Positions 1 through 64,000 of a DNA stretch of 64,000 bases are shown here, piece after piece. A program made the translations under genes and the position numbers. The stretch comes from Maricaulis sp. Its GTDB lineage: Bacteria; Pseudomonadota; Alphaproteobacteria; Caulobacterales; Maricaulaceae. The DNA lies in contig NZ_JAEPOL010000002.1 of assembly GCF_017642925.1 (NCBI RefSeq), positions 138,457 to 202,456 on the forward strand, written 5' to 3'. A model generated the notes under the pieces. It did not search any database. It saw nothing but the letters and a program-made list of their open reading frames with translations, and was not told the origin of the DNA. Positions within the stretch are counted from its first letter, which is position 1. The number at the start of each line of letters is the position of its first letter.

Positions 1-286
1 AGCAGGCGGTCGCATACTGGAAGCCCCAGAGGCCCGACAGGCCGAACGCGGCCGCGCAGCGTTTTACGAACTGGATCACATGCTCGGGATCGCCGGTCTC
101 ATCGTCGCGCATCCAGAGCTGGGTGCCGCCATGCTCAGGCTGGATCGACAGAATGAATCCTTCCGAGGGAGGGTCTTCGGCAGCGTTTTCCTCTGAAAGT
201 GCGTTGTAGAGGTCGAGCGCGCGGGCGGCGTTTTCCGGGGTGCCTACGTCGAGCAGGCAGGAGAAATGGGTGAAATAGTTAGCCAT
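1..286 (-). CDS. Hypothetical protein, partial (runs off the left edge)
   Basis: Hand translation from ATG at 286 gives MANYFTHFSCLLDVGTPENAARALDLY...; GGAG Shine-Dalgarno upstream; frame open to base 1. Confidence 0.7.
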   Translation of the reverse strand, partial: MANYFTHFSCLLDVGTPENAARALDLYNALSEENAAEDPPSEGFILSIQPEHGGTQLWMRDDETGDPEHVIQFVKRCAAAFGLSGLWGFQYATAC

Positions 287-298
287 GTCGGACTCCTG

Positions 299-327
299 AA
301 ACGAGAAAGCCCGGCGCGCGGCCGGGC
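299..327 (-). terminator. Intrinsic-terminator-like hairpin
   Basis: GCCCGGC-gcgcg-GCCGGGC stem followed on the minus strand by TTTCTCGTTT, downstream of the 347-904 gene. Confidence 0.5.
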
Positions 328-346
328 GAAGATGTGGAAGAAGGTG

Positions 347-904
347 TCAGGCGGCCTGGGGCAGATGGAGAAGCTCCGCCGCGGTCTCGCGCCAGTAGGG
401 ATCGACCAGTCGGGCCTCGAGCAGGCTGGCGCGATAACGATGATCGCGGGCTGCGCTGTGATCGACCCGACCGGAGGCGGCGAAGGCCAGCCCGCGCAAG
501 CGGCTGGCTTCGGTGATGATGCGGCGGGCCTCCACGTCGGAGACGACGGGCTGCTGCCAGAGGACGATTCCTGCCCGGATCTCGCCACCGAGAACCAGGC
601 CGAGATCGCCGTCCTGAATGACGACGATACGCGGGTGAAAGCGCAGCGTGTCGTCCGCGCTGACACGAATGTCGCCGCGCGCGACGCGCTGGCTGGCAAG
701 GATCATGGCTTCTTCGGCGGATGCGGATTGACCGATGACGACCGTGCGGTCGAATTCATCGGCCTCGTCGAGGCCCTCGTAACCGGCCGTGCCCATGCAG
801 GAGAGGCGCAACGGCAGCTTTTGGGCGTAGCGCAGCCGGGGCAACACCTCGCGCGTGATGACGTCGCCGACCAGGGTAAAACCGGGGTGGTGGGAAAGGG
901 TCAT
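347..904 (-). CDS. Hypothetical protein (185 aa)
   Basis: Protein-like ORF, same orientation as neighbours, GGAG SD and leader repeat A upstream. Confidence 0.7.
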   Translation of the reverse strand: MTLSHHPGFTLVGDVITREVLPRLRYAQKLPLRLSCMGTAGYEGLDEADEFDRTVVIGQSASAEEAMILASQRVARGDIRVSADDTLRFHPRIVVIQDGDLGLVLGGEIRAGIVLWQQPVVSDVEARRIITEASRLRGLAFAASGRVDHSAARDHRYRASLLEARLVDPYWRETAAELLHLPQAA

Positions 905-912
905 GGGGTTTG

Positions 913-1001
913 CTCCACGACGGGCGGCGGAAGCCTCTCTTCCACCTGCAACCCGTCACGGCCAACCGACCCACCCTCTCACTCTCCTGTTGTCGGGGTG
1001 G
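913..1001 (-). repeat. Conserved structured leader repeat, copy A
   Basis: Plus-strand blocks CTCC-ACGACGGG ... AGCCTCTCT ... CAACCCGTCACG (949-960) ... CCCTCTCACTCT, shared with copies B-D. Confidence 0.85.
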
Positions 1002-1002
1002 A

Positions 1003-1371
1003 TCAGCACCACGGTTCGCGGCGTCCCGCCCAGGTTCGGGCCAGTCCCTCGCTGACGAGAATGTCTCCGACGTCTCGTCCCTCGACGCGGATCGCCGCCA
1101 GGGTCCGGCCATAGCGGTCGGTTCCCTGGTGCAGGATTTCGATCCGCTGGCCTTTCAGAAGCTCGGCCAGCCTGATCTTCGATTGCAGCGCGAGGTCGGT
1201 TTCATACGCGCATTGCCCCTCGATCTCGGGGGCGTCGATGTTGAAGATCCGGACGGCCTCAGATTGCCGCGTCGTGCCCAAGCGAATGGAATCGCCGTCC
1301 CAGACGCGGATTTCGGCCGGTTCGCATGACGCCGTGCAGAGCAGAATGGAAACGACAATATGGCTGAGCAT
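1003..1371 (-). CDS. Thermonuclease (SNase-like) family protein
   Basis: Motifs VWDGDSI, VRIFNIDAPE, DRYGRTLA, LVSEGLAR; hydrophobic N-terminus. Confidence 0.9.
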   Translation of the reverse strand: MLSHIVVSILLCTASCEPAEIRVWDGDSIRLGTTRQSEAVRIFNIDAPEIEGQCAYETDLALQSKIRLAELLKGQRIEILHQGTDRYGRTLAAIRVEGRDVGDILVSEGLARTWAGRREPWC

Positions 1372-1546
1372 GGCGAATGGCTTTCATCTTGATGGAGCGA
1401 AATCGGCGTGATCGCCGACGGTTCTTTCCGATGCGGGTCGAGATCGCAATGCCGTCCGGCACGCAAGCGGCAATCGGCGGCGATTGTCGGGAGAAGGCCC
1501 GACTGCGCTTGGGCACCGGGCCTTGGGAGTGAGGCGCTTTCGCGCC

Positions 1547-1711
1547 TCAGCTCCACGGATCGAGTTCCAGCTTCACCATCTCCTCGTCGCCGTCGAACTC
1601 GTCGGCCGGCATGGCGGAGTGGGTTCCATCTCCGGCCTGAAACACGACGATGGAAACCATCAGCGTGGTGGCGAGGCTGGCGGCGAAGGCGGTGGCATCT
1701 GCATAGGACAT
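1547..1711 (-). CDS. Small hypothetical protein (54 aa)
   Basis: MSYADATAFAASLATTLMVSIVVFQAGDG...; the protein-like 3' part of ORF 1547-2155, start reassigned to ATG 1711. Confidence 0.55.
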   Translation of the reverse strand: MSYADATAFAASLATTLMVSIVVFQAGDGTHSAMPADEFDGDEEMVKLELDPWS

Positions 1712-2138
1712 GGGTTCCGGCTCCTGTCTTGGGAGGCGGGGGACCATCCCCCGCGCGACAGGCGCCCGAAGTGTCCGACCGGATCTGCAATCACCCTCGC
1801 GCGTTCGGCTCGTCCGAATCCGCGAGGGCGGCACGCTCGCGTAAGCCGACCCCTCGTGGGTTGATTGACAAAGAGACGGTCGGACCAAGGTTCGCGAATG
1901 GAAGCGGGGGTGGTGCTTCGCCTCTGACAGGATGCCGGGAATCCCGTCATAGATGCCCCGCCGCGCCAGCCTCGTTGCCGGGCTGATCTTCAGGATGTGT
2001 TTCAGGCTGGAGATGGAATCCGCTGTCCCGCTGCGAGAAGCTGACGGCGCAATGGTGACGCTGGACCTCGATCCGTCGCTGGCTGCGCGGCGATACCCCG
2101 ATGGCCCGGTCTGCGCCAGGCACAGGCGTAAGGGCTGC

Positions 2139-2438
2139 TCAGTCCCATAGCCCATCGGCGATCTCGCGGGCGATAATTGCCCGAGCCTCCATCATCACGT
2201 CGTCGCCGGACGTGTCGATATGACCGTAGAACCGTGTCCGGGCGCCGTGCGCGCTCCAGTCCGCATAGCGGCAATATTCGCACCTATCGAGCCGGAAGGC
2301 GCGCATGTCCTCGGCCCAATGAGGCTTCGGCTCCACGAAGACGGTGACGCCGCCGCGCGTTTCCTCCCACGGAAGCGATCGCTCCATGGGAGGGTTGCGG
2401 CGGTCGTCAGCGAAGATTTCATCAACCGTCATGATCAT
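2139..2438 (-). CDS. Hypothetical protein (99 aa)
   Basis: Start overlaps the upstream gene's stop (ATGA coupling at 2435-2438); protein-like composition. Confidence 0.65.
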   Translation of the reverse strand: MIMTVDEIFADDRRNPPMERSLPWEETRGGVTVFVEPKPHWAEDMRAFRLDRCEYCRYADWSAHGARTRFYGHIDTSGDDVMMEARAIIAREIADGLWD

Positions 2439-2764
2439 GCGCCACCACCATCGGCGCTTGGAACGGGGCTGTCCGGATCGGTGGAATCAGGAGGATCGCG
2501 TTTGATTTCACACGCCTTCGTCCAAAAGAACTCGTCGCGCTCCAACATGCGCTCGAAATACACGTCGCCGATCTGGTCGTCGGGCGGCAGATCGTCATCG
2601 AAGGCGTCAGTCCACCATTCTTTGGCGATCTCTGTGCGCCAGTGCATCGCCTCTTCGCTGTCGAGAAAAGCGCGCACATCGGTTCCATAGCGATGTTCAT
2701 AAAGGGCGACATGAACAGTCTGAGGAATGGGCTGGCCGGGGTTGGGATGGTTGTCGGATGGCAT
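2435..2764 (-). CDS. Hypothetical protein (109 aa)
   Basis: Start reassigned to ATG 2764 (MPSDNHP...) behind a CAGGAG SD; acidic, aromatic-rich globular sequence. Confidence 0.65.
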   Translation of the reverse strand: MPSDNHPNPGQPIPQTVHVALYEHRYGTDVRAFLDSEEAMHWRTEIAKEWWTDAFDDDLPPDDQIGDVYFERMLERDEFFWTKACEIKRDPPDSTDPDSPVPSADGGGA

Positions 2765-2778
2765 GATCCTGTCTCCTG

Positions 2779-2807
2779 AAAAAAAAGGCCCGGCCGGGGC
2801 CGAGCCT
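2779..2807 (-). terminator. Intrinsic terminator downstream of the parB-like gene
   Basis: GC hairpin AGGCTCGGCC-CC-GGCCGGGCCT followed by a T run on the minus strand. Confidence 0.65.
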
Positions 2808-2858
2808 ATATGGGGTGGGGAGTAAGCGGGGCGACCGAGACCGCCCCGCTGGTGCGCG

Positions 2859-5021
2859 TCACTCGGCGGCGACCAAGGCCACCGGATCGTCGGCGGCATC
2901 GGCCGCGTTCTCATCGTCACCGGCGAGGAAATCGGGCAACGCCATGCCATTCTCGTCCTGATCGGCTGAGCCATCCACGGCCTGCGCGTCCACGGTGGGG
3001 CGCAGCGGCTCCGGCAGCCAGCCGGTATCGGCCAGAAGCCGCTCGGCCTCCTTCGCCATGTCGCCCTTCTTGAGATGCGCGATGAGATCGGCCGCGCGAT
3101 CGCCGGCGCCTTCACGCACCGCTTCGAGGATGCGAGTCTTGGTCACGCGGCCGAGGTAGTTCTCGACCGTGGGTTTCCAGCCGGCTTCGACAAGATCGAG
3201 GCCGGTGGCCTGCGCCAGCCGTTCGGCCTCGGCCATGCGGCGGTCGAGACCGTGCTGCGAGATGCCATTCCCCGAATAGGGGTTCGGCCGCTCATAGAGC
3301 GCGTTGACGCCGAAGCTGACGCAATGGGCGAGCAGCGCCAGGCGGCTGGCATCGTCGAGGCCGTCGATCCAGCCCCAGAGCCTGTCGTCATCACCGGAGG
3401 GAATGTCGCCCCGCCAGGCGTCCGCGCGTTCGTCGATCATCTTCGCGGCGGCACTGTCCGCGAGCCCGGTCGCATCGGCCGGGAGATAGATGTGACGCAC
3501 GGCGGCATAAAGGCTCGTTCCCGAGGTGGACGTGCGCTCGAAGGTATCGAGAACCAGCTTGTGCAGCAGGGCCGTCATGGCGACGTGCGGATTCTCGGCG
3601 AGCGCATTGCGCAGCGCCAGCGTCCGCCATGCGGTCAGGTCCGTCACCAGCCGCTCGGGCAGCGGTTTGACAGCATCGTCCTCTTCCTCGTCGGCGTCCG
3701 GGACCGGCTCGCCGCCGACAGTGATGACGGCGCGCTGCACGGCATCAGGGTCGGACGGGTCCGCGCCCTCTCCGGCATCCTCGCCATCGACCGTCTCGGG
3801 TTGCTCATCCTCGCGGCGGACGTAGCCGCTGCTGACGATCAACTCGCCCTCGCGGCCGATACTGACGAAAACACCGGCACGGGCGATGTCTTCCGGCGCG
3901 AAGGTGACGGGCCGGTTCTCGAAGGCTTCCAGCTCGGCCTCGATCTCCCCGAGACGCTGATCGGCCTCATCGGGGAGGTCGTCGGCTTCGGCATACTTGG
4001 CTTCGAGTTCGTCATACTCGTCGCGCAGCGCCTCGCGCGTGGCGCGCTCCTCTTCGGTCAGTTCCTGGGTCACACCGGCCAGCTTGCGCAGGCCGTTGGT
4101 GTGGCCGTAGGGCAGCTCGACCGCCGCGTCGATCCACTTCCAGCCTTGACCGGCGATCTCGTCGGCAATGGCGCGCAGCTTCTCGTCGACCAGGCGGTCG
4201 AGGAGCGTGACGTCCTGCAACCAGCCGCCGTTTTCCTCGGAGAAGAGGTCGCGCAGCACCGGGCCGCCCGCTGTCTCATAGGCTTCGACGCCGATAAAGC
4301 GGGCGCGCTTATCGGCGGCCGGAACCGTGGTCTCGGTCAGCATATTGCGGATCTGCCAGGGCTCCTTCTGCCACGACGTGCTGATGCGCTCCCAGACCTG
4401 ATGCTGGCGCTCGTGGTCGGGGTTGACGGTGAAGGCTTCCAGCATCGCCAGCGTCATCTCGTTGCGCGCATAGGCATCGTGTAGTGTCGGCGCGACGGTG
4501 GCGAGGCGCAGACGCTGCATGATGTAGCGCGGCGTGGTCCGCCAGGCGTCGGCGATCTCCTCCTTCGACATGCCCATGTCGAACATCCGCTTGAACGCCT
4601 TGAACTGGTCGAGCGGATGCAGGGCGAGGCGCAGCAGGTTCTCGGCCAGCGAGTCGTCGACGGCCGAGGTCTTGGCGTCGGCCTTCTTGACGATGCAAGG
4701 CACAAGCCCTTCGGCCGGGAAGCGACCGGCTTCCACAAGGCGCGCGATGGACCTGTAGCGGCGGCCGCCTGCGGGTGTCTCGAAATCGCCGGTCTCATTG
4801 CCGTCCTCGTCGAATACGGCGCGGACATTGAGACCTTGCACGAGATCTTCCCGCCGGTCGATGTCATGGGTCAGGTCGTCCAGGCCGGCCTCCACGTCGA
4901 TCTCGCGGACGTTGCTATCCGACAGTCGGATGCGGTTGAACGGAATATCGCGCGCCCGCGAGAACTCGATCATCTGAAGGGCGGGCTTCTTTTTCTTGGC
5001 AGCTCGGGCCATGGTGGTCAT
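2859..5021 (-). CDS. ParB/RepB/Spo0J-family N-terminal domain protein (720 aa, ICE/plasmid leading-region type)
   Basis: GLNVR...AGGRRYRS...SLAENLLRLALHPLDQFKAF ParB/Srx fold motif, then HTH and a long acidic C-terminal region. Confidence 0.9.
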   Translation of the reverse strand: MTTMARAAKKKKPALQMIEFSRARDIPFNRIRLSDSNVREIDVEAGLDDLTHDIDRREDLVQGLNVRAVFDEDGNETGDFETPAGGRRYRSIARLVEAGRFPAEGLVPCIVKKADAKTSAVDDSLAENLLRLALHPLDQFKAFKRMFDMGMSKEEIADAWRTTPRYIMQRLRLATVAPTLHDAYARNEMTLAMLEAFTVNPDHERQHQVWERISTSWQKEPWQIRNMLTETTVPAADKRARFIGVEAYETAGGPVLRDLFSEENGGWLQDVTLLDRLVDEKLRAIADEIAGQGWKWIDAAVELPYGHTNGLRKLAGVTQELTEEERATREALRDEYDELEAKYAEADDLPDEADQRLGEIEAELEAFENRPVTFAPEDIARAGVFVSIGREGELIVSSGYVRREDEQPETVDGEDAGEGADPSDPDAVQRAVITVGGEPVPDADEEEDDAVKPLPERLVTDLTAWRTLALRNALAENPHVAMTALLHKLVLDTFERTSTSGTSLYAAVRHIYLPADATGLADSAAAKMIDERADAWRGDIPSGDDDRLWGWIDGLDDASRLALLAHCVSFGVNALYERPNPYSGNGISQHGLDRRMAEAERLAQATGLDLVEAGWKPTVENYLGRVTKTRILEAVREGAGDRAADLIAHLKKGDMAKEAERLLADTGWLPEPLRPTVDAQAVDGSADQDENGMALPDFLAGDDENAADAADDPVALVAAE

Positions 5022-5109
5022 CTCCGCGACGGGCGGTCGTGAGCCTCTCTCTCGACCTCCAACCCGTCACGAAGCGAAGCGCCGCCCTCTTACTCTAAGA
5101 GGGCAGCGC
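5022..5109 (-). repeat. Conserved structured leader repeat, copy B
   Basis: CTCC-GCGACGGG ... GAGCCTCTCT ... CAACCCGTCACG (5060-5071) ... GCGCCGCCCTCTT-ACTCT-AAGAGGGCAGCGC hairpin. Confidence 0.85.
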
Positions 5110-5149
5110 TGTCGCAAGGACACGGGCTATTCAGCTTTGGAACAGCTCG

Positions 5150-5536
5150 TCAGTCGGCCTCGGCAACATTCGCGTTCGGGTATTCCCGCCGGTCGAAGAC
5201 CGTGGCGGGGCCATGATCAGCGTGTTGAAGGGCGCCCTCTATGAAGAAGTGCTGCGGATCGAACCCTTGGTAGAAGGCATCGACCGCGGCATCCTCATCC
5301 TCTGCTTCGACCTCCTGGACGAAGCAGACCCACATCGCCCGCCGCTGGCGGACGAAGTAGCGGTTCATGGCGGGGACGCACTCGAATACCTCGTTGATGT
5401 CGCCGTCCGTCGCGGCGGCTTCAAACTGCTCGACGGCATGATTCCGGTCCGCGGCCTTGCACAGCCAGAACTCGTTCTCGGCGCCATGGCAGATGAGGAA
5501 GGTTTTCAGGGGCGTGGGTGACTGAATAGCAGGCAT
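5150..5536 (-). CDS. Hypothetical protein (128 aa)
   Basis: Start reassigned to ATG 5536 (MPAIQSPTPLKTFLICHG...) after GGAG SD and leader repeat C. Confidence 0.65.
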   Translation of the reverse strand: MPAIQSPTPLKTFLICHGAENEFWLCKAADRNHAVEQFEAAATDGDINEVFECVPAMNRYFVRQRRAMWVCFVQEVEAEDEDAAVDAFYQGFDPQHFFIEGALQHADHGPATVFDRREYPNANVAEAD

Positions 5537-5543
5537 CTGCGTT

Positions 5544-5631
5544 CTCCGTGGCGGGCCGCCGGGAGCCTCTCTCCCGGCACCCAACCCGCCACGACCCAAA
5601 GCGCCGCCCTCTGTCTCCAGAAGGGCGGCGC
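5544..5631 (-). repeat. Conserved structured leader repeat, copy C
   Basis: CTCC-GTGGCGGG ... GAGCCTCTCT ... CAACCCGCCACG (5582-5593); stem shows a compensatory change relative to the other copies. Confidence 0.85.
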
Positions 5632-5691
5632 TGCGAGCCGGAAAATCGCAAAGCCGGAAATCCGGCTATGTGCATCGGCGAGTTTCAGCAG

Positions 5692-6642
5692 TCACACCCC
5701 GCACATGCCCTCGCATTCGTTCGGCCAGAGGTCGAGCTGGCCATGATCGGCGGCTGTCGAAAGATCGGCCAGATCGAGCGGGACGGCGGAACGGTGAAGA
5801 TAGACCTCGCCGCGAATGCCCCGGAAGCCCGTGCGGATGGCGGCATCGACCGACACGGCATCGGTCCACCCTTCGGGATCGTGGTCACGCATATGCCGCC
5901 AATAGGCATTGGAATGGAACGGGCAGCCGATGCAGGCGCTCTTGGGCGGGAGAGGATAGCCATGCCGCTCCAGCCAGCGCAGGCAGTCCTGGCGGGTCAT
6001 GCCCCGTTCGATCAGGGGCCAGCGGTTGACCTGCCAGTCCTCAAACGAGGGCTTCATGCGCAACGCCTCGTCGAGAGAAATCCCGATCCATTGCTCGGCG
6101 ACTGGCGATCCGGGCGAGCGGCGCCCCGCAATGCCAAGGAGTTCGCGCACCTTCCGCCGGATTGGGGTGATCTTGTAGTCCTTGGTGCATTGGCGGCGGA
6201 TCATGCCAATGCTGATCCGCTCACCTGCCAGGACGCGGGAACCGACAATGACGGGTTCGCCGTTCTCGTCTTCATCATAGACGGGTAGTTCAGTCCCAGC
6301 GGGCGCGACCGTGCGTGTGAAGGCGGGGATCGAGGCCCACCGCTCGCCGCGTGCGCCGGTGAGCAGATCGGCGCGGATATCCCCGGCCGAGACGATATGG
6401 ATGGGGAATGGCAGGACATTCGGCGATCCCAGCCAGGCAAGATGCTCATAGACCGCGTTCGGCTCCCAGCCGGTGTCCGCGAAGATCGCGCAATCCGGCA
6501 TCGGGCCGATCTCGCCATGGGCAGCCATGAGGGCGAGCGTGGTCGACTGGACGCCGGCGCCGAGGCTGAGGACACGCAGGCGGATCTCGGCCGCCTGCGC
6601 AGGATCGGGGATCGAGCCGGGAAAGGCGAGCGCGTTCATCAT
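5692..6642 (-). CDS. PAPS-reductase-like / PP-loop (adenine nucleotide alpha-hydrolase) family protein
   Basis: LRVLSLGAGVQSTT PP-loop, FADTGWE, RQCTKDYKI, SACIGCPFH, C-terminal ECEGMCGV. Confidence 0.8.
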   Translation of the reverse strand: MMNALAFPGSIPDPAQAAEIRLRVLSLGAGVQSTTLALMAAHGEIGPMPDCAIFADTGWEPNAVYEHLAWLGSPNVLPFPIHIVSAGDIRADLLTGARGERWASIPAFTRTVAPAGTELPVYDEDENGEPVIVGSRVLAGERISIGMIRRQCTKDYKITPIRRKVRELLGIAGRRSPGSPVAEQWIGISLDEALRMKPSFEDWQVNRWPLIERGMTRQDCLRWLERHGYPLPPKSACIGCPFHSNAYWRHMRDHDPEGWTDAVSVDAAIRTGFRGIRGEVYLHRSAVPLDLADLSTAADHGQLDLWPNECEGMCGV

Positions 6643-7592
6643 GCTGCCTCCCGCTCATCGTCGGCCGCACCGAGCCCGTCCGCATCTGGCAGGAAGGACA
6701 AAATCCAGTCGGCCGCTTTGCTCGCCTGCGAGGCAGCGCGGACGACGGCCCGGTTGTCCTCGCGCAGCACTTCGAGCCAGGAGGCGATGTAATCCGCATG
6801 GCGGACGGTCGGCACAATGCCGAGGGAGGCACAGCAGAAGGCGGCCGAGATTTCCGCCACCAGCTCCTCGAAAGCGTATTTCCTGGTGCCGAAGGAACCG
6901 GAAAAATCGCGGTTCAGCCGGGACGCATGGCCTGTCGCATGACCCAGCTCATGCAGGGCCGTCCGGTGCCAGTTGATCGGCTCGAAATAGGCTTGCGGCG
7001 GCGGAACGACCACATGGTCGAGGGCCGGGACGTAGTAGGCGCGGTCGCCGCCGATGCGGAAGTCGATGCCGGTCGCCTTGATGAGCGCCTCGACCCTCGG
7101 CTCGACCAGTCCGGATGGCGGAGGCGGCATGGCCACGGCAATGTCCTCGGGCAGGCCCTCGCACTGCGCGGTGTTGAACACCGTGAACCGCTTCAGGAAC
7201 GGGATCTTCCCCGGTTCCTCGCCGGTCTCTCGCGCCCGCCGCTTCTCGTCCTCGGGCGTGAAGCGATCGGCATAGACGACGGTTGTGCCGCACTCGCCCT
7301 TGCGGACATTGCCGCCGAGCGAAAGCGCCTGGCGGAAGGTGAGCCAGCCCTGTCCGGGGAAGCCGTGCTGGACGACGGCGCCCCACAGGATGAGGATATT
7401 GATGCCGCTATAGGCGCGGCCGGTGCTGGCGTTCTGCGGCAGGCCGAGCGGGGCCTGGGCCGTGGCCTTGCCCCAGGGCTGGACCCAAGGAAAGCGCCCG
7501 GCCTCAAGCTCGGCGATGATCTTGTCGGTGATCTCGTCGTAAAGGTTCGCCCGATCCGCGCCGGAACGGGGGGTATGGTCGTATCTGGACAT
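6639..7592 (-). CDS. ardC: ArdC-family anti-restriction ssDNA-binding protein (DUF1738 + zincin-like)
   Basis: YDEITDKIIAELEAGRFPWVQPW, NASTGRAYSGIN, WLTFRQA, ALHELGHATGH, YAFEELVAE. Confidence 0.93.
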   Translation of the reverse strand: MSRYDHTPRSGADRANLYDEITDKIIAELEAGRFPWVQPWGKATAQAPLGLPQNASTGRAYSGINILILWGAVVQHGFPGQGWLTFRQALSLGGNVRKGECGTTVVYADRFTPEDEKRRARETGEEPGKIPFLKRFTVFNTAQCEGLPEDIAVAMPPPPSGLVEPRVEALIKATGIDFRIGGDRAYYVPALDHVVVPPPQAYFEPINWHRTALHELGHATGHASRLNRDFSGSFGTRKYAFEELVAEISAAFCCASLGIVPTVRHADYIASWLEVLREDNRAVVRAASQASKAADWILSFLPDADGLGAADDEREAA

Positions 7593-7599
7593 CGCGGTT

Positions 7600-7674
7600 C
7601 TCCGCGACGGGCGCCGGAGACCTCTTCTCCAGCCCTCAACCCGTCACGGCAAACCCCGTCTGCACTCTCACTCT
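7600..7674 (-). repeat. Conserved structured leader repeat, copy D
   Basis: CTCC-GCGACGGG ... GAGACCTCTTCT ... CAACCCGTCACG (7637-7648) ... CTCTCACTCT directly upstream of ardC. Confidence 0.85.
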
Positions 7675-7693
7675 AAAGCGGCGCTGCCGCCGA

Positions 7694-8161
7694 TCACGGC
7701 GGCGCGGTGCCGTGCCCAACCGCAAGTTCGTCCGTGGTCGGCGGTTCGAACATCTTCGACCAAGCGAGAAGATCGTTCGGATCGACAGCCGCATCGGCAG
7801 GCGCATCGCGGTTGCGGGCGATGATCCGACGCTGCAACTCCTCGACGGGGACGTCGAGATAGTGAAGCCGGGTCTCGCAGCCGAGCGACTGCGCAACCGC
7901 CCGGTAGGAATCGCGCTCCTCTCTTGACCAGAAGCCGTTCTCCAGAATGACGTCGTTTCCGGCGGCCAGAAGGCGTTGGGCCAGACGCCATTGCAACTGC
8001 TCGACACGCGCGCGGCCGCCCTCGTCGTAGAGCTGGAATCCGAGCGTGGACATCCATTCATCGGGAGAGAGGCGAAGCCCCTTTCCCTGATTCTCAAGCT
8101 GCCGTGCCAATGTGGTCTTGCCCGAGCCGGGAAGCCCACAGATGAGATGAAGTATAGGCAT
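7694..8161 (-). CDS. AAA_33-like P-loop ATPase/kinase
   Basis: ILHLICGLPGSGKTTLARQL Walker A, LSPDEW, VILENGFWSREER; start reassigned to ATG 8161. Confidence 0.85.
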   Translation of the reverse strand: MPILHLICGLPGSGKTTLARQLENQGKGLRLSPDEWMSTLGFQLYDEGGRARVEQLQWRLAQRLLAAGNDVILENGFWSREERDSYRAVAQSLGCETRLHYLDVPVEELQRRIIARNRDAPADAAVDPNDLLAWSKMFEPPTTDELAVGHGTAPP

Positions 8162-8411
8162 TGGGACAGTGTATCGCGAGGCGAGCGCGTCCACCACATC
8201 ACTGAGTCCGGCTGAGACCTACCCAGGGGGCGTTGCGGGGTCTCCCCGCAGAAGGGGGTGTGCCGGCAACGCAGTGCCGGCCAGGGGGAAGGCTTTCCCC
8301 CGCAAGAACCGACAACCGCAAAAGCGTAGAAGTGCAAGTAAGCAATACCTGACTTCACCTGCCGCTATAGCCAAACGAGCAACCTGCTTTCGACGTTCGA
8401 CCATCTTGGCA

Positions 8412-8430
8412 TATCCCCTACAGGGGGATA
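8412..8430. promoter_or_regulatory. CsoR/RcnR-type operator
   Basis: Inverted repeat TATCCCC-tacag-GGGGATA immediately upstream of the repressor gene; G/C-tract palindromes are typical of this family. Confidence 0.65.
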
Positions 8431-8434
8431 GGAT

Positions 8435-8722
8435 ATGACGATGACCAAGCCATCCCAAACTCACCAATCCCACCCGGAGATCGTCAAGCGGCTGAAGCGC
8501 GCCGATGGTCATCTTCGCGGCGTCATCGAGATGATCGAGGGCGGGCGGCCGTGCCTCGACATCGCCCAGCAGCTCCATGCCGTCGAGAAGGCTATCGCCC
8601 AGGCCAAGAAGACACTGATTCAGGATCACCTCGACCATTGCCTCGAAGAAGTGGTCGGGCCGCTCGGGCGTGATCGGCGGCAGTCGATCGACGAGTTCAA
8701 GGAAATAGCGAAGTATCTGTGA
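8435..8722 (+). CDS. nreA: Metal-sensing repressor, CsoR/RcnR family (NreA-like)
   Basis: HPEIVKRLKRADGHLRGVIEMIEGGRPCLDIAQQLHAV...DHLDHC metal-ligand pattern; coupled to an MFS gene. Confidence 0.85.
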   Translation: MTMTKPSQTHQSHPEIVKRLKRADGHLRGVIEMIEGGRPCLDIAQQLHAVEKAIAQAKKTLIQDHLDHCLEEVVGPLGRDRRQSIDEFKEIAKYL

Positions 8723-10035
8723 TGTTGGCGATCCTCGAAAACCGGACCTATCGCCACCTCTTTCTGGCACAGGTCATCGCACTGGTGGGAACCGGCCTTG
8801 CGACGGTGGCGCTGGGCCTGCTGGCTTTCGAACTGGCGGGGGCGGAGGCCGGCGCGGTGCTGGGGACCGCGCTCGCCATCAAGATGATCGCCTATGTCGG
8901 TGTCGCGCCGGTCGCATCGGCATTCGCCGAGCGTGTGCCGCGGCGCGCCATGCTGGTGGCGCTCGATCTCGTCCGCGCCGCCGTTGCCGTTTTCCTGCCT
9001 TTCGTCACCGAGATTTGGCAGGTCTATGTTCTGATCTTCGTGCTGCAATCGGCCTCGGCCGCCTTCACGCCGACCTTCCAGGCGACGATCCCCGACATCC
9101 TGCCGGACGAGAAGGAATACACGCGCGCGCTGTCGCTCTCCCGGCTGGCCTACGATCTGGAAAGCGTCGTCAGTCCGATGCTGGCGGCGGCACTTCTCGC
9201 CTTCATCTCGTTCCATAGCCTATTCGCCGGCACGGTGATCGGCTTCCTCGTCTCGGCGGCTCTGGTGATCTCGGTCGTCCTGCCGAGTCCGAAACCGTCG
9301 AAACCTCGTGGTATCTACGACCGCACGACGCGCGGCATCCGCATCTATCTGGCGACGCCGCGCCTGCGCGGGCTGCTGGCGATCAACCTCGCAGTCGCCT
9401 CGGCGGGCGCGCTGGTGATCGTGAATACGGTCGTTTACGTGCAGGCTGTCTATGGCCTCGACAACCAGGCGATGGCCCTGGCCCTCGCGGCGTTCGGTGG
9501 CGGCTCGATGGTCGCGGCGCTTGCGCTGCCGAAGCTGCTGGACTCGATTCCAGATCGAACGGCGATGCTCGGTGGCGCATCGCTGCTGGCGGTGGGAACA
9601 CTGGCGGCGGCGGCGCTGCCGGGCTACGGCTGGCTGTTGCCGCTGTGGTTCCTGCTCGGTGTCGGCTATTCCACGGCACAGACGCCATCCGGCCGGCTGC
9701 TCCGGCGCTCGGCCAATCCCGAAGACCGGCCGGCGCTGTTCGCCGCGCAGTTCGCGCTTTCCCATGCCTGCTGGCTGATCGCCTATCCGCTTGCCGGGTG
9801 GGCCGGCGCGACGCTCGGCCTGCCGATGACGGCGATCATTCTGGCCGCGCTGGCCGCTGTCGCGATCGGCATCGGCTTCGCCGTCTGGCCTGCCGACGAT
9901 CCAGAGGTGCTTGAACACGGTCATGCCGATCTGTCGGCCGACCATCCGCATCTCGCAGAAGCTGGGCATGGTCGACGCCATGCCCATGCCTATGTGATCG
10001 ACGACATGCACGCGGCTTGGCCGCGTGAGCGCTGA
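8719..10035 (+). CDS. nreB: MFS transporter, NreB-like nickel efflux
   Basis: MFS with multiple TM helices (YRHLFLAQVIALVGTGL, FTPTFQATIPD) and a His-rich C-terminus (HGHADLSADHPH...HAHAY). Confidence 0.85.
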   Translation: MMLAILENRTYRHLFLAQVIALVGTGLATVALGLLAFELAGAEAGAVLGTALAIKMIAYVGVAPVASAFAERVPRRAMLVALDLVRAAVAVFLPFVTEIWQVYVLIFVLQSASAAFTPTFQATIPDILPDEKEYTRALSLSRLAYDLESVVSPMLAAALLAFISFHSLFAGTVIGFLVSAALVISVVLPSPKPSKPRGIYDRTTRGIRIYLATPRLRGLLAINLAVASAGALVIVNTVVYVQAVYGLDNQAMALALAAFGGGSMVAALALPKLLDSIPDRTAMLGGASLLAVGTLAAAALPGYGWLLPLWFLLGVGYSTAQTPSGRLLRRSANPEDRPALFAAQFALSHACWLIAYPLAGWAGATLGLPMTAIILAALAAVAIGIGFAVWPADDPEVLEHGHADLSADHPHLAEAGHGRRHAHAYVIDDMHAAWPRER

Positions 10036-10046
10036 TCGCGCTCCCG

Positions 10047-10478
10047 TCAGGTTCTCTGGTCCGGCTCCGAGGGGAGCGCATATCGGATAACACGCAGATG
10101 GTCATCGTCCTCCAGCGTGACTTCAAGCACCTGGTTCACAAGGTCTGGATCGGCGTCAAGTTCGAGCAGGGCTTGCTCGAACAACTCCAACTGGAGGGCT
10201 CGCGTCATACCCTCGGGGCCATTGAGGCAGACCAGGCCGGCATGCAGATCGACACGGGCATATTGCCCTTTCTCGCCGGGGCGCGAGGCTGCGCCCCGGA
10301 AATCGACGGAATTGCGGGTCACGAAGGTCCAGTCGTCCTCGATGATGAGGGGGATGAGATCCCAGTCCTTCGCGCCCGAGCGGCCCAGCCAGACGACATG
10401 GGACGATTCCCCATGCCCCCTCTGGTGAGCCAGCTCGGTCAGCTTCGGGCTGAGGCATTCGTCGATCAGGAACTTCAT
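10047..10478 (-). CDS. DUF5615-family PIN-like toxin
   Basis: MKFLIDECLSP, FVTRNSVDF; overlaps the DUF433 gene stop. Confidence 0.8.
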   Translation of the reverse strand: MKFLIDECLSPKLTELAHQRGHGESSHVVWLGRSGAKDWDLIPLIIEDDWTFVTRNSVDFRGAASRPGEKGQYARVDLHAGLVCLNGPEGMTRALQLELFEQALLELDADPDLVNQVLEVTLEDDDHLRVIRYALPSEPDQRT

Positions 10479-11125
10479 CCGGCTCGCCTGCGCGGCACGC
10501 GATGATCCGAGAGGATGCGCGCACCTTCGGGCAGTCTGGCGATGAGCGGCTTCGGCCGTCCGCGAAGGGGGTTGGCCTCCGCATAGAGCGCGGCCAATTC
10601 CAGCCTGTCCTCGGTCAGAGACGGATAATCCTCAAGGATCTCCTTGGCGGGGACGCCCGCCGCCAATGCGGCCGCGACGTCGTGAACCGGAACGCGCGTG
10701 CCGCTGATGACCGGGGTGCCGCCCATGATGTCATCGGAGATGGTGACCACCTCGCGCGCGGCGTCCAGCCGTTCCAGCCGTGCGACGGAACGCTCGAAGA
10801 AGGGCAGAAGGTCGATGGTCAGGAAGTCGTGGCGAACGGTCCAGTCGGCTTTCAGCATGGCCTCGGTGGCTGCGCGGTTCCAGCGCCGCAACCGTGGCTC
10901 GGCGGAGCGGATGGCGAACAGGCGTTCCTCCGAGGTCAGCCGTTTGGCGCTCTCGAAATAGAAGGCGATCAGGGTGCAGGCGGCCCCTAGCACGAAACGT
11001 CCGTTTTCGACCGAGACCAGCGTTTCGGGCAGGATGCGCTCGTCGATGACGCGATTGACATCGCGCAGGCTGACGCGGGCGACCACGGCCGCCTCCGTGG
11101 CCTTCAGCATTTCAGTCGCGGGCAT
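10475..11125 (-). CDS. DUF433-domain antitoxin with N-terminal HTH-like region
   Basis: DIMGGTPVISGTRVPVHDV...EILEDYPSLTEDRLELAALYA DUF433 motif; start reassigned to ATG 11125 (GGAGG SD). Confidence 0.85.
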   Translation of the reverse strand: MPATEMLKATEAAVVARVSLRDVNRVIDERILPETLVSVENGRFVLGAACTLIAFYFESAKRLTSEERLFAIRSAEPRLRRWNRAATEAMLKADWTVRHDFLTIDLLPFFERSVARLERLDAAREVVTISDDIMGGTPVISGTRVPVHDVAAALAAGVPAKEILEDYPSLTEDRLELAALYAEANPLRGRPKPLIARLPEGARILSDHRVPRRRAG

Positions 11126-11226
11126 GGACGCCTCCAACCAATAAATCTTCCGATGTGTCGGAATATATATTGGAGGCGCCCCAATTTCAAGGCTGACCCA
11201 CGATCCGCCAGCCGTTTCCGCCATCC

Positions 11227-12585
11227 TCAAGCCGCCAGAGGCTGCGCCACGTCGGCGGTTCTGTCGTCGTTGCCTGCTGCCTTCTGAAGGAAGCGCGCGA
11301 GCGACGTCTTCCGGGAGTCCCGATCCAGCGCGTAGGCGGTCTGCTTGAACTCGATGCCATCGAGCAGGCCCTGAATGTAGCCAGCAATCGTGTCGGCCGC
11401 CATGATGAGGGCCGTGTCGACGGTGTGGATGTAATTGCTCGTGACAGACCCCTTGGCGTGACCGACGAGAGCGGCGATGGTGATCTCCGTGAACCCGAGA
11501 TCATTCGCTATGCTCGCGAAGCTATGGCGAAGAACGTGGGGAGTGACATCGGCAAGCGGGGAGTCCGTGAAGATCTTCTTCCAGTGATTGGGGAAGCTGC
11601 CGAACGCTCTGTCCTCATCACGGCCGGGAAACACATAAGTGCCGATACGCGACTTGGCGCGCTCTTCCAGATACTCCACGACAGGCAGCCCGATGGGCCG
11701 AATGGAATAGCCTTCCTTGCTGTCTTCAAGGCGCAGGCAACTGGCTTGGGCGTCAACTTCGCTCCAGCTTAGCCCGATCATTTCCGATCGGCGGCAACCC
11801 GTCATGGTGATCTGGCGGATGATCTCGACGGTCATGGCATAATTCTCGTTCTGCGCTGCTTTGCGCAGCAAGACACCAAGTAGGCGATACTCCGCCTCGG
11901 ACAGCCGACGCTTGCGGACGTTATCCTTCGGTTTCTTGATGCCATGCGCCGGGTTCCGCTCGATGATCCCAGCATCGACGGCATAGGTAAGAATACCGCC
12001 GAGAAGGCTGACGGTTCGAGCGGCAGTCCCAGGACCGCCGCGGACAATGGCCCTGCCTCTAAGCTTATCGGTCTTGACCGAAATCCGAGTTTTACCCGCC
12101 ATGACGTCTTTGAGGAGCTTGTTGACGTCGGATTTGGTCAAGTCACGCACCCGCCGACTGCCCAAGAGCGGGATGATGTGCCGGTTGATCCGCCCGGTAT
12201 CGGTCACAATCGTGCTGTGCTTCTTTGGACGGCCGCCTTTCCCCATGATGAGACCGGCGTTCATGTCATTCAGATAAAGAGTGCAGAGTTCCTTGACCGA
12301 CATGGACTTGCGATCGAGCTGCTTTTCCTCGGCCGGGTCTTCGCCGCGCGCGATCCTGCCAAGTTGGACCTTGGCCTCCTGGCGGGCCAGTTCTGGCGTC
12401 CAGATACCATGCAGGCCGATGGTGTAGCGCCGCGACCGTCCTCCCTGGCGATACTGGATCACATAGCTGCGCTTGCCTGATGTGAAGACACGAAGCCCGA
12501 AACCGGGTAGCTCATCGTCCCAGATCACGTAATCACTGCGACGGCTTTCCGCCGCATCGACGACGCGTTTTGTAAGTTTAGCCAT
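11227..12585 (-). CDS. Tyrosine recombinase/integrase 1 (Arm-DNA-bind_3/DUF4102 N-terminus)
   Basis: WDDELPGFGLRV arm-binding domain; catalytic TGCRRSE, DSK, HVLRHS, GH, NYIH. Confidence 0.95.
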   Translation of the reverse strand: MAKLTKRVVDAAESRRSDYVIWDDELPGFGLRVFTSGKRSYVIQYRQGGRSRRYTIGLHGIWTPELARQEAKVQLGRIARGEDPAEEKQLDRKSMSVKELCTLYLNDMNAGLIMGKGGRPKKHSTIVTDTGRINRHIIPLLGSRRVRDLTKSDVNKLLKDVMAGKTRISVKTDKLRGRAIVRGGPGTAARTVSLLGGILTYAVDAGIIERNPAHGIKKPKDNVRKRRLSEAEYRLLGVLLRKAAQNENYAMTVEIIRQITMTGCRRSEMIGLSWSEVDAQASCLRLEDSKEGYSIRPIGLPVVEYLEERAKSRIGTYVFPGRDEDRAFGSFPNHWKKIFTDSPLADVTPHVLRHSFASIANDLGFTEITIAALVGHAKGSVTSNYIHTVDTALIMAADTIAGYIQGLLDGIEFKQTAYALDRDSRKTSLARFLQKAAGNDDRTADVAQPLAA

Positions 12586-12763
12586 GGACTTCCTCCGTCA
12601 CATGCCCGAAAACCCGCGTAAGCACCACGTAAGCAGCAGGGCGAAAACCGTGGCGAACAGAAGGATAGGCTTGTCGGCGAAGGAAATCAAATTCCTTTTT
12701 ATTTACAGTAACATAGCGCATCATGGCGTGCCCCTTTCGGTAATCGACGGAGCTAGTCGTAAT

Positions 12764-12810
12764 CCCTCCGAAGGCAGAGGTCAGAGGTTCGAATCCTCTT
12801 GGGTGCGCCA
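12764..12810 (+). repeat. att site: 3' half of tRNA-Arg(CCG), direct repeat copy 1
   Basis: CCCTCCGAAGGCAGAGGTCAGAGGTTCGAATCCTCTTGGGTGCGCCA (anticodon loop, T-arm, CCA), identical to 37488-37534; no D-arm or 5' acceptor strand upstream. Confidence 0.92.
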
Positions 12811-13258
12811 TTATTTACAGCGCTCTACCACCGCATCCACCCGGACCGCGGCAAAACTTTCCAGCACATATTCAGCACATGCCTGCGAATAGACCCTTCG
12901 TCGTTTCTGGCATTAGCGCCCGCCAGAGCCTCTTAACCATTACGTGTTGGCGGACATAGGCGGTTGGACGAAGTCCCAGAAGTTTGGACAGATCAAGCTC
13001 CAAAAAGTCCAGAGCGACCGAGAAATATGTGTCGCGTGATGGCACGCCCGCTTTGGCGCAGGAGGAGACATCGCGATGCGCACGGCTCTAGGGTTTAGCG
13101 ATGCTGCTCAATCCTGAGACAGGACGCCATGTAGCCAAGTGGGTACAAGACTTTGTTCGCCGGCATCACCGGGGCAAAATCAAGTGATGCTTTGTGGTGC
13201 TGCCGTACACGTCCGTTCTGATCTGTATTCGCGGTCGGACCTGCTCTCCAGATCCCTA

Positions 13259-13615
13259 TCAAAACGGCAACCGCAACCCCAGTCGCGGCCCCAGCCACGT
13301 CATCGCGAGATACAGCCCCACGGTGACCACACAGCCCAGCATCAGGGACGGCCAGAAGCCGACGCCGCGACGCAGGAGAGTCGGGATCAGCAGGAACATG
13401 GGCAGGGACGGCAAGACAAACCAGAAGGTGGCCTCGGCGTGGTCGGCGAGCCGGTTCGTGTCTTTCGTCTCTTGCCATAGCCAGACCATGCCCAGGACGG
13501 AGACGATGGGCAGGGAAGCGACCAACGCTCCCATGGCCGCGCTGCGCTTGGCGGCTTCCGAAACGATGCCGACCAGGACACCGGAGATGAGGGATTTGAT
13601 GACCAGCCAAAGCAT
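13259..13615 (-). CDS. DUF3147-like small membrane protein
   Basis: KSLISGVLVGIVSEAAKRS...GALVASLPIVS...TFWFVLPSLPMF; about 4 TM helices. Confidence 0.75.
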   Translation of the reverse strand: MLWLVIKSLISGVLVGIVSEAAKRSAAMGALVASLPIVSVLGMVWLWQETKDTNRLADHAEATFWFVLPSLPMFLLIPTLLRRGVGFWPSLMLGCVVTVGLYLAMTWLGPRLGLRLPF

Positions 13616-13661
13616 TGTGTGCTCCGTTCGAATGGTGGTGAAAATCGGTCTGCCGGGCTCT

Positions 13662-14711
13662 TCAGCCGGCCCCTGATCTGAACAGCCGCCCCGACAACCG
13701 CAATGCAGGCTTCTCCACGAAGTGCCATGACAAGGCGGCCACCGCCGTCGATATCGGGACGCCTATCATCGCGAGCTGTAGCGGCGATGTTGCCCAGCCC
13801 CAATGCCAGATCAGTTGGAAGAGTGGGTAATGCCAGATGTACAGGCCGTAAGACCAATCCGGCAGGCCAGAACCGGTCGGCACTTGATCGAGCCACGCCA
13901 ACCCAGCCCACAGGATCAGCGTCGCCAGAACGAGGTTCCAGACGACCGGTGCGGCAGGGTGTTCGCCCAGTAGCCAAGCCATCGGCAAGACCACGGCTAG
14001 AGGGATCAGCGTCAGCGGGATGCGATCTCGCATTGTATATGCCGCCGCACCCAGCAGGAAGGCTGCTGCCAGCCGACTTCCCTCAATGAAGACGGCCGGT
14101 ACTTCCGGGTGCCGGAGGGCCAAATAGGCAGCCAGGGCTGACATGCCGATCCACAGCAGGCTGATCGTGAGCGGTCTCCACAGCGCCCGCGTGAAGAACA
14201 GCAATGCCGCAGCCGCATAGGCCAGGACTTCATAGCGCAGGGTCCACAGCGAGGCTGAGAACTCACCCGGTGCCGGATTGCCGGTGAAGACACCCGCCGG
14301 GCCACCAGAGGTGTCGGCAAAGAAGACTATGTTCGGGATGAAGAGCCAGGTCTGCGCAGACTGCCAGTAGGCCGCGGGAGACAGGCCGGTTGCGACCGGG
14401 CCGATGATCAGGACGGCCGCGAGCGCAAGCACGATGAGAGCAGGCCAGAGCCGCAACGCCCGCGCCACCACGAAGCGAAACAGGTTCCGCCGCCGCTCCA
14501 GACTCCCGGCAATGAGAAAGCCGGAGAGAATGAAGAAGCCATTCACGGCCAGATAGCCGAGCGACCAGCCCTGCAGACTGACAAGGGACTGGCTGCCCGT
14601 TCCCATCGCCACCACGAACACATGTTCGAGGATGACCAGGCTCGCCAAGACGACCCGGATCGGGGTGAAACGATTGTCGCGGCCCTGAAAGGCCTCGCCG
14701 ATACGGATCAT
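13662..14711 (-). CDS. Acyltransferase-3 family membrane protein
   Basis: DNRFTPIRVVLASLVILEH, AVNGFFILSGFLI, RALRLWP, SLWTLRYE, SYGLYIWH. Confidence 0.88.
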   Translation of the reverse strand: MIRIGEAFQGRDNRFTPIRVVLASLVILEHVFVVAMGTGSQSLVSLQGWSLGYLAVNGFFILSGFLIAGSLERRRNLFRFVVARALRLWPALIVLALAAVLIIGPVATGLSPAAYWQSAQTWLFIPNIVFFADTSGGPAGVFTGNPAPGEFSASLWTLRYEVLAYAAAALLFFTRALWRPLTISLLWIGMSALAAYLALRHPEVPAVFIEGSRLAAAFLLGAAAYTMRDRIPLTLIPLAVVLPMAWLLGEHPAAPVVWNLVLATLILWAGLAWLDQVPTGSGLPDWSYGLYIWHYPLFQLIWHWGWATSPLQLAMIGVPISTAVAALSWHFVEKPALRLSGRLFRSGAG

Positions 14712-14766
14712 GCCGCTCTCCAGGAACCCGATTGACGGCCCGGCCAGGCGACCGGGCCATCATCCA

Positions 14767-15456
14767 TCAGAACAGCCGGTTGAATTCGCTGTAGGCCCCC
14801 CGCGTGCGCAGGGTGACTGTCACGGCGACCTCGGAACGGTTGCGCCAGAACCAGCCATGAGCGCCGTCGAACTCGGCAGTGAACTCGCCGCTGTCGCCGG
14901 GCTCATTGCGACCCTGGCGGTAGGAGATGAAGGCATCCTGCGGGTTGTCACCGTGCAGGTCGGAGTTCAGACCGGCCTGATCGGTCGTCCACTCATAGAT
15001 GGCGACCTCCCCTTGCCGCATGGTCAGCTTGACCTCCGTGGCCTCGCCCGGCTGCAGGGTGATGGAGATCGTGTCGCGCCATTCCGGGGCGGCTGGCTCG
15101 GCCGGAGCTTCATCGGCCGGTGCGGCTTCCTCCGGTACCGCCGTTTCAACAGGCGTGTCCTGCGGGATGGCAGCGGCAGACGAGACGACTGCCTCCTGCG
15201 GTGCCGGTGTCTCGGTCTGCGGGGCAGTGCTGGTTTCACGGTCAACAGCGGCTTCCTCGGCCAGCTGCATCTTAATCTCGCCCATCTGGGTCAGGCCGAG
15301 GACGCGACCGATCCGGGTCGGGTCGATGCCGTATTCGGCGGGCAGGACGATGGTCACCAGGATGACGATGGCGGCCAACAGCGCCACCAGGGTGGATTTC
15401 AGAAGGCTCTCGCTGGACGGAAGATCGTCGCGGGACGGGAGTTGGGAATTGAACAT
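14767..15456 (-). CDS. Membrane-anchored protein (transmembrane anchor family) associated with metal RND clusters
   Basis: MFNSQLPSRDDLPS..., TM segment, LPAEYGIDPT, C-terminal GAHGWFWRNR; start reassigned to ATG 15456. Confidence 0.7.
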   Translation of the reverse strand: MFNSQLPSRDDLPSSESLLKSTLVALLAAIVILVTIVLPAEYGIDPTRIGRVLGLTQMGEIKMQLAEEAAVDRETSTAPQTETPAPQEAVVSSAAAIPQDTPVETAVPEEAAPADEAPAEPAAPEWRDTISITLQPGEATEVKLTMRQGEVAIYEWTTDQAGLNSDLHGDNPQDAFISYRQGRNEPGDSGEFTAEFDGAHGWFWRNRSEVAVTVTLRTRGAYSEFNRLF

Positions 15457-15479
15457 GGGTAGTCTCCGAAAGTCTGTGT

Positions 15480-16196
15480 CTACGCGACGAAATAGCCGGT
15501 GAGCTGATAGCCCATCAGGATGAAGCCGGCGCACATAAGGGCGGTGTTGGCGAGGTAAGCATGACGGGCAAAGCTCGCCGTGCGCCGCCAGAAGCCCATC
15601 GCGATCAGGATGGCTGCCAGGGCCAGGAGCTGGCCGATCTCGACCCCGACATTGAAGGCCAGCAGATTGGGCAGAAGCCCGTCCGGCGCGATGTCGTAGT
15701 CGATCAGCTTGGTCGACAGGCCGAAGCCGTGGAACAGGCCGAAGACCAGCGTGGCAGCCTTGGTGGAGGGTTGAACGCCGAACCAGCGCTGGAAAGCCCC
15801 CAGATTGTCCAGCGCCTTGTAGACGACGGACAGGCCGATAATGGCGTCGATCAGATAGGCGTTCAGCCCGATATTGAAGAAGACGCCGGCCAGCATGGTG
15901 GTGGAATGGCCGATGGCGAACAGGCTGACATAGATGCCGACATGCTTGAGCCGGTAGAGGAAGAAGACCACGCCGAACAGGAAGAGGAGGTGGTCATACC
16001 CCGTCACCATGTGTTTGGCGCCCAGATAGAGAAAGGGGATCAGATTGATGCCCGTGATCTCCTGGATATAGCCCTTGTCGCCCTCCGTGACCCCGTGGGC
16101 CAGCGCATCGCCGCCCACCAGAAAACACGCAGCGAGAGCTGCGAAGACCGCCCAGAGCGGTCGGTTTGAGCCCGAAACGGGCGGGAATGAAAACAT
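15480..16196 (-). CDS. HupE/UreJ family membrane protein (putative Ni/Co transport)
   Basis: LGAKHMVTGYDHLLFL, FGLFHGFG, FNVGVEIGQL; start reassigned to ATG 16196. Confidence 0.88.
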   Translation of the reverse strand: MFSFPPVSGSNRPLWAVFAALAACFLVGGDALAHGVTEGDKGYIQEITGINLIPFLYLGAKHMVTGYDHLLFLFGVVFFLYRLKHVGIYVSLFAIGHSTTMLAGVFFNIGLNAYLIDAIIGLSVVYKALDNLGAFQRWFGVQPSTKAATLVFGLFHGFGLSTKLIDYDIAPDGLLPNLLAFNVGVEIGQLLALAAILIAMGFWRRTASFARHAYLANTALMCAGFILMGYQLTGYFVA

Positions 16197-16266
16197 GTGA
16201 TACTCCGAAGTGAAGTCGGGTCGTTGACCCGGTCCGGGCATTAAGCCCGAACCGGGTCACAAGGGA

Positions 16267-19443
<3,177 letters not shown>

Positions 19444-20697
19444 CTAGTGATCGTGGCTCGCGCCGGACTTCATGATGTCGGCGGTGATCAGGAAGGCGTT
19501 CTCGCTGACATAGGTCACACCTGGATCAATGCCGCCCAGGATTTCCGTCCATTCCGGTGTCTGGCGACCCAGGTCCAGCATGCGGACCTCATAGGTGTTC
19601 CCGACCTGGGCATAGACGACCGTGAAGTCGCGGAAGCGCTGCAAGGCATCCGTGCGGACGGCGAGCGGCACATCGAATTCACCCACTTCGATACGGGCGC
19701 GGATGCGTTCACCGGGTCGCCATTGGCCATCCTCATTGGGGATTTCCACATGGGCGATGGCCCGCTGGCTGGCCGGATCGATCATCGGGGAGAGGAATTC
19801 GATCTCGCTCTCCACACTGCGTCCACCATCAAAGCTGGTCACATGAACCGGCTGACCAGTCGCCACAGAGCCCAGATCGCCGGGATAGATGAAGAGTTCG
19901 GCATGCAGCTGGCTGGGATCGGCGACGACATAGAGCGGCTCGCTGCCGGTCGGACCGTTCAACGTCGCCCCGCGTTCCACCACGACACCGCTGATTGGCG
20001 AGGTGACGGAATAGGTCTGCAGACTGTCCGTGGCCGTGATGCGGGCCAGGGTCTGACCGGCTTCAACACGATCCCCGATGCTGGCATTGAGGGCGACGAC
20101 ACGCCCCGGCAGCCAGCCGCGCAGCTCGGCGCGACCTTCCGGCATCAGTTCGATCTCGCCATAGACCTCGACCGTCTCGTCCAGCGTCGCCGGCCCGGTG
20201 ACGGATACGGCAATGCCGCCTGCTTCGGCCTGTTCGGCGGAGATGGTGGTGCGGCCCTCATACGACTCATACTGCCAGCGTCCGTTCACGCCCGGCATGG
20301 AAGCTGTGACCGCCACATCGAAGGAGTGGGGTTCGGTCACCACACCATCACCGCGCAGGAAGTCTTCCTGGGGGGCAAAGGCAAAACGGTCGACCTGTCC
20401 GCCCAGACGCGTCAGTTCGATGGTGGCATTGACGCGCGAGGGATCAACCGACTGTCCGTTGAGATAAGGGAAAAGGCGGAATTCGGGATCGACCCCGTCC
20501 TCGAAAATGGTGAGTTCCAGAGCGAAATCGCCCTGGCGCAGCATGCGGCCGCGATGCGGGCCACGCTCATACTCTTCGGCTGCGGCTTCACCATGGCCTC
20601 CCCCTTCGGAGGCTTCCGGGGTGCTAGGGGAACAGGCGATCAGCATAAGTGCCGTGGAGCCGCACAGGGCGGCCGTGAAAATGTTTCGGATGGTCAT
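19444..20697 (-). CDS. czcB: RND periplasmic adaptor (CzcB-like)
   Basis: Lipoprotein-like N-terminus, GPHRGRML, SPISGVVVER, VPLAVRTDALQ; located between TolC and CzcA genes. Confidence 0.88.
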   Translation of the reverse strand: MTIRNIFTAALCGSTALMLIACSPSTPEASEGGGHGEAAAEEYERGPHRGRMLRQGDFALELTIFEDGVDPEFRLFPYLNGQSVDPSRVNATIELTRLGGQVDRFAFAPQEDFLRGDGVVTEPHSFDVAVTASMPGVNGRWQYESYEGRTTISAEQAEAGGIAVSVTGPATLDETVEVYGEIELMPEGRAELRGWLPGRVVALNASIGDRVEAGQTLARITATDSLQTYSVTSPISGVVVERGATLNGPTGSEPLYVVADPSQLHAELFIYPGDLGSVATGQPVHVTSFDGGRSVESEIEFLSPMIDPASQRAIAHVEIPNEDGQWRPGERIRARIEVGEFDVPLAVRTDALQRFRDFTVVYAQVGNTYEVRMLDLGRQTPEWTEILGGIDPGVTYVSENAFLITADIMKSGASHDH

Positions 20698-21962
20698 TAC
20701 TGGTCTCCCATGCCCTGCGGCATGTTCGGGCTGCCGCCGGTCAGGCGTCGTAGCTGGATGTCGGACTGATGGATGGCGAACAGGGCATCGACCGAGCGCA
20801 GCCGCGCATCGATCAGGGCCTGCTGCACATCATAGATTTCCAGGAAGGAGAAACTGCCGCGGGCAAAGCCGGTCTGGGCCTGTTCCAGGGCGGTCTGCAG
20901 AGGCGGGATCACCGTCTCTTCCAGGGCCGCCAGTTCGCCGGCTGCAGCCTGACGGCGCAGGATCAGGGCCTGGACCTGTCGCTGGACGACCCGTTCGCGG
21001 GCAGCCAGGTCGGCATCAATCGCCGCCGCTTCAGACCGGGCCGAGGCGATATTGGCCTGATTGGCATTCCACACCTGCAGCGGAATGGAGAAACGAACCC
21101 CCAGCGCCACATCATTGGAGGACTGGAAGTGACGCAGCTCCAGACCGACATTGGCGTCCGGCACGGCGCGGGCCGTTTCCAGACCGATCTCCGCATCACT
21201 GCGGGCTCTCTGGGCTCGCAGGAGGGCAATTTCCGGCGTGTCCCGGTCCGCCGGGCTGGCACCCAGATCACCCGGAGACAGGAAGCTCTGCGTGTCCACC
21301 GTGAAGTCCGGCAGGCCGCCCCAATAGGAGGCCAGGATGGTGGCACTTGTCGCGACACGACGGCGGGCCAATCCGGCCTCGATCCGGGCTTCGGCCAATC
21401 GGGCCTCTATCCGGTCCCGCGCCATGCGCGGGTCACGGGCGGCCTGCACGCGGCGGTCGACAATGGCGGCCAGGGCTTCCAGCGAAGCAATCCGGTCTTC
21501 CGCGATGGCATGGCGCATGCGCTCGGCCTGGGTGTCGAGATAGGCCAGCTCGACCTGTTGCATCAGATCGCGCCGGGCAATCTCGGCCTCCACGACCCGA
21601 AGATCGCGGTCCCGTTCGGCCAGGGTTGAGCGGGCTTCACGGTCACCCCCACGCTCCCAGGGCTGCATGACGCCGACAGCGGCTTCCGCCTCGTTAAAAA
21701 GATTACGGTCCCCGGTTCCCAGCACGCCTTCGGAGGTGAAATCGAGGGTCGGATTGAGCCGCCGGGCCGCACCGTCAATGCGCTGGGCACTGGCATCGAT
21801 ACGGGCATCGGCAGCGGTTAGTTCAGGAGCTTCGACGAGGGCTCGCGCCAACGCCTCGTCCAGGCTCAGCACGGACGGCTGAGCGCTTTGGGCCACCGCA
21901 TTTGCGGGTGCCACAAGGATTTGCATCGCGACCAGCGCGAGCAAACATGATGAGGTTCGCAT
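20697..21962 (-). CDS. czcC: TolC-family outer membrane factor (CzcC-like)
   Basis: Signal peptide, LSLDEALARAL..PEL, GFARGSFSFLEIYD; first gene of the CBA operon. Confidence 0.88.
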   Translation of the reverse strand: MRTSSCLLALVAMQILVAPANAVAQSAQPSVLSLDEALARALVEAPELTAADARIDASAQRIDGAARRLNPTLDFTSEGVLGTGDRNLFNEAEAAVGVMQPWERGGDREARSTLAERDRDLRVVEAEIARRDLMQQVELAYLDTQAERMRHAIAEDRIASLEALAAIVDRRVQAARDPRMARDRIEARLAEARIEAGLARRRVATSATILASYWGGLPDFTVDTQSFLSPGDLGASPADRDTPEIALLRAQRARSDAEIGLETARAVPDANVGLELRHFQSSNDVALGVRFSIPLQVWNANQANIASARSEAAAIDADLAARERVVQRQVQALILRRQAAAGELAALEETVIPPLQTALEQAQTGFARGSFSFLEIYDVQQALIDARLRSVDALFAIHQSDIQLRRLTGGSPNMPQGMGDQ

Positions 21963-22026
21963 GGAAAGTTGTCCTGTAAACGAATAGCAACGCGCAGCCG
22001 GTCGTGCCGACTGCCAGTTCAGGTCG

Positions 22027-22416
22027 TTACAGGATCGATTTGGGAGGCCGTCTCAGCCCGTCCAATCCAGGATCAGGCTCCGGTACGACATGACTCAGGG
22101 ACCGCACCGGTCCCGTCGTTTCAGTGGCTTGCAGGTTCATGGACGCGGCCATCGGCGCACCATCCATGTGGACATGGGCATGCAGGATCACGTCCCCGGT
22201 TTCATCCGCATCGACATCCGCCGCCTTGCGCATCTTGGCCAGATCAATCTCACGATCCGATCCCCGATGATGATGCGCGTCCTCATGATCATGATCGACC
22301 GCCACATCCGTATGATGATGCTCCGCCCCGACCTCATGCGCATGCGCCTCCGTCCCGGACGCAGGCCCGAGCCAGGCAAGCATGGCAATCAGCAGAAATG
22401 TCAGAGCGTGCCGCAT
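22027..22416 (-). CDS. Secreted His-rich protein (CzcI-like position)
   Basis: Start reassigned to ATG 22416: MRHALTFLLIAMLAWLGPASG signal peptide, then HAHE..HHHTDVAVDHDHEDAHHH. Confidence 0.65.
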   Translation of the reverse strand: MRHALTFLLIAMLAWLGPASGTEAHAHEVGAEHHHTDVAVDHDHEDAHHHRGSDREIDLAKMRKAADVDADETGDVILHAHVHMDGAPMAASMNLQATETTGPVRSLSHVVPEPDPGLDGLRRPPKSIL

Positions 22417-22730
22417 AGGCCCCCGAACGGAAATCAACACACCATTAGTGCTGCCATGAGCGGAAAAGGTCAAGAATGATGGTCGGGATCGGTTGAAGCG
22501 GACCGACGACACACACCGCCTTGACCCCGGCACCGGCAGCGCACCACGATTTGGTACATGGAAATCAACAACGCGCCATGTGCCTAGTGAACACACCCAA
22601 CGTAAAATATTGAAATTTAACCACGTTAAAGAACGCAAAAAATTCGCCCGCGTTCTTTGCCTTGGCACCATGTTTGATGTGGTCGGAAGTCGCCCGGGAT
22701 GATTCGGGCGAAGCTTCATGACAGAAGAGG

Positions 22731-23504
22731 CTAGCCGGGTTCGATCCAACCGACGCCGGTTAGCTCGCTAGAAAACTCGTCAAAAAGACGGACCTCATCG
22801 GCTGTGAGCTTCCCATCTGCTGCGATCAATTGATGTGCGGTCACGAGAAATTTCTCAAGAATGATCGGAGTTTCTGCCCGGATCATCTCTATAGCCTCCA
22901 TCATCTGCTCGGTAGTTGGCCTCAAGCGGCGGTAGCTTGTTCCAAGCTCGTTGCATTCATCCAGTGTGAGATCGTCGCAAAGCTGTTCGCAATGCTGGCA
23001 GAGAATCGCGAATTCGTCGGGGTGCATATAGCCATCGCAGCGCGACAAACAGGCCAGGAGGATTGCATGTGGGCGTGCCCGCTCACGGGCGACATTGACT
23101 CTGCTCGCACGGGGGCTGTTCACGGGCCTGGGCAGTTCCGCGTCAAAGCCTAGAGTTTCCACTAAGAATGGCTTGGTCTCATGCACGACCCCGTCGAAGT
23201 CTATACAGCACTCGATTCTATCAAGCAGAAAGTGGCGTGGGGCATTTCGTTGGTGACAATGAGCGGACAAATAGGGGTTGCCTTTGGCATTGTACTTTAC
23301 TGAGTGCACCGTGATGCTGCGGCATGACATATCGTTCTTTGAATCGAGATACTCGATCATGAAGGACTGACCCTCACACTCAATTTCCCCGCCACGTGAG
23401 TCACCGATAGGCCTATCATCGACTTCAGGAATTACCGATGGGCGAGGCTCCGGCGCACCGGATCCTCCGCGTCGCCAGGCAGACAGGAAAGAGTGGCCAT
23501 CCAT
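22731..23504 (-). CDS. WYL-domain + TerB-like domain fusion protein
   Basis: IEYLDSKNDMSCRSITV...YLSAHCHQRNAPRHFLLDRI matches the WYL pattern; LLACLSRCDGYMHPDE and LIAADGKLTADE match the TerB repeat motifs. No wHTH seen. Confidence 0.7.
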   Translation of the reverse strand: MDGHSFLSAWRRGGSGAPEPRPSVIPEVDDRPIGDSRGGEIECEGQSFMIEYLDSKNDMSCRSITVHSVKYNAKGNPYLSAHCHQRNAPRHFLLDRIECCIDFDGVVHETKPFLVETLGFDAELPRPVNSPRASRVNVARERARPHAILLACLSRCDGYMHPDEFAILCQHCEQLCDDLTLDECNELGTSYRRLRPTTEQMMEAIEMIRAETPIILEKFLVTAHQLIAADGKLTADEVRLFDEFSSELTGVGWIEPG

Positions 23505-23929
23505 CGAGCACCGCCTCCAGTAGTCGAACTTGTTTCTACCTATTCGCGCAAAAGTTATTTTGTGTCCACACGCTTGCTGCGGTGGTTGGCGACTTAAATC
23601 GCTTTGTGCTGGGCCGTGCCTTGAAGGATGGGGCTGTTTGAGGGGGCTCTATTTCGCTTTCAACCACAATTGTGAACGCTCGGATCTCTTCGGCGCACGG
23701 TAACAGAGGCTGGAGGCGTGGGCCGGCTACCGACGGCCCGAGGTCGGATTGGTCCGCTTCTTCCTTGGTTCTTCGTGCAATCGATAAAGCGCACGATCAT
23801 AAAACGCTTTCCGCATCACCCTTAGGTTGGCTAAGGTTTACGCGGGAGGCGTAGGGGTTAAATGGGAAGCGCTTCAGCTCGGGCTGTATTCAAGGTGTTC
23901 GATCGTGGCGAAGAGGGGGCAAATTCGCC

Positions 23930-26437
23930 ATGAAGTCGAGGGCCACTTTCTTCATCGTCTTTAGTGTTGTGTTGCTGGCGGTATTGCCGGGGAGCATGCC
24001 GCTTGACGCCCGCCTTTTCCTATCGCTGGTCATTCCAGGCCTAGTTGTTTGGCTATTTGGGGGGAATCGCGGTGACAGGAAGTCACGCCGAACGAACAAG
24101 AGGCCAGCGTCAGCCTCTGATAACCTTTCATCGAGCACCTTTCGACAAAGATCGCCCGACAGGGCTAGCTTCAAACCGATGCAAGAACAGTCTGGCGAGA
24201 GGCCGCACTCCGTATACAAGCGCCCAACTCCGCCGGCAGACTACCGCCCTCCAAAACAAGATTATGCTGCGATAATCCGTGCCGTGCGGCGGAGCGACGC
24301 CCCACAAGACCAAACTCACGTCGCTCGCAAGCAAGCAGGCCCGATAACACGGCATCAGGGCTGGGTGCCAGCCGGTGAAACCGTTTCAGTTGGCGGACGC
24401 GATCTGGGCGGAATGATCTATGTAGGCACGCCACCATCCCTCAACACCTATGGATATCGTGATGTGTGCCGGGCATATATTGACCCATCCCTGCCAGTGT
24501 CGCCCTATGGTTCGGATCGCGATGGTTTTAATTTGCCATATTGGCCAGGGTACTCGGCCATCCCGCCAAACTGCCGCGGAACCTATCTGGACTGGCTGGC
24601 GACCGGGCGATCTGATCCGGCCTACGATCCCGGGTATATGTTCCTCTACTTTTATGGCCTCGAACGCCGCTTTTTCCTTGATGCCCCTCCCAAGAGCGAG
24701 AAGGCCGAGTTGCTTGAGGAAGTCAGGCGGTTGGCACTGCTTTATCCTGAGAACCGTTCAGTCCAACGATATCTGGGAGAGTTCATTGAGGTTGCTGAAG
24801 TCGCGGTCTTCGGCTGCGAGAACATAACGCCGAGCCATGACAACCCAGGCTGGGAACTCCCATTTTCTCTCAAGATGGGGCTTGGCGCCAAAATCGAAAC
24901 CGGGAAACCTCTCAACTCCGACTGGATCCTGAGTTGGTTGGTCTGTCATCCAGAATATGGCCTGAGAACCCCTGCGAAGCGCTGTTCGGAAGAGTTCCGT
25001 GTCCTTTTCAGACTTCGCTTCGACGATCGCTATCCTGATGGTTACAAAGTCACCAAGCCAAGAAAGTCCCTAGATGCACGCTATCGCGCCGCATCAGGCG
25101 AGTTTGATGTGAAACTTGTTACCACGCTTGATGGAAAACCGCTTCCGGATGTCTCCAATCTCCGCAAGCCCCTGGACATCGCGAAAGATCTTGCCGAACG
25201 GGCGATGGATGATCTCGACAAATACAGCCGGTATCTCGGACGAGAGCCTGACGGGCGCGGAAGTCTTGAGGCTCATGCTTTGCTACCTGCGGAGTTGCGC
25301 CCCCTTTTCCCATCTAGCGAAGTGGAGGCACTTGGATTGTGGGCAGGGGAAATCGCTGCCGCCGGAGGTCTGGTCCCCATTGCCGATGTTGTTGAGCGCT
25401 TGCAGGGAAGACGTCCCGAGAAAATATCTAAACGGGTGCTGACAAGTGCAGCTGATGCTCTAGCACGGTTGGGCTTCGGCTTGGCTCCTGATCCACGATA
25501 CGCGCTACGCTCGCCGAAGTTGGACGAGCCCGCTGTGATTTTCGAATTTGGCGGTCCAATTGAAAGTTTGGAAGACGTCTCGCCTAGATATCGATCAGCC
25601 CTGATGGAGCTGGCCGTCGCGACTTTCGTGGCTCATGCAGACGGTCGTGTCGTGGAGTTGGAACGCCAGTCCCTTGCAGACCAAGTTTTATCGGTGGAGG
25701 GGTTGAAAGATGAGGAAAGGGCACGCCTGCAAGCCAATCTAGATTGGTTTCTTGCGGTTCCGCCCGATTTGAGTCTGCTTCGGCGGCGGCTGAAGGACAT
25801 GGATGAAGAGCACCACGCTGCGTTGCGCGCATCGGTGGTTTCTGCCGCCTATGCGGACGGTATTGTCGTGTCAGAAGAGGTTTCTGGAATTGAAAAGATC
25901 TACAAGGCACTGGGGCTCGACCCAGCGCTGGCGTATTCTGATCTGCACGCCGGAAACATCGATGATCGGCCAAAAACAGTAAAAGCAGCACGGCCGGCCC
26001 TGCCAGGTGAACAGATCCCCACTGTGAATGAGATGCGTGGGGCGGCCCTCAATGCTTCGCGGATTGCGAAGATACGTTCAGACACCGAGCGCGTTTCTAC
26101 TGTTCTCGGAAACATATTTTCTGATGATGAAAATGACGAAGACGCTGCCATTTCGCATTCGCCTTCAGCTCTCGCGGGGCTTGATGTCAAGCACTCTGAG
26201 CTGATCCGCGACCTGGTGCAAAAGACTCATTGGTCAGACGAGGGCTTCCAGCAGCTTTGTGAGCGCCGCGACCTTCTTGTCGCAGGCGCCTTGGAAGCCG
26301 TGAATGAGTGGGCGTTCGAGGCACATGGCGAAGCTCTACTTGATGAGTACGATGGCTATGACGTCGCGCCGGATGTTGCTCAAGCCGTAAAGGCAGTTTT
26401 TAGGGAGGCCCAACATGCCGAAACCGAAACCGCGTGA
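23930..26437 (+). CDS. sngA: Shango SngA (TerB_N / TerB / TerB_C), with N-terminal TM helices
   Basis: YWPGYSAIPPNCRGTYLDWLATGR and GYMFLYFYGLERR (TerB_N), VAHADGRV / AAYADG (TerB), EAVNEWAFE (TerB_C); first of a three-gene operon. Confidence 0.88.
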   Translation: MKSRATFFIVFSVVLLAVLPGSMPLDARLFLSLVIPGLVVWLFGGNRGDRKSRRTNKRPASASDNLSSSTFRQRSPDRASFKPMQEQSGERPHSVYKRPTPPADYRPPKQDYAAIIRAVRRSDAPQDQTHVARKQAGPITRHQGWVPAGETVSVGGRDLGGMIYVGTPPSLNTYGYRDVCRAYIDPSLPVSPYGSDRDGFNLPYWPGYSAIPPNCRGTYLDWLATGRSDPAYDPGYMFLYFYGLERRFFLDAPPKSEKAELLEEVRRLALLYPENRSVQRYLGEFIEVAEVAVFGCENITPSHDNPGWELPFSLKMGLGAKIETGKPLNSDWILSWLVCHPEYGLRTPAKRCSEEFRVLFRLRFDDRYPDGYKVTKPRKSLDARYRAASGEFDVKLVTTLDGKPLPDVSNLRKPLDIAKDLAERAMDDLDKYSRYLGREPDGRGSLEAHALLPAELRPLFPSSEVEALGLWAGEIAAAGGLVPIADVVERLQGRRPEKISKRVLTSAADALARLGFGLAPDPRYALRSPKLDEPAVIFEFGGPIESLEDVSPRYRSALMELAVATFVAHADGRVVELERQSLADQVLSVEGLKDEERARLQANLDWFLAVPPDLSLLRRRLKDMDEEHHAALRASVVSAAYADGIVVSEEVSGIEKIYKALGLDPALAYSDLHAGNIDDRPKTVKAARPALPGEQIPTVNEMRGAALNASRIAKIRSDTERVSTVLGNIFSDDENDEDAAISHSPSALAGLDVKHSELIRDLVQKTHWSDEGFQQLCERRDLLVAGALEAVNEWAFEAHGEALLDEYDGYDVAPDVAQAVKAVFREAQHAETETA

Positions 26438-27722
26438 ACGTGATGCCATTATGCAAGCCCTCCGCGCTGGTGTTGTCCCTAAACTGGGATTGCGTCACAT
26501 CCAAGTTGGGCGCGCCCGAGAGATCGAAGAGATGATACGAGACATGAACCGTATTGCTGATCGTGGTTCGGCAATACGGTTCATCATCGGCGAATATGGC
26601 TCGGGCAAGACCTTCTTTATGAATCTGGTCAGGCTTATTGCTCTGGAGAAGGGCTTGGTCGTCATGTTCGCCGACTTGGCACCCGATCGTCGCCTGCATG
26701 CGACTGGCGGCCAGGCGCGTGGGCTATATGCTGAGATGGCGCGGAACCTGTCGACACGCACAAAGCCCGACGGTGGTGCACTTGCCAGTGTCGTGGAACG
26801 ATTTGTTTCGCAGGCCCATCGTAGCGCTGAAGAACGAAGTGTACCCACGGGGCAGGTAATTCGGGAACGCCTTGAACATTTTGAAGAGCTAACGGGTGGA
26901 TTCGAGTTTGCGGAAGTGATCCGGCGGTATTGGGAGGCACACGAAACCCACGACGACGATTTGAAATCCTCTGTTTTGCGCTGGCTGAGGGGCGAGTTTG
27001 CGACTCGTACTGACGCTCGCAAAGCACTGGGCGTGAGAACCATAATCGACGACGCAGGTGTCTATGATCATCTCAAACTCATGTCCGCATTTGCGCGGGA
27101 GGCAGGCTATAAGGGGCTCCTCGTGGGCCTCGATGAGATGGCAAACCTGTACAAGCTGACCTCGTCACAGGCGCGCAATGCCAACTACGAACAAATACTC
27201 CGAATTTTGAACGACGTTCTTCAGGGCTCGGCCGAAGGTATCGGCTTCCTTCTAGGTGGCACACCAGAGTTTTTAATGAACACGCGCCGAGGGCTTTACA
27301 GCTATGAAGCGCTTCAGTCCCGTCTCGCTGAGAACTCTTTCGCCAGAGATGGTCTGGTTGATCTTTCTGGTCCGGTTGTGCGGTTGGCCAGCCTGACACC
27401 AGAGGATTTGTTTGTGCTTCTCTCGAACATTCGCGCCGTTGTGCAGGAGGATCGGAGCGCCTTACCCGATGAAGCCTTGGAAGGGTTCATGGCGCATTGC
27501 TCGCAGCGAATTGGTGAAGCCTATTTCAGAACACCACGAAATACCGTGACGGCGTTCGTCAATTTGCTCTCCGTACTGGAACAAAACCCAGACGTGAAAT
27601 GGACTGACCTGATTGATCGGCTCGAAGTTGAAGAAGATGGCGGTGAGGACCTGGCTGACGTCGAAGACTCAGCTGGGGTGCATTCAGCACATGGGGATGA
27701 CCTCGTTAGCTTCAAGCTATGA
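26415..27722 (+). CDS. sngB: Shango SngB, DUF2791 P-loop ATPase
   Basis: ALRAGVVPKLGL, IGEYGSGKTFF Walker A, GLLVGLDE Walker B; overlaps sngA. Confidence 0.88.
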   Translation: MPKPKPRERDAIMQALRAGVVPKLGLRHIQVGRAREIEEMIRDMNRIADRGSAIRFIIGEYGSGKTFFMNLVRLIALEKGLVVMFADLAPDRRLHATGGQARGLYAEMARNLSTRTKPDGGALASVVERFVSQAHRSAEERSVPTGQVIRERLEHFEELTGGFEFAEVIRRYWEAHETHDDDLKSSVLRWLRGEFATRTDARKALGVRTIIDDAGVYDHLKLMSAFAREAGYKGLLVGLDEMANLYKLTSSQARNANYEQILRILNDVLQGSAEGIGFLLGGTPEFLMNTRRGLYSYEALQSRLAENSFARDGLVDLSGPVVRLASLTPEDLFVLLSNIRAVVQEDRSALPDEALEGFMAHCSQRIGEAYFRTPRNTVTAFVNLLSVLEQNPDVKWTDLIDRLEVEEDGGEDLADVEDSAGVHSAHGDDLVSFKL

Positions 27723-27731
27723 GGTAATCCA

Positions 27732-29915
27732 GTGAGCGGAGCGTTCGAAAAGCTTGCGTGGCCAATCCAAAAATGGATTCGCCAACAAGGCTGGCGAGAG
27801 TTGCGCGACATACAGGCGCGTACGATCCATGCTGTCTATACAGACTGCGCCAAGGACTTGATTGTCGCGGCTTCAACGGCTGGAGGGAAAACCGAAGCCG
27901 CGTTTCTGCCGCTGATCTCCCAAGTCCTCGATACTCCTTCGCAGCGAGTCGGCTTCGACCTCCTCTATGTAGGACCGCTCAAGGCGCTCATTACGGATCA
28001 GGCGGATCGCCTAAAGGATATTTGCAGCGAAGCAGAATTGTCAGTGACTCCTTGGCACGGCGACGTCTCCCAATCGATCAAAACACGTGCTTTGAAACGG
28101 CCAAGCGGAATACTGCTGATAACACCAGAGTCTCTCGAGGCTCTTTTTCTTCGGCGAGGGATGGAAATTCCGCGTCTTTTTGGGGCTACTCGGGCGGTAG
28201 TCGTTGACGAACTTCACAGCATGCTCGACAGCGAGCGTGGTGTGCAGATGAGATCACTTCTCACCCGTCTGGAACTCTCTACCGGGCGAAAGATCCAACG
28301 CGTGGGGCTCTCCGCTACACTCGGTGATATGGAACTGGCTCGCAAATATTTGCGCCCAGAGGATCCAGAGAATGTCGCATTGATCGAATCTGAGGGAGGA
28401 GAGGCAGAGCTTCAGCTCCAACTACGCGGATATACTCTTGGTGATGGCGATCAGAGCCAGTTGTCCACCACCGACGCTATTGCTGATCACATCTTTGAAC
28501 ATTTGAGAGGTCGCGACAATTTGGTGTTTGCCGGTTCTCGGCAATCTGTGGAGATCTATGCAGATCGGTTGAGGGAACGTTGTGAAAGGGAGCATCTGCC
28601 TCAGGAATTCTACCCGCATCATGCGAGCCTATCCCGTGAGCATCGGGACTTTGTGGAACGACGACTAAAGGACCCATCCAAACCCACAACAGCAGTGTGC
28701 ACGTCGACACTCGAACTCGGAATCGATATCGGGGACATATCGTGTGTCGCGCAGATTGGTGCGCCTTTCAGTGTTTCAGCGCTTCGTCAGCGACTGGGGC
28801 GTTCTGGGCGTAGGGAGGGGCAGCCAGCCATTCTGCGCCAGTACGCAATTGAAGCATGCCTTAATTCTGAAAGTAGCTTTGTTGATCGATTGCGTCTTGG
28901 ATTGGTCCGTTCTGTTGCTATGATTGAGCTGCTTCTCGAGGGGTGGTGCGAGCCGCCAAAACCCCAAGCGTTGCACCTTTCAACCTTAGTGCATCAGGTC
29001 CTTTCGGTAATCGCCGAGCGGGGCGGCGCTTCGGCTAGCACTCTCCATCGAATCTTGTGCCAGGCGGGACCGTTTAAACTGGTAAGCTCACCGATCTTTG
29101 CTGACTTGTTGCGCGCCCTTGGCGATCCGGATGTAGAGCTGCTCGAGCAAGCCGATGATGGTCAGCTGCTTCTGGGGCGAGCAGGTGAGAAGCTTGTTGA
29201 ACATTATAGTTTTTATGCCGTTTTCCAGACGCCAGAGGAGTATCGGCTGGTTGCTGAGGGACAGGAGCTCGGCACACTTCCCGTCGATAATGTTCTCGCC
29301 CCTGGCACGATGGTCATTTTCTCGGGAAGACGATGGTTGGTTCTTGAGGTGAGCGATCAGGACAAAGTGGTCACGGTAATGCCAGCCGCGGCCGGCACGC
29401 CTCCAGTCTTCGGAGGGGACCCAGGCGAAGTTCATGACACCGTCGTCGAGCGAATGTTCGCGCTTCTCGAGAGCGACTGCCAGCCAATCTATATGGACGA
29501 TGTTTCCACGACGCTTTTGAAAGAAGCTCGGCGTAGCTATGCTGAATTGGGATTTCGTTCCTGCCCGGTTTTCTCGCTTGGCGAAAAGTCCTACGCTATT
29601 GCAACGCGCTGCGGTTCGATAAAATCGGCCAGTCTCGCGCTAGCATTGCGCTCCCATGGATTTGATGTGGAGTTGCATGATGGGTTTCTTGTGGCGAAAA
29701 CACGCCAAGAAGATCACGATATCTATAAAGCGCTTCGTCAGATTGGCTCTGCCAACATCGAGGAATTTGACACGGATGGTGGCCGGCTTGTTTTCGAAAA
29801 ATTTCACCCATACTTGCCCGTAGCGCTACTCAAGGCCGATGCCCTTTCCTGCAGAATAGATTTTTCCGCGCTTCCTCAGATGTGCGATATGCTTCTGCAG
29901 CAACAGGGAGACTGA
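27732..29915 (+). CDS. sngC: Shango SngC, Lhr-like SF2 (DExH) helicase
   Basis: ASTAGGKTEA, TPESLE, VVDELH, GLSAT, TSTLELGIDIG, RQRLGRSGRR. Confidence 0.9.
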   Translation: MSGAFEKLAWPIQKWIRQQGWRELRDIQARTIHAVYTDCAKDLIVAASTAGGKTEAAFLPLISQVLDTPSQRVGFDLLYVGPLKALITDQADRLKDICSEAELSVTPWHGDVSQSIKTRALKRPSGILLITPESLEALFLRRGMEIPRLFGATRAVVVDELHSMLDSERGVQMRSLLTRLELSTGRKIQRVGLSATLGDMELARKYLRPEDPENVALIESEGGEAELQLQLRGYTLGDGDQSQLSTTDAIADHIFEHLRGRDNLVFAGSRQSVEIYADRLRERCEREHLPQEFYPHHASLSREHRDFVERRLKDPSKPTTAVCTSTLELGIDIGDISCVAQIGAPFSVSALRQRLGRSGRREGQPAILRQYAIEACLNSESSFVDRLRLGLVRSVAMIELLLEGWCEPPKPQALHLSTLVHQVLSVIAERGGASASTLHRILCQAGPFKLVSSPIFADLLRALGDPDVELLEQADDGQLLLGRAGEKLVEHYSFYAVFQTPEEYRLVAEGQELGTLPVDNVLAPGTMVIFSGRRWLVLEVSDQDKVVTVMPAAAGTPPVFGGDPGEVHDTVVERMFALLESDCQPIYMDDVSTTLLKEARRSYAELGFRSCPVFSLGEKSYAIATRCGSIKSASLALALRSHGFDVELHDGFLVAKTRQEDHDIYKALRQIGSANIEEFDTDGGRLVFEKFHPYLPVALLKADALSCRIDFSALPQMCDMLLQQQGD

Positions 29916-29933
29916 CGCGGACCGGCAGGACGC

Positions 29934-30089
29934 ATGATCAATGCGCTGGCACGCTGGGAAGGTGATCGCGCATCAGACGCCGTTGCCTGGGCGCGAACGC
30001 GCCTGGAAAGGGAACGGGACGCGCTGACGGATCCGCAGACAATCACATCCGAGATCGACAGGATCCACGAGTGGACCTATCGCGATTAG
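29934..30089 (+). CDS. Small ORF (51 aa), possibly a gene fragment
   Basis: Hand translation MINALARWEGDRASDAVAWARTRLERERDALTDPQTITSEIDRIHEWTYRD*; AGGA SD; 18 bp after sngC. Confidence 0.4.
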   Translation: MINALARWEGDRASDAVAWARTRLERERDALTDPQTITSEIDRIHEWTYRD

Positions 30090-30227
30090 TGGGCAATCGA
30101 ATGCCTCGACGTGCCGGCATTCCATTCGTCACCGATTTGGTGACGAATGGAAGTTTCTGTTTTTACGAGGTGTTTTGGGGTGTTCATGATATATATTCCG
30201 AAGAGATGAGGCAATTTCTCCGTCGGA

Positions 30228-30482
30228 GTGAAAGTCATGGATGAACGCGAGAGAATCCGCTCCAGTGTTGGTGAAATCCTGCGCGAAGAGTTTCTGGCCG
30301 AACTCGGTTGGGACGAGACGGAACTGGCGGGGCGGATCGGCGCGCCAGTTCCGGATGTCATAGCATTGCTGGAAGGTGGGCGGCTGACGGAAGCTCTGGC
30401 GCACCGTTTGGCCGAGGGCCTGGGCACGACAGTGCGGTTCTGGCTCAATATCCAGGAGAGCCATGAGCGGACCACGCCTTGA
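30228..30482 (+). CDS. HigA-like XRE HTH antitoxin (orphan)
   Basis: VGEILREEFLAELGW...LAHRLAEGLGTTVRFWLNIQ HigA signature; no HigB adjacent. Confidence 0.8.
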   Translation: MKVMDERERIRSSVGEILREEFLAELGWDETELAGRIGAPVPDVIALLEGGRLTEALAHRLAEGLGTTVRFWLNIQESHERTTP

Positions 30483-30502
30483 AGCGGTCCATGGGCCCGC
30501 AG

Positions 30503-31087
30503 TTAGTGGCTCACCAGTTCGCGCCGGAAGTCGGAGCTGAACAAGTCCTCGTTCGCTTTCGCCGGCGCCGTGCCTTCGTCCGGGTAGAGCCAAGTCCTCG
30601 CATTATCAGCGGTAAGGACAAACAGCTCCGACGTTGCCCAGGCCACGCGATCACCAACCGCCGCGGTGAAGGCCGGCTGTACTGCGCCGGGCCTGCGAGG
30701 ATCGCTCGTCGTGTACCAGTGTGCCGCAGCAAAGAAGATTTCGTTTTCCTTGCAAGCGGCCACCGACTTGTACTGCGCGATGCCTGACGGCGATGTGAGA
30801 CGTGCGCGATAGCGGATCATCGGAATAAGGGCGCGCTGTTCTGGAAACCAGTCCGCGGTAGGGTCGGGAGCCGCCGGCGGGTTGGATGCTTCAATGCCGA
30901 TCGGAAGCAGCAGTTTCTCGAGCTGTCCGCCCTTGTTGATGATGACCGGAAAGGCGTTGCCGTACGACACCGTCGTACCCATCCGCCACTCTGCGTGTCC
31001 ACGGGTATCGAGATCGATATTGCCGGCCAGGCTGAACGCCGACAGCATGACGTGCTCGTCACACATGACGAGGTGCGAAACCTCCAT
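30503..31087 (-). CDS. Hypothetical protein (~194 aa)
   Basis: Protein-like ORF; start reassigned to ATG 31087 (GGAGA-like context is ambiguous); AT-rich promoter-like region upstream. Confidence 0.55.
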   Translation of the reverse strand: MEVSHLVMCDEHVMLSAFSLAGNIDLDTRGHAEWRMGTTVSYGNAFPVIINKGGQLEKLLLPIGIEASNPPAAPDPTADWFPEQRALIPMIRYRARLTSPSGIAQYKSVAACKENEIFFAAAHWYTTSDPRRPGAVQPAFTAAVGDRVAWATSELFVLTADNARTWLYPDEGTAPAKANEDLFSSDFRRELVSH

Positions 31088-31375
31088 GGGAGATATCCTT
31101 ATCTTGACAATTTTGGGGGAATGGGTGACACCGCCACCCAACATTATCAGAATGTACACAAGTAATTGAAATTTGCAAGAAAATTATTTTACAGGTCAAC
31201 CAAACATTTCTGCCGACTACGTCGATTGTCCAAACAGGTCTGATGCGCGTCAACTTTCCACTTCGCGCCCACTCACCAAAATATAGTTTTTATGCAGTTT
31301 ACCAGAAACCTCTGCCGGCCAACACCCGCCCTCTAAGGTCTACAAATTCCTTAAGAGACTAAACAAACAAGTTAG

Positions 31376-31624
31376 TTATGCGGCTCGAAAGCCTATATGC
31401 GTCCTGCTCGCGAAGGCCCTTAAGTACTCGATCTTGCTGAAGAAGCACTCGACGGGATTACGACATCGACAAAGGAAAGGGCTGAAGCTGGGCGGGCTCT
31501 TGCGGCGCGAGACCGGCTTGATGCAGCCCCACGCGCCTTGTGATTTCAGGCTCTCACGCTGGGCGTCTGAGTCATAGGCCAGGTCAGCCAACAGGATCTG
31601 GCCTTCGCCGATGTGATCGAGCAT
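31376..31624 (-). pseudogene. IS5-family transposase C-terminal remnant
   Basis: LLADLAYDSD and RNPVECFFSKIEYLRAFASR resemble the degenerate D/E catalytic segments of IS5 (ADKGYD...RNxVERFF). Confidence 0.75.
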
Positions 31625-31642
31625 GTCGGCCGCGCGCGCCCG

Positions 31643-33688
31643 TCAGCTGACCAACACAACCACAGCTTCCGGCGGCAACACCCGCATGACCGGAATGGTC
31701 CGAGTGACGGGTGGCTCAGCAATGAGAGCTTTCCATTCAACATCCGTCAGCCCACGCTCGTTCCATACATAACCTGTGTCCGCACTCCGCAAGTTGATGC
31801 AACGGGTCAATCCCCGATCCTGGAGGTAGGCTGTGGCATTGCGAGCTCGATGGGCAGGGGAACGATCCGGAAGCACGCCTTGACTTTCATCCTCCGCCGC
31901 CAACGCCTCCGCCATGACATCCATGGATGTGGGAAGGTCGGCATTATCGAGCAAACGCCCAATGACCCCGAGGTCCAACCGCACCACGTCCAACCGAGTG
32001 TCCTCCCATTTCAGCTCGTATGAGAAGGTCCAAACGAGGTTCGCGTTATCAAGTTCGAACATCGGCCGATGTCCATTCTTCGTAACGCGATCGATGCTTA
32101 AATCGGACAGATCGATCAAGTTGGCGATCGGCCCCTCCACCGTTACCCTAATATCTCCAGCGCCCCGACCATCTTTCTGAGGACCTACAGGCGTAAGCAC
32201 AATTCGACTGACGAGTCCGCGAAGCAACTCTTTAGCGCGCGCAGCTTCCGCCTCGTCAGCCTGAAGGTCTGTGGTGAGGCCATCAATGGTGTCAGAGATC
32301 GCAGCGATAATCTCATCGGTCTCGCCGAGGGGCATCGGTGGTGGCGTACGCTGGATCCGGGTTTCCAGCTGCCGCTTGTCTGCGCCAAGCTGATCCAGCC
32401 TCTTGATTAGCATTTCGCTTGCGTATGAAGTCTCGCGCGCGCTGGAGAGCTGGTCCATCAGATTGCTGATACGAGTTTCAACATCCTGAAGAGAGGCGGT
32501 CTGGTTCCTAAGCCTTTCTGCTTGGTCCGCATGCGCGCGCTGGACTTCATCGCGAAAAGCATCAAGCGCCGGCCCGAGCACAACCGCGTCCAGGATATGC
32601 TGTTTAATTTTTTGAAAGACGGTTCCCTCGACGACATCTCGGAAGACCCGCCGCGTATTTGTGCATATGCCCTTATCGCGCCGTCCAGTACACAGATACT
32701 TCCCATCAGACACGATCGCCGTTGATCCGCACTCGCCACAATACACCATTCCACTGAATGCAAAACGGTTTCGCTTTTTCCGGAAGAATGGCCGATCCAG
32801 ATGTTCTGCGAGACGCGCCTGGTTTCGATCCCAGAGTTCTTGGTCGATGATTCTTAATTCGGGGTGATTCGAGATCAGCCTTTCCGCTTCGGATTTATAC
32901 GTCATTTTTACTTCGCCCTTGCGCAGGCGACGGTGGGTTTTTCTGAATTGAAACTGGCCGATGTAGATTGGGTTTCTCAGAATCCCACTCCCGCCCTGGC
33001 GATTGCCCAGGAGAGCGCCTGGCCTCCAGAGTTTACCCTTGGGGCTGGGGACGCCTTCAGCATTCAGGGTCTTGCAAATCTCGAACGTAGTTCGGCCTGC
33101 GTCGAACTCAATGTGAATTCGCCGAACAATCGAGGCCTTATCAGGGTCTATCTCACGGAGACCATTGATAGGCTCCCCGCGATCGTCAAACCTGGCAACC
33201 TTACGGTAACCGTAAGCGACCGAGCCTGACATACGCCCTTGGCTAATAGCGAGCTCCTGACCGCGTTTGGATTTTGCAACGTTCTGCTTGATGAATTGCT
33301 GGTTCTGAACGGCCTTAAAGGCGAGTTCGATATCAGAAACGACACCACCGCTGACCGTACACAGAACCACTTCAAGCTCTTCAAGTTGCTTAGCAATAAA
33401 GTGCATGTCGGAGGCATCGCGACTGGCGCGATCAATGTCCTCGACGAGGAGAACGTCAAACTCTCCTAGTTCGGCCGCCTGCAACATCTTGAACAAGCCG
33501 ACCCTACCTTGTGTCGTGGTTCCTGAACGTTCGGCATCGCTATAGCGTCCAGCCTCCCGCCAGCCACGTTCAGCCGCGTAATTTGCGCAAAGGCGCTCCT
33601 GGCCCTCAATTGAGCTCTGGCTTTGTCTGTCAGTCGAGTAACGGCTGTAGAACGCGACCCGACTACCGTGTGGCGGCATACTTTTCAT
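31643..33688 (-). CDS. Large serine recombinase (resolvase + recombinase + Zn-ribbon + coiled coil)
   Basis: VAFYSRYSTDRQ catalytic Ser, EDIDRASRD, AYGYRK, NPIYIG, FSGMVYCGECG..YLC..C; extra C-terminal region of about 150 aa. Confidence 0.92.
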   Translation of the reverse strand: MKSMPPHGSRVAFYSRYSTDRQSQSSIEGQERLCANYAAERGWREAGRYSDAERSGTTTQGRVGLFKMLQAAELGEFDVLLVEDIDRASRDASDMHFIAKQLEELEVVLCTVSGGVVSDIELAFKAVQNQQFIKQNVAKSKRGQELAISQGRMSGSVAYGYRKVARFDDRGEPINGLREIDPDKASIVRRIHIEFDAGRTTFEICKTLNAEGVPSPKGKLWRPGALLGNRQGGSGILRNPIYIGQFQFRKTHRRLRKGEVKMTYKSEAERLISNHPELRIIDQELWDRNQARLAEHLDRPFFRKKRNRFAFSGMVYCGECGSTAIVSDGKYLCTGRRDKGICTNTRRVFRDVVEGTVFQKIKQHILDAVVLGPALDAFRDEVQRAHADQAERLRNQTASLQDVETRISNLMDQLSSARETSYASEMLIKRLDQLGADKRQLETRIQRTPPPMPLGETDEIIAAISDTIDGLTTDLQADEAEAARAKELLRGLVSRIVLTPVGPQKDGRGAGDIRVTVEGPIANLIDLSDLSIDRVTKNGHRPMFELDNANLVWTFSYELKWEDTRLDVVRLDLGVIGRLLDNADLPTSMDVMAEALAAEDESQGVLPDRSPAHRARNATAYLQDRGLTRCINLRSADTGYVWNERGLTDVEWKALIAEPPVTRTIPVMRVLPPEAVVVLVS

Positions 33689-33693
33689 AGAAT

Positions 33694-33894
33694 CTAGTCC
33701 TTCTCGGGTTCATCGCCCTTAGGGAGAGCGAAGTACGTCCTCGCCGATAGGCGAGCGATTGCGATTGATAGCGGCATCAGACTCGCAGAGAGCGGATCCA
33801 TAGACCTGCTCAATTCAGCCTCTTGGCGCTGACGACGGTTTTGTTGAAGCGTCTTGAGGATACGGTGGCTGCTGAGCTCAAGATCGGGTGCCAT
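33694..33894 (-). CDS. Small hypothetical protein (66 aa) upstream of the recombinase
   Basis: GGAG SD; its stop lies 5 bp before the recombinase ATG. Confidence 0.55.
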   Translation of the reverse strand: MAPDLELSSHRILKTLQQNRRQRQEAELSRSMDPLSASLMPLSIAIARLSARTYFALPKGDEPEKD

Positions 33895-33910
33895 CGTTTT
33901 GTCTCCGTAC

Positions 33911-33944
33911 TTTTTATCGGCAAAATCTATTAGTCCGATAAAAA
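33911..33944. promoter_or_regulatory. Inverted-repeat operator in the divergent promoter
   Basis: Perfect 10-bp arms TTTTTATCGG-N14-CCGATAAAAA between the 33894(-) and 34016(+) starts. Confidence 0.6.
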
Positions 33945-34015
33945 ATCGTCAACTTAGATTTTGATATATATCTTCCCTCTGCTAACTGCTTCGTGGTTCA
34001 AATGAGAACGAGGGT

Positions 34016-34582
34016 TTGGCTCTTGTGATTTTACAGTTCGAACAGAGCATCCACGGGCCGGCTCGCATCGCCGAGATGACTGGCCTCTCTATGGACGGAC
34101 AGAGGAACTGGCGACTGCGCGGCCACCTCCCGCCCAGCGACGGGCCGAGAGGGAAAATGACAAGCTCTGCAGTCGCTGCCTTGGCAGTCCGTTCGTCTGC
34201 TGCTGATCTAGGCTTTCCCGCCAAAGACAGCGCGTCCTTAGGCGAAACAGCAGGACCAAGCGTTCTCTACTCAGCGCTCTTGGACTTTCCTCAAGCCGCC
34301 ATCCAACTGATCGGATCACCCGACAACAAGAAAGCGTTCTGGAAGGCGTTCGAAGACAGTACGCATCATGCCGGACTTATCTCCGGGCTCGGACCTCAAC
34401 AACCATCGTCGGCGATATGCTGGCACGACAACGATCCACCCAGATTACTACCAAATCCAAACTCAGGCCTCGTTGAAGGCTATGAAGTGACTTTTCGCCA
34501 AATCAGTCTTCCAGGGGTGGGGGCGAGGCTTGTCCGGTATGCAGGGCAGCCACTTTTCACCGTCCACATTTCAGACGCTTGA
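34016..34582 (+). CDS. Hypothetical protein with MerR-like N-terminal HTH
   Basis: PARIAEMTGLSMDGQRNWRLRGHLP resembles the MerR-type HTH (A..TG.....RNW..RG.L). Confidence 0.55.
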   Translation: MALVILQFEQSIHGPARIAEMTGLSMDGQRNWRLRGHLPPSDGPRGKMTSSAVAALAVRSSAADLGFPAKDSASLGETAGPSVLYSALLDFPQAAIQLIGSPDNKKAFWKAFEDSTHHAGLISGLGPQQPSSAICWHDNDPPRLLPNPNSGLVEGYEVTFRQISLPGVGARLVRYAGQPLFTVHISDA

Positions 34583-34583
34583 T

Positions 34584-34796
34584 TTAGTCGAGGAATGAAC
34601 ACTCAGACGTAGAGACGCATTTCAGGGCTTCGACCCACTCCAAAAGGTCAACGATATCGTAAGCGACGCGGCGCCCGATCTTGACGAAGCGAGGCCCGCC
34701 ACCAGTAAGGCGAAGCTTGTTAAGATAGCTGGCGCTGAGATTGAAGCGTTCGGCGACTTGAGCCGTGTTGAGCAAGTTGGGCGTAGAGGCAGTCAT
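34584..34796 (-). CDS. AlpA/excisionase-like HTH protein
   Basis: LLNTAQVAERFNLSASYLNKLRLTGGGPRFVKIGRRVAYDIVDL. Confidence 0.88.
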   Translation of the reverse strand: MTASTPNLLNTAQVAERFNLSASYLNKLRLTGGGPRFVKIGRRVAYDIVDLLEWVEALKCVSTSECSFLD

Positions 34797-34924
34797 TGTT
34801 CATCCTATTCCTTGCAATCGCAGGGAACGCGATCGTTAAGGAGGAGTAAGCCAAATTTTCAGACTCTTATTACCCCCTCAATAAACTGCCTTGGGTAATT
34901 CCCATTCATGCTCCGAAGGGGGCG

Positions 34925-36016
34925 CTAGCTTTTTTTCGGCGGACGCCCTGGCTTCCCCTTACGGCTCCGCGCCATAAAACGACCCTCCGATTCCCATTCT
35001 AAAAATTTATTGCGAAATTGCTCATACTTAGGGAGTGAGGCAGATAGCTCTCCAGTGCGCTGAGCCTCCATGATCGCGTCATAGATCTTCTCGAGCCCCA
35101 GGTTGCGCATTGTCGGCATGTTTTCTGCAAGCCAACTGATAGCGGCGGCATACCAACGGGCCTCCGCTTCCTGCTTACGGAGCTGTCCTTCATAGTCTCC
35201 TTTGCGCTGGCGAGTCTCTTGAGTTTGGTCCCACTGTTCAACGTGGGATGCGAAACGACGCGCTACAAACTCTGCTGAAGCTGCACCTGCATCGTACGAT
35301 GCTCTTAGGGCGTCCAGAACAAAGTCTCTGGCGGAACCACTCCCAATAGCCTCGCGGACTTCTTCCAAAGCGCGCAAGAGCGCGCTCACAGCAAGGGCCC
35401 AGTGAATTGGGGCTCCCGGAGGAAAGCGTTCATAGAATTTGGGGTTAAATTTAACACTTCCCCACGTATCGCTGGCCGGCTTTTGATGGGTCTTGCCTTC
35501 GGATGAAACCGCACGAGCGACCGTATAAAGCGGATCTCCCGGATAATGAGCCGCAATACAAGCTCCATGTGGCACGTACGCCCAACATAACGCCTCATTC
35601 CGCCAAACCCACGCTAAAGCTAGCTCCGTGGATGCATCGCCAAAGCTAGGAAAATTATAAGCTTGGAAGATCGTATTGATCGCGTCTGAAGCTTCGGCGC
35701 GGCCTTCCGCGCTCTGAAAGTCTGCGAATTCCCATCGTTGATACATCAATTGTAAAACTTGGGCGCCATCAGCATCGGCGTGGAGACGAGCGCCTACTTG
35801 GTCAAAGCCTTTCCCCATAACCAGCGCGTCAGATCGCGACCGAACCTGTTTGAAGTCGTCCAGCAACCAGCCATGCTCGCCTTCATTCAGAGAAAGCTCC
35901 GCCCAAGGTGGTGGTGGCATCTCCAGCGTTGTTTCGACGGATGTACGCGTTTCATGCCATGCGGCATCAAACTCGACCTCGCCACCGATTAGGACCCTGG
36001 GTGCGTCGTCATCCAT
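34925..36016 (-). CDS. Hypothetical protein (363 aa), basic AT-hook-like C-terminus
   Basis: Long ORF between the integrase and AlpA genes; ends in RKGKPGRPPKKS. Confidence 0.7.
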   Translation of the reverse strand: MDDDAPRVLIGGEVEFDAAWHETRTSVETTLEMPPPPWAELSLNEGEHGWLLDDFKQVRSRSDALVMGKGFDQVGARLHADADGAQVLQLMYQRWEFADFQSAEGRAEASDAINTIFQAYNFPSFGDASTELALAWVWRNEALCWAYVPHGACIAAHYPGDPLYTVARAVSSEGKTHQKPASDTWGSVKFNPKFYERFPPGAPIHWALAVSALLRALEEVREAIGSGSARDFVLDALRASYDAGAASAEFVARRFASHVEQWDQTQETRQRKGDYEGQLRKQEAEARWYAAAISWLAENMPTMRNLGLEKIYDAIMEAQRTGELSASLPKYEQFRNKFLEWESEGRFMARSRKGKPGRPPKKS

Positions 36017-36088
36017 TCAATCAATCTCTTTACGCAATCAGTCGATAGATTGACGAGCTAAGCTTTCTTGATGAAGCCGTGCTCAATG

Positions 36089-37339
36089 TCACCTTCCAGC
36101 GAGCGCTGCAGCGGCAGCGTCTGAGGTTGCTAGGGCAGCCTGCCTAACGGGGTCGTCAGCCAAATGAGCATACTGAGCCGTAGTCTTCACATCCTTGTGT
36201 CCGAGTAACTTGCCAATCAGAGGCAGAGACTGTCCGTCAGCTGCTGCTAAGCTTGCATATGTGTGCCGCAAGTCATGAAGCCTCACCTCAGGCAAACCCG
36301 CCTGTTCACGCACTCGATTCCAAACCTTTGGCGTGCCCACATAGTGTCGATGCTTTTCTCTCGGGTTTTCTATGAGCTGGCGCTCAGCTGGAAAGACAAA
36401 AGGTGATGTCGGATCCCGTTCCACACCCTGAAGCACTTCCAGAGCGGCCGGCCCGATAGGAACCACTTTTGCACCTGTCTTAGAGTCCTGCAGCAACAAC
36501 CGACTTCCAGAGACATCTACCTCACTCCACCGCAAACCCTCGATCTCGCTTTTTCGCGCACCCGTTAGAATTAAGAGCCGAATGATCCCACGCCCTTTGG
36601 CGCTAAGGTCCTGCTGAAGCAGCGCTGCGCCTACTCGACCGAGTTCTTCAGATGACAGGTATCGTTGTGAGCTGCCGTCCTTAAAACGCTTAACGCCATG
36701 AACCGGATTGTCTGAGCGCATCTTCCGCTTCATCGCGAATGTGAATATCGCTCCCAAAAGCCCCGTCGTTCTGGTGGCCGTACCTTTACCCCCACGGGCA
36801 ACAGGATCTGAGCGACGTCGGGTGCCTGTTCCTTTGACAGCAGTCTTCCCCTCCGCCACATCTCTAATAAAGCGCTCAATATCGGCGGATGTCACAGTGG
36901 AAACAGACTGCTTGCCAAGAAGAGGTTTTATGTGGCGCTCGATCCTCAATCGGTCTGTCGCGAGAGTTGACTCCTTTTTCGTCGCCGCGCCCTCCACAAG
37001 GTAGAGATCACAAAGCTGAGAGACCTTAAGCTCGGTTCTAGAACGGCTTCGCTCTTCGCGCGGATCCACACCCAATTGAGCCTGACCAAGGAGACGCTTC
37101 GCCTCGCTCCTGGCCTCATCGGGTGTGAGCTTACCATGCTGTCCAATCGTGTATTCCTGCCAAGGAGCACCTCGCCCGCCATGCCCGAGACGATAACCAA
37201 TGATGTAGACCTTCCTCCCCTTGGGAGACACTCGAAGTCCGAACCCGGAAAGGTCGCTATCCCAGAGCCTGTATGAAGCGGATCCCGGTACGGCTGCATC
37301 GATCGTACGTTTTGAAAGCCTCACCTTGCCGGCTGACAT
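36089..37339 (-). CDS. Tyrosine recombinase/integrase 2 (Arm-DNA-bind_3 type)
   Basis: WDSDLSGFGLRV; catalytic TGARKSE, DSKTG, HDLRHT, GH, QYAH; start reassigned to ATG 37339. Confidence 0.95.
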   Translation of the reverse strand: MSAGKVRLSKRTIDAAVPGSASYRLWDSDLSGFGLRVSPKGRKVYIIGYRLGHGGRGAPWQEYTIGQHGKLTPDEARSEAKRLLGQAQLGVDPREERSRSRTELKVSQLCDLYLVEGAATKKESTLATDRLRIERHIKPLLGKQSVSTVTSADIERFIRDVAEGKTAVKGTGTRRRSDPVARGGKGTATRTTGLLGAIFTFAMKRKMRSDNPVHGVKRFKDGSSQRYLSSEELGRVGAALLQQDLSAKGRGIIRLLILTGARKSEIEGLRWSEVDVSGSRLLLQDSKTGAKVVPIGPAALEVLQGVERDPTSPFVFPAERQLIENPREKHRHYVGTPKVWNRVREQAGLPEVRLHDLRHTYASLAAADGQSLPLIGKLLGHKDVKTTAQYAHLADDPVRQAALATSDAAAAALAGR

Positions 37340-37484
37340 CAGCGCCTCCATTATCCAGCACATTTCCAGCACAGCAAGGTGAAACGCAGGAAACCTCCAG
37401 CAAAACCATGCCAGCTTTAACCCGTTATTTATAGCAATATTGGACCCCATGGTAGGGAGGGAAACTCCAGGAAACACACTTCTT

Positions 37485-37534
37485 CTGCCCTCCGAAGGCA
37501 GAGGTCAGAGGTTCGAATCCTCTTGGGTGCGCCA
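37485..37534 (+). repeat. att site: 3' part of tRNA-Arg(CCG), direct repeat copy 2
   Basis: CTGCC-CTCCGAA-GGCAG anticodon stem-loop (CCG), T-arm and CCA; 37488-37534 is identical to 12764-12810; 5' half of the tRNA absent. Confidence 0.92.
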
Positions 37535-37537
37535 CTC

Positions 37538-37745
37538 TTCCTTTGTTCCCGCTCCGCTCGACCCGGGCCTGTCATCGCTTTCAGCGTTGGGGTCGATGCT
37601 CACATGGAACGCGCTCAGGGCTGTGGGGTTTGGACTCGATCGCGTCGGGCCCGTCATCTTTCCTTTGTTCCCGCTCCGCTCGACCCGGGCCTGTCATCGC
37701 TTTCAGCGTTGGGGTCGATGCTCACATGGAACGCGCTCAGGGCTG
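37538..37745. repeat. Tandem duplication of an 86-bp hairpin-forming unit (37538-37623 and 37660-37745)
   Basis: Two identical 86-bp copies with a 122-bp period, read directly from the sequence. Confidence 0.9.
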
Positions 37746-37801
37746 CGAACGCGGACCCGCCGGGTTCGGAATTTCGCTTCATTCGTCCGCCGTATCCGAC
37801 C

Positions 37802-37835
37802 AAAAAAGAAGCGGCGGGCGCATGGCCCGCCGTTT
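37802..37835 (-). terminator. Intrinsic terminator of the TonB-dependent receptor gene
   Basis: CGGCGGGC-gcatg-GCCCGCCG stem followed by CTTCTTTTTT on the minus strand. Confidence 0.75.
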
Positions 37836-37878
37836 CCCAGCCCGGTGCCGCCGTCAGGACCGGCGACATCCCCCCGGT

Positions 37879-40839
37879 CTAGAAGGTCCAGCTCAGCCCG
37901 AAGCGGACAGAGCGCGGCGGCTGATAGGTCCGCGGCGCACCATAGTTCGGATCCGGTACGTTGAGGGCCGTTTCGCCGATTTCGCGAATGTCGGTGACGC
38001 CCGAGCTGTCGAAGACGTTGAAGATGTCCATCCGCAGCACCGGTTCGCCGCCCAGCGGCAGGTCCACCGGCCGGTAGATGAAGGCCAGATCGACATTGTA
38101 GATCCAGTCGCTCTCCAGCTGGCTGCCGCGCGGGGTCGGCTGGCTGTTGCAGAAGAAGGACTCGGACTCATAGGCCTGGGCGAAATCATCCGTCGGGTGG
38201 AAGCCGATACAGCCGAAGCGCCGCGGCGAGGTCGCCTGCATTGCCGCACCGACAGAGAACTGGTCGGTGAAGGCGTAATTCCCCCACAGCTTGATCTTGT
38301 GGGCGCGGTGGTTGGGCAGCAGTCCATCGGAGTTGTCCGTCAGCCCCGGCTGGTCGAAGGAAGTCGTGATCCCCGCATCGTCCTGGCCATTGTCCGACTT
38401 CACGGTCCCTTCGTAATTGCCTTCGCTGCGCGACAGCGTCCAGGACCCGTGCAGATCCCAGCCATTGTCGAAGGCCCGGTCGAAGGTCAGCGTCAGGGCT
38501 TCATAGGTCCGCGTCGGCGTGGGGTAGCCGAGATCCGCGGCACTCAGATCCACGGTCTCGTCCAGCTCGGGCAGATAGACCCGCATGTCCTCGCCCGGAT
38601 TCGTCAGCACATACTGGTGGAAACCCGTCCAGACATCCTCGCAGGGCGTGCCGCCAACCGTGATCCCGTTGGCATTGCAGTAGGCGATAACGGCGGCGTC
38701 GATCGCCACGTCTTCCAGCGTCACGCCGAGATCGCGATAGGTGTAGCTGGCGCTGAAGTCCCAGAGATCGTTCATCATCCAGCGCGCGCCGATGATGAAT
38801 TCATCCACATACATCGGATCGAGATACTGGTCGGTCACCGCTCGCGTGTCCGGCACGGTTCCGTCACCGAACACCTCTTCCAGGAACGGTCCGCCTTCGA
38901 GCTGCGGCACGTCGTTCGCATCCAGCCCGGTGAACTGGTACCAGTCCTGGGTGAAGAGTTCGGCGCCTGCCATGCGGATATTCGTATTGGTGGCAACAGG
39001 CAGGAAGTAACGGCCATAGAAGCCGAACAGCTCCAGCGAGCCGTCTCCGAAATAGTCGTAGGACACGCCCAGGCGCGGTGCCAGCTGGTCCTCGATCTTG
39101 GTGAAGGTATCGCCACTGGCGTTGCGGTTGTCGAAGGTCTCGTTGCGCAGGCCGATATTGACGTTCAGCTGATCCGTGACCTGCCAGGAATCCTGAATGT
39201 AGAAAGCCGTCTGGATCGTCTCGAACGAGCCGCCGCGATCAAGCTGCCGGACACGGACGCATTCACGGCCAGCCTGACCGCCCTGGGCTTCGCACGATAC
39301 GGGGTCATAAAGCCGATAGTAGACGCCGCCCGAGTAGAAGGAGCGGTCTTCAGCCGTCAGCGTCTCCCGGTCGACACCGATGCGGATATTGTGCTCTCCG
39401 AAAAAGTTCGCATAGATGTCCGCATCGGCCCGGATCAGTTCGCGCGTGTCATTGCCTTCGGCCGGGACGAGCTCACCCCAATTGCCCAGCTGAATGACCG
39501 GACCGCTGGTGTCCCGGGCATCAAGGATCGCCGGATTGCCATCCGTGCTGCCCGCAATGGTCTGGTTGAACGTCTGGCGGCCAGCCGTCAGAGACACGGT
39601 AAGCCAGTCGGTCATGGCGCCGGAATAGCGCAGGATGTTGACGTCCCCGCCTTCCAGGAAGTTGGTCTGTGCCACCGGCGTGCGGCTTTCAATTTCGGTC
39701 CGGTCAGCATTGAAGGTGACGTCGCTCGCCTCACGCACCGTTGCCCGGTCATCCGAAAAGCTCGTCCAGGCGAAGGTATGCCCTTCAAACAGGTTCACAT
39801 CGAGACGGAAGCCGAAGAACGGGTCGTCCGTGCGATCGACTTCCTCGCGTCCCGCCTCGGTGATGTTGATTGCCTCGATCAGGCGCGGCGAGTACAGGCC
39901 GTAGATGAAGACCCGGTCCTCGATGATCGGCCCGGAAACCCAGAAATCGCTCTCCAGCGTCATGCGCTGATCGAACTGGTTGGCCTGGGCATAGGTCGTC
40001 GGCGAATCCTCGCGAAGCTCGTCCGGCGAATAGAAAATATTGAACCCGTAGTGCCATTCATTCGTGCCGGAGCGGGTCACGGCATTCACCACCCCGCCAG
40101 TCGAACGCCCGAACTCGGCCTGATAACCGCCGGACTTGATCTCCAGCTGATCATACAGCTGGAAAGGCACGGCCGAGGCACCGAGGAAGTTGCGGAAGTC
40201 GGTGATGTTCATGCCGTCGACATAGAAGGCATTCTCGCCCGGCGAGGCCCCGGAGATCGAGGCGAAGCCCGTGCTGAGCCCTTCCTCGAAATCATTGTCG
40301 CCGATCACGGTGCCCGGCGCGAGCAGGGTCAGCGACGTGACGTCACGGCCGATCGGCACCTGTTCGAACACGGCCTGGACATCGATGTCCAGCCCGGTCT
40401 CGGAGGCCTGGAACACATCGACCTGCACCGCCTGACCCGTCACGGTGATGACGTCTTCGGCCATCCCCGCCGGCAAGACAAACTCGTAGGCTGCCGACGA
40501 GCCCACCGAGACCCGGACGCCATCGTCGGACACCGTCTGGTAACCGGCCCCGGCTGCCGTCAGTGTGTAATTGCCAACCTCCAGGCGGCCGATGAAGAAG
40601 CGTCCATCGGCGCCGGTCGTGACGGTGCGCGTCGAGCCCCGGTCGCTGGACACGGCAGTGACGGTCGCACCGGACACCGGATTGCCGGCCTCATCCAGAA
40701 CCGTGCCGCCAACACCCCCTGTGGTGTAGGACTGCGCCAGCGCAGCTGGTGCCGTCATGACGGAGGCTCCGGTCGCGGCCGCAAGGGCGAGCCCGAAGCA
40801 GGCGGTGGTGCCCAGAAGAGTTTTCTTGATCGCGTTCAT
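37879..40839 (-). CDS. TonB-dependent receptor (Oar-like, N-terminal carboxypeptidase-regulatory-like domain)
   Basis: Signal peptide MNAIKKTLLGTTAC..., GTVLDEAGNPVSGATV, ITVTG, EFGRSTGGVVN, C-terminal VRFGLSWTF; start reassigned to ATG 40839. Confidence 0.93.
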   Translation of the reverse strand: MNAIKKTLLGTTACFGLALAAATGASVMTAPAALAQSYTTGGVGGTVLDEAGNPVSGATVTAVSSDRGSTRTVTTGADGRFFIGRLEVGNYTLTAAGAGYQTVSDDGVRVSVGSSAAYEFVLPAGMAEDVITVTGQAVQVDVFQASETGLDIDVQAVFEQVPIGRDVTSLTLLAPGTVIGDNDFEEGLSTGFASISGASPGENAFYVDGMNITDFRNFLGASAVPFQLYDQLEIKSGGYQAEFGRSTGGVVNAVTRSGTNEWHYGFNIFYSPDELREDSPTTYAQANQFDQRMTLESDFWVSGPIIEDRVFIYGLYSPRLIEAINITEAGREEVDRTDDPFFGFRLDVNLFEGHTFAWTSFSDDRATVREASDVTFNADRTEIESRTPVAQTNFLEGGDVNILRYSGAMTDWLTVSLTAGRQTFNQTIAGSTDGNPAILDARDTSGPVIQLGNWGELVPAEGNDTRELIRADADIYANFFGEHNIRIGVDRETLTAEDRSFYSGGVYYRLYDPVSCEAQGGQAGRECVRVRQLDRGGSFETIQTAFYIQDSWQVTDQLNVNIGLRNETFDNRNASGDTFTKIEDQLAPRLGVSYDYFGDGSLELFGFYGRYFLPVATNTNIRMAGAELFTQDWYQFTGLDANDVPQLEGGPFLEEVFGDGTVPDTRAVTDQYLDPMYVDEFIIGARWMMNDLWDFSASYTYRDLGVTLEDVAIDAAVIAYCNANGITVGGTPCEDVWTGFHQYVLTNPGEDMRVYLPELDETVDLSAADLGYPTPTRTYEALTLTFDRAFDNGWDLHGSWTLSRSEGNYEGTVKSDNGQDDAGITTSFDQPGLTDNSDGLLPNHRAHKIKLWGNYAFTDQFSVGAAMQATSPRRFGCIGFHPTDDFAQAYESESFFCNSQPTPRGSQLESDWIYNVDLAFIYRPVDLPLGGEPVLRMDIFNVFDSSGVTDIREIGETALNVPDPNYGAPRTYQPPRSVRFGLSWTF

Positions 40840-41029
40840 ATTATCCCCCGAGGCCGGTCGGGCCGGCACTCTTGTTTGGTGGTCGATGGCCAGCGCGCCG
40901 GGGTCCTCTCGGACATGCGGACGGGCGCTGGCGGAGCGATCCGACCAGTGCGGGTGAACACGTCTCAATCTGAATGGGTCGAACGGGAGCGGTGCGTTGC
41001 CGGCAACGGGCAAGGTTGCGGATGGGAGG

Positions 41030-41836
41030 TCAGGCTGACGAAGCGGCCGCCGTGCTATTCAGAGCCGCCATCAACGCCGCGCTTCCGGTCGCGCTGACGG
41101 GAAGAACCTGGCCGCTGCGAAGCCGGACCGATGCAATCCGCTCACGGCGCTGTTCGGTCGAAACGACATCTGACGGACGCACAAAGTGCGAGCGGTGCAC
41201 CTGAACGAAACCCTGGCCGTCGAGCATCTGCGCCATCTCGATCATGGTCGCACGGTGCAACACTTCACGCCCTGAGCGGTCGACAAGGGCTACATAATTG
41301 CCCTGTGCGGACACAATAACGATATCATCCAGTGCCACATAATCGGTGCGTCCGGCCGACCGTACGGCCAGGCGCGCCGTCCGGCCTCCCCGCGTCGTGT
41401 CGCCACTGCGCTGAACCAGGCCTTTCAGCTGGGCGCCGGCCAGATAGGCCATCCCCGTGAAGGTCGGCAGCATCAGCCAGAACAGGGAGGGTGTGGATGC
41501 CACGAGCGTCTGGGCCGGCACGCCTGTGTAGGCAGACAGAGCCAGCACCGTCCAGAAATAGTCGGCCATCGAGAATATCGCGACGACGCCGGCCGCTTCG
41601 ACACAGCGGCGCCAGGCCGGACTGCCTGCAAGCGCATGACGCAATCCAACCAGGGCACCTGCGATGATCGCAGGCAAGGCAATCGCGGAAAACACGGATT
41701 GATGCCGGACGCCCAGCGCGAAGCTGGGCGGGGCGCCGTCGGACACGGCTTCCTTATACTGCACGGCGACGAAGAGAAGCACGAGAACCGCCCAGACGAT
41801 GCAGCCGCCGGCAACGACCCGCAGCGTCCAGCGCAT
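41030..41836 (-). CDS. Membrane-anchored LytTR DNA-binding protein
   Basis: About 4 TM helices, then AQGNYV...HRATM...FVQVHRSHFV LytTR motif; start reassigned to ATG 41836. Confidence 0.85.
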   Translation of the reverse strand: MRWTLRVVAGGCIVWAVLVLLFVAVQYKEAVSDGAPPSFALGVRHQSVFSAIALPAIIAGALVGLRHALAGSPAWRRCVEAAGVVAIFSMADYFWTVLALSAYTGVPAQTLVASTPSLFWLMLPTFTGMAYLAGAQLKGLVQRSGDTTRGGRTARLAVRSAGRTDYVALDDIVIVSAQGNYVALVDRSGREVLHRATMIEMAQMLDGQGFVQVHRSHFVRPSDVVSTEQRRERIASVRLRSGQVLPVSATGSAALMAALNSTAAASSA

Positions 41837-42222
41837 CGGGATACCCCTGCCATGTGACTCTGGAAACCGCGTCGCCACGCCGTGCCTCCCCACGCCTTCA
41901 ACCGCCCTGAACACCCCGCAGAGCCTGTCACCCGGAGCATGACGGCGAGCACGCGGGGGACTTACATTTCTGTCACCTCACATGCCCCGCACGTAGCAGG
42001 AGAGACGCCGGCCGGCCCGGAATTGCGCCGAAGCACGGCCGCCTGTTGCGAACAGCGTCGGAAAACGACGGACGGCGGCATCTGGGTTTAACCCGCGAGC
42101 GGCTGTGACGAACCCGGACACCCGGGAAGCCGTCACTTGCCCGGGCGGGGCATATAGGCATGTCCGAAACGGCGCGGTAGCCAATCCATCACGTTATTCA
42201 GTGCCTTATGTGGAGGACCGCC

Positions 42223-43026
42223 ATGCGCTGCCTCATCCTTGAAAGCCGCGAACTCGCCCGGACGCAATTGCAGCGGCAACTGGACCGGTTCGCCGACACC
42301 AGCTGTGTCGGCGCCCATCCGGCCGCCGGCCAGGACGATCCCTGGCACGGCACATCGCCGGATGTGGTGTTTCTCGGCAGCGACCAGCCGCGGCTCGAAC
42401 GTCTTCTGTCGCGCCCGGCGGGCACCGCACAAGATGGCCCGGTCATCGTGATGATGGGCGACTTGCCGATACACGCCCTGACCGCGTTCGAGCTGCAGGT
42501 GACCGACTTTCTCCTGCGGCCGGTCGAGACGCTGCGTCTTGAGGAATGCCTGCGTCGCGTGCGGACCGAGTTGCAGCAACGGCGCGACCTGGCGCGGGTC
42601 GCCGTCCTCAGCGAAACGCTGGCCGGGATCCGCCAGGGGCACACCACCGATGCGGGAGCGCCGGTCTACCGGGATTTCTGGATCCGCTGCCGCAATGAAA
42701 CCGTGCGGGTGCCCCAGTCGCAGATCGTCTGGATCGAGGCCGCGCGCAGCTATGTCCATTTCAACCTGCGCAACCGGCAGCTCCTGCACCGGATCTCGTT
42801 GCGGGAGCTGGAGGAGCGGCTGGACCCGGCGGACTTCCTGCGCATTCACCGCTCGGCGATCGTCAATGTGCATCACATCGAGCGCACCCATGCCGACCGA
42901 CATGGCACGCATTCGGTCGAGCTGGCCAATGGAGAGATGGTGCGCGTGGGACGCAAATACCGCCTGCAGCTGGCCGAGTTCATGGCGAGCGGCCGGGTAC
43001 CGCCGCGTCAGGACGTGGCGGCCTGA
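42223..43026 (+). CDS. LytTR regulator with degenerate receiver domain
   Basis: LytTR motif IEAARSYV...FLRIHRSAIVN; the receiver has ILES, VFLGS and FLLRP in place of the DD, D and K residues; GGAGG SD before ATG 42223. Confidence 0.85.
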   Translation: MRCLILESRELARTQLQRQLDRFADTSCVGAHPAAGQDDPWHGTSPDVVFLGSDQPRLERLLSRPAGTAQDGPVIVMMGDLPIHALTAFELQVTDFLLRPVETLRLEECLRRVRTELQQRRDLARVAVLSETLAGIRQGHTTDAGAPVYRDFWIRCRNETVRVPQSQIVWIEAARSYVHFNLRNRQLLHRISLRELEERLDPADFLRIHRSAIVNVHHIERTHADRHGTHSVELANGEMVRVGRKYRLQLAEFMASGRVPPRQDVAA

Positions 43027-43033
43027 AACCGGC

Positions 43034-43516
43034 CTACCGGCCCGGCTCACTGCGGGATGACACGACCTCGACGCGGTAGCTGTCATGGCAGGCGATGCAG
43101 GTATACATCGCCGAAGCCGCCGCGGCCTGGGCCTCAGTAACCGGCGTCTCGTCGGGCAGAGCGGCAATCGCCGCCAGGTCCTGACGCAGCATCTGCCCCA
43201 TGCCCCGGAAACTGTCCGGCATTCTGGCTCCCATTCCCGGCATCATGGGGCGCGGCGTGGCCATCTCCGCGGCGGCTTCCCGCAGCCGGTCGAGATCGCC
43301 CTCGCTGCCCGCCTCCATGATCGCCTGGCTGCCCGAAAGGAAGATGCGCATCGTCTCCACGATATGGCTCTGCTCCTCCGCGGTCAGCCGGATCGGGGTT
43401 CTCGGATCGGCGTCTTCCGCCACGCCAACCCCGGTCTGGGCGTGTCCGGACGCCGCAATCGCCATCCCGGCGGCCAGAACGGCGGACCCCAACGTGACGG
43501 CAAGAATGGCGCGCAT
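43034..43516 (-). CDS. Class II (cytochrome c'-like) c-type cytochrome
   Basis: Signal peptide, helical body, single C-terminal CIACH heme motif. Confidence 0.75.
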   Translation of the reverse strand: MRAILAVTLGSAVLAAGMAIAASGHAQTGVGVAEDADPRTPIRLTAEEQSHIVETMRIFLSGSQAIMEAGSEGDLDRLREAAAEMATPRPMMPGMGARMPDSFRGMGQMLRQDLAAIAALPDETPVTEAQAAAASAMYTCIACHDSYRVEVVSSRSEPGR

Positions 43517-43527
43517 CTCCGCCTCCC

Positions 43528-43980
43528 TCAGAACGTGAAGAACCGCGTGCGCGGATCTGCCATGATGGTCGCAATTTCCGGCGGGGTCGCCACCCCGATC
43601 CCGCTGTGAAGGTCTTCCGCGCTGTGGGGCGAGTTGGGCAGGTAGATCGCACAGACCTGAACCGTCACACCATCCTCGATCAGGGTTTCAAGCAGACCGT
43701 GCGGCGACATGTTCCGTGGCGCGAGCGGCCGCGTGGCGGCTTCCGGCGGCTGGGCCAGGGCAAGATCGCCGGCCTTGTCGCACAGGAGAACGCGCACCGG
43801 CACGCCCTGCTGGGCGCTGGCGCGTGTCAGGATCAGCGCCATGAGCTGGGTCTGCGGATCCTCGCGGGTCAGCACGGTGAGGACGGGCGCTGCGCCCGGC
43901 AGCGGTGCCGCATCCTGCGCGGGAGCGGGCGCGGCCAGGGCCGCCATCAGAACAAGGCCGGACAACACAATCTGCTTCAT
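43528..43980 (-). CDS. Secreted DsrE-like protein
   Basis: Signal peptide; VRVLLCDKAGDLAL and GVTVQVCAIYL resemble the DsrE/TusD fold. Confidence 0.65.
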   Translation of the reverse strand: MKQIVLSGLVLMAALAAPAPAQDAAPLPGAAPVLTVLTREDPQTQLMALILTRASAQQGVPVRVLLCDKAGDLALAQPPEAATRPLAPRNMSPHGLLETLIEDGVTVQVCAIYLPNSPHSAEDLHSGIGVATPPEIATIMADPRTRFFTF

Positions 43981-44144
43981 TGCGACATCTCCTCGATGAT
44001 CACCCCTGCAGGTGCCGTCCTACCGGCAAGCCTGCGGGAAATTCCGGCGGCATTGTTGAAAGGGATGACCAGCCTGCACCGGTCCGGCGGCTGGCCCGGC
44101 CGCCTTGCAGCAGGCCCCCTGCCCGGCGCGGCGGCGCCTCTGTC

Positions 44145-44267
44145 TCATTCGGCACATTCCAGATCCTCGCAGTCTTCCGCATCCGGCGTGAATTCCAGCC
44201 AGAGCGCGTTGAGGATTCCGAAGCCGAGGGCGGCAGCAAGACCCAGTATCCAGGTAAAATACCACAT
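44145..44267 (-). CDS. cydX: Cytochrome bd oxidase small subunit
   Basis: MWYFTWILGLAAALGFGILNALWLE signature directly downstream of cydB; start at ATG 44267. Confidence 0.9.
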   Translation of the reverse strand: MWYFTWILGLAAALGFGILNALWLEFTPDAEDCEDLECAE

Positions 44268-44284
44268 GATTCCAAGACCTCCGG

Positions 44285-45430
44285 TCAGTAGGAGCCGGGC
44301 GAGGTGGCCTGCTCGGACGTCACACGTCCCCACAGCACCTTGAACACCCAGCTGGTGTAGAGAAGGATCAGCGGCACGAAGATCACCGTCATGATCAGCA
44401 TGAAGAACAGCGTGCCGTGGCTGGACGAGCTGTCCCAAACGGTCAGGCTGGCGTCGGGATTGAGCGAGCTCGGCAGGATGAAGGGGAACATCGACACGCC
44501 GGCGGTGGCGACGACGCCGAAGACCGACATGGCCGACCCGGCGAGGCTCGCTGCATTACGCTTCTTGCCCAGGCTGACGGCAGCCAGGAAAGCCCCCGCC
44601 ACGGCCATCAACGGCGCCAGCACCATCCAGGGATAGCGCACGAAATTGTTGACCCAGGCGCCGGCCTCGACACTGACCGCCTTGCGCATCGGATTGGACG
44701 GGCCATCGAGCAGGACATCCGATGTGATCATGTAGCCGGGCAGAACCGTGGCGGCCCAGACACCGGCAATGACGAACAATACGATGGTCAGCATGGCCGC
44801 GATCGATCCGAAGCGGGCCGCCCGGTCGCGCACTGGGCCCTTTTCGGCCTTCACCACGATCCAGGACGCACCATGCATAACCAGCATGGCGACCGAGATG
44901 AGGCCGGCGAGCAGGGCGAAGGGATTGAGCAGGCCGAACAGGCCGCCTTCATAGGTCGCCCGCAGCATGCTGTCGAAGTCGAACGGGACACCGCGCAGCA
45001 CATTGCCCACGGCCACACCGAAGATCAGCGCCGGTACGAAGCCGCCGATGAAGAGCGCCCAGTCCCAGCTGTTGCGCCAGGCCGCGCTTTCGCGCTTGGA
45101 GCGGTATTTGAAACCGACCGGCCGCAGGATCAGCGCCGACAGCACCACGAACATGGCGAGATAGAAGCCGGAGAAGCTGACGGCATAGACATAGGGCCAG
45201 GCGGCAAAGATCGCGCCACCGCCCAGAATGAGCCAGACCTGGTGGCCTTCCCACATCGGGCCGATCGTGTTGATCACGAGCCGGCGTTCGGCATCGGTCT
45301 TTGCGACGAAAGGCAGGAGCGTGGCGACGCCGAGGTCGTAGCCATCGGTCAGGGCGAAGCCGATCAGGAGGACGCCCAGAAGGCCCCACCAGATGACGCG
45401 GAGCGTCGGATAGTCGAGAGGCAGTTCCAT
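44285..45430 (-). CDS. cydB: Cytochrome bd ubiquinol oxidase subunit II
   Basis: LTDGYDLG, IGPMWEGHQVWLILGGGAIFAAWP, LRPVGFKYRSK, SLTVWDSSSS. Confidence 0.95.
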   Translation of the reverse strand: MELPLDYPTLRVIWWGLLGVLLIGFALTDGYDLGVATLLPFVAKTDAERRLVINTIGPMWEGHQVWLILGGGAIFAAWPYVYAVSFSGFYLAMFVVLSALILRPVGFKYRSKRESAAWRNSWDWALFIGGFVPALIFGVAVGNVLRGVPFDFDSMLRATYEGGLFGLLNPFALLAGLISVAMLVMHGASWIVVKAEKGPVRDRAARFGSIAAMLTIVLFVIAGVWAATVLPGYMITSDVLLDGPSNPMRKAVSVEAGAWVNNFVRYPWMVLAPLMAVAGAFLAAVSLGKKRNAASLAGSAMSVFGVVATAGVSMFPFILPSSLNPDASLTVWDSSSSHGTLFFMLIMTVIFVPLILLYTSWVFKVLWGRVTSEQATSPGSY

Positions 45431-45442
45431 GATATGCGTCTC

Positions 45443-47032
45443 CTATCGGTCGTAGAGCGGTGCCGGCACGGCTTCGGGGAAGCCGCCGGATGCGGGCTGG
45501 TGTGTCGTGACCGCTGTTTCTGACGTCGGCCCCTTGCGGATAGCCCGCACCATCAGCGTCACCTCGATCACGGCAAGCGTGCCGTAGAGAAGGGTGAAGC
45601 CGACCATCGTCAGGATCACCTGGCTGGCGGACAGGCTGGACACACCCATGAAGGTCGGCAGCACACCGTCGATCACCCAGGGCTGACGGCCGGTCTCGGC
45701 CAGCACCCAGCCAAGCTCCGCGGCAATCCAGGGCAAGGGAATGATCGCCACGGCCAGGCGCAGGAACCAGCGCGGGAAGGGCCGGCGCAGGCTCACCAGG
45801 TAGAAGGCCAGGGCAAAGACCGCGATGAAGAAGAAGCCGAGCCCCGCCATGATGCGGAAGGACCAGAAAGCCATGGCGACGTTGGGGACCGTGTCCCAGG
45901 CGGCCTGCTGGATCTGGTCCGGCGTCGCCTCGCGCGGATCGTCGACATAGCGCATCAGCAGGAGGGCATAGCCCAGATCCTGCTTGGCCAGCTCGAACTG
46001 TTCGCGCGCTGCCACATTCTCCGGATCGGCATTGAGCCGCTGGACCGCATCATAGGCCGTGATCCCGTTCTCGATCCGGTCCTGGGCGATGGCGACGAGC
46101 GGCAGGATGCCCTCGACATCGCCGTCGATGCTGCGGGTCGCAATCAGGCCCAGAAGCCAGGGCACCTGGATCTCGTAGCGGGTTTCCTGCGCCTCCTGGT
46201 CAGGCAGACCGACCAGTGTCAGCGGCGCCGGTGCCTCTTCGGTGTGCCACATGCCCTCGAGAGCCGCGAGTTTCATGCGCTGGTGATCGGTCAGCGTATA
46301 ACCGCTCTCATCGCCCAGCACGACAACCGACAGGGCCGAAGCCAGGCCGAAGGAGGCCGCAACCGCGACCGACCGCTTGGCCAGTCCGCGATGACGCCCC
46401 TTCAGGAGGTAGAAGGCCGAAATGCCGAGCACGAAAACCGAGGCGGTCACATAGCCGGCCGACACCGTGTGAACGAATTTGGCCTGGGCCACCGGGTTGA
46501 AGAGCACCTCCATGAAGTTGGTGATCTCCATGCGCATCGTGTCCGGATTGAATGCGGAACCGACCGGCGCCTGCATCCAGCCGTTCGCGATCAGGATCCA
46601 CAGGGCCGAGAGGTTCGAACCCAGGGCGACCAGGCCGGTGACGAGCCAGTGGACCGGACGCGACAGCTTGTCCCAGCCGAAGAACATCAGGCCGACAAAG
46701 GTCGCTTCCAGGAAGAAGGCCATCAGGCCCTCGATCGCGAGCGGGGCGCCGAAAATGTCGCCGACATAATGCGAGTAGTAGGACCAGTTCGTGCCGAACT
46801 GGAATTCCATGGTGATCCCGGTCGCAACCCCGAGCACGAAGTTGATCCCGAACAGGTTCATCCAGAATTTGGTGATGTCTTTCCAGACCTGCTTGCCGGT
46901 CAGGACATAGGCGCCTTCCATGATCACCAGGATCATCGACAGGCCGAGGGTCAGGGGAACGAACAGGAAGTGGTACATCGCCGTGAGCGCGAACTGCCAT
47001 CGCGAAAGGTCCGCGACCAGTAAGTGTTCCAT
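45443..47032 (-). CDS. cydA: Cytochrome bd ubiquinol oxidase subunit I
   Basis: SRWQFALTAMYHFLFVPLTLG, MEFQFGTNWSYYSHYVGDIFG, GRQPW; start reassigned to ATG 47032. Confidence 0.96.
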   Translation of the reverse strand: MEHLLVADLSRWQFALTAMYHFLFVPLTLGLSMILVIMEGAYVLTGKQVWKDITKFWMNLFGINFVLGVATGITMEFQFGTNWSYYSHYVGDIFGAPLAIEGLMAFFLEATFVGLMFFGWDKLSRPVHWLVTGLVALGSNLSALWILIANGWMQAPVGSAFNPDTMRMEITNFMEVLFNPVAQAKFVHTVSAGYVTASVFVLGISAFYLLKGRHRGLAKRSVAVAASFGLASALSVVVLGDESGYTLTDHQRMKLAALEGMWHTEEAPAPLTLVGLPDQEAQETRYEIQVPWLLGLIATRSIDGDVEGILPLVAIAQDRIENGITAYDAVQRLNADPENVAAREQFELAKQDLGYALLLMRYVDDPREATPDQIQQAAWDTVPNVAMAFWSFRIMAGLGFFFIAVFALAFYLVSLRRPFPRWFLRLAVAIIPLPWIAAELGWVLAETGRQPWVIDGVLPTFMGVSSLSASQVILTMVGFTLLYGTLAVIEVTLMVRAIRKGPTSETAVTTHQPASGGFPEAVPAPLYDR

Positions 47033-47057
47033 GGTTGAACTCCGGTTCCGACGCGTT

Positions 47058-47080
47058 AACTTGCACTTGAAATACAAGTT
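47058..47080. promoter_or_regulatory. NsrR-like 11-1-11 palindromic operator in the cydA/cydD divergent promoter
   Basis: AACTTGCACTTGAAATACAAGTT resembles the enterobacterial NsrR site AAGATGYATTTnAAATRCATCTT. Confidence 0.55.
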
Positions 47081-47133
47081 TTATAGACGGGCGCAACGGG
47101 CGAAACGTCGCACATGGAATCCGCACGGGCTGC

Positions 47134-48792
47134 ATGACCGCAAAGACCGATACGCAAACGGCGGCCGCTGCCCGCCTGAAAGGCTGGACACGCGCTGCGC
47201 AGCGCGATGTGCGGCTGGCCGAACTGGCGATCCTTCTGGACACGCTCGCGGCCATCGCCTTTGCGCTCGGCTTTGCCACGGCGATCTCGGCCCTCGTGGA
47301 CGGACGCAATGCCCTCCCCGCCCTCCTGGTCGCGGGCGCGGCGCTTGTCGGCCGCGGCGGTTTCAACTGGCTCCGCTCGCAGGCGTCCGAGCGGGCCGGA
47401 CAGGGACTGGTCGCGGCGGCACGGCAGGATATGGCCCGTCTGGCGGCAGGGATCGGCCCGGCCCTGTTCGACGGTGCGGCCGGCGGTGAACGCACGGCGC
47501 AGCTGGTCGATCGCACCGCCATTCTTTCCGGCCATGCCGCCCACTGGCTGCCGGGCCGGACTGCCGCCGTCATTACCCCGGTCCTCGTGGTCATCGCCAT
47601 CTTCACCCAGAGCTGGCTGGCCGGCGCGCTGATCCTGGCCTCGACCGTGATGCTGCCGGTCTTCATCTGGTTGACGGCGTCGGAAACTGCCGCCCTGGCC
47701 CGCGCTCAGCAGGGCGCGCTCGATACGCTCGCCGGAACCTTCGAGAGCCGCGTAAGGATGGCGGGGACGATCCGCGCCTTCAACGGCGTGACGCGTGAAG
47801 CCGGCGTCATCGAAACGGCCGCAGACGAGCTGGCGCGCCGCACCATGGCGATCCTGCGGGTCGCCTTCCTCTCGACCGCCGTGCTGGAGTTTTTCGCCTC
47901 GATCTCGATCGCGCTGGTGGCCGTCTATGTCGGTTTCAAGCTGCTGGGGGTCTTCCCGTTCGAGACTTTCGAGACCCTGACCTTGCGGGAGGGGCTGGCC
48001 GCCCTGGTTCTGGCGCCGGAGTTCTTCGCGCCCGTGCGCCAGTTGTCCGCGCTTCACCATGCGCGCAGCGATGCCCGGGCCGGGGCGGAGTCCCTCGCCC
48101 AGCTTGCCGAGATCGGGGATATAGCCCCCATCGTCCGGCTCGACGCGCTCGGCCCGGCACCACGGATCGTCTGGCGGTCCGCCGATCTGGCCCGCAGCGG
48201 GCAGACCGTTGTCCGGGATTTCAATGCCGTTGCCGAGCCGGACCGGATCACCCTGCTGTGGGGACCGTCCGGATGCGGCAAGACATCGGTGCTGATGTCG
48301 CTGCTGGCGCTGGCCGAGCCGGTTGGCGGGCAAATCCGTATCGACGGCGAGATCCTGCCGGCCGGCCACTCGCTGGCCAGCTCCATCGCCTGGATCGGAC
48401 AGAAACCCTGGGCACTGGAAGGCACGATCCGCGACAATCTCCGCCTCGCCGCTCCGGACGCGGACGATGCCGCTTGCCTGGCTGCGCTCGATACAGCCGG
48501 GTGCGACTTCATTGCGGACCGGCCGGAAGGGCTCGACATGCGGATCGGCCCCGGCGGCAGCGGCCTCTCCGGCGGCGAGCTGCAGCGGCTCGCCCTCGCC
48601 CGGGCCTTGCTCGCAGGCGCGCCTGTCCTGCTGCTGGACGAACCTACCGCCCATCTCGACGCCGAACGCCAGGATGCGCTGCTGGCAACCCTTCGCCAGA
48701 TCGCCTCCGGGCGAACCGTGATCATCGCCAGCCACGACCCTGCCGCGCGCGCCATCGCCGATGCCGTCATTGCGATGGAGCGCCGCTCATGA
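47134..48792 (+). CDS. cydD: Thiol-reductant ABC exporter subunit CydD
   Basis: FLSTAVLEFFASISIALVAVYVGF, GPSGCGKT, LSGGELQRLALAR, LLLDEPTAHLD. Confidence 0.9.
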   Translation: MTAKTDTQTAAAARLKGWTRAAQRDVRLAELAILLDTLAAIAFALGFATAISALVDGRNALPALLVAGAALVGRGGFNWLRSQASERAGQGLVAAARQDMARLAAGIGPALFDGAAGGERTAQLVDRTAILSGHAAHWLPGRTAAVITPVLVVIAIFTQSWLAGALILASTVMLPVFIWLTASETAALARAQQGALDTLAGTFESRVRMAGTIRAFNGVTREAGVIETAADELARRTMAILRVAFLSTAVLEFFASISIALVAVYVGFKLLGVFPFETFETLTLREGLAALVLAPEFFAPVRQLSALHHARSDARAGAESLAQLAEIGDIAPIVRLDALGPAPRIVWRSADLARSGQTVVRDFNAVAEPDRITLLWGPSGCGKTSVLMSLLALAEPVGGQIRIDGEILPAGHSLASSIAWIGQKPWALEGTIRDNLRLAAPDADDAACLAALDTAGCDFIADRPEGLDMRIGPGGSGLSGGELQRLALARALLAGAPVLLLDEPTAHLDAERQDALLATLRQIASGRTVIIASHDPAARAIADAVIAMERRS

Positions 48793-50447
48793 TCGCGCTG
48801 TGGACGCGGCTGGGTCGGCCATTCCGCGGCCGGATCGCGCTGGCCTTTCTGCTGGCCACGGCTGGCGGCGCGATGGCCGCGCTGCTGCTGGGCGTATCGG
48901 GCTGGTTCCTGACGGCCAGCGCCATCGCCGGCGCAGCGGGCAGTGCCTATGCCTTCAACCATCTCTATCCGAGCGCCACGGTGCGCGGCACCGCGATGGG
49001 GCGCATCCTGGCACGCTATGGCGAACAGCTGGTCGGGCACGATGCCACGCTGCGCCTGTCGGCGCGGCTGCGGCGCCACCTGTTCGAGGCTGAGGCGCGC
49101 GCCCGCGCCGGTCTGGCAAGACCCGCATCGGACAGTCTGGCCGTTTTCCTGGATGATGTGCGTCTCGCCGAGGGCGCCCTGCTCCGCCTGTGGCTGCCCG
49201 CCGCCAGCGCCGCCGCGGCAGCCCTGATTGCGCTGATATTTGCCGGCCTGGCCGGCTGGGCACCGCTCGCGGTCGTCGCCGGCGGACTGATGCTCGCGCT
49301 CGCGGCGGGCCGGTTCGGCATCGCCGAGCAACGCCGGATCGATGCGCGGCTGCAGACACTGAACGACCGCTACCGCCGCGAGGCCGCCGGTCTGATCGAA
49401 AACCGGATCGAGCTGGAGGCGCTGGGCCGGTTCGGCGCTGCGGCCGGGGCACTTGGATCGCTGTCCGCTGAAACGGCCGGACAGACGCTCACCGCCGGCC
49501 AGCGCACACGGCTGGCCGGCGCCTTCATCGCCGTCCTCGGCGGCCTGTCGGCGACGCTGGCAGTCATGCTGGGCAGCGGCGCCACAGTACCGCTTCTCGC
49601 CGGAACGGCGCTGTCGGTCCTCGCGGCGCACCAGAGCCTGGCCATCGCGCTGGGCGCGCTGACGGCTTATCCGGCGACCGAGCTGGCCCTGTCGCGGCTG
49701 AATACGCGCATTGCGGCGCCGGCGGCGATTGCCGAGCCGGCCGAGCCCGTGCCGGCGCCCGGCACAATCCTGCCCGTCAGAACCCGCCAGTTGCAGATCG
49801 GTTTTCCCGGAGCAGCGCCGCTGTGCGAAGTGCCGGATCTCGATCTGGCGGCGGGCAGTGTTACCGAGGTCACCGGCCCGTCCGGCTGCGGCAAGACCAC
49901 GCTTCTGGAAACCCTCGCCCGCCTCCGCCCGGCCCTGGACGGAAAACTGGACTATGCCGGGCTTGAAGCTGCAGGCCTGCGCGCGGCCGCGGTCCGCCAG
50001 CACACGGGCTTTGCCCCGCAAATGCCCGACACGATGTGCGGCACGATCGCGGATGCGCTGCGGCTGGCCCAGCCGGATGCCGACGATGCGCGCCTGCTGG
50101 AGGCCTGCGGGACCGCGCTCTTCATGCCGGTGGTGACGCGCTCGCCGGACGGGCTGTATCAGCCGCTCGACGAGGGCGGCAGCAATCTGTCCGGCGGCGA
50201 GTTGCGGCGCCTGGCCATCGCCCGGGCCATTCTGCGCGGTCCGGATCTTGTGCTGCTGGACGAGCCCTTCGCGGGCCTGGATGCGCCCATACGCGAGACA
50301 CTGGCCGCGAATCTCGGCGCTTGGGCGCGCAGCCATGGTGCCGCGATCGTGCTGGCGACCCATATCCCCGACGCGGCCCTCTGGCCGGGCCTCACCTACC
50401 GGCAAGTCCCGCTGGCGCCGTCACCGAAGCGTCACACGAGTAGCTGA
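48789..50447 (+). CDS. cydC: Thiol-reductant ABC exporter subunit CydC
   Basis: SGWFLTASAIAG, RYGEQLVGHDATLR, GPSGCGKT, LSGGELRR; start at ATG 48789 overlapping the cydD stop. Confidence 0.88.
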   Translation: MIALWTRLGRPFRGRIALAFLLATAGGAMAALLLGVSGWFLTASAIAGAAGSAYAFNHLYPSATVRGTAMGRILARYGEQLVGHDATLRLSARLRRHLFEAEARARAGLARPASDSLAVFLDDVRLAEGALLRLWLPAASAAAAALIALIFAGLAGWAPLAVVAGGLMLALAAGRFGIAEQRRIDARLQTLNDRYRREAAGLIENRIELEALGRFGAAAGALGSLSAETAGQTLTAGQRTRLAGAFIAVLGGLSATLAVMLGSGATVPLLAGTALSVLAAHQSLAIALGALTAYPATELALSRLNTRIAAPAAIAEPAEPVPAPGTILPVRTRQLQIGFPGAAPLCEVPDLDLAAGSVTEVTGPSGCGKTTLLETLARLRPALDGKLDYAGLEAAGLRAAAVRQHTGFAPQMPDTMCGTIADALRLAQPDADDARLLEACGTALFMPVVTRSPDGLYQPLDEGGSNLSGGELRRLAIARAILRGPDLVLLDEPFAGLDAPIRETLAANLGAWARSHGAAIVLATHIPDAALWPGLTYRQVPLAPSPKRHTSS

Positions 50448-50495
50448 CGCCCGCGAATTGCGGTATGGTTTTTACCGGTATTTCAAGGGCAGGTT

Positions 50496-50942
50496 ATGCG
50501 GCTTACCAGTTTCACCAATTATGCCTTGCGGATGTTGCAGTACACGGCGCTGCGCGGCGAGCGCATCAGCCGGGTGACGGACATCGCGATGATCCACCAG
50601 GTCTCGGTCCACCACATGGTGAAGATCGCCAACCTGCTGGGCCGCGAGGGCTATCTGGAGACGATCCGGGGCCGCAGCGGCGGGGTTCGCCTGGCCCGGC
50701 CCGCCGACACGATCACCGTCGGCGAGGTGGTCCGGCTGACCGAAGCGCCGCTGGAACTGGCCGAGTGTTTCAATGACAAGTCCAACACATGCCCGCTGAT
50801 CGGCGTGTGCCGGCTGTCGAAGACCTGGCGCAAGGCACTCGACGCCTTTCTGGAGGTGCTCGACGGGGTGACCATCGCCGATATTGCCGGCAATCGCGGT
50901 GAACTCACACAGCGGCTCGCACTGGATGCGGACGGCGGCTAG
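50496..50942 (+). CDS. Rrf2-family [Fe-S] transcription regulator (NsrR/RirA-like)
   Basis: [25 protein letters not shown], three Cys (ECF...TCPLIGVC). Confidence 0.9.
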
Positions 50943-51805
50943 CCGCCGACCAGCCGCTGCAGATAGGCGCCGTATTCCGTCTTCAGCATCGGCTGGGCCA
51001 GACGCAGCACCTGCTCGTCATTGATGAAGCCCTGACGCCAGGCGATCTCTTCCAGACAGGCGACTTTCAGGCCCTGCCGGGTCTCGATCGTTTCGACGAA
51101 CTGGGCCGCCGCCAGCAGTGACTGGTGGGTTCCGGTATCGAGCCAGGCATAGCCCCGGCCCATCAGATGGCCCTTCAGCAGGCCGTCGCGCATGTACATC
51201 TCGTTGAGCGTGGTGATTTCCAGCTCGCCACGCGCCGACGGCCGGACCTCGCGCGCCCGGTCGCAGACCGTATTGTCGTAGAAATACAGCCCCGTCACGG
51301 CGAAGTTGGACTTCGGCTTGGCCGGCTTTTCCTCGATCGAGACAATGGTCTGGCTGTCGTCGAACTCGGCCACGCCATAACGTTCCGGATCGGCCACCTG
51401 ATAGGTGAAGACCTCGGCACCGCGCGTCAGGCGGGACGCATCCTTCAGCAACCCCTGCAGGCCGTGTCCGAAGAAGATGTTGTCGCCCAGGACGAGGGCA
51501 CACGGCTCGCCGCCAATGAAGTCCTCGCCGATAATGAAGGCCTGGGCCAGGCCTTCCGGGCGTGGCTGCACCGCGTAGGAAAAATTCACACCCAGATCGG
51601 CGCCATCGCCCAGCAGGCGCTGGAAGGAGGCCTGGTCTTCCGGTGTCGTGATGATCAGGATATCGCGGATACCCGCCAGCATCAGCGCGCTGACCGGATA
51701 GTAGATCAGCGGCTTGTCATAGACCGGCAGGAGTTGTTTCGACACGCCCCGGGTCACCGGATACAGGCGCGTCCCCGAGCCCCCGGCCAGCACAATACCT
51801 TTCAC
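50939..51805 (-). CDS. rfbA: Glucose-1-phosphate thymidylyltransferase
   Basis: [43 protein letters not shown]; GTG start at 51805. Confidence 0.96.
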
Positions 51806-51905
51806 CGCACGTCTCCCGCTTGCATTTGCCACCGCGACCAGTTCCGGCGGCACGGTTGTCTAGCCCCGGATGCCCGTCTTCCGCAACCATCCGTCCACCT
51901 CCTCG

Positions 51906-52838
51906 TCACAGAATGCCCAAACGGAAAGGGTCTCTGGCGTCATCGACCAGCCGCGTATCGGCGAACACATGGGCCGTTCCGGTGACGACCGGAATGATCC
52001 CGCCCGCCGGCGCCGGCCGGTAATGGCCCGAGAACCGGCTGCCAATGATGCTTTCCTGCACCCAGATCTCGTCCGGTGCGAGACGATTGCGGCGCGCCAG
52101 GCAGGCCAGTTTGGCACTCGTGCCGGTCCCGCAGGGCGAACGGTCATAGGCACCGCCCGGACAGAGGACGAAGTTGCGGCTGTTGGCCCCGGGCCCGGCG
52201 TCTGCCTTCGAGAAGAACTCGATATGGTCGATCTCGGCCCCTCCGAGGCCCGTCAGCCCGTTGGCTGCCAACGCCCGGCGCACCGACCATGCTGCGTGCG
52301 TCAGTTCGGGGATGTTTGCGGGTACCAGCGGCAGCGGAGCGTCCTCGGTGAGGAAGAACCAGTTGCCGCCCCAGGCGATATCGCCGCGCACCCGCCCGAG
52401 GCCCGGCACATCCAGCTCGACACCTTCGGTCATGCACCGGCTCTCGACATTCTCGAACCGCACGGTATTGGGATCGATCAGTTCGAGCTCGATCACGCCG
52501 ACCGGCGTGTCGATCCGGTGAAGGCCGGGCGCCATACGGCCCATCCAGGCCAGCGTCGCCGCCAGCCCGATCGTACCGTGGCCGCACATGCCCAGATAGC
52601 CGGACGTGTTGAAGAAGATGACCCCCGCCGTACAGTCGGGCGCGTCCGGCTCGCACAACAGTGCACCGACCATGGCATCCGAACAGCGCGGCTCCAGCAC
52701 AGCCATCGTGCGGTAGTGATCGAACCGGGTCCGGAAGCGCTCCAGCCGGTCCTGCAGCGGTCCGCTACCCAGGTCCGGCCCGCCCTCGACGATCACCCGC
52801 GTCGGCTGGCCACCCGTATGGGAATCGATGACCCGCAT
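51906..52838 (-). CDS. Proline racemase family, Cys-Cys type 4-hydroxyproline 2-epimerase
   Basis: IDSHTGGQPTR, MCGHG, DRSPCGTGTSAKLA; start at ATG 52838. Confidence 0.9.
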   Translation of the reverse strand: MRVIDSHTGGQPTRVIVEGGPDLGSGPLQDRLERFRTRFDHYRTMAVLEPRCSDAMVGALLCEPDAPDCTAGVIFFNTSGYLGMCGHGTIGLAATLAWMGRMAPGLHRIDTPVGVIELELIDPNTVRFENVESRCMTEGVELDVPGLGRVRGDIAWGGNWFFLTEDAPLPLVPANIPELTHAAWSVRRALAANGLTGLGGAEIDHIEFFSKADAGPGANSRNFVLCPGGAYDRSPCGTGTSAKLACLARRNRLAPDEIWVQESIIGSRFSGHYRPAPAGGIIPVVTGTAHVFADTRLVDDARDPFRLGIL

Positions 52839-52849
52839 TGCGGCGGTCC

Positions 52850-53797
52850 TCAGGACGCGGCGCCGGGCCAGCCGGCCCACCAGGTGCGAAACTGCCGCCA
52901 GGCATTGTCGATGAACGCGGTCTGCGAAGCGCTCAGCCGGTCATGAGCATAGAGCTGGTGCTGGTAGGCCTTGTGCCCCTCCAGAACCATCAGGCGCTTG
53001 TAGTAGAGAACGAGGTCCGGCCCCTCGTCGAACCGCGCCAGAACATCCAGCGCCTCCGACAATTCCCGGGCCAGACGCCGGCTCTCCGGATCGCCACCGG
53101 CTGCGCGGCGGCAAAGCTCGACCAGGCGCAGGACTTCCGCCGGCAGGGCATTGCCGACGCCGGTAATGGCGCCCGTCGCGCCGCAATTTACATAGCCGTG
53201 GAAGACCTGGGTATCGACGCCGACCATCAGCGTCAGCGCGTCATTGCCGGAGGTGATGGTTTCCGCGGCATAGCTCAGGGCGCCGGCACCGCCGAATTCC
53301 TTGAAGCCGACGAGATTGGGATAGCGGCCGTGCAGTTCGAAGAAGAGGTCGGCCCGCGTCTCGAAGCCGTAGTAGGGGCTATTATAGATCACCGCGGGCA
53401 GACCATCGGCCGCTTCGAGGATGGCCGAGAAATGTGCGTGCTGGGCCGCCGGTGAACTTCCACGCGACAGGACGCGGGGTATGACCATCAGGCCGGCCGC
53501 CCCGGCCTCGACCGCATGACGTGTGATCTCGACGGCGCGCCGGGTATTCTGTGCGCCGGTGCCGACGACAACGGGCAAGCCTGCCGCGCAAAGGCGCGCC
53601 ACGCCTTCGCAGCGCTGCGCGTCAGTCAGAAGCGGCCAGTCGCCCATCGAGCCGCAATAGACCACGGCATCCATGCCGGCATCGACAAGACCGCGGCCCG
53701 TTTCAACAAGCGCATCCCAGTCTGGGATCCCGTCCGCACTGCACGGTGTCATCAGGGCCGGCATGCAGCCGGAAAAGATCTGCTTGTCGACGCTCAT
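52850..53797 (-). CDS. DapA-family enzyme, probable pyrroline-4-hydroxy-2-carboxylate deaminase
   Basis: GCMPALMTP, CGSMGDW, IYNSPYYG, GFKEFGG; adjacent to the epimerase gene. Confidence 0.82.
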   Translation of the reverse strand: MSVDKQIFSGCMPALMTPCSADGIPDWDALVETGRGLVDAGMDAVVYCGSMGDWPLLTDAQRCEGVARLCAAGLPVVVGTGAQNTRRAVEITRHAVEAGAAGLMVIPRVLSRGSSPAAQHAHFSAILEAADGLPAVIYNSPYYGFETRADLFFELHGRYPNLVGFKEFGGAGALSYAAETITSGNDALTLMVGVDTQVFHGYVNCGATGAITGVGNALPAEVLRLVELCRRAAGGDPESRRLARELSEALDVLARFDEGPDLVLYYKRLMVLEGHKAYQHQLYAHDRLSASQTAFIDNAWRQFRTWWAGWPGAAS

Positions 53798-53940
53798 ACG
53801 GCTCTCCCTCCAAGCCTCGGAGCGGGAAGCCTAGCCCGGAATTTCCTGTGCGAATACGGATTTTGACCGGCGCCGGCAGAAGCGCTTGTCCTGCAGATCA
53901 TCAGCGAGTATGGTTATGAAAGTTGAGTTGGAGAGCCCGC

Positions 53941-54909
53941 GTGTCACAGTCCGAGATCGCCGCCCGCCTGAAAGCCCGCATGCGCCTTCCGGCCGTCGTC
54001 GCACCCATGTTCCTGGTATCCGGCCCGCAGCTGGTCGCCGCCACGCGGGCCGCCGGGCTGATGGCCTCCTTCCCCTTCCCCAACGCCCGCACCATCGATG
54101 TGCTGGAGGAATGGCTGGCCGCGACCCATGCCGACAATGCGCGCGCGCCTTTCGCCGCGAACATGGTGACGCATTCGACCTATGGCCGCTTCGATGCCGA
54201 GCTGGAGCTGGTGAAGCAGTACCGGCCCGATGTGGTGATCACCGCACTGGGCGGGCCGGGCCGGGTGGTGGACGCGGTCCACGACTATGACGGCCTGGTC
54301 TTTGCCGACGTCAACAATGTCAAATTCGCCCGCAAGGCGATCGAGCAGGGCGCTGACGGTCTCGTTCTCGTCGCTTCGGGCGCGGGCGGACACACCGGCG
54401 CCATGTCCAGCTTCGCCTTCGTGACCGCCGTGCGCGAATTCTTCGACGGCCCGGTCATGCTGGGCGGTGCCATCAGCAATGGCCGCTCGGTCCGCGCCGC
54501 CGAAGTCCTCGGCGCCGACTTCGCCTATATGGGCACCCGTTTCATCGCGGCCGAGGAGAGCCTGGCGGACACCGAATACCGCGACATGCTGATCGCGGCC
54601 GAGTTCGAGGATCTTGTCCTGTCCGACAAGCTGACCGGTGCACCGGCCCACTATCTGCGCGCCAGCCTGGAGAAAATGGGTATCGGCGCGGACGGATCAC
54701 GCGGCAGCGGGCCGGACTTCGCCGACAGCGAGAACCAGGTGAAGGCCTGGCGCGATGTCTGGTCGGCCGGTCACGGCGTCGGTTCGGTGAAGCGCACCCA
54801 GCCGGTCGCAGAGATCGTGGACGAACTCGCGGCGGAATACGCCGCCGCTTGCGCCACACCGGTTCACGACACGAACACCAAGACGACAACGGCGGCCCTG
54901 GCAGGCTGA
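53941..54909 (+). CDS. Nitronate monooxygenase family flavin oxidoreductase
   Basis: PAVVAPMFLVS, GAGGHTG, GADFAYMGTRFIAAEES, VWSAGHGVG; probable GTG start after a GGAG SD. Confidence 0.85.
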   Translation: MSQSEIAARLKARMRLPAVVAPMFLVSGPQLVAATRAAGLMASFPFPNARTIDVLEEWLAATHADNARAPFAANMVTHSTYGRFDAELELVKQYRPDVVITALGGPGRVVDAVHDYDGLVFADVNNVKFARKAIEQGADGLVLVASGAGGHTGAMSSFAFVTAVREFFDGPVMLGGAISNGRSVRAAEVLGADFAYMGTRFIAAEESLADTEYRDMLIAAEFEDLVLSDKLTGAPAHYLRASLEKMGIGADGSRGSGPDFADSENQVKAWRDVWSAGHGVGSVKRTQPVAEIVDELAAEYAAACATPVHDTNTKTTTAALAG

Positions 54910-54926
54910 CCGGGAGGAGACACCCC

Positions 54927-56378
54927 ATGACCATGATCCAGACCGAATTCGAGCGCGACGAGCTGACCGAACTCAACCGGTTCAACCCCTATCTCAAGGG
55001 CATCTATGCCCCGGTCCGCAAGGAAGTGACGGCGCTGGACCTCGAGGTCGAGGGCGAAATCCCGCGCGACCTCTACGGCGCCTATCTGCGCAACGGACCG
55101 AATCCGCTGAATGCGCCGGAGGGGATGCACCACTGGTTCGACGGCGACGGCATGGTGCACGGCATCTTCTTCGAGAACGGCAAGGCGGAATACCGCAACC
55201 GCTATGTCCATACGCGTGATCACGAGGCCGAACGGGCCGGTACGCTGGATGCCGGCGGCATTCTGGAACCGATCCGCCGCGAACGCAGCGCGCTGACCAC
55301 CTACAAGGACACGGCCAATACCGACATCCTCATCCATAACGGCACCGCGATGGCGCTCTGGTATGTCTCGGGCCAGCCGGTGCGGATGGATCCACGCACG
55401 CTGGAGACCATCCGGACCGAAACCTTCGCAGGCCGCCTTCCCAAGAATGTGTCGGCGCATTCCAAGGTCGATGCCCAGACCGGGGAATTCCTGTTCTTCG
55501 ACTACGACCTTTACAATCCGGTGATGTCGGCCGGCGTCGTCTCGGCAGACAATGAGCTGAAATGGTTCCGTGAGGTCGAACTGCCCGGCCCGCGCCTGCC
55601 GCACGACATGATGATCACCAAGAACTACATGATCCTGATGGACCTGCCGGTCGTGTTCACCGAGGCCGGCCTGCGCAACGGCATGTGGCAGATCCATCAG
55701 CCGAAGAACCAGCCCGCCCGTTTCGGCGTCGTGCGCCGCGACGGCACCGGCGACGTCAAATGGTTCGAGACCGAGCCCTGCTACATCTATCACGGCTGCA
55801 ATGCCTGGGAGGAAGGCGACAAGATCGTCTTCTATGCCTGCAAGATGGTCGATAACGGCCTGCCGCCCAACCCGGAGTTCGGCCCCTATGCGCCGATGGC
55901 CGCGGTTCTCGCCCTGCAGGCCGAGCTGCACCGCTGGACCTTCGACATGAAGACCGGCCAGACCACCGTCGAACATCTCGACGACCGCCGCACCGAATTC
56001 CCCGTCGTCAATCTCGACCTCATGGGTCACAGGACGAAATACGCCTATCACGTCACCATTCCCAACACGCACACCCAGGTGTTCGACGGGCTGGTGAAGT
56101 ATGATCTGGAGAGCGGAAACGGTATCGAGCACCGCTTTGCCGACGGTGTTTACGGCGCCGAGCCGGCCTTTGCGCCGCGGGTCGGCGCAACGGAAGAAGA
56201 CGATGGCTATGTCATCACCTTCCTGACCGACAGTGCGACAGGCCGGTCCGAAGCCCTGATCCTCGATGCGCGCGATTTCGGCGGCCAGCCGCTGGCGCGT
56301 GTGAAGCTGCCCCAGCGCGTGCCGGCCGGTTTCCACGGCACCTGGGCGCCGGGCGACCAGATCGCCGCGGCATCCTGA
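54927..56378 (+). CDS. Carotenoid oxygenase family (CCD/lignostilbene dioxygenase-like)
   Basis: YLRNGPNP, HHWFDGDGMVH and four Fe-ligand His segments (SAHSK, PHDM, YHGCNAWEE, FHGTW); start at ATG 54927. Confidence 0.92.
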   Translation: MTMIQTEFERDELTELNRFNPYLKGIYAPVRKEVTALDLEVEGEIPRDLYGAYLRNGPNPLNAPEGMHHWFDGDGMVHGIFFENGKAEYRNRYVHTRDHEAERAGTLDAGGILEPIRRERSALTTYKDTANTDILIHNGTAMALWYVSGQPVRMDPRTLETIRTETFAGRLPKNVSAHSKVDAQTGEFLFFDYDLYNPVMSAGVVSADNELKWFREVELPGPRLPHDMMITKNYMILMDLPVVFTEAGLRNGMWQIHQPKNQPARFGVVRRDGTGDVKWFETEPCYIYHGCNAWEEGDKIVFYACKMVDNGLPPNPEFGPYAPMAAVLALQAELHRWTFDMKTGQTTVEHLDDRRTEFPVVNLDLMGHRTKYAYHVTIPNTHTQVFDGLVKYDLESGNGIEHRFADGVYGAEPAFAPRVGATEEDDGYVITFLTDSATGRSEALILDARDFGGQPLARVKLPQRVPAGFHGTWAPGDQIAAAS

Positions 56379-56394
56379 CCGGAAAGCCGGGAGA

Positions 56395-57381
56395 TCAGCG
56401 GGTGGAGAACACCTGCTGATCGCCACCATCGACGGGCTCAATGGTGAAGTCGACCTCGGTGGGATCGAGCGGCTTGTGGCAGTTCGAACAGGCCATGACC
56501 GGCTTGAGCGGTTCGCCGCTGTCGCGATGGAAGAGCAGCAGCGGCGGCCCCTCCGGCGTCAGATACCAGCGGTCGCCCCACACCATCAGCATCACCAGGA
56601 CCGGGTAGTAGTCGATCCCCGCTTCCGTCAGCCGGTATTCATAGCGCGGCGGCGCATCGGAATAGGCGCGCTTGTGGATCAGCCCCATATCGATCAGCCA
56701 TTGCAGCCGGTCGGCCAGGATATTGGTCGCGATCGCCGCATCCTTCTGGATCTCGTCATAGCGGCGGAAGCCGGTGAAGATGGAGCGCAGGATCAGCGAG
56801 GCCCAGCGGTCGCCCAGCACACGCAGGATGACGTCGAGCAGATTATTGTCCGCGCCCTGTTCCTCGCCGCGCGGCTTGCGCCGGCGGCTGTGCCGCGGCG
56901 TCACCCAGCCCATGCCCGGGCCGTGCTTCCAGCTGACATCGCGCGCATTGAATTCGCGGCCGGCCGACAGGCTGAAGGGTACGGGATCGATATGGTCGCC
57001 GCCGCAGGCCCGATGCGTCAGGCGCACCTTGAACTTGGCCTTGGCGGCGCCCCATTTCTGCTCCCAGCGCAGCATGGCGAGGGCGACCCAGTAAAGATCG
57101 CGCCCCTTCTCCGTCATGATGTACTCGTAACGGGGCGGCCGTTCGCAATAGAGACGCTTTTCCAGCAGGCCGGCCGCCACCATCTGTTTCAGCCGCTGGC
57201 TGAGCAGCGCCTTGAGCAGACCGGTGCGCTTCTGAAAGCCGTCGAAACGCCGCTCGCCGAGCCAGACAGCCTCGAGGATCAGCATGGTCGGCACATCGCC
57301 GATATCCTCGAGTGCACGCCAGATCGAGCAGCATCGGACGAGTTTCAGATCGGCAGGCGGACGGGTCATCATGTGGGTCAT
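56395..57381 (-). CDS. Transcription regulator with two tandem HxlR-type wHTH domains
   Basis: Two internal repeats: LEDIGDVPTMLIL...RRFDGF...PPRYEYIMTEKG and LRVLGDRWASLIL...RRYDEI...PPRYEYRLTEAG. Confidence 0.85.
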   Translation of the reverse strand: MTHMMTRPPADLKLVRCCSIWRALEDIGDVPTMLILEAVWLGERRFDGFQKRTGLLKALLSQRLKQMVAAGLLEKRLYCERPPRYEYIMTEKGRDLYWVALAMLRWEQKWGAAKAKFKVRLTHRACGGDHIDPVPFSLSAGREFNARDVSWKHGPGMGWVTPRHSRRRKPRGEEQGADNNLLDVILRVLGDRWASLILRSIFTGFRRYDEIQKDAAIATNILADRLQWLIDMGLIHKRAYSDAPPRYEYRLTEAGIDYYPVLVMLMVWGDRWYLTPEGPPLLLFHRDSGEPLKPVMACSNCHKPLDPTEVDFTIEPVDGGDQQVFSTR

Positions 57382-57531
57382 GCGTCACTTATATAGTCAA
57401 ACTTACTTGGGCGTAACACCGGGTCTGTGCGACAGTTTGCCGGCCGCACGGAAGAATGCACTTGGCAGACGGCGCGGGAATTGGTTTGATTAAGCAAGTA
57501 ACAAGAACAGACCGAGACGGGAGGAGCCGCA

Positions 57532-59205
57532 ATGACGGCCACGACGCGAGAGGCGCGCCATCGCCAGTACCGTGACAAGGGCTGGTGGGGAGACGAGACG
57601 CTCCACACCGCCTTCGACAAGGCTGTCACAGCAGCCCCCGGCCATGTGGCCATTGTCGATCCGCCGGATTGCCGCACACTGATCGGCCGGGATCCGCAAC
57701 GGCTGAGCTATCAGGACATTTCCAACGCCTCGCACAATCTTGCGGCGCGGCTTGCACAGAGGCGAATTGGCCGCGGCGATGCCGTGCTCGTCCAGCTCCC
57801 CAATACGGTCGAGCTGTCAGTGCTCTATCTCGCCCTGTCGCGCCTTGGGGCGATCATCAGCCCGGTGCCCATGCAGTATGGCCGGCACGAGATCGGCCAC
57901 ATGTCGCGCGAGCTCGATGCGAAGGCCTTTGTCGGCATCGAAAGCTTCAAGGGCGAGGCCGCCGCCGCGCGCATGACCGCGGCACTGCCGGACGCCGTGC
58001 CCGTCCTGACGTTCGGCGGTTCGGGCGAAGGCGAGACTGCCCTGGCGGTCGACACGTCTGAACCGCGCATGCTGATGCCGTCGGCCGGCGAAGCGGACGA
58101 TATCTTTACCGTGTGCTGGACATCGGGCACCACAGGCACACCGAAAGGCGTGCCGCGCACGCATAATCACTGGTTCTCCCAGGTCATCGCGATCGAGGAC
58201 ACGGTGCCGCTCGAGCCGGGCTCGGCAATGCTGAACCCCTTCCCGATGACCAATATGGCAGCGCTGTCCGGATTTTTCTTCTACTGGCCGCTGATCCAGG
58301 CGACGCTGGTGCTGCACCACCCGTTCGACCTGCCCACCTTCCTGACCCAGCTCACCACCGAAAAGGTCGCCTACACGATCGCACCGCCGGCCGTGCTGAA
58401 CCTCTTCCTCCAGAACACCGACCTGCACGACAAGTTCGATCTGTCGGCGGTGAAATACATCGCTTCCGGCAGTGCGCCGCTGGACCCCTGGATGGTGAAG
58501 GGGTTCCGCGACAAGTTCGGCATCGAGATCATCAATTTCTTCGGCTCGAACGAGGGGATCGGTCTGTGCGGCGGCCCGGCCGAAGTGCCGGACCCGGAAC
58601 AGCGCGCCACGCTCTTCCCGCGTTTCGGACGCGAGGGCATCGACTGGGACAACCGCTTCGGCCAGCGCTTCGAGACCAAGCTTGTCGACTGGAACGACAA
58701 TGACCGCGAAATCCTCGAACCCGGCGTGCCCGGCGAAATGCTGATCCGCGGCCCCAATGTCTTCAACGGCTATCTCAACGATGCCGGACAGGATGTCTTC
58801 GATGGCGACGGCTATTTCCGCACGGGCGATCTGTTCGAGATTGCCGGCGAGGGCGATCTGTCGCGCTACTACCGCTTCAAGGGCCGCCGCAAGGAGCTGA
58901 TCATCCGGGGCGGCATGAATATCTCGCCGGAAGAGCTGGACGGTCTCATCAGCGCCCATCCGAAGATCCAGGAAGCCGCCGTCTGCGGTTATCCCGACGC
59001 CGTGATGGGCGAGAAGGTCTGCCTCTTTGCCGTGCCCAAGCCGGGCGAGAACCTGACCCTGAAGGACGTTACAAGCTTCCTGGAGGACGAAGGCGTGGCC
59101 AAGTTCAAATGGCCGGAAAAACTGGTTCTGGTCGATGCCCTGCCGCGCAATCCGCTGAACAAGGTGGTGCGGTCGGAACTGCGGGAGCAGCTGGAGCCCG
59201 CATGA
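57532..59205 (+). CDS. Acyl-CoA synthetase (AMP-binding, class I adenylate-forming)
   Basis: WTSGTTGTPKG, FGSNEG, FRTGD, IIRGGMNISP, LPRNPLNKV. Confidence 0.93.
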   Translation: MTATTREARHRQYRDKGWWGDETLHTAFDKAVTAAPGHVAIVDPPDCRTLIGRDPQRLSYQDISNASHNLAARLAQRRIGRGDAVLVQLPNTVELSVLYLALSRLGAIISPVPMQYGRHEIGHMSRELDAKAFVGIESFKGEAAAARMTAALPDAVPVLTFGGSGEGETALAVDTSEPRMLMPSAGEADDIFTVCWTSGTTGTPKGVPRTHNHWFSQVIAIEDTVPLEPGSAMLNPFPMTNMAALSGFFFYWPLIQATLVLHHPFDLPTFLTQLTTEKVAYTIAPPAVLNLFLQNTDLHDKFDLSAVKYIASGSAPLDPWMVKGFRDKFGIEIINFFGSNEGIGLCGGPAEVPDPEQRATLFPRFGREGIDWDNRFGQRFETKLVDWNDNDREILEPGVPGEMLIRGPNVFNGYLNDAGQDVFDGDGYFRTGDLFEIAGEGDLSRYYRFKGRRKELIIRGGMNISPEELDGLISAHPKIQEAAVCGYPDAVMGEKVCLFAVPKPGENLTLKDVTSFLEDEGVAKFKWPEKLVLVDALPRNPLNKVVRSELREQLEPA

Positions 59206-60446
59206 CCCGGATCTGCATTGCCGGCACCGCGATGACGGCCATGGGCAAACAGCCGGCCGCCAGTGTGAAGTCGCTGACGGCGCAGGCCGTTTCGGCGGCC
59301 CTCGCCGATGCCGGTATCGATGCCGGGCGGATCGAGGCGGCCTGGTTCTCCAACACCCGTCAGCCCATGCTGGAGGGCCAGAACACGATCCGCGGCCAGA
59401 TCGCGCTGCGCGCTGCGGGGATTGAGGGCATTCCGGTCAGCAATGTCGAGAATGCCTGTGCCAGCGGGTCGACGGCGCTGTGGCAGGCGGCGACGGCGAT
59501 CCGCGCCGGCCTGTTCGAGACCGTGCTCGTGGTCGGGGCCGAGAAGATGTTCTTCCCGGACCGGCCCGAAGCGGTCGCCGCTGCCTTCATGGGCGGCACG
59601 GACATCCACCGGATCGACGACATCCACGCCGCCGTCTCGAACCTCGCCGCCGATCTCATCCCCGAGGACCTGCGCGGGGCAGGCACGGCAGGCCGCAGCT
59701 TCTTCATGGACAGCTATGCCGCGCTGGCCCGGCTGCACATGCAGACTTTCGGCACGACCCAGGCCCAGCTGGCCGCCGTCGCCGCCAAGAACCATGACCA
59801 CTCGGCCCACAACCCCCTCGCCCAGTACCGCACGCCGATGAGCGTCGAGGCCGTGCTGGCCGATCCGCTGGTCGTCTGGCCGCTGACCCGCGCCATGTGC
59901 GCCCCGATCAGCGACGGTGCCGCGGCCGTCGTCCTGATGGCCGACAGCGCCCTGCCTTCAGCGGCACGCGCCCGCGCCGTCACCCTGCGGGGCCAGGCCC
60001 TCCTGAGCGCGACCACGCGCGACGCGGCGGACTTTGCCAATCATATCGGCGCCCGCACCGCGAAGGCAGCCTATGAACAGGCCGGGATTTCACCGGCCGA
60101 TATCGATGTCGCCGAAGTTCACGACGCCACGTCCTATGCCGAGATCCAGCAGGTGGAAAATCTCGGTCTCTGCCCGATCGGCGAGGGCGGCCCCTATGCC
60201 GAGGCCGGCCATACGCGCCTCGGTGGACACACACCCGTCAATCCCTCGGGCGGGCTTGTGTCCAAGGGCCATCCCGTCGGTGCCACCGGCCTGGCGCAGA
60301 TCCACGAACTCGTCACGCAATTGCGCGGCGAGGCCGGGACGCGCCAGGTCGAGGGCGCACGCATCGCCGTCGCGGAGAATGGCGGCGGCTTTCTCGATGT
60401 CGAGGAAGGCGCGACCGTCGTGTCCGTGCTGGAGCGCGCGGCGTGA
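59202..60446 (+). CDS. Thiolase family protein (SCP2-thiolase type)
   Basis: VENACASGS, EVHDA, NPSGGLVSKGHPVGATG; start at ATG 59202. Confidence 0.9.
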   Translation: MTRICIAGTAMTAMGKQPAASVKSLTAQAVSAALADAGIDAGRIEAAWFSNTRQPMLEGQNTIRGQIALRAAGIEGIPVSNVENACASGSTALWQAATAIRAGLFETVLVVGAEKMFFPDRPEAVAAAFMGGTDIHRIDDIHAAVSNLAADLIPEDLRGAGTAGRSFFMDSYAALARLHMQTFGTTQAQLAAVAAKNHDHSAHNPLAQYRTPMSVEAVLADPLVVWPLTRAMCAPISDGAAAVVLMADSALPSAARARAVTLRGQALLSATTRDAADFANHIGARTAKAAYEQAGISPADIDVAEVHDATSYAEIQQVENLGLCPIGEGGPYAEAGHTRLGGHTPVNPSGGLVSKGHPVGATGLAQIHELVTQLRGEAGTRQVEGARIAVAENGGGFLDVEEGATVVSVLERAA

Positions 60447-61915
60447 CGCCGGTCGTCCTCGCCTTTCTGGAACAGGCCCGCCGCACACCGGATGCGGTCG
60501 CGGCGTCCGACGATACCGGCGCGACAGAGACCTACGCCTCACTGGCCCGCCGGGGCTGCGCACTCGCCGCCGGGCTGCAGGCCAGGCTGGGCACGGATAC
60601 CGGCCGCATCGTCGCCATCGCCGCCAAGAACCATGTCGAACACCTCGTCGCCCTGATCGGGGTCTTCCTGTCCGGCCACACCTGGCTGCCGCTCAACCCG
60701 CGCAGCGCCCGTCCGCTCAATGACGGTGTGTGCGAGCGCCTGAATCCGGCACTCCTGATCTGCGACACGGCCTGCGCCGACTGTGTGACGACCGATGCCT
60801 CGACGCTCTGGTTCGAGGCCGGATCGCCGGATGGCCTGAACGCGCTCTCTGCAGACGCTGACAATTGGCGCCAGCCGGCTTTGGCGCCGGACCATGTGAT
60901 GAGCGTGAAGCTGACCGGCGGCACCACCGGCACGCCCAAGGCCGTCGCCCAGACACAGGGCATGATTGCGACCGTCGTCAGCGATCTGGTTTCCGTCTTC
61001 GCACTTGGCGAGACCGACACCAATCTGGCCGTCGCGCCGCTGTCGCACGGCGCCTTCCATCTCCTGTTTCCCCTGCTGACGACCGGCGGACGGCAGGTCA
61101 TCCTGTCCACCGCCGACACGACAACCGTGCTCGACACGATGGAGCGCGAAGCGGTCAGCATCGCCTTCATGCCACCCACCCTGATCAACAAGCTGGTCGC
61201 CAGCGGCGGGGCCCGCCCGGACCGCTTCCCCGCCCTGCGCCAGTTGATCTACAGCGCCGCACCCATGCCCCCGGCCCAGATCGAGGCGGCACAGGCCGCC
61301 TTCGGTCCGCGCATCGCCGCGCTTTACGGCCAGGTCGAGGCGCCGATGGCGATCACCGCCATGACAGCGGCCGACATGCGGCCGGGCATCCGGCTGCAAA
61401 GCGCCGGCCGGCCCTGCCCCTCGACACAGGTCCGGATCAAGGATCCCGGCCCGGACGGGACCGGCGCGATCCAGGCGCGCGGTCCGCTGGTCGCCACACG
61501 CTATCTGACCGGCGAGCCCTTCCCCCTCGACGAAGGCTGGCTGGACACGGGCGATCGCGGCTTCCTGGACGATGAGGGCTTCCTGCACATACGCGGCCGC
61601 AGCCGCGAGATTATCATCACGGGCGGGTTCAACATCTATCCGGTGGAGATCGAACGCGTGCTTGCCGGTCTTTCCGGTGTGCGAGAAGTGTGCGTCTTCG
61701 GCGTGGCCGACGATTACTGGGGCGAGCGGATCGAGGCGGCCATCGTCGCCGACCCGCATGTCACCGACACCGCGCTTGGCGATGCCGTGCGGGCCGCCAT
61801 CGGCGCCGTTGCCGTGCCCAAGGCGTGGCACCGCACCGACGCCCTGCCGCGCAATGCGGTCGGCAAGGTCGTCCGGCGCGAGGTCGCAGAGCGGTTCAGC
61901 GCGGCCGCGGCGTGA
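60443..61915 (+). CDS. Second acyl-CoA synthetase (AMP-binding)
   Basis: TGGTTGTPKA, YGQVE, WLDTGD, IITGGFNIYP, LPRNAVGKV. Confidence 0.92.
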   Translation: MTPVVLAFLEQARRTPDAVAASDDTGATETYASLARRGCALAAGLQARLGTDTGRIVAIAAKNHVEHLVALIGVFLSGHTWLPLNPRSARPLNDGVCERLNPALLICDTACADCVTTDASTLWFEAGSPDGLNALSADADNWRQPALAPDHVMSVKLTGGTTGTPKAVAQTQGMIATVVSDLVSVFALGETDTNLAVAPLSHGAFHLLFPLLTTGGRQVILSTADTTTVLDTMEREAVSIAFMPPTLINKLVASGGARPDRFPALRQLIYSAAPMPPAQIEAAQAAFGPRIAALYGQVEAPMAITAMTAADMRPGIRLQSAGRPCPSTQVRIKDPGPDGTGAIQARGPLVATRYLTGEPFPLDEGWLDTGDRGFLDDEGFLHIRGRSREIIITGGFNIYPVEIERVLAGLSGVREVCVFGVADDYWGERIEAAIVADPHVTDTALGDAVRAAIGAVAVPKAWHRTDALPRNAVGKVVRREVAERFSAAAA

Positions 61916-62351
61916 TCATCATGCTCGCCGAAGCGCGAGCATGCACCCGGCCTTCGCCCGTTGTCATCTCGCACTCGGCCACGGCCATGCGCCGCCCCTT
62001 GTGGACGATCCGCGCCTCGACGGTCAGCGGACCGGCATCCAGCGGCGCCGCCCTGAGATAGCGGATCTGCAGGTCGGTGGTCGCGAACTGCTCGTCCGGC
62101 CCGACCAGCGAGAGGAGCGCGCAGCCGGTCGCGGCATCGGCCAGCCCGGCCATGACACCGCCATGCACGCCCGCCATCAGGTTGGCGTGACGGTCGGACA
62201 CCGGACATTCAAGACGCACCGTCCCCTCACCGAATGCAACCACCTGGAAGCCCAGCAGCCCGGCAAAGCCGGGCGCCAGCCCCTCATCGATCCAGCGGCG
62301 CAGGATTTCCGCACCGTCCAGACCGTTGCGCACGGCCAGGTCGAGGCTCAT
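61896..62351 (-). CDS. PaaI-family hot-dog thioesterase
   Basis: HANLMAGVHGGVMAGLADAATG, TTDLQIRYLR; start reassigned to ATG 62351. Confidence 0.88.
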   Translation of the reverse strand: MSLDLAVRNGLDGAEILRRWIDEGLAPGFAGLLGFQVVAFGEGTVRLECPVSDRHANLMAGVHGGVMAGLADAATGCALLSLVGPDEQFATTDLQIRYLRAAPLDAGPLTVEARIVHKGRRMAVAECEMTTGEGRVHARASASMMITPRPR

Positions 62352-64000
62352 TCCGCCGCCTCCGCCGGACGCGGTTCGCGGAACTGCACGATCCGGAAAC
62401 GCTGGGCGACAAAGGCGAGGTCGGCCAGACAGGCATTGCCGGCCGGGTTGAGCCCGGTGACGTGATAGTCCGAATAGGCCGCCGCAAAATTGATCGGCAT
62501 GCGCTGATCCATGTTGATCCACAGGGAGGCACCGGCATCGGTGAAGGCATCCTGGGCGCGCTCGATGAAGTCGCGATCCGAGGAATAGAGATAGGAGGAG
62601 ATGGCACCGCGCGTGCGCGCCAGTTCGGCGGCATGGGCCAGTGCCGCATCACGGTCCGGCTCGCGGATCAGGAAACAGACCGGCGCAAACAGCTCCTCAC
62701 CGAACAGCTCGGTTTGCGAGGCCTCGACCTCGACGACGAGCGGGGTCGCAGTCCGTGCATCCGGGAAGTCCGGATGGGCATAGGCCCGGCTCTCCAGCAC
62801 CACCCGGCCGCCGGCCGCGAGAACGCGGCTGCGGATGTCTGCCAGGATGTCGAGGGATTGCTGCGCCTGGACCGCGCCGCACAGGGCAGCGGCTCGCGCG
62901 GGGTCCGCCGTGCGCGCCGCGATCGTGTCGGCCAGCGCCTGCCCGAAGGCTTGGAAGGACATCGAGCCGCCGTCAGGCAGCGCGACACCGTTAGCGGGGA
63001 TATGGACGTTTTGCGGGCTGGTACACATCTGGGCCGAGAAGCCGCAGAACCCGTTCGCCAGCCCGCCGATCATGCCGTCAGGATCGGCGAGCGACTCGAC
63101 CACCACGCCATTGCAGCCCGCCGTTTCGGTATAGACCAGCCGGTCGCGGCAATTCTGCTCGATCCACAGGCCGAAGCGCTGGCTGCCGGTATAGTCGATG
63201 ATGGCGCAGTCGGGATGCTCCAGCAGGGCGATAGTGACCGGCGCTTCGCGCTCGTCGGCCGCCATCAGCACCATGTCGGGATCGAGACCGGCCTTGACCA
63301 ATGTCTCGCGCATCCGCGTCACCGCCATCGCGACCGGCAGGATGCCATTGGGGTGCGGCTTCAGGATGACCGGATTGCCCGTCATCAGATTGGCGAACAC
63401 GGCCGGATAGGCGTTCCAGAGCGGGAAGGTGGCACAGCACACCACGACCGCAACACCGCGGCCGCGTGTGCGGTAGGACTTGTCCAGCGATACCACACCG
63501 CCCCGGCCGAAGGATTTGCTCCAGCCCGCGCTGGCCGGCACATCCCGCAGCGCCTTGTAGGCATAGACCAGGGCCTCGACGCCTCGGTCGAGCGCGTTGG
63601 CGCCGCTGCCGGAAAACGCCATCAGATAGGCCTGCCCCGCCGTATGCATGGTGGCATGGGCGTTGGCGAAGGCCTGTTCTTCCAGCGCAAAGGCCATCTC
63701 GAAGCAGATCCCGGCCCGTTCCTCCGCATCCAGAGCCTGCCAGCCCTTCATCGCCCGGCGCGCCGCGGCGAACAGCACATCCGGATCGCAATCGGGATAA
63801 TCGATGCCCAGCGGCTTACCGGTATAGGGCGACACTTCGTGGCCGATCCGCCCGGTCTCGCCGGGCTGGTCGAAATCATAGGGTTTGCCCAGCAGGGCCT
63901 TGAACCGCGCCAGCCCCTCCTCGGCCCGCCCCGGGGCATGCAGCTTGCCGCTCGGCGACTCGACAAAGGGGCTCCAATAGGCCCGGCTGGCGCACGCGGC
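62348..64000 (-). CDS. paaN: Phenylacetate degradation aldehyde dehydrogenase-like protein, 5' end beyond the window
   Basis: Frame stays open to 64000 (…AYWSPFVESPSGK…EVSPYTG); CATFPLWN, DYTGS, QMCTSPQN, NFAAAYSDYHVTGLNPAGNA. Confidence 0.88.
   Translation of the reverse strand, partial: AACASRAYWSPFVESPSGKLHAPGRAEEGLARFKALLGKPYDFDQPGETGRIGHEVSPYTGKPLGIDYPDCDPDVLFAAARRAMKGWQALDAEERAGICFEMAFALEEQAFANAHATMHTAGQAYLMAFSGSGANALDRGVEALVYAYKALRDVPASAGWSKSFGRGGVVSLDKSYRTRGRGVAVVVCCATFPLWNAYPAVFANLMTGNPVILKPHPNGILPVAMAVTRMRETLVKAGLDPDMVLMAADEREAPVTIALLEHPDCAIIDYTGSQRFGLWIEQNCRDRLVYTETAGCNGVVVESLADPDGMIGGLANGFCGFSAQMCTSPQNVHIPANGVALPDGGSMSFQAFGQALADTIAARTADPARAAALCGAVQAQQSLDILADIRSRVLAAGGRVVLESRAYAHPDFPDARTATPLVVEVEASQTELFGEELFAPVCFLIREPDRDAALAHAAELARTRGAISSYLYSSDRDFIERAQDAFTDAGASLWINMDQRMPINFAAAYSDYHVTGLNPAGNACLADLAFVAQRFRIVQFREPRPAEAAE

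Follow-up and report, generated by a model that had tools for sequence, protein, structure and literature searches.

A covarying hairpin enclosing the SD of establishment genes in alphaproteobacterial conjugative elements: a candidate leader for common translation control

To our knowledge, the timing with which conjugative elements express anti-restriction and other establishment genes has been worked out only in a few plasmids of enterobacteria and Bacillus. The establishment control described there is transcriptional and makes use of single-stranded DNA (ssDNA) promoters or of repressor operators. Frpo, known from the leading regions of F-like and IncI plasmids, folds on the transferred (template) strand over ~300 nt, with -35, -10 and UP elements located in the stem. 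The CUP repeats of the IncN plasmid pKM101 and the Reg576 operators of the Bacillus plasmid p576 are duplex-DNA promoter/operator sequences bound by repressors (PMC6294495).

In the window analyzed here (the whole stretch of DNA under study, 64 kb), four leader copies of ~90 bases in gene sense were found on the minus strand, within a few bases of where the first-pass annotation had placed four intergenic copies in front of minus-strand genes. Copy A (902-990; covariance model score 85.8 bits) precedes the ORF of a 185-aa hypothetical protein, F185 (347-904), and terminates at its ATG. Copy B (5010-5101; 89.4 bits) precedes the gene of a ParB-like protein of ~717 aa (2859-5012), copy C (5534-5623; 99.8 bits) the ORF of a 128-aa hypothetical protein without a Pfam family (5150-5536), and copy D (7590-7679; 96.6 bits) ardC (6639-7592); all copies and served genes lie on the minus strand. 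The ardC product comprises an ArdC N-terminal domain and a zincin-like metallopeptidase (PF08401, 1e-43; PF18818, 6e-51), and its gene is followed by an ORF (5692-6642) with an ATGA overlap. Copies D, C and B share one terminator-bounded unit, with an intrinsic terminator after the ParB-like gene (2786-2807), while copy A lies in the next unit, with a terminator after the F185 gene (309-327). The four-copy covariance model scored its own copies with 86-100 bits (E 1e-21 to 1e-25) and the best non-copy match in the 64-kb window with 15 bits; the four-fold repeat is far beyond chance expectation. When the 3.6-Mb genome was searched with the covariance model, no fifth copy was detected. A dispersed repeat (REP or MITE-like) was rejected, as there are only four genomic copies, all in gene sense and all ending at an ATG.

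From 5' to 3', the leader is composed of the purine box 1 (AGAGTRAGAG), a U-rich linker, the helix P1, a 5' bulge of 4-6 nt (UUGRR) and the helix P2. P1 is a near-invariant 10-bp helix (CGUGACGGGU/GCCCGUCGCG) with two conserved U.G pairs, and the pairing of GTGACGGG with CCCGTCGY that had been proposed at first reading proved to be real. P2 (8-9 bp) covaries freely and is capped by an AGAGG loop. At the base of the hairpin the U-rich linker pairs with GGAG(A): the first G of GGAG closes P1 and the remaining bases pair with the linker in most copies, and the start codon follows 5-9 nt past the SD. The sense RNA is predicted to fold into one extended, irregular hairpin with a free energy of about -30 to -44 kcal/mol, a GC-rich stem and a helix of about 20-25 bp. 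The same fold, one SD pair included, was independently obtained with RNAalifold.

In copy D, box 1 (7665-7674) is followed by the U-rich linker (7649-7656), the P1 5' arm (7639-7648), the bulge and P2 5' arm (7626-7638), the AGAGG loop (7621-7625), the P2 3' arm (7613-7620), the P1 3' arm (7603-7612), the SD GGAG (7600-7603) and the ATG (7590-7592). Its hairpin has a predicted dG of -43.5 kcal/mol, and GGUUUGCC pairs with the SD and the spacer. Copy C carries the box 1 variant GGAGACAGAG (5609-5618), the P1 arms CGTGGCGGGT (5584-5593) and GCCCGCCACG (5547-5556), the loop at 5566-5570, the SD at 5544-5547 and the ATG at 5534-5536. Its P1 shows compensatory changes relative to copies A, B and D, and the compensatory pair GTGGCGGG/CCCGCCAC noticed earlier was retrieved. 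Copy A consists of box 1 (976-985), the P1 arms (951-960 and 916-925), the loop (934-938), the SD (913-916) and the ATG (902-904). In copy B, with box 1 at 5087-5096, the P1 arms at 5062-5071 and 5025-5034 and the loop at 5044-5048, the SD (5022-5025) is situated wholly within the helix, and an anti-SD CUUC is present within 5071-5079. The first ATG of the ParB-like gene, at 5021, directly adjoins GGAG; the start is probably the second ATG (5012-5010), 9 nt past GGAG. Copies A to C are further preceded, as had been described, by a second hairpin, P0, which carries the AGAGT block. It spans 965-1007 in copy A, with box 1 as its loop and 3' arm, 5074-5115 in copy B (GCGCUGCCCUCUU-AGAGU-AAGAGGGCGGCGC) and 5600-5632 in copy C, in each case on the minus strand, and is variable across homologues.

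Pairing was then analyzed in 124 distinct homologues. Standard pairs were found in 97.4% of cells, and in P2 all of the pairs (8/8) were changed on both sides. The observed pairing values were reached by none of 500 shuffles (0/500), and sliding the partners by 1-3 columns reduced pairing to 34-44%. Covariation also held in a sample gathered without pattern constraint, and P2 covaries among the four copies of the window as well. Sense-strand wobbles were strongly biased (375 G.U versus 31 A.C, ~12 to 1), in agreement with the earlier remark that the wobbles are confined to the gene-sense strand, and in the four copies the sense fold was stronger than the antisense fold by 10-20 kcal/mol. Strong covariation, a gene-sense-specific fold and the lack of an Rfam family support the cis-regulatory RNA that the first-pass annotation had offered as an alternative. 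It is from the wobble asymmetry only that we infer the presence of the leader in RNA, as well as start sites and processing sites. The P1 sequence is almost invariant across orders; this exceeds what RNA pairing needs, and a DNA-level or protein-recognition constraint could be superimposed.

An RP4-like nick motif (TATCCTG|C) was found 143 nt in front of the relaxase gene ATG on the antisense strand and is conserved in seven elements, which suggests that the transferred strand is the antisense strand of the leader genes. All leader genes point in the same direction as the relaxase gene, at a distance of 10-30 kb upstream, so that the transferred strand would be their template; the leading-region setting assumed at first reading is therefore plausible. 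Together with the sense-biased wobbles, an antisense transferred strand indicates that the fold exists in RNA and not in transferred DNA.

Matches to the covariance model were obtained in 40 of the 401 genomes of the host order, in 74 plasmid records, whose listed organisms are alphaproteobacteria, and in >119 species-representative contigs; all matches in a phylum sample were Alphaproteobacteria. The motif-bearing elements include those of Mesorhizobium, Bradyrhizobium, Sinorhizobium and Paracoccus. The gene 3' of the motif nearly always encodes ArdC (~40 copies), a DUF932-like protein of a 398-aa family (35), a ParB-like protein (31 complete, plus truncated copies) or F185 (8 homologues in other elements), and ParB-like homologues of at least ~44% identity are found together with it. 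Most often the arrangement is [ardC or DUF932-like]-motif-parB, in which ~40 nt separate the motif from the upstream stop codon. Rfam 15 gave no gathering-score match in the window, no overlapping match at E<=10 in 700-8500 and none at E<=0.1 in five other loci, so the motif is covered by no existing family, and nothing like it was found in the literature. Judged from sequence, it is a widespread, undescribed alphaproteobacterial RNA motif and a candidate for a new Rfam family.

The position of the motif relative to the translation signals is highly constrained, since 167 of 174 copies terminate at the ATG. For the four bases on the 5' side of P1, pairing to GGAGA is seen in 97%, 57%, 85% and 73% of 145 copies, although the SD is invariant and its pairing therefore cannot show covariation. 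The predicted median P(unpaired) of GGAG was 0.04, compared with 0.30 for a control set of 300 genes with GGAG from the same genome (Mann-Whitney p = 2e-17), while in the ArdC and DUF932-like classes two to three of the four SD bases were predicted to be paired, with a P(unpaired) of ~0.25, near the control median. In silico, the median P(unpaired SD) stayed between 0.02 and 0.10 across 15-55 C, i.e. without a temperature response. Thus, a conserved, covarying RNA hairpin encloses the SD of its cistron.

Taken together, we favor the reading, with a probability of roughly 0.6, that the four copies are a conserved cis-acting mRNA leader through which the translation of establishment genes is commonly controlled. 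The leader would be placed in the 5'-UTR or between cistrons, and the regulon would consist of ardC or the DUF932-like gene, the gene of the 700-aa ParB-like protein, F185 and occasionally others in one lineage of alphaproteobacterial conjugative elements. Translation initiation would be held low by default, giving one common control over these cistrons. A trans-acting factor would dock on the leader, as is suggested by the invariance of the loop, the bulge and the P1 sequence. Candidate routes of unlocking are cleavage by RNase III or RNase E that takes off the anti-SD arm (compare the leaders of phage T7 0.3 and lambda N), an element- or host-encoded RNA-binding protein, like Com on Mu mom or a translational repressor, or 30S standby binding at SD-like purine tracts. 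The last might be considered in view of the complementarity between the loop AGAGAGG and the alphaproteobacterial 16S tail CCUUUCU-3'. A further step, which we put forward only tentatively as a possible scenario, is a dedicated post-transcriptional 'entry regulon', in which the genes would be SD-locked in the resident element and unlocked jointly by nuclease cleavage, by an element-encoded RNA-binding protein or by class-specific 30S docking, so that zygotic induction would occur by translation and not by transcription.

It is also conceivable, but doubtful, that the motif is in the first place an element of RNA processing or stability, i.e. a cleavage site for RNase III or RNase E or a stabiliser of the 5' terminus. 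A polycistronic transcript would then be cut into stable monocistronic mRNAs and their amounts set, and the pairing of the SD would be incidental. Early RNase III sites of phage T7 combine a long helix with an asymmetric internal loop, and a U-rich single strand 5' of a stable hairpin is the usual layout where an RNase E cut leaves a protective 5' hairpin. The motif shares the continuous helix (23-26 bp) with an asymmetric internal loop, has its U-rich single-stranded linker directly 5' of a very stable hairpin, sits between cistrons and is insensitive to temperature in its fold. However, as the sequence preferences of RNase III are weak, the invariant AGAGG loop, box 1 and P1 sequence are left unexplained, and the systematic complementarity of linker and GGAGA together with the low SD accessibility points to translation. 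The translation lock and processing can go together, with processing as a possible step of unlocking.

That the copies are instead a duplex-DNA operator-promoter module, a repeated site for an element-encoded repressor or activator, appears unlikely. Zygotic induction would here be transcriptional, modelled on CUP/ArdK in IncN plasmids, the Reg576 operators in p576 and the KorB sites in RK2, and the ability to form a hairpin would be incidental to operators built as inverted repeats. Known establishment regulons do work that way (PMC6294495), the P1 arms, box 1 and the loop are conserved in sequence beyond pairing, and GAGAG tracts recur ~44 bp apart. In addition, opposite-strand cargo was found between motif-bearing genes (L167); the modules survive its insertion, which suggests self-contained expression units, and each might need its own promoter. 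None was recognized for individual modules, and the promoter scan detected no sigma-70-like boxes at any copy, as the first-pass annotation had observed for obvious promoter boxes. Moreover, P2 varies freely yet remains complementary in 8/8 pairs, for which a DNA operator has no need, and the 12 to 1 excess of sense-strand wobbles would be invisible to duplex DNA. Outside the copies, the window shows no enrichment of isolated P1 half-sites, and the register of the motif to SD and ATG is always fixed.

An ssDNA element on the transferred strand, either the Frpo-like promoter initially favored or a site of priming (ssi) that acts ahead of complementary-strand synthesis, is very improbable. In its favor, the genes are templated by the inferred transferred strand, as is known from plasmid leading regions (PMC11541004), transcription starting at the base of the stem next to the SD would give a short leader, and the element encodes a Toprim/DUF7146 primase-like protein. 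However, such a promoter must fold on the transferred template strand, where the conserved U.G pairs become ~3 C.A mismatches per copy and the folds are weaker by 10-20 kcal/mol. The duplex of only ~20-25 bp is too short for a -35/-10 pair and has neither box, and the sense strand, if transferred instead, could not template these genes. In the tentative entry-regulon scenario, a separate GC-rich block with three hairpins, H3 (8226-8301, minus strand), might serve the operon as its actual promoter or single-strand initiation site. In other elements it adjoins box 1 of the first leader copy, and in the window it is parted from copy D by the gene of a 154-aa AAA_33 kinase (7694-8158).

For the favored reading of a translation-control leader, the motif offers a clean covarying RNA element across hundreds of alphaproteobacterial ICEs and plasmids. 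It would join ardC, the DUF932-like gene, the large ParB-like gene and the gene of the 185-aa protein in one regulon and flags F185, the DUF932-like and the ParB-like proteins as putatively co-regulated partners of ArdC. A 60-nt hairpin and a few point mutants would provide an experimental handle on post-transcriptional control of ICE establishment.

Among described systems, Frpo/ssi resembles the motif in that a hairpin lies directly upstream of establishment and anti-restriction genes and the transferred strand is the template of the genes in both. The motif is set apart by its sense-strand fold of ~20-25 bp, which contains the SD and no promoter boxes; membership was rejected on the wobble counts, the antisense nick motif, the weaker antisense folds and a promoter scan without -35 TTGACA and -10 TATAAT in the stem. 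As with the CUP repeats and Reg576 operators, a single repeated cis element precedes a number of establishment genes, ardC among them, and defines a co-regulated set, but what is conserved here is a hairpin that covaries, is strand-specific and is locked in place relative to the SD. It was not assigned to CUP, a repeat of IncN/IncW leading-region promoters with a sigma-70 promoter and a repressor operator, as boxes are lacking and the organisms listed for the 74 plasmid records are alphaproteobacterial. With the fourU and ROSE elements, the latter also alphaproteobacterial, it shares a U-rich strand that pairs with the SD (57-97% of copies). An RNA thermometer was rejected on the in silico evidence of flat SD accessibility and a helix 3-4 times more stable, and Rfam ROSE and fourU gave no match. 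The traJ leader/FinP system of F-like plasmids likewise has a structured leader containing the RBS of a conjugation gene; here, the antisense strand folds poorly and has no evident promoter or terminator, and Rfam traJ and FinP did not match. Closest in the proposed mechanism are the phage Mu mom stem, which Com opens, and the leaders of T7 gene 0.3 and lambda N, which are processed by RNase III; in each of them, a stable leader hairpin occludes the RBS of an anti-restriction or early gene and is opened by a protein or nuclease. The motif has no sequence or family kinship with them and differs in that one leader family serves 2-4 genes per element in hundreds of elements.

The four intergenic stretches upstream of the genes for a 185-aa hypothetical protein (F185), a ParB-like protein, a 128-aa protein and ArdC (copies A to D, respectively; all on the minus strand) are alignable over ~90 nt in gene sense, with a mean column identity of 76-79%. 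Each copy ends in the start codon of its gene, which is the ATG at 904-902 for F185, at 5536-5534 for the 128-aa ORF and at 7592-7590 for ardC. For the ParB-like gene, two ATGs are in frame at 5010-5021; the first (5021) directly abuts the Shine-Dalgarno (SD) sequence GGAG, while the second (5012), which lies 9 nt past it and is aligned with the starts in the other copies, is more likely to be used. On the sense strand, one common long hairpin was obtained per copy (z-scores -3.5 to -6.4), and the fold of the opposite strand was 10-20 kcal/mol weaker in all four. A covariance model made from the four copies (R1) scored them with 86-100 bits versus 15 bits for the best other match in the window, and an R1 search of the 3.6-Mb assembly did not reveal a fifth copy. 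The four-copy structured leader proposed in the first-pass annotation was thus confirmed by its R1 scores and the common sense-strand hairpin.

The leader starts with a purine box (box 1, AGAG(U/G)(G/A)AGAG), followed by a semi-conserved linker that is U-rich at its end and by the 5' arm of the lower helix P1 (CGUGACGGGU). A bulge of 4-6 nt (U(U)GRR) on the 5' side separates P1 from the upper helix P2, which comprises 8-9 bp of variable sequence and encloses the loop AGAGG with A-U and G-C as closing pairs. The 3' arm of P2 is followed by 0-2 unpaired nucleotides, the 3' arm of P1 (GCCCGUCGCG), the GAG that completes GGAG and, after another 5-9 nt, the AUG. P1 is closed by the first G of GGAG, and the following SD bases pair with the linker. 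Across 145 distinct copies these four extension pairs, in which C or U faces G and U faces A, are formed in 97%, 57%, 85% and 73%, and the first of them was also predicted independently by RNAalifold. The isolated hairpins reach -30 to -44 kcal/mol. In copies A-C an additional upstream hairpin (P0) is present, to which box 1 supplies the loop and the 3' arm. P0 is frequent among the homologues; as a universal hairpin it was rejected, since it does not keep a fixed register to box 1, it is absent in some homologues and RNAalifold gave no consensus for it.

Conservation of the fold was analyzed in 124 distinct sequences, where 97.4% of the cells pair and double (compensatory) changes occur in 8 of 8 P2 pairs. 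None of 500 column shuffles reached the observed covariation values, and pairing fell to 34-44% when the partners were slid by 1-3 columns. The same covariation picture was obtained for a sample gathered by the covariance model alone, without any pattern constraint; in this sample the P1 sequence itself is conserved (at least 40 of 46), and compensatory changes are rare and limited to four of its pairs. The non-Watson-Crick cells comprise 375 G.U versus 31 A.C on the sense strand and P1 contains two conserved U.G pairs, so that the leader structure is, as read from these alignments, under selection on the sense strand.

A translation-control leader that keeps its cistrons low by default is the most economical reading of this architecture. 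The leader GGAG has a predicted median of the mean P(unpaired) of 0.04, compared with 0.30 in a control set of 300 genes from this genome whose SD is also GGAG (p = 2e-17). The ParB class has a predicted value of 0.007, the ArdC and DUF932-like classes one of about 0.25. With its SD predicted to be largely paired, the leader would hold the cistrons low, and a recognition surface for an opener or a clamp would be provided by the loop, bulge and P1, which are invariant. As candidate mechanisms, the leader might be opened by a nuclease that processes the 23-26-bp helix or the U-rich linker, by an RNA-binding protein, or by ribosome standby at the SD-like purine tracts. The 16S rRNA 3' end of relatives reads CCUCCUUUCU, and CCUUUCU can pair with the loop sequence AGAGAGG, one of the pairs being G.U.

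In some parB-class leaders (L017, L018, L019 and similar loci of other elements) P0 is a 16-bp GC hairpin that is followed by GUUUUUC directly before P1. This arrangement looks like a textbook intrinsic terminator whose U-tract doubles as the anti-SD strand, and leaders of this type may combine attenuation with translational control.

The first-pass annotation had offered two alternatives for the motif, a strand-specific ssDNA promoter or a cis-regulatory RNA for zygotic induction. As to which strand is transferred, the minus-strand genes of the window run on into a backbone of the ICEMlSymR7A kind, in the order Strawberry-notch helicase, DUF7146/Toprim, RepA, ParA, methylase, DUF2840, S26 TraF, SLT and MobA/VirD2-DUF3363 relaxase. 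The oriT of ICEMlSymR7A is located between the traF-msi107 operon and rlxS (PMC11963761), and the antisense strand of the corresponding intergenic region harbors TATCCTG|C, an RP4-like nick motif located 143 nt upstream of the relaxase ATG. This nick motif is kept at -139 to -144 in six further elements, the relaxases of which are 53-82% identical, while a sense-strand look-alike was seen in this genome only among the elements compared. The candidate oriT, between the SLT (msi107-like) and relaxase genes (L155 1161-1390; G000:C1 about 119617-119846), also holds repeated GCACCGTGC palindromes. In selected motif-bearing genomes, all relaxase matches that share a contig with the motif are located downstream on the same strand, 10-30 kb off. 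By analogy with RP4, the transferred strand would be the antisense strand, i.e., the template of the leader-served genes, in agreement with the orientation rule of leading regions (PMC11541004). For the sense-strand hairpin this is the wrong strand, so that the fold must function at the RNA level. The ssDNA promoter is therefore not supported, while the cis-regulatory RNA gains support from the covariation in homologues, the sense-strand G.U excess and the lack of a matching Rfam family.

Further candidates were discarded. An RNA thermometer was rejected, as the predicted SD accessibility is flat over 15-55 °C. CsrA or Hfq sites were rejected because the loops of most classes are devoid of GGA and (ARN)n repeats, and a K-turn was rejected by inspection, the non-bulged strand having 0-2 nt and no tandem G.A pairs. 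A potential leader peptide (GTG-ACG-GGT-TGA) is confined to copy D and lacks conservation. The match between P1 and the complement of 16S positions 1402-1409 was dismissed, as an 8-mer match of this sort is expected by chance, and isolated P1 half-sites, considered as parS-like sites, were not enriched in the window (20 found versus 15 expected).

Overall, 167 of 174 copies end in ATG. The proteins encoded downstream group into ArdC (about 317 aa), a family of 398 aa that matches DUF932 weakly, ParB-like proteins (about 700 aa) and F185, next to singletons such as RadC and AlpA. Usually ardC or the DUF932-like gene precedes the parB-like gene, each with its own leader, with F185 located a few kb downstream. 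Leaders of the parB class typically start ~40 nt past the upstream stop codon; this upstream spacing was taken from the ParB class only, and strict GC3-based gene calling found no gene upstream of 75 of 147 copies. The motif accompanies ParB-like homologues down to an identity of about 44% and is absent before distant ones (≤43% identity), those of other proteobacterial classes included. Terminators are present in the window after parB (2786-2807) and after F185 (309-327), which places copies D, C and B inside one unit. The 3' region of parB (2785-2849, minus strand) consists of two GC hairpins with UUACUCCCCACCCCAUAUA between them and a U8 end, and gave a sub-threshold Yfr1-like Rfam match (33 bits, E 0.001); though shaped like a 3'-UTR sRNA, it is probably just a terminator. 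The stop codon of ardC overlaps the start of a 316-aa ORF (5692-6642; ATGA at 6639-6642) that has neither a leader motif nor a Pfam match, and its translation is therefore likely coupled to that of ardC.

A conserved upstream promoter was not found when 160 nt upstream were aligned with MAFFT per gene class, and a promoter scan of the window copies recognised none at the leader modules. On an Indioceanicola plasmid (L167 21528-22789) ardC and parB are separated by cargo on the opposite strand (dmeF and a metal repressor), with only ~90 nt from the divergent gene to box 1, which suggests that promoters of their own may lie within or next to the modules. In the window, this cargo pair of a CsoR/RcnR-type metal repressor and a metal efflux transporter is found at 8435-10035 (plus strand), upstream of the hairpin block H3 described below, and the leader modules appear to be flanked by hot spots of cargo insertion.

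Beyond box 1, only a 76-nt GC-rich block of three hairpins (H3; window 8226-8301, minus strand) is conserved upstream. In many elements H3 precedes the first leader copy and directly abuts box 1 (L225, L226, L049, L068 and about 60 others). In the window, a gene for a 154-aa AAA_33/zeta-toxin-like P-loop kinase (7694-8158, minus strand), which has no leader motif of its own, now separates H3 from copy D; this position is empty in other elements, so that the kinase gene looks like an insertion upstream of ardC. The hairpins of H3 are GGGGAAAGCCTTCCCC, GGCCGAG..CTCGGCC or GCCGGCG..CGCCGGC, and TGCGGGGAGACCCCGCA, followed by CGCCCCC, and the middle one exists in compensatory versions. Of 401 genomes of the host's class, 16 contain H3, which is single-copy in this genome and has no Rfam match. 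In 26 of 28 cases its antisense strand gives the better fold, by ~3 kcal/mol, a comparison confounded by G-richness, and mismatches in the middle hairpin are, judged by eye, about 7 to 1 of the antisense-wobble type, with many others not being wobbles. H3 may act as a promoter/operator region or as a single-strand initiation site, or may form the 5' part of the leader.

R1 matches were obtained in 40 of 401 genomes of the host's order (15 of 59 genera), typically as 2-7 copies per genome that lie 1-5 kb apart. A phylum-wide sample yielded the motif in 24 of 401 genomes, all of the host's class. By a pattern scan of species-representative genomes it was found in at least 119 stretches of DNA, and most of the 80 matches listed are from Rhodobacterales, Sphingomonadales, Hyphomicrobiales, Caulobacterales, Acetobacterales and Rhodospirillales. 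It is also present in 74 plasmid or chromid records, including those of Bradyrhizobium, Mesorhizobium, Sinorhizobium and Paracoccus. Rfam 15 contains no matching family for the window and the other loci, neither at gathering score nor at permissive E-values, and no description was found in the literature on leading regions, ArdC/ParB/ICEMlSym, DUF1738, zygotic induction or the literal motif. Taken together, the structured leader is genuine, widespread and previously undescribed; the family is new, while its kind, an SD-occluding leader or operator, is already known.

What the first reader, a model, noticed from the sequence alone, without database searches (positions are those of the whole stretch)
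5692..7592. ArdC translationally coupled to a PAPS-reductase-like, Cys-rich PP-loop enzyme
Seen: the ardC stop overlaps the ATG of a 316-aa SLGAGVQS PP-loop protein (ATGA at 6639-6642) with Cys motifs RQCT, CIGCPFH and ECEGMC, all under leader repeat D. Established: this superfamily includes PAPS reductase and DndC, the [4Fe-4S] enzyme of DNA phosphorothioation. Inference: no sulfate-assimilation genes are nearby, so it may be an anti-defence enzyme that modifies incoming DNA or nucleotides alongside ArdC.
Basis: partly seen in the sequence, partly recalled or inferred. Interest (0 to 1): 0.58.

Follow-up and report, generated by a model that had tools for sequence, protein, structure and literature searches.

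The report
ArdC-coupled PptA/SspD-like sulfur enzyme
An integrative conjugative element (ICE) couples its anti-restriction gene ardC to an uncharacterised iron-sulfur enzyme of the phage and plasmid "PAPS reductase-like" family (lambda NinC, PptA), which is related to the sulfur-inserting enzymes of DNA phosphorothioation, is not the sulfate-assimilation enzyme CysH, and probably helps incoming DNA to establish.

Summary
On the minus strand, ardC (6639-7592) ends in ATGATGA, which also starts a 315/316-aa gene (5692-6642). One leader-repeat copy lies before ardC, none between the genes, and the next after the second gene.

The same junction (TGATG, with GGAGG upstream) is present in 51 of 80 related alphaproteobacterial loci, including Ti/At plasmids. 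There ArdC has diverged to about 40% identity, but the enzyme stays near 71%.

The enzyme has a PAPS-reductase-like fold (Z 11-13) but no Pfam or NCBIfam hit. By profile it is closest to SspD (E 8e-22), then lambda NinC (9e-11) and PptA (1e-8). DndC and CysH are far weaker (about 1e-4). In a tree it is a separate clade from CysH.

None of 145 family representatives has the canonical SGGxDS loop. Six cysteines are invariant, including a C-terminal ECxxxC tail shared with PptA, which was crystallised with E. coli IscS (PDB 21fy).

The host has its own cysH operon and no Dnd or Ssp system.

Most likely this is a host-IscS-dependent sulfur-relay enzyme with an establishment or anti-defence role. 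Its chemistry is untested.

This scan has flagged the family, and its ArdC neighbourhood, before on other DNA.

The parts
7599..7680 (-). Leader repeat copy D, directly upstream of ardC. It holds a conserved stem (GACGGG...CCCGTC) that abuts the GGAGA ribosome-binding site.
   Evidence: Direct-repeat families D2, D11 and D13. Four-copy alignment A3. The same motif sits 963-1006 nt before the enzyme start, just upstream of ardC, in related ICE loci.
6639..7592 (-). ardC: an ssDNA-binding ArdC-N domain plus a zincin metallopeptidase domain (HELGH), 317 aa.
   Evidence: Pfam ArdcN 1.2e-43 and MPTase-PolyVal 6.1e-51. Translation.
6647..6652 (-). Shine-Dalgarno GGGAGG for the second gene, lying inside the 3' end of ardC.
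   Evidence: Read. GGAGG is conserved at this spacing in 51 of 80 loci.
6637..6642 (-). Coupling junction ATGATG(A). The ardC stop TGA (6641-6639) overlaps two in-frame ATGs. The conserved start is 6639-6637.
5692..6642 (-). PptA/NinC/SspD-like Fe-S enzyme gene (protein P0001), 316 aa from the first ATG and 315 aa from the conserved one.
   Evidence: phrog_424 6.8e-48. hhalign to SspD 8.4e-22, to NinC 8.6e-11 and to PptA 9.7e-09. AlphaFold2 model pLDDT 92. PAPS-reductase fold, Z 12.9.
6544..6567 (-). Codons for SLGAGVQS (residues 26-33), a degenerate nucleotide loop at the position of the PP-loop.
   Evidence: It aligns to LSGGKDS of SspD. GxG[VLIM]QS occurs in 131 of 145 representatives and SGGxDS in 0 of 145.
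5923..6189 (-). Codons for the four internal invariant cysteines, C152 (6187-6189), C220 (5983-5985), C237 (5932-5934) and C240 (5923-5925). These are the predicted [4Fe-4S] ligands.
   Evidence: Invariant columns in A1. C152, C237 and C240 align to SspD cysteines. C220 aligns to the DCL cysteine of PptA.
5701..5715 (-). Codons for the C-terminal tail cysteines C310 and C314 (E-C-E-G-M-C), a predicted mobile sulfur-carrying tail.
   Evidence: CxxxCG-x at the C-terminus in 120 of 145 representatives. It aligns to ECSLVC of PptA. SspD ends in CxxC and CysH in ECGIH.
5543..5633 (-). Leader repeat copy C, which opens the next unit (a 128-aa gene, 5150-5536) and marks the end of the bicistronic unit.

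Best explanation
What is shown. The gene after ardC encodes a member of the large family of phage and plasmid proteins routinely labelled 'PAPS reductase' (PHROG 424; lambda NinC; PptA of Vibrio phage VH-5). The family has the PAPS-reductase fold. By sequence it belongs with the DNA-phosphorothioation sulfur enzymes SspD and DndC, not with CysH. It keeps four internal cysteines suited to a [4Fe-4S] cluster and an E-C-x-x-x-C tail at the very C-terminus. It has lost the SGGxDS motif that ATP-cleaving PP-loop enzymes need. It is co-transcribed with ardC under one leader element and translationally coupled to it.

What is inferred.
- After the element's DNA enters a new cell, ArdC and this enzyme are probably made together in similar amounts.
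- The enzyme probably takes sulfur from the resident cysteine desulfurase IscS onto its tail cysteines or cluster, as the PptA-IscS co-crystal suggests.
- It would then use that sulfur on the incoming nucleic acid, or against sulfur-based (Dnd/Ssp-type) or other restriction. That would aid establishment alongside ArdC.
- It works without DndD/E or SspB/C partners.
- Because the ATP-cleaving motif is missing, its chemistry is unlikely to be a plain copy of DndC or SspD.
For: Family and fold:
- phrog_424 at 6.8e-48.
- AlphaFold2 model with pLDDT 92.
- Fold matches to PAPS reductase (Z 12.9), CysH (11.6) and APS reductase (11.2).

Profile comparisons:
- SspD: 99.4% probability, E 8.4e-22 over 217 columns.
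- DndC: E 6e-5. CysH: E 7e-5.
- NinC: 97%, E 8.6e-11.
- PptA: 95.7%, E 9.7e-09, including alignment of the ECxxxC tail.

Tree: the family is monophyletic (SH-aLRT 93), lies beside DndC+SspD (89) and is separated from CysH (99).

Motifs: six invariant cysteines.

IscS link: PDB 21fy holds PptA together with a chain identical to E. coli IscS. PptA is 100% identical, over the 73 residues tested, to a VH-5 phage gene lying just after the RNA polymerase gene.

Coupling to ArdC:
- ArdC lies directly upstream on the same strand, abutting or overlapping the enzyme's start, in 53 of 80 loci.
- The junction is TGATG in 51 of these.
- ArdC identity ranges from 36 to 91%. Where ArdC averages 40%, the enzyme averages 71%.
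- The same pair lies near traG/traA on Agrobacterium Ti/At and Roseibium plasmids.
- Where ArdC is absent (L060, L078), the leader sits 49-55 nt before the enzyme gene.

DNA context elsewhere:
- Fusions to N6/N4 DNA methylases, DUF5131 and winged-helix domains.
- DNA methylases, helicases and nucleases as phage neighbours.

Literature precedent: a phage PAPS-domain/Dam fusion is part of an anti-Dnd determinant (preprint 10.1101/2021.05.05.442762). PAPS reductases occur in Aca-regulated anti-defence operons (PMC13551039).

Not metabolic: the host has cysH next to sulfite reductase and cysteine synthase genes, and cysD, elsewhere. The family is sporadic, found in about 8-10 of 400 sampled alphaproteobacterial genomes.
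Against: - No experiment or computation here shows any DNA or nucleotide modification, IscS binding by this protein, or an effect on transfer.
- Homology to PptA is distant (about 23% identity over 181 aligned columns). No paper describing PptA's function was found in the library.
- The loss of SGGxDS and the CysH-like G-V-Q-S loop would also fit sulfonucleotide-reductase chemistry.
- Operon coupling shows co-expression, not a joint mechanism. 19 of 80 loci and all 80 viral loci lack an adjacent ArdC.
- No ArdC fusion was found among longer homologues. That search is weak evidence.
- Whether the genes lie in the true leading region of this ICE was not established.
Confidence: 0.55

Rival explanations
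1. It is a true sulfonucleotide (APS/PAPS) reductase, an auxiliary metabolic gene that raises sulfite and cysteine supply for the element or host. C310 would be the nucleophile and C314 an in-built resolving cysteine.
For: The best fold matches are PAPS/APS reductases. The nucleotide loop lacks SGGxDS, as in CysH. The motifs are collinear with the host CysH: SxG, DTG, C-x(4)-K-x-x-P and IGC. The Cys pattern resembles the CC...CxxC plus EC tail of Fe-S APS reductases.
Against: No Pfam PF01507 or NCBIfam CysH hit at any threshold, whereas the host CysH scores 138.6 bits. The profile match to CysH (7e-5) is 17 orders of magnitude weaker than to SspD. The family lies apart from CysH in the tree. 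The host already has cysH in a sulfate-assimilation operon. Neighbours are ardC, parB-like, ssb and methylase genes, not sulfur metabolism. The relative PptA was crystallised with IscS, which CysH chemistry does not need.
Confidence: 0.15
2. It is a non-catalytic or dominant-negative mimic of SspD/DndC. It would bind host IscS/DndA/SspA or other phosphorothioation-system parts and so blind or starve sulfur-based defences (Dnd, Ssp, BREX type 4) in the recipient.
For: It is closest to SspD yet has lost the ATP-cleaving SGGKDS motif. PptA binds IscS in a crystal. A phage PAPS-domain protein is part of an anti-Dnd determinant.
Against: Many presumed active-site residues are invariant across more than 5,000 50%-identity clusters (R150, K157, D191, E192, R195 and six Cys). 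That points to catalysis. Dnd and Ssp are rare: 15-20 and 12 of 401 sampled Pseudomonadota genomes respectively. The family, by contrast, is widespread in phages of many phyla.
Confidence: 0.15
3. Its working partner is the ParB-like protein encoded downstream (2859-5021), as in IbrA/IbrB or DndB/DndC pairs. ArdC would be only an operon neighbour.
For: A homologue of the 720-aa ParB-like protein lies within 8 kb in 45 of 80 loci, and full-length copies usually sit 0.1-2 kb downstream on the same strand. ParB-superfamily proteins accompany PAPS-reductase-like proteins in Dnd (DndB; PMC10853773).
Against: The ParB-like gene has its own leader copy, and a 128-aa gene separates it from the enzyme. 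On Ti-type plasmids it lies about 5 kb away on the other side. None of 80 viral loci has it. No ParB family appears among the phage upstream neighbours. No DUF3440 (the IbrA mark) is present.
Confidence: 0.07
4. It modifies RNA (for example tRNA thiolation) or makes a small sulfur-containing metabolite, unrelated to DNA entry.
For: Fold neighbours include the tRNA thiolases NcsA and TtuA, and LarE, all with Fe-S or sulfur chemistry.
Against: Sequence profiles place it with SspD/DndC. Fusions and neighbours are DNA methylases, DNA helicases and nucleases. It is coupled to an ssDNA-binding anti-restriction protein.
Confidence: 0.05

Closest known systems
PptA of Vibrio phage vB_VhaP_VH-5 (PDB 21fy, co-crystal with E. 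coli IscS)
   Same: Profile match 95.7%, E 9.7e-09. Both have a degenerate loop without SGGxDS. All six family-invariant cysteines are shared, including the DCL cysteine, the CxxC pair and the C-terminal E-C-x-x-x-C tail. Both are carried by a mobile element and sit in an early or entry gene set.
   Different: PptA is 250 aa against 315 aa and lacks the beta-rich insert at residues about 96-146. Identity is only about 23%. It sits after the RNA polymerase gene of a T7-like phage with no ArdC. I found no paper on its function.
SspD, the PAPS-reductase-like subunit of SspABCD single-strand DNA phosphorothioation
   Same: It is the best characterised relative: hhalign 99.4%, E 8.4e-22 over 217 columns. 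The DTG, C-T-x-x-x-K-x-x-P, I-[RS]-x-D-E and CxxC motifs are shared. Both end in a di-cysteine tail. SspD binds its cysteine desulfurase SspA (PMC7188994).
   Different: SspD keeps SGGKDS (12 of 12) and is an ATP pyrophosphatase; this family has it in 0 of 145. The tail is CxxC in SspD and CxxxC here. C220 is absent from SspD. No sspA/B/C genes are nearby or in the genome. The PADLOC SspD model gives only a local 36.5-bit hit, against 278-461 bits for true SspD.
Bacteriophage lambda NinC (Nin 290) / PHROG 424
   Same: Same catalogued phage family label. P0001 matches phrog_424 at 6.8e-48. A1 against NinC gives 97%, E 8.6e-11 over 238 columns. Function is unknown in both.
   Different: NinC has SGGRTS, which is closer to a real PP-loop. 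It belongs to a different subfamily: 588 phage records match NinC against 47 for P0001. It sits in the nin recombination region, not beside ardC.
DndC (TIGR03183), sulfurtransferase of DndABCDE
   Same: Same superfamily. Both are Fe-S enzymes in the branch that groups beside this family in the tree.
   Different: The profile match is weak (E 6e-5). There is no NCBIfam hit. DndC is 436-557 aa with SGGKDS and no C-terminal Cys tail. No dndD/E is in the genome.
CysH / APS reductase (PF01507)
   Same: Best fold matches (Z 11-13). The nucleotide loop lacks the Lys-Asp of PP-loops. Both have a cysteine in a C-terminal EC motif.
   Different: No HMM hit. It forms a separate clade. The host has its own cysH in a sulfate-assimilation operon. 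The gene context is a mobile element.
PAPS-domain/Dam fusion p0018 of Vibrio crassostreae podophage 44E38.1 (anti-Dnd determinant)
   Same: It is a mobile-element PAPS-reductase-domain protein with genetic evidence for a counter-defence role. This family also occurs fused to DNA methylases.
   Different: Its subfamily relation to P0001 was not tested here. It is fused to Dam, and the effect was shown for a two-gene cassette, not for the PAPS domain alone.

Membership tests
PHROG 424 / NinC-PptA family of phage and plasmid 'PAPS reductase-like' proteins | Significant full-length match to the family profile and to named members | tested here: met
   phrog_424 6.8e-48, residues 22-316. NinC 8.6e-11. 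PptA 9.7e-09.
PHROG 424 / NinC-PptA family of phage and plasmid 'PAPS reductase-like' proteins | Cysteine signature: C-T, DCL, CxxC and a C-terminal E-C-x-x-x-C | tested here: met
   Invariant in A1. Present in PptA. CxxCP[FY] in 134 of 145 and the tail in 120 of 145 representatives.
PHROG 424 / NinC-PptA family of phage and plasmid 'PAPS reductase-like' proteins | Binding of host cysteine desulfurase IscS | not testable with these tools
   Known only for PptA, from the chain content of PDB 21fy.
PP-loop ATP pyrophosphatases | SGGxDS pyrophosphate-binding motif | tested here: not met
   The protein has SLGAGVQS. 0 of 145 family representatives have SGGxDS, against 12 of 12 SspD and 10 of 10 DndC.
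PP-loop ATP pyrophosphatases | Adenine-nucleotide alpha-hydrolase fold | tested here: met
   Z 9-13 to PAPS reductase, TilS, GMP synthetase, LarE and NcsA.
SspD (Ssp phosphorothioation) | Homology to the SspD profile | tested here: met
   hhalign 99.4%, E 8.4e-22. The PADLOC model gives only a local 36.5-bit hit.
SspD (Ssp phosphorothioation) | Canonical SGGKDS motif and ATP pyrophosphatase activity | tested here: not met
   The motif is lost. Activity is not testable here.
SspD (Ssp phosphorothioation) | Operon with sspA, sspB and sspC | tested here: not met
   Neighbours are ardC, a 128-aa gene and a ParB-like gene. The only SspD-like full match in the genome is this gene.
DndC (Dnd phosphorothioation) | TIGR03183 match above the cut-off | tested here: not met
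   No NCBIfam hit at E 0.01. No TIGR03183 match anywhere in the genome. hhalign gives only 6e-5.
DndC (Dnd phosphorothioation) | dndB/D/E partners | tested here: not met
   No DndD (TIGR03185) in a 99.99%-complete genome.
CysH / APS-PAPS reductase | PF01507 or CysH HMM above the cut-off | tested here: not met
   No Pfam hit even at E 10. The host CysH scores 138.6 bits and CysD 184.9 bits.
CysH / APS-PAPS reductase | Clusters with CysH in a phylogeny | tested here: not met
   It forms a separate clade. The CysH split has SH-aLRT 99. Rows used were 27 family members, 12 SspD, 10 DndC and 3 CysH; the row CysH_L201 was left out as a mis-picked ORF.
CysH / APS-PAPS reductase | C-terminal ECG[IL]H catalytic cysteine | tested here: inconclusive
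   The protein has E-C-E-G-M-C-G-V at the C-terminus. The EC is shared and the rest differs.
CysH / APS-PAPS reductase | Sulfate-assimilation gene context | tested here: not met
   The host cysH lies next to sulfite reductase and cysteine synthase genes on another contig.
IbrA (PAPS reductase + DUF3440, with ParB-like IbrB) | DUF3440 C-terminal domain and an adjacent ParB-nuclease gene | tested here: not met
   No Pfam domain detected. The ParB-like gene is a separate leader-driven unit and is absent from the phage loci.
ArdC (upstream gene) | ArdC-N ssDNA-binding domain plus a zincin HExxH peptidase domain | tested here: met
   HELGH is seen in the translation.

The most novel reading that the evidence does not exclude
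ArdC and this enzyme form a minimal two-protein system. The ssDNA-binding ArdC-N domain would bring the enzyme to the incoming transferred strand. There the enzyme would use sulfur taken from the recipient's IscS to put a sulfur mark (phosphorothioate-like or thio-base) on single-stranded DNA, without the DndD/E or SspB/C proteins. This would be a portable, self-protective DNA sulfur modification used for anti-restriction by conjugative elements, including Ti plasmids.
Probability: 0.15. Interest if true: 0.85.

Novelty: new member of a known kind. Interest (0 to 1): 0.5.

Why it matters
This family is one of the commonest unexplained enzymes of phages and plasmids. The search found more than 5,000 clusters at 50% identity. 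Members include lambda NinC and genes on Agrobacterium Ti/At plasmids. They are routinely mislabelled as a sulfate-assimilation enzyme or as a hypothetical protein.

The work here places the family with the DNA-phosphorothioation sulfur enzymes. It shows that the family lacks their ATP-cleaving motif. It also shows that in alphaproteobacterial conjugative elements the gene is locked to the anti-restriction gene ardC by a conserved overlapping stop/start.

Together these points give a concrete and genetically tractable system for finding out what these enzymes do. If they mark or protect incoming DNA with host-derived sulfur, that would be a new route by which mobile elements cross defence barriers.

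Tried and rejected
Neighbourhoods came from the search for related loci, plasmid and phage records, and my own scripts instead.
- Pfam, at E up to 10, and NCBIfam gave nothing for the enzyme.
- A sequence search of the PDB with the single protein gave only noise-level hits.
- Comparing A1 with a single host CysH or CysD sequence by hhalign was not significant (E 0.07-0.8). I then built small family alignments.
- Five paper searches for PptA found no description of it. No paper holds both 'ArdC' and a PAPS-reductase term.
- Rfam has no family for the leader repeat. There were only sub-threshold Yfr1/SorY-like hits elsewhere.
- The consensus scan found no promoter and no terminator after the enzyme gene. 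By eye, a 6-bp hairpin (AGCCGG/CCGGCT, 5652-5667) follows the stop.
- The search for longer, fused forms found no ArdC fusion. This is weak evidence.
- The apparent C5-methylase fusion on a Mesorhizobium plasmid carries only the first third of a methylase domain. It may be a truncation or an annotation artefact, so I did not count it.
- Model coordinates are not exposed, so I could not measure whether the four internal cysteines cluster in 3D.
- I did not establish where oriT lies in this ICE. 'Leading region' is therefore not shown for this window.
- I considered a role tied to a resident Dnd or Ssp system and rejected it, because none is found in the genome.
Full report
**The observation**

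Both genes lie on the minus strand. ORF 6639-7592 (317 aa) carries the ArdC-N domain (1.2e-43) and the polyvalent-protein zincin peptidase domain (6.1e-51), with an HELGH motif.

ORF 5692-6642 (316 aa) follows it. The minus-strand junction reads GGGAGG-CAGC-ATG-ATG-A. The ardC stop TGA (6641-6639) overlaps two in-frame ATGs.

A copy of the roughly 90-nt leader repeat begins at 7599, just upstream of ardC. No copy lies between the two genes. The next copies, at 5543-5633 and 5021-5111, precede the following two genes. So ardC and the second gene form one leader-driven bicistronic unit.

**Is the coupling more than chance?**

I fetched 80 loci encoding relatives (53-89% identical) from species-representative genomes. 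Nearly all are Alphaproteobacteria.

- In 53 loci an ArdC homologue lies directly upstream on the same strand, abutting or overlapping the enzyme's start.
- In 51 of these the junction is TGATG, with GGAGG 8-9 nt upstream. Two more overlap by 4 nt.
- The conserved start corresponds to the second ATG here (6639), giving 315 aa. That is the length of most homologues.
- The pairing spans ArdC clades that have diverged to 36-42% identity, while the enzyme stays near 71%. Spearman rho between the two identities is 0.81 (n=42). These loci are relatives, not independent samples.
- The same overlapping pair lies a few kb from traG-traD-traC/traA on Agrobacterium Ti/At plasmids and a Roseibium plasmid. 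There it is annotated 'hypothetical protein'.
- Where ArdC is missing (L060, L078), the leader motif sits 49-55 nt before the enzyme gene. The enzyme is therefore a module of the leader-controlled gene set in its own right.

**What the protein is**

Pfam and NCBIfam give no hit, even at E 10. PHROG 424 ('phosphoadenosine phosphosulfate reductase') matches at 6.8e-48, and the PADLOC SspD model matches locally at 1.1e-9.

The family is very large. There are 5,299 clusters at 50% identity with E <= 0.001, and 1,442 at <= 1e-30. At least 522 viral contigs encode relatives.

An alignment of 52 representatives has invariant C152, C220, C237, C240, C310 and C314, plus R150, K157, D191, E192 and R195.

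The AlphaFold2 model is confident (pLDDT 92). It has the adenine-nucleotide alpha-hydrolase fold. The best matches are PAPS reductase (Z 12.9), LarE-[4Fe-4S] (11.7), CysH (11.6), CysD (11.6) and APS reductase (11.2). These values are effectively tied.

**Placing it among the known enzymes**

I built small alignments of DndC (10), SspD (12) and CysH (4) from genome searches. I compared each with the family as profiles.

| Compared with | Probability | E-value |
|---|---|---|
| SspD | 99.4% | 8.4e-22 (217 columns) |
| lambda NinC | 97% | 8.6e-11 |
| PptA | 95.7% | 9.7e-09 |
| DndC | not quoted | 6e-5 |
| CysH | not quoted | 7e-5 |

A maximum-likelihood tree used 263 columns and 52 rows, with one mis-picked CysH row left out. 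In it the family is monophyletic (SH-aLRT 93). It lies beside DndC+SspD (89) and is split from CysH (99).

The residue-level alignment to SspD shows shared DTG, C-T-x-x-x-K-x-x-P, I-[RS]-x-D-E and CxxC motifs. The loop SLGAGVQS, however, aligns to LSGGKDS with the Lys and Asp lost.

Across 145 representatives, none has SGGxDS and 131 have GxG[VLIM]QS. All SspD and DndC sequences keep SGGxDS.

From established knowledge of this superfamily, members that cleave ATP between the alpha and beta phosphates keep the motif. These include DndC, SspD, CysD and the tRNA thiolases. CysH, which does not cleave ATP, has lost it. So calling this protein a 'PP-loop enzyme' is right for the fold but not for the motif, and DndC-type adenylation cannot be assumed.

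The C-termini also differ. This family ends in E-C-x-G-x-C-G-x (120 of 145). SspD ends in CxxC. CysH ends in ECGIH. DndC has no such tail.

**The solved relative**

With the family profile, the only PDB sequence hit is 'PptA', chain C of entry 21fy (E 4.7e-4).

Earlier notes from this scan said that PptA comes from Vibrio phage vB_VhaP_VH-5 and was crystallised with IscS. I tested both claims.

- A 73-residue stretch of the PptA chain, as printed, is 100% identical to a VH-5 gene directly after the phage RNA polymerase gene.
- Entry 21fy also holds a chain identical to E. coli IscS.

The VH-5 protein (250 aa) shares the degenerate loop and all six family cysteines. This includes an E-C-S-L-V-C tail that aligns to E-C-E-G-M-C.

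This is the strongest pointer to mechanism. Members of this family engage the host cysteine desulfurase, as SspD does with SspA and DndC with DndA (PMC7188994). I found no paper describing PptA.

**Context**

- The host genome (99.99% complete) has a real cysH fused to a DUF934-like N-terminus. It lies between sulfite reductase and cysteine synthase genes. The genome also has cysD. Both are on other contigs.
- The genome has no DndC or DndD, and no other SspD-like gene.
- The element is an ICE. A tyrosine integrase lies at 11227-12585, with a DUF433/PIN pair, an MFS transporter and an AAA_33 kinase-like gene beside it.
- To the left of the ardC unit lie a 128-aa gene, a 720-aa ParB-like protein and an SNase. 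Beyond the window start lie a 1,472-aa Sbno-type helicase, a SLOG protein, SSB, RepA, ParA, an N6/N4 DNA methylase and an S26 peptidase. This is a typical establishment and anti-restriction gene set.
- The family is sporadic: about 8-10 full-length copies in 400 evenly sampled alphaproteobacterial genomes.
- In phages there is no ArdC or ParB partner. Upstream neighbours are mixed DNA-metabolism genes: UvrD helicases (5 of 69), C5 methylases (3), N6/N4 methylases (2) and VRR-NUC (2).
- Fused forms carry DUF6339, N6/N4 DNA methylase, DUF5131, winged-helix domains or inteins.

**Literature**

- A PAPS-domain/Dam fusion plus one more gene lets a Vibrio podophage escape Dnd (preprint 10.1101/2021.05.05.442762).
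- PAPS reductases occur in Aca-regulated anti-defence operons (PMC13551039).
- Orphan 'SspD' hits occur in Sinorhizobium prophages beside methylases (PMC12429752).

**How it most likely works**

*Shown:*
- family membership, fold and the conserved residues;
- the loss of SGGxDS;
- the conserved coupling to ardC under one leader;
- independence from sulfate assimilation and from any resident Dnd or Ssp system;
- IscS binding by a distant family member.

*Inferred:*
- The enzyme is made together with ArdC when the element's genes are first expressed in a new cell.
- It loads sulfur from IscS onto its tail cysteines and/or assembles a [4Fe-4S] cluster on C152/C220/C237/C240.
- It then acts on the incoming nucleic acid or on a defence pathway, which helps establishment.

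The lost ATP-cleaving motif leaves the chemistry open. I give the overall reading 0.55. The rivals are a true sulfonucleotide reductase (0.15), a non-catalytic mimic that blocks phosphorothioation-based defences (0.15), a ParB-partnered enzyme (0.07) and an RNA or small-molecule role (0.05).

**Novelty**

The gene is a new member of a catalogued but biochemically unexplained family. The conserved ArdC coupling is not mentioned in any paper the library holds. This scan had already noted it, and the family, on other DNA.

Noticed in passing
window 913-1000, 5021-5111, 5543-5633, 7599-7680 (minus strand); loci L009-L027, L060, L078: The roughly 90-nt leader repeat is conserved at the same positions in ICEs of many other alphaproteobacterial genera: before ardC, after the enzyme gene, and before the ParB-like gene. 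Its 3' stem arm (CCCGTCGCGGAG) runs into the ribosome-binding site. No Rfam family matches it.
   Followed up: partly
window 2859-5021 (-): The annotated ATG of the 720-aa ParB-like gene follows the leader's GGAG with no spacer (GGAGATG), so the true start is probably further downstream. The protein gives only a weak ParB-HTH Pfam hit (5.7e-4), yet it is conserved in 45 of 80 related loci.
   Followed up: no
window 7694-8197 (-): A 167-aa AAA_33 / zeta-toxin-like kinase gene lies just upstream of the ardC leader. Only 2 of 80 related loci had a hit to either ORF that overlaps its coordinates, so it is probably variable cargo.
   Followed up: no
window 10047-11230 (-): A DUF433 gene (251 aa) overlaps a DUF5615/PIN-like gene (143 aa) next to the integrase. 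This looks like a toxin-antitoxin pair at the ICE end.
   Followed up: no
window 2779-2850 and 1494-1548 (-): Two sub-threshold Rfam hits to the cyanobacterial sRNA Yfr1 (33.2 and 23.1 bits; gathering score 38) lie just downstream of gene ends. They may be a second repeated structured element or terminators.
   Followed up: no
G000 contig C1, 14725-19143 of locus L171 (left of the window): A 1,472-aa Strawberry-notch-type helicase has about 440 unassigned N-terminal residues. It is followed by a YspA-type SLOG protein and SSB, which extends the establishment gene set beyond the window.
   Followed up: partly
proteins P0303, P0319: Some homologues of the enzyme carry LAGLIDADG intein-type endonuclease domains (PF14528) inside the gene.
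   Followed up: no
proteins P0208, P0213, P0275-P0316: A recurrent fusion of about 555 aa joins DUF6339 to this enzyme family, mostly in metagenomic and Chloroflexota sequences. DUF6339 has no known function.
   Followed up: no
locus L089 (M. abscessus prophage) 3030-5143: In mycobacterial prophages, the gene overlapping the start of the enzyme gene is annotated 'RNA methyltransferase' but is DUF5131 (Gp37/Gp68, 1.5e-94). A DUF5131 fusion also exists (P0317).
   Followed up: partly
locus L006 964-2106: The host's own CysH carries an N-terminal extension of about 150 aa, upstream of a classical CC...CxxC...ECGIH APS-reductase core.
   Followed up: no

Follow-up and report, generated by a model that had tools for sequence, protein, structure and literature searches.

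WYL domains have been predicted to serve as ligand sensors of defence systems (Makarova et al. 2014, PMC4012209). The same paper, citing Anantharaman et al. 2012, already catalogued proteins that combine a WYL domain with a TerB domain, and it is the only publication that we found on WYL together with TerB or with Shango. It listed the fusion only, and neither defined a family nor described its genomic context or function. BrxR, CapW, PafBC and DriD share a wHTH-WYL-WCX architecture, and according to the titles of PDB entries the WYL domains of DriD and CapW bind ssDNA. TerB helical domains with paired DGxxxxxE motifs are found in SngA of Shango, BnzA of Bunzi and DinB of Dionysus; a role in membrane surveillance has been proposed for TerB, and a cloned three-gene Shango operon suffices for defence.

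The window analysed here, a stretch of 64,000 nucleotides from Maricaulis sp. (contig NZ_JAEPOL010000002.1, positions 138,457 to 202,456), contains the same WYL and TerB combination in a gene that diverges from a Shango operon (Table 1). An earlier note on this DNA had named the three sng genes and placed the WYL-TerB gene head-to-head with sngA across about 425 bp. PADLOC bears out all three assignments and the gap has exactly this length. Judged by these profile matches, the neighbouring sngABC is a genuine and complete three-gene Shango operon: sngA and sngB overlap by 23 nt, sngB and sngC are spaced by 9 nt, and SngA homologues align from residue 4 on. The divergent gap contains no match to a sigma-70-like promoter consensus, and in a consensus scan of positions 22300-24100 promoter and terminator matches taken together are no commoner than in shuffled sequence.

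Table 1. Features of the window discussed in the text, in window coordinates.
Feature	Position	Strand	Description and evidence
Low-GC genomic island, ~15 kb	22400..37600		GC ~0.55 vs 0.64-0.65 in the flanks (composition profile)
WYL-TerB gene	22731..23504	-	257 aa, ATG start; ORF call, Pfam WYL + TerB, AlphaFold model
TerB-like helical domain, residues 147-244	22773..23066	-	Two DGxxxxxE motifs; Pfam, 2h5n match, hhalign
WYL domain, residues 45-98	23211..23372	-	Five-strand beta-barrel; Pfam PF13280, Foldseek, conserved columns
Divergent intergenic region, WYL-TerB gene to sngA	23505..23929		425 bp
sngA, 835 aa	23930..26437	+	N-terminal hydrophobic extension, then TerB_N, TerB, TerB_C (Pfam); PADLOC SngA E=9e-89
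sngB, 435 aa, BrxD-like ATPase	26415..27722	+	PADLOC SngB E=8e-172; Pfam BrxC_BrxD
sngC, 727 aa, DEAD/Lhr-like helicase	27732..29915	+	PADLOC SngC E=7e-267
Large serine recombinase within the island	31643..33688	-	Pfam Resolvase, Recombinase, Zn_ribbon_recom
Tyrosine integrase, far island edge	36089..37477	-	Pfam Phage_integrase + Arm-DNA-bind_3

The start codon of the WYL-TerB gene is probably correct because the first 40 residues of its product are kept in the closest homologues; a GGAGG sequence lies 9 nt upstream of the ATG. The WYL half that the note had proposed scores 29.8 bits against a Pfam cut-off of 21.8. In the AlphaFold model (overall pLDDT 73) the five strands at E38-101 form an Sm/SH3-like beta-barrel as in solved WYL domains, and Foldseek matches this half to BrxR, CapW, PafBC and DriD with probabilities of 0.95-1.0. 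The conserved Tyr and Arg residues of the barrel are Y52, R62, R86, R90, R93 and R96. PADLOC assigns the ORF to generic WYL models only, and a sequence search of solved structures returned weak WYL matches alone, with no TerB entry.

The TerB-like C-half was also correctly recognized, although this copy reaches only 17 bits, below the Pfam cut-off of 24.4 (PF05099). Its predicted TerB identity is confirmed at the family level by four kinds of comparison. Six relatives pass the cut-off (P0008 with 35.9 bits, P0029 with 37.3, P0130 with 39.6, and P0010, P0102 and P0155). The model has helices spanning residues 131-249, and its C-half resembles 2h5n, which we take to be a TerB-like fold, with a Foldseek probability of 0.94. 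The two motifs (D157/E164 and D230/E237) are conserved among 80 family members, with D157, D230 and E237 invariant and E164 retained in at least 90%. Finally, hhalign aligns this half with the TerB domain of the window's SngA (E=1.3e-4, 15% identity) with both motifs in register. The two acidic motifs probably bind metal. Unlike SngA, the protein has no TerB_N, TerB_C or membrane segment.

Profile searches place this protein in a large, mostly alphaproteobacterial family of stand-alone genes of about 260 aa. They yield 1457 cluster representatives with E<=1e-3, of which 101 reach E<=1e-30; almost all are 250-290 aa long, contain both domains and are matched end to end. Some longer relatives carry a fused DEDDh exonuclease. 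Within the window's class, 401 genomes were sampled and 29 of them encode a member. In a phylum-wide sample the only matches outside this class were two partial ones to the WYL half, with no full-length one, and it consequently contributed no additional co-occurrence data. No NCBIfam model matched any of the 10 members scanned.

The genes that surround family members elsewhere point to mobile elements and defence loci. When 31 WYL-TerB loci were clustered, no neighbour was common to them except the WYL-TerB gene itself, and in most of the family a divergently oriented operon partner is missing. HTH_3 (9) and Peptidase_S24 (6) lead the classes represented in 150 flanking ORFs, and the CI-type prophage repressor is the commonest neighbour. 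A CI-like repressor directly adjoins the gene in six loci (L140, L154, L155, L156, L157 and L162), and an HTH_3 protein does so in L004. Beside the CI-like S24 repressors the WYL-TerB gene is either co-directional and downstream (three loci) or convergent. The gene is found on 12 contigs of viral or proviral origin, and defence matches near other members include Mokosh, Hhe, PDC-S37, PARIS-like and MADS-like systems. One deep clade has housekeeping surroundings, such as DAHP synthase, Mfd and SHMT.

The position of the prophage clade is reminiscent of lambda rexAB, lysogen-expressed 'moron' genes of the prophage immunity region that adjoin cI. In three of the prophage loci the WYL-TerB gene likewise lies co-directionally just downstream of the repressor. 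There is no sequence relationship with rexAB, however, and an exclusion role for WYL-TerB is putative.

The earlier note had suggested that the WYL-TerB protein may be a fourth component or sensor of Shango, which would define a distinct subtype. We examined this linkage from both sides. On the family side, 71 other WYL-TerB loci were surveyed, about 45 of them with useful flanks, and sngABC is adjacent in a single one, in the genome G368. On the Shango side, about 100 other loci were surveyed, and G368 is again the only case with a WYL-TerB gene nearby. These loci include the 80 that encode the closest relatives of SngA, all without a WYL-TerB gene within 6 kb, and 14 further ones from the same order, which lack it as well. 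In the class sample the gene is linked in one of eight other SngA-bearing genomes (0/7 apart from G368). The nearest relatives of the window protein (52-59% identity) are not beside Shango, nor are the nearest SngA relatives beside a WYL-TerB gene. The survey of such neighbours that the note proposed therefore gives a linkage of about 1% of loci in either direction, and the fourth-component reading fails because WYL-TerB almost never adjoins Shango in either. What had been said about the domains, the absent DNA-binding domain and the gene layout stands; the step to a Shango component finds no support in this linkage.

The locus in G368 has the same head-to-head layout, and compared with the window its WYL-TerB protein is 26% and its SngA 35% identical. 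In the family tree the two Shango-adjacent members are far apart and each has a non-Shango sister, and the divergent arrangement therefore arose twice independently. Inheritance of a four-gene block between the window and G368 was considered and rejected; the closest SngA and WYL-TerB relatives in each lineage are unlinked. A rough estimate gives about 0.1 chance juxtapositions of WYL-TerB and sngA expected in the order sample, and two independent origins of this adjacency count against pure chance. The interpretation as part of Shango is weakly supported, and the second independent arrangement in G368 keeps the idea alive.

In the window, the WYL-TerB gene and sngABC share one genomic island and the same GC content, with the WYL-TerB gene at the island edge. 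Individual island genes have a GC content of 0.54-0.56 versus 0.66 for a czc gene. We found no tRNA gene between positions 20000 and 40000, and a comparison of the island's two borders gave no direct or inverted repeats of more than 11 nt. The island contains no phage structural genes, and no repressor adjoins the WYL-TerB gene there. We consider it probable that this gene is a stand-alone member of its family, carried as separate cargo at the island edge, and not a regular Shango component.

Several other readings were weighed against this one. The protein could be a facultative accessory in a minority Shango subtype that was assembled more than once. It would detect ssDNA or RNA of phages and modulate SngA by protein contact, either between the two TerB domains or of another kind. 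Such contact is conceivable because both proteins carry TerB domains that are homologous, and it would fit the two independent juxtapositions, the common island and GC content, and the class sample, in which only two genomes hold both WYL-TerB and Shango and the genes are adjacent in both. The scarcity of linkage and the unlinked sisters of both copies nevertheless make this reading unlikely. Neither linked operon has an obvious missing part, as each encodes SngB, SngC and a SngA with full TerB_N, TerB and TerB_C; three-gene Shango works alone, and the TerB identity to the window's SngA is low. A transcriptional role at the 425-bp divergent promoter region, in the style of the BrxR and CapW island regulators, is extremely improbable. 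Divergence from a defence operon is the typical layout of those regulators, and the WYL barrel matches theirs. However, the window protein has no Pfam match to any HTH family, as the note had anticipated, and the 44 residues ahead of the barrel are mostly predicted to be disordered (pLDDT below 50 for residues 13-38). TerB also stands in place of the WCX dimerization domain. A protein lacking both wHTH and WCX cannot repress or activate by DNA binding in the BrxR/CapW manner, and the general lack of a divergent operon partner in the family speaks against this role as well.

Quite unlikely, too, is a factor of prophages or other mobile elements that acts in lysogeny or counter-defence, either as an ssDNA-sensing modulator of CI-controlled induction or as a decoy whose TerB domain would weaken TerB-based defences, and that survives here as remnant cargo. 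The directly adjacent CI-like S24 repressors in at least six prophage loci, the viral contigs and the position at the edge of an integrase-bearing island would all agree with it, but the window's island lacks both an adjoining repressor and phage structural genes, and the deep clade resides amid housekeeping genes. A further unlikely scheme is that WYL-TerB proteins are portable single-stranded nucleic acid alarms. The WYL domain would detect ssDNA or RNA derived from phage or damage, and TerB would connect this signal to the product of any partner gene that lies adjacent: SngA in the two independently assembled Shango islands, the CI switch in prophages, or the fused DEDDh exonuclease. If this is true, then the family would be a protein-level, contact-acting counterpart of the BrxR/CapW-type regulators.

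For the stand-alone gene that we favor, we infer a ligand, a partner and a phenotype as follows. As in DriD and CapW, the WYL barrel may use its conserved Tyr/Arg surface to bind a nucleotide-like ligand or a single-stranded nucleic acid. Neither an HTH nor a catalytic domain is present, and the signal would therefore be passed via the TerB bundle, which may relay it by protein or membrane contact rather than transcription. Its adjacency to CI repressors in prophages and its sites in defence islands suggest that the most likely role of the family is in conflicts of phages with their hosts or with other phages, possibly with an exclusion or alarm function that is expressed in lysogens.

A dedicated infection sensor for Shango would be valuable, and the survey indicates that WYL-TerB is not one in general. 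The comparison of sngABC with and without the WYL-TerB gene offers a cheap test case. This analysis also defines a sizeable WYL-TerB family, whose habitat is clear: the immunity regions of alphaproteobacterial prophages together with defence and mobile islands. For this reason WYL-TerB deserves consideration as a candidate new stand-alone gene of phage conflict.

The Pfam WYL match in the 257-aa WYL-TerB protein lies above the curated cut-off, and the TerB match lies below it (see table). An AlphaFold2 model built from seven homologues (mean pLDDT 73) has three parts: about 40 N-terminal residues that are largely disordered, a barrel of five strands, and a C-terminal half of six helices. Foldseek relates the barrel to BrxR, CapW, PafBC, and DriD (probability about 1.0) and the helical half to 2h5n (probability 0.94), which we take to be a TerB-like fold. 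The sub-threshold TerB match is rescued at the family level, since several relatives pass the Pfam cut-off (35.9, 28.1, 37.3, 27.0, 39.6, and 28.6 bits), two DGxxxxxE motifs have invariant or nearly invariant residues (D157/E164 and D230/E237) in an alignment of 80 members, and hhalign aligns both motifs with the TerB domain of the window's SngA (E=1.3e-4, 15% identity). Judged by sequence, these two TerB domains are homologous, though not close. No HTH was found in the ORF, and its ATG is preceded by a GGAGG 9 nt upstream, as read from the sequence. The earlier note had described a WYL/TerB fusion with no wHTH, head-to-head with sngA across about 425 bp, and had suggested modeling as a check; the Pfam, model, Foldseek, and layout results agree with this description throughout.

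Coordinates of features in the window and in loci collected for comparison
Feature	Position	Strand	Remarks
His-/Asp-rich ORF	22027-22420	-	small, secreted-looking
Low-GC island	about 22400 to 37600		GC about 0.55; czc operon and TonB-receptor genes on its flanks 0.64-0.66
WYL-TerB ORF	22731..23504	-	257 aa, start codon ATG
WYL domain	residues 45-98	-	Pfam 29.8 bits, cut-off 21.8: above
TerB domain	residues 147-244	-	Pfam 17 bits, cut-off 24.4: below
WYL-TerB residue 67	23304-23306	-	His
Divergent gap, WYL-TerB/sngA	23505-23929		exactly 425 bp
SngA N-terminal extension	23930-24360	+	residues 1-145
Antitoxin-like ORF	30228-30482	+	84 aa
Transposase-fragment-like ORF	31376-31624	-	82 aa
L116 (G368:C7)	1-14312		compact defense island: ThiF-JAB fusion, sngCBA, WYL-TerB, Hhe-like nuclease-helicase
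TerB-like ORF of L156	5950-6432	-	stand-alone
TerB-like ORF of L163	13908-14444	+	stand-alone

The conserved positions of the WYL barrel in the 80-member alignment include Y52, R62, R86, R90, F92, R93, D95, and R96. Residue 67, also within the barrel, is Arg in the cluster representative P0001 (99.6% identity), a single-residue strain difference. Within residues 20-32 of the window's protein, a conserved proline-rich motif is followed by an LPxxDD-like one, in which D29 is kept in at least 90% of members. Lying within an otherwise disordered tail, this conserved motif could be a docking peptide.

A word-indexed search with the protein yielded only seven clusters (52-59% identity), and by this measure the fusion would have seemed rare. 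An exhaustive profile search recovers 1457 cluster representatives at E<=1e-3, of which 626 reach E<=1e-10 and 101 reach E<=1e-30, with family representatives nearly all 250-290 aa long and matched end to end. The WYL and TerB combination was already catalogued by Makarova et al. 2014 (PMC4012209), which cites Anantharaman et al. 2012; NCBIfam has no model covering the members scanned. Of 401 genomes drawn from across the window's class, 29 have a member, and an even phylum sample beyond it gives two partial matches only, both to the WYL half alone. The family is essentially confined to Alphaproteobacteria. N-terminal extensions occur in a few relatives, among them part of a DEDDh (RNase_T) exonuclease, which precedes WYL-TerB in the 387-aa representative P0102.

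The sng genes of the window are a textbook Shango operon. PADLOC matches SngA (E=9e-89), SngB (E=8e-172), and SngC (E=7e-267), all encoded on the plus strand with a 23-nt overlap between sngA and sngB and a 9-nt gap between sngB and sngC. The SngA match begins only at residue 121, and the N-terminal extension of about 140 aa contains two segments, FFIVFSVVLLAVLPG and LFLSLVIPGLVVWLFGG, that are hydrophobic and resemble membrane helices. This extension is conserved, with alignments beginning at residues 4-7 in most of 80 relatives; some gene callers choose a later start that gives 690 aa. The window's SngA may represent a membrane-anchored Shango clade.

WYL-TerB is the outermost gene of a low-GC island, where it is joined by sngABC, the genes of a serine recombinase and a tyrosine integrase, and a transposase fragment. 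Within the window's genus, just 5 of 37 genomes have a family member, with the other copies at different loci, which marks the gene as accessory, mobile cargo. The gene for the His-/Asp-rich protein, which has no Pfam match, lies just upstream of a czc-type OEP/CzcB/RND efflux operon, on the chromosomal flank of the island border. Two ORFs between sngC and the serine recombinase resemble, by eye, an XRE/HigA-type antitoxin (no Pfam match) and a transposase fragment. The metagenome loci L006 and L007, copies of the window's own locus, indicate that the population varies 3' of sngC, one variant having an IS66 element (TnpA/TnpB/DDE) and the other a large serine recombinase, as in the window.

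The earlier note proposed that WYL-TerB is a fourth Shango component defining a new subtype, and this reading now appears rather unlikely. Published work reports that the three genes sngABC, cloned by themselves, give defense. Family loci were collected from the class sample (20), metagenomes (28), viral sequences (12), and genomes related to that of the window or to G368, another class-sample genome (8). With the Sng proteins of these two genomes as tblastn queries, only L116 of G368 shows Shango. Close homologues of the window's protein occupy settings unrelated to each other: P0002 and P0005 are chromosomal, between a glyoxalase and an AAA ATPase, P0004 adjoins a 2013-aa DUF4011/AAA_11/AAA_12 helicase in a defense island, P0006 adjoins an HTH_3 gene and an integrase in a prophage-like element, and P0003 is on a short contig. 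Ten marine metagenome contigs encode identical copies of the window's protein, all at this one locus and not independent of each other. From the Shango side, neither tblastn nor the family HMM on six-frame ORFs (which detected positive controls and, weakly, the SngA TerB domain) finds the gene in any of the 80 closest SngA loci (49-58% identity, flanks up to 6 kb), where mixed island cargo lies 5' of sngA (SbcC-like ATPase, Fic, HipA, OLD nuclease, ParB_N, and APH). SngA occurs in 9 of the 401 class-sample genomes, and only the window's genome and G368 among these also have WYL-TerB. Fourteen further Shango loci of the same order, seven of them from the SngA clade of G368, have no WYL-TerB within about 9 kb. 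Linkage is roughly 1% in both directions, and the proposal is unsupported as a general rule.

What favors the fourth-component reading is that the head-to-head arrangement with sngA arose twice separately. The G368 WYL-TerB is 26% identical to that of the window, and SngA, SngB, and SngC are 35%, 65%, and 43% identical; the nuclease-helicase of the G368 island (1143 aa, PD-(D/E)XK / RNase_H-like / SF1 helicase) is a PADLOC Hhe match. A tree inferred by maximum likelihood from 47 family members sets the two Shango-adjacent copies far apart, and each has a sister that is not beside Shango (support 95/90 for the window's and 100/100 for that of G368), well-supported branches that require two separate origins of the adjacency. 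By a rough, informal estimate from the observed frequencies, only about 0.1 such juxtapositions would arise by chance in the order sample. Suggestive as the recurrence is, it does not outweigh the low linkage. The best-supported reading, which we consider probable, is that WYL-TerB is an autonomous accessory gene whose presence in the same island as Shango is incidental.

Neighbor clustering of 31 loci found no common partner except the WYL-TerB gene itself. Tallied over 38 loci, the 150 ORFs within two positions on either side of the gene most often have HTH_3 (9) and Peptidase_S24 (6) domains. A CI-type repressor (HTH_3 plus S24 peptidase) directly adjoins WYL-TerB in L140, L154, L155, L156, L157, and L162, and in L004 the adjoining protein is of the HTH_3 type. 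The repressor gene lies just upstream of WYL-TerB and in the same direction at L155, L162, and L004, and is convergent at L140, L154, L156, and L157. On the tree, all of these loci, L004 included, group in a single clade. This pairing recurs in prophage immunity regions, in both prophage and viral loci, and may be a separate system. In two prophage loci, L156 and L163, a stand-alone TerB-like ORF (about 160-180 aa) close to WYL-TerB matches the C-half of the family profile (E about 1e-7). Defense-type neighbors of other members match Mokosh, PDC-S37, Hhe, PARIS-like, and MADS-like systems, and a deep clade from small genomes adjoins DAHP synthase, Mfd, or SHMT. Going by the anatomy of the protein, the WYL barrel would sense a ligand or ssDNA/RNA, and output would pass through the TerB bundle by contact rather than by transcription. 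Given the prophage immunity-region habitat of the family, WYL-TerB most probably acts in phage-related conflict.
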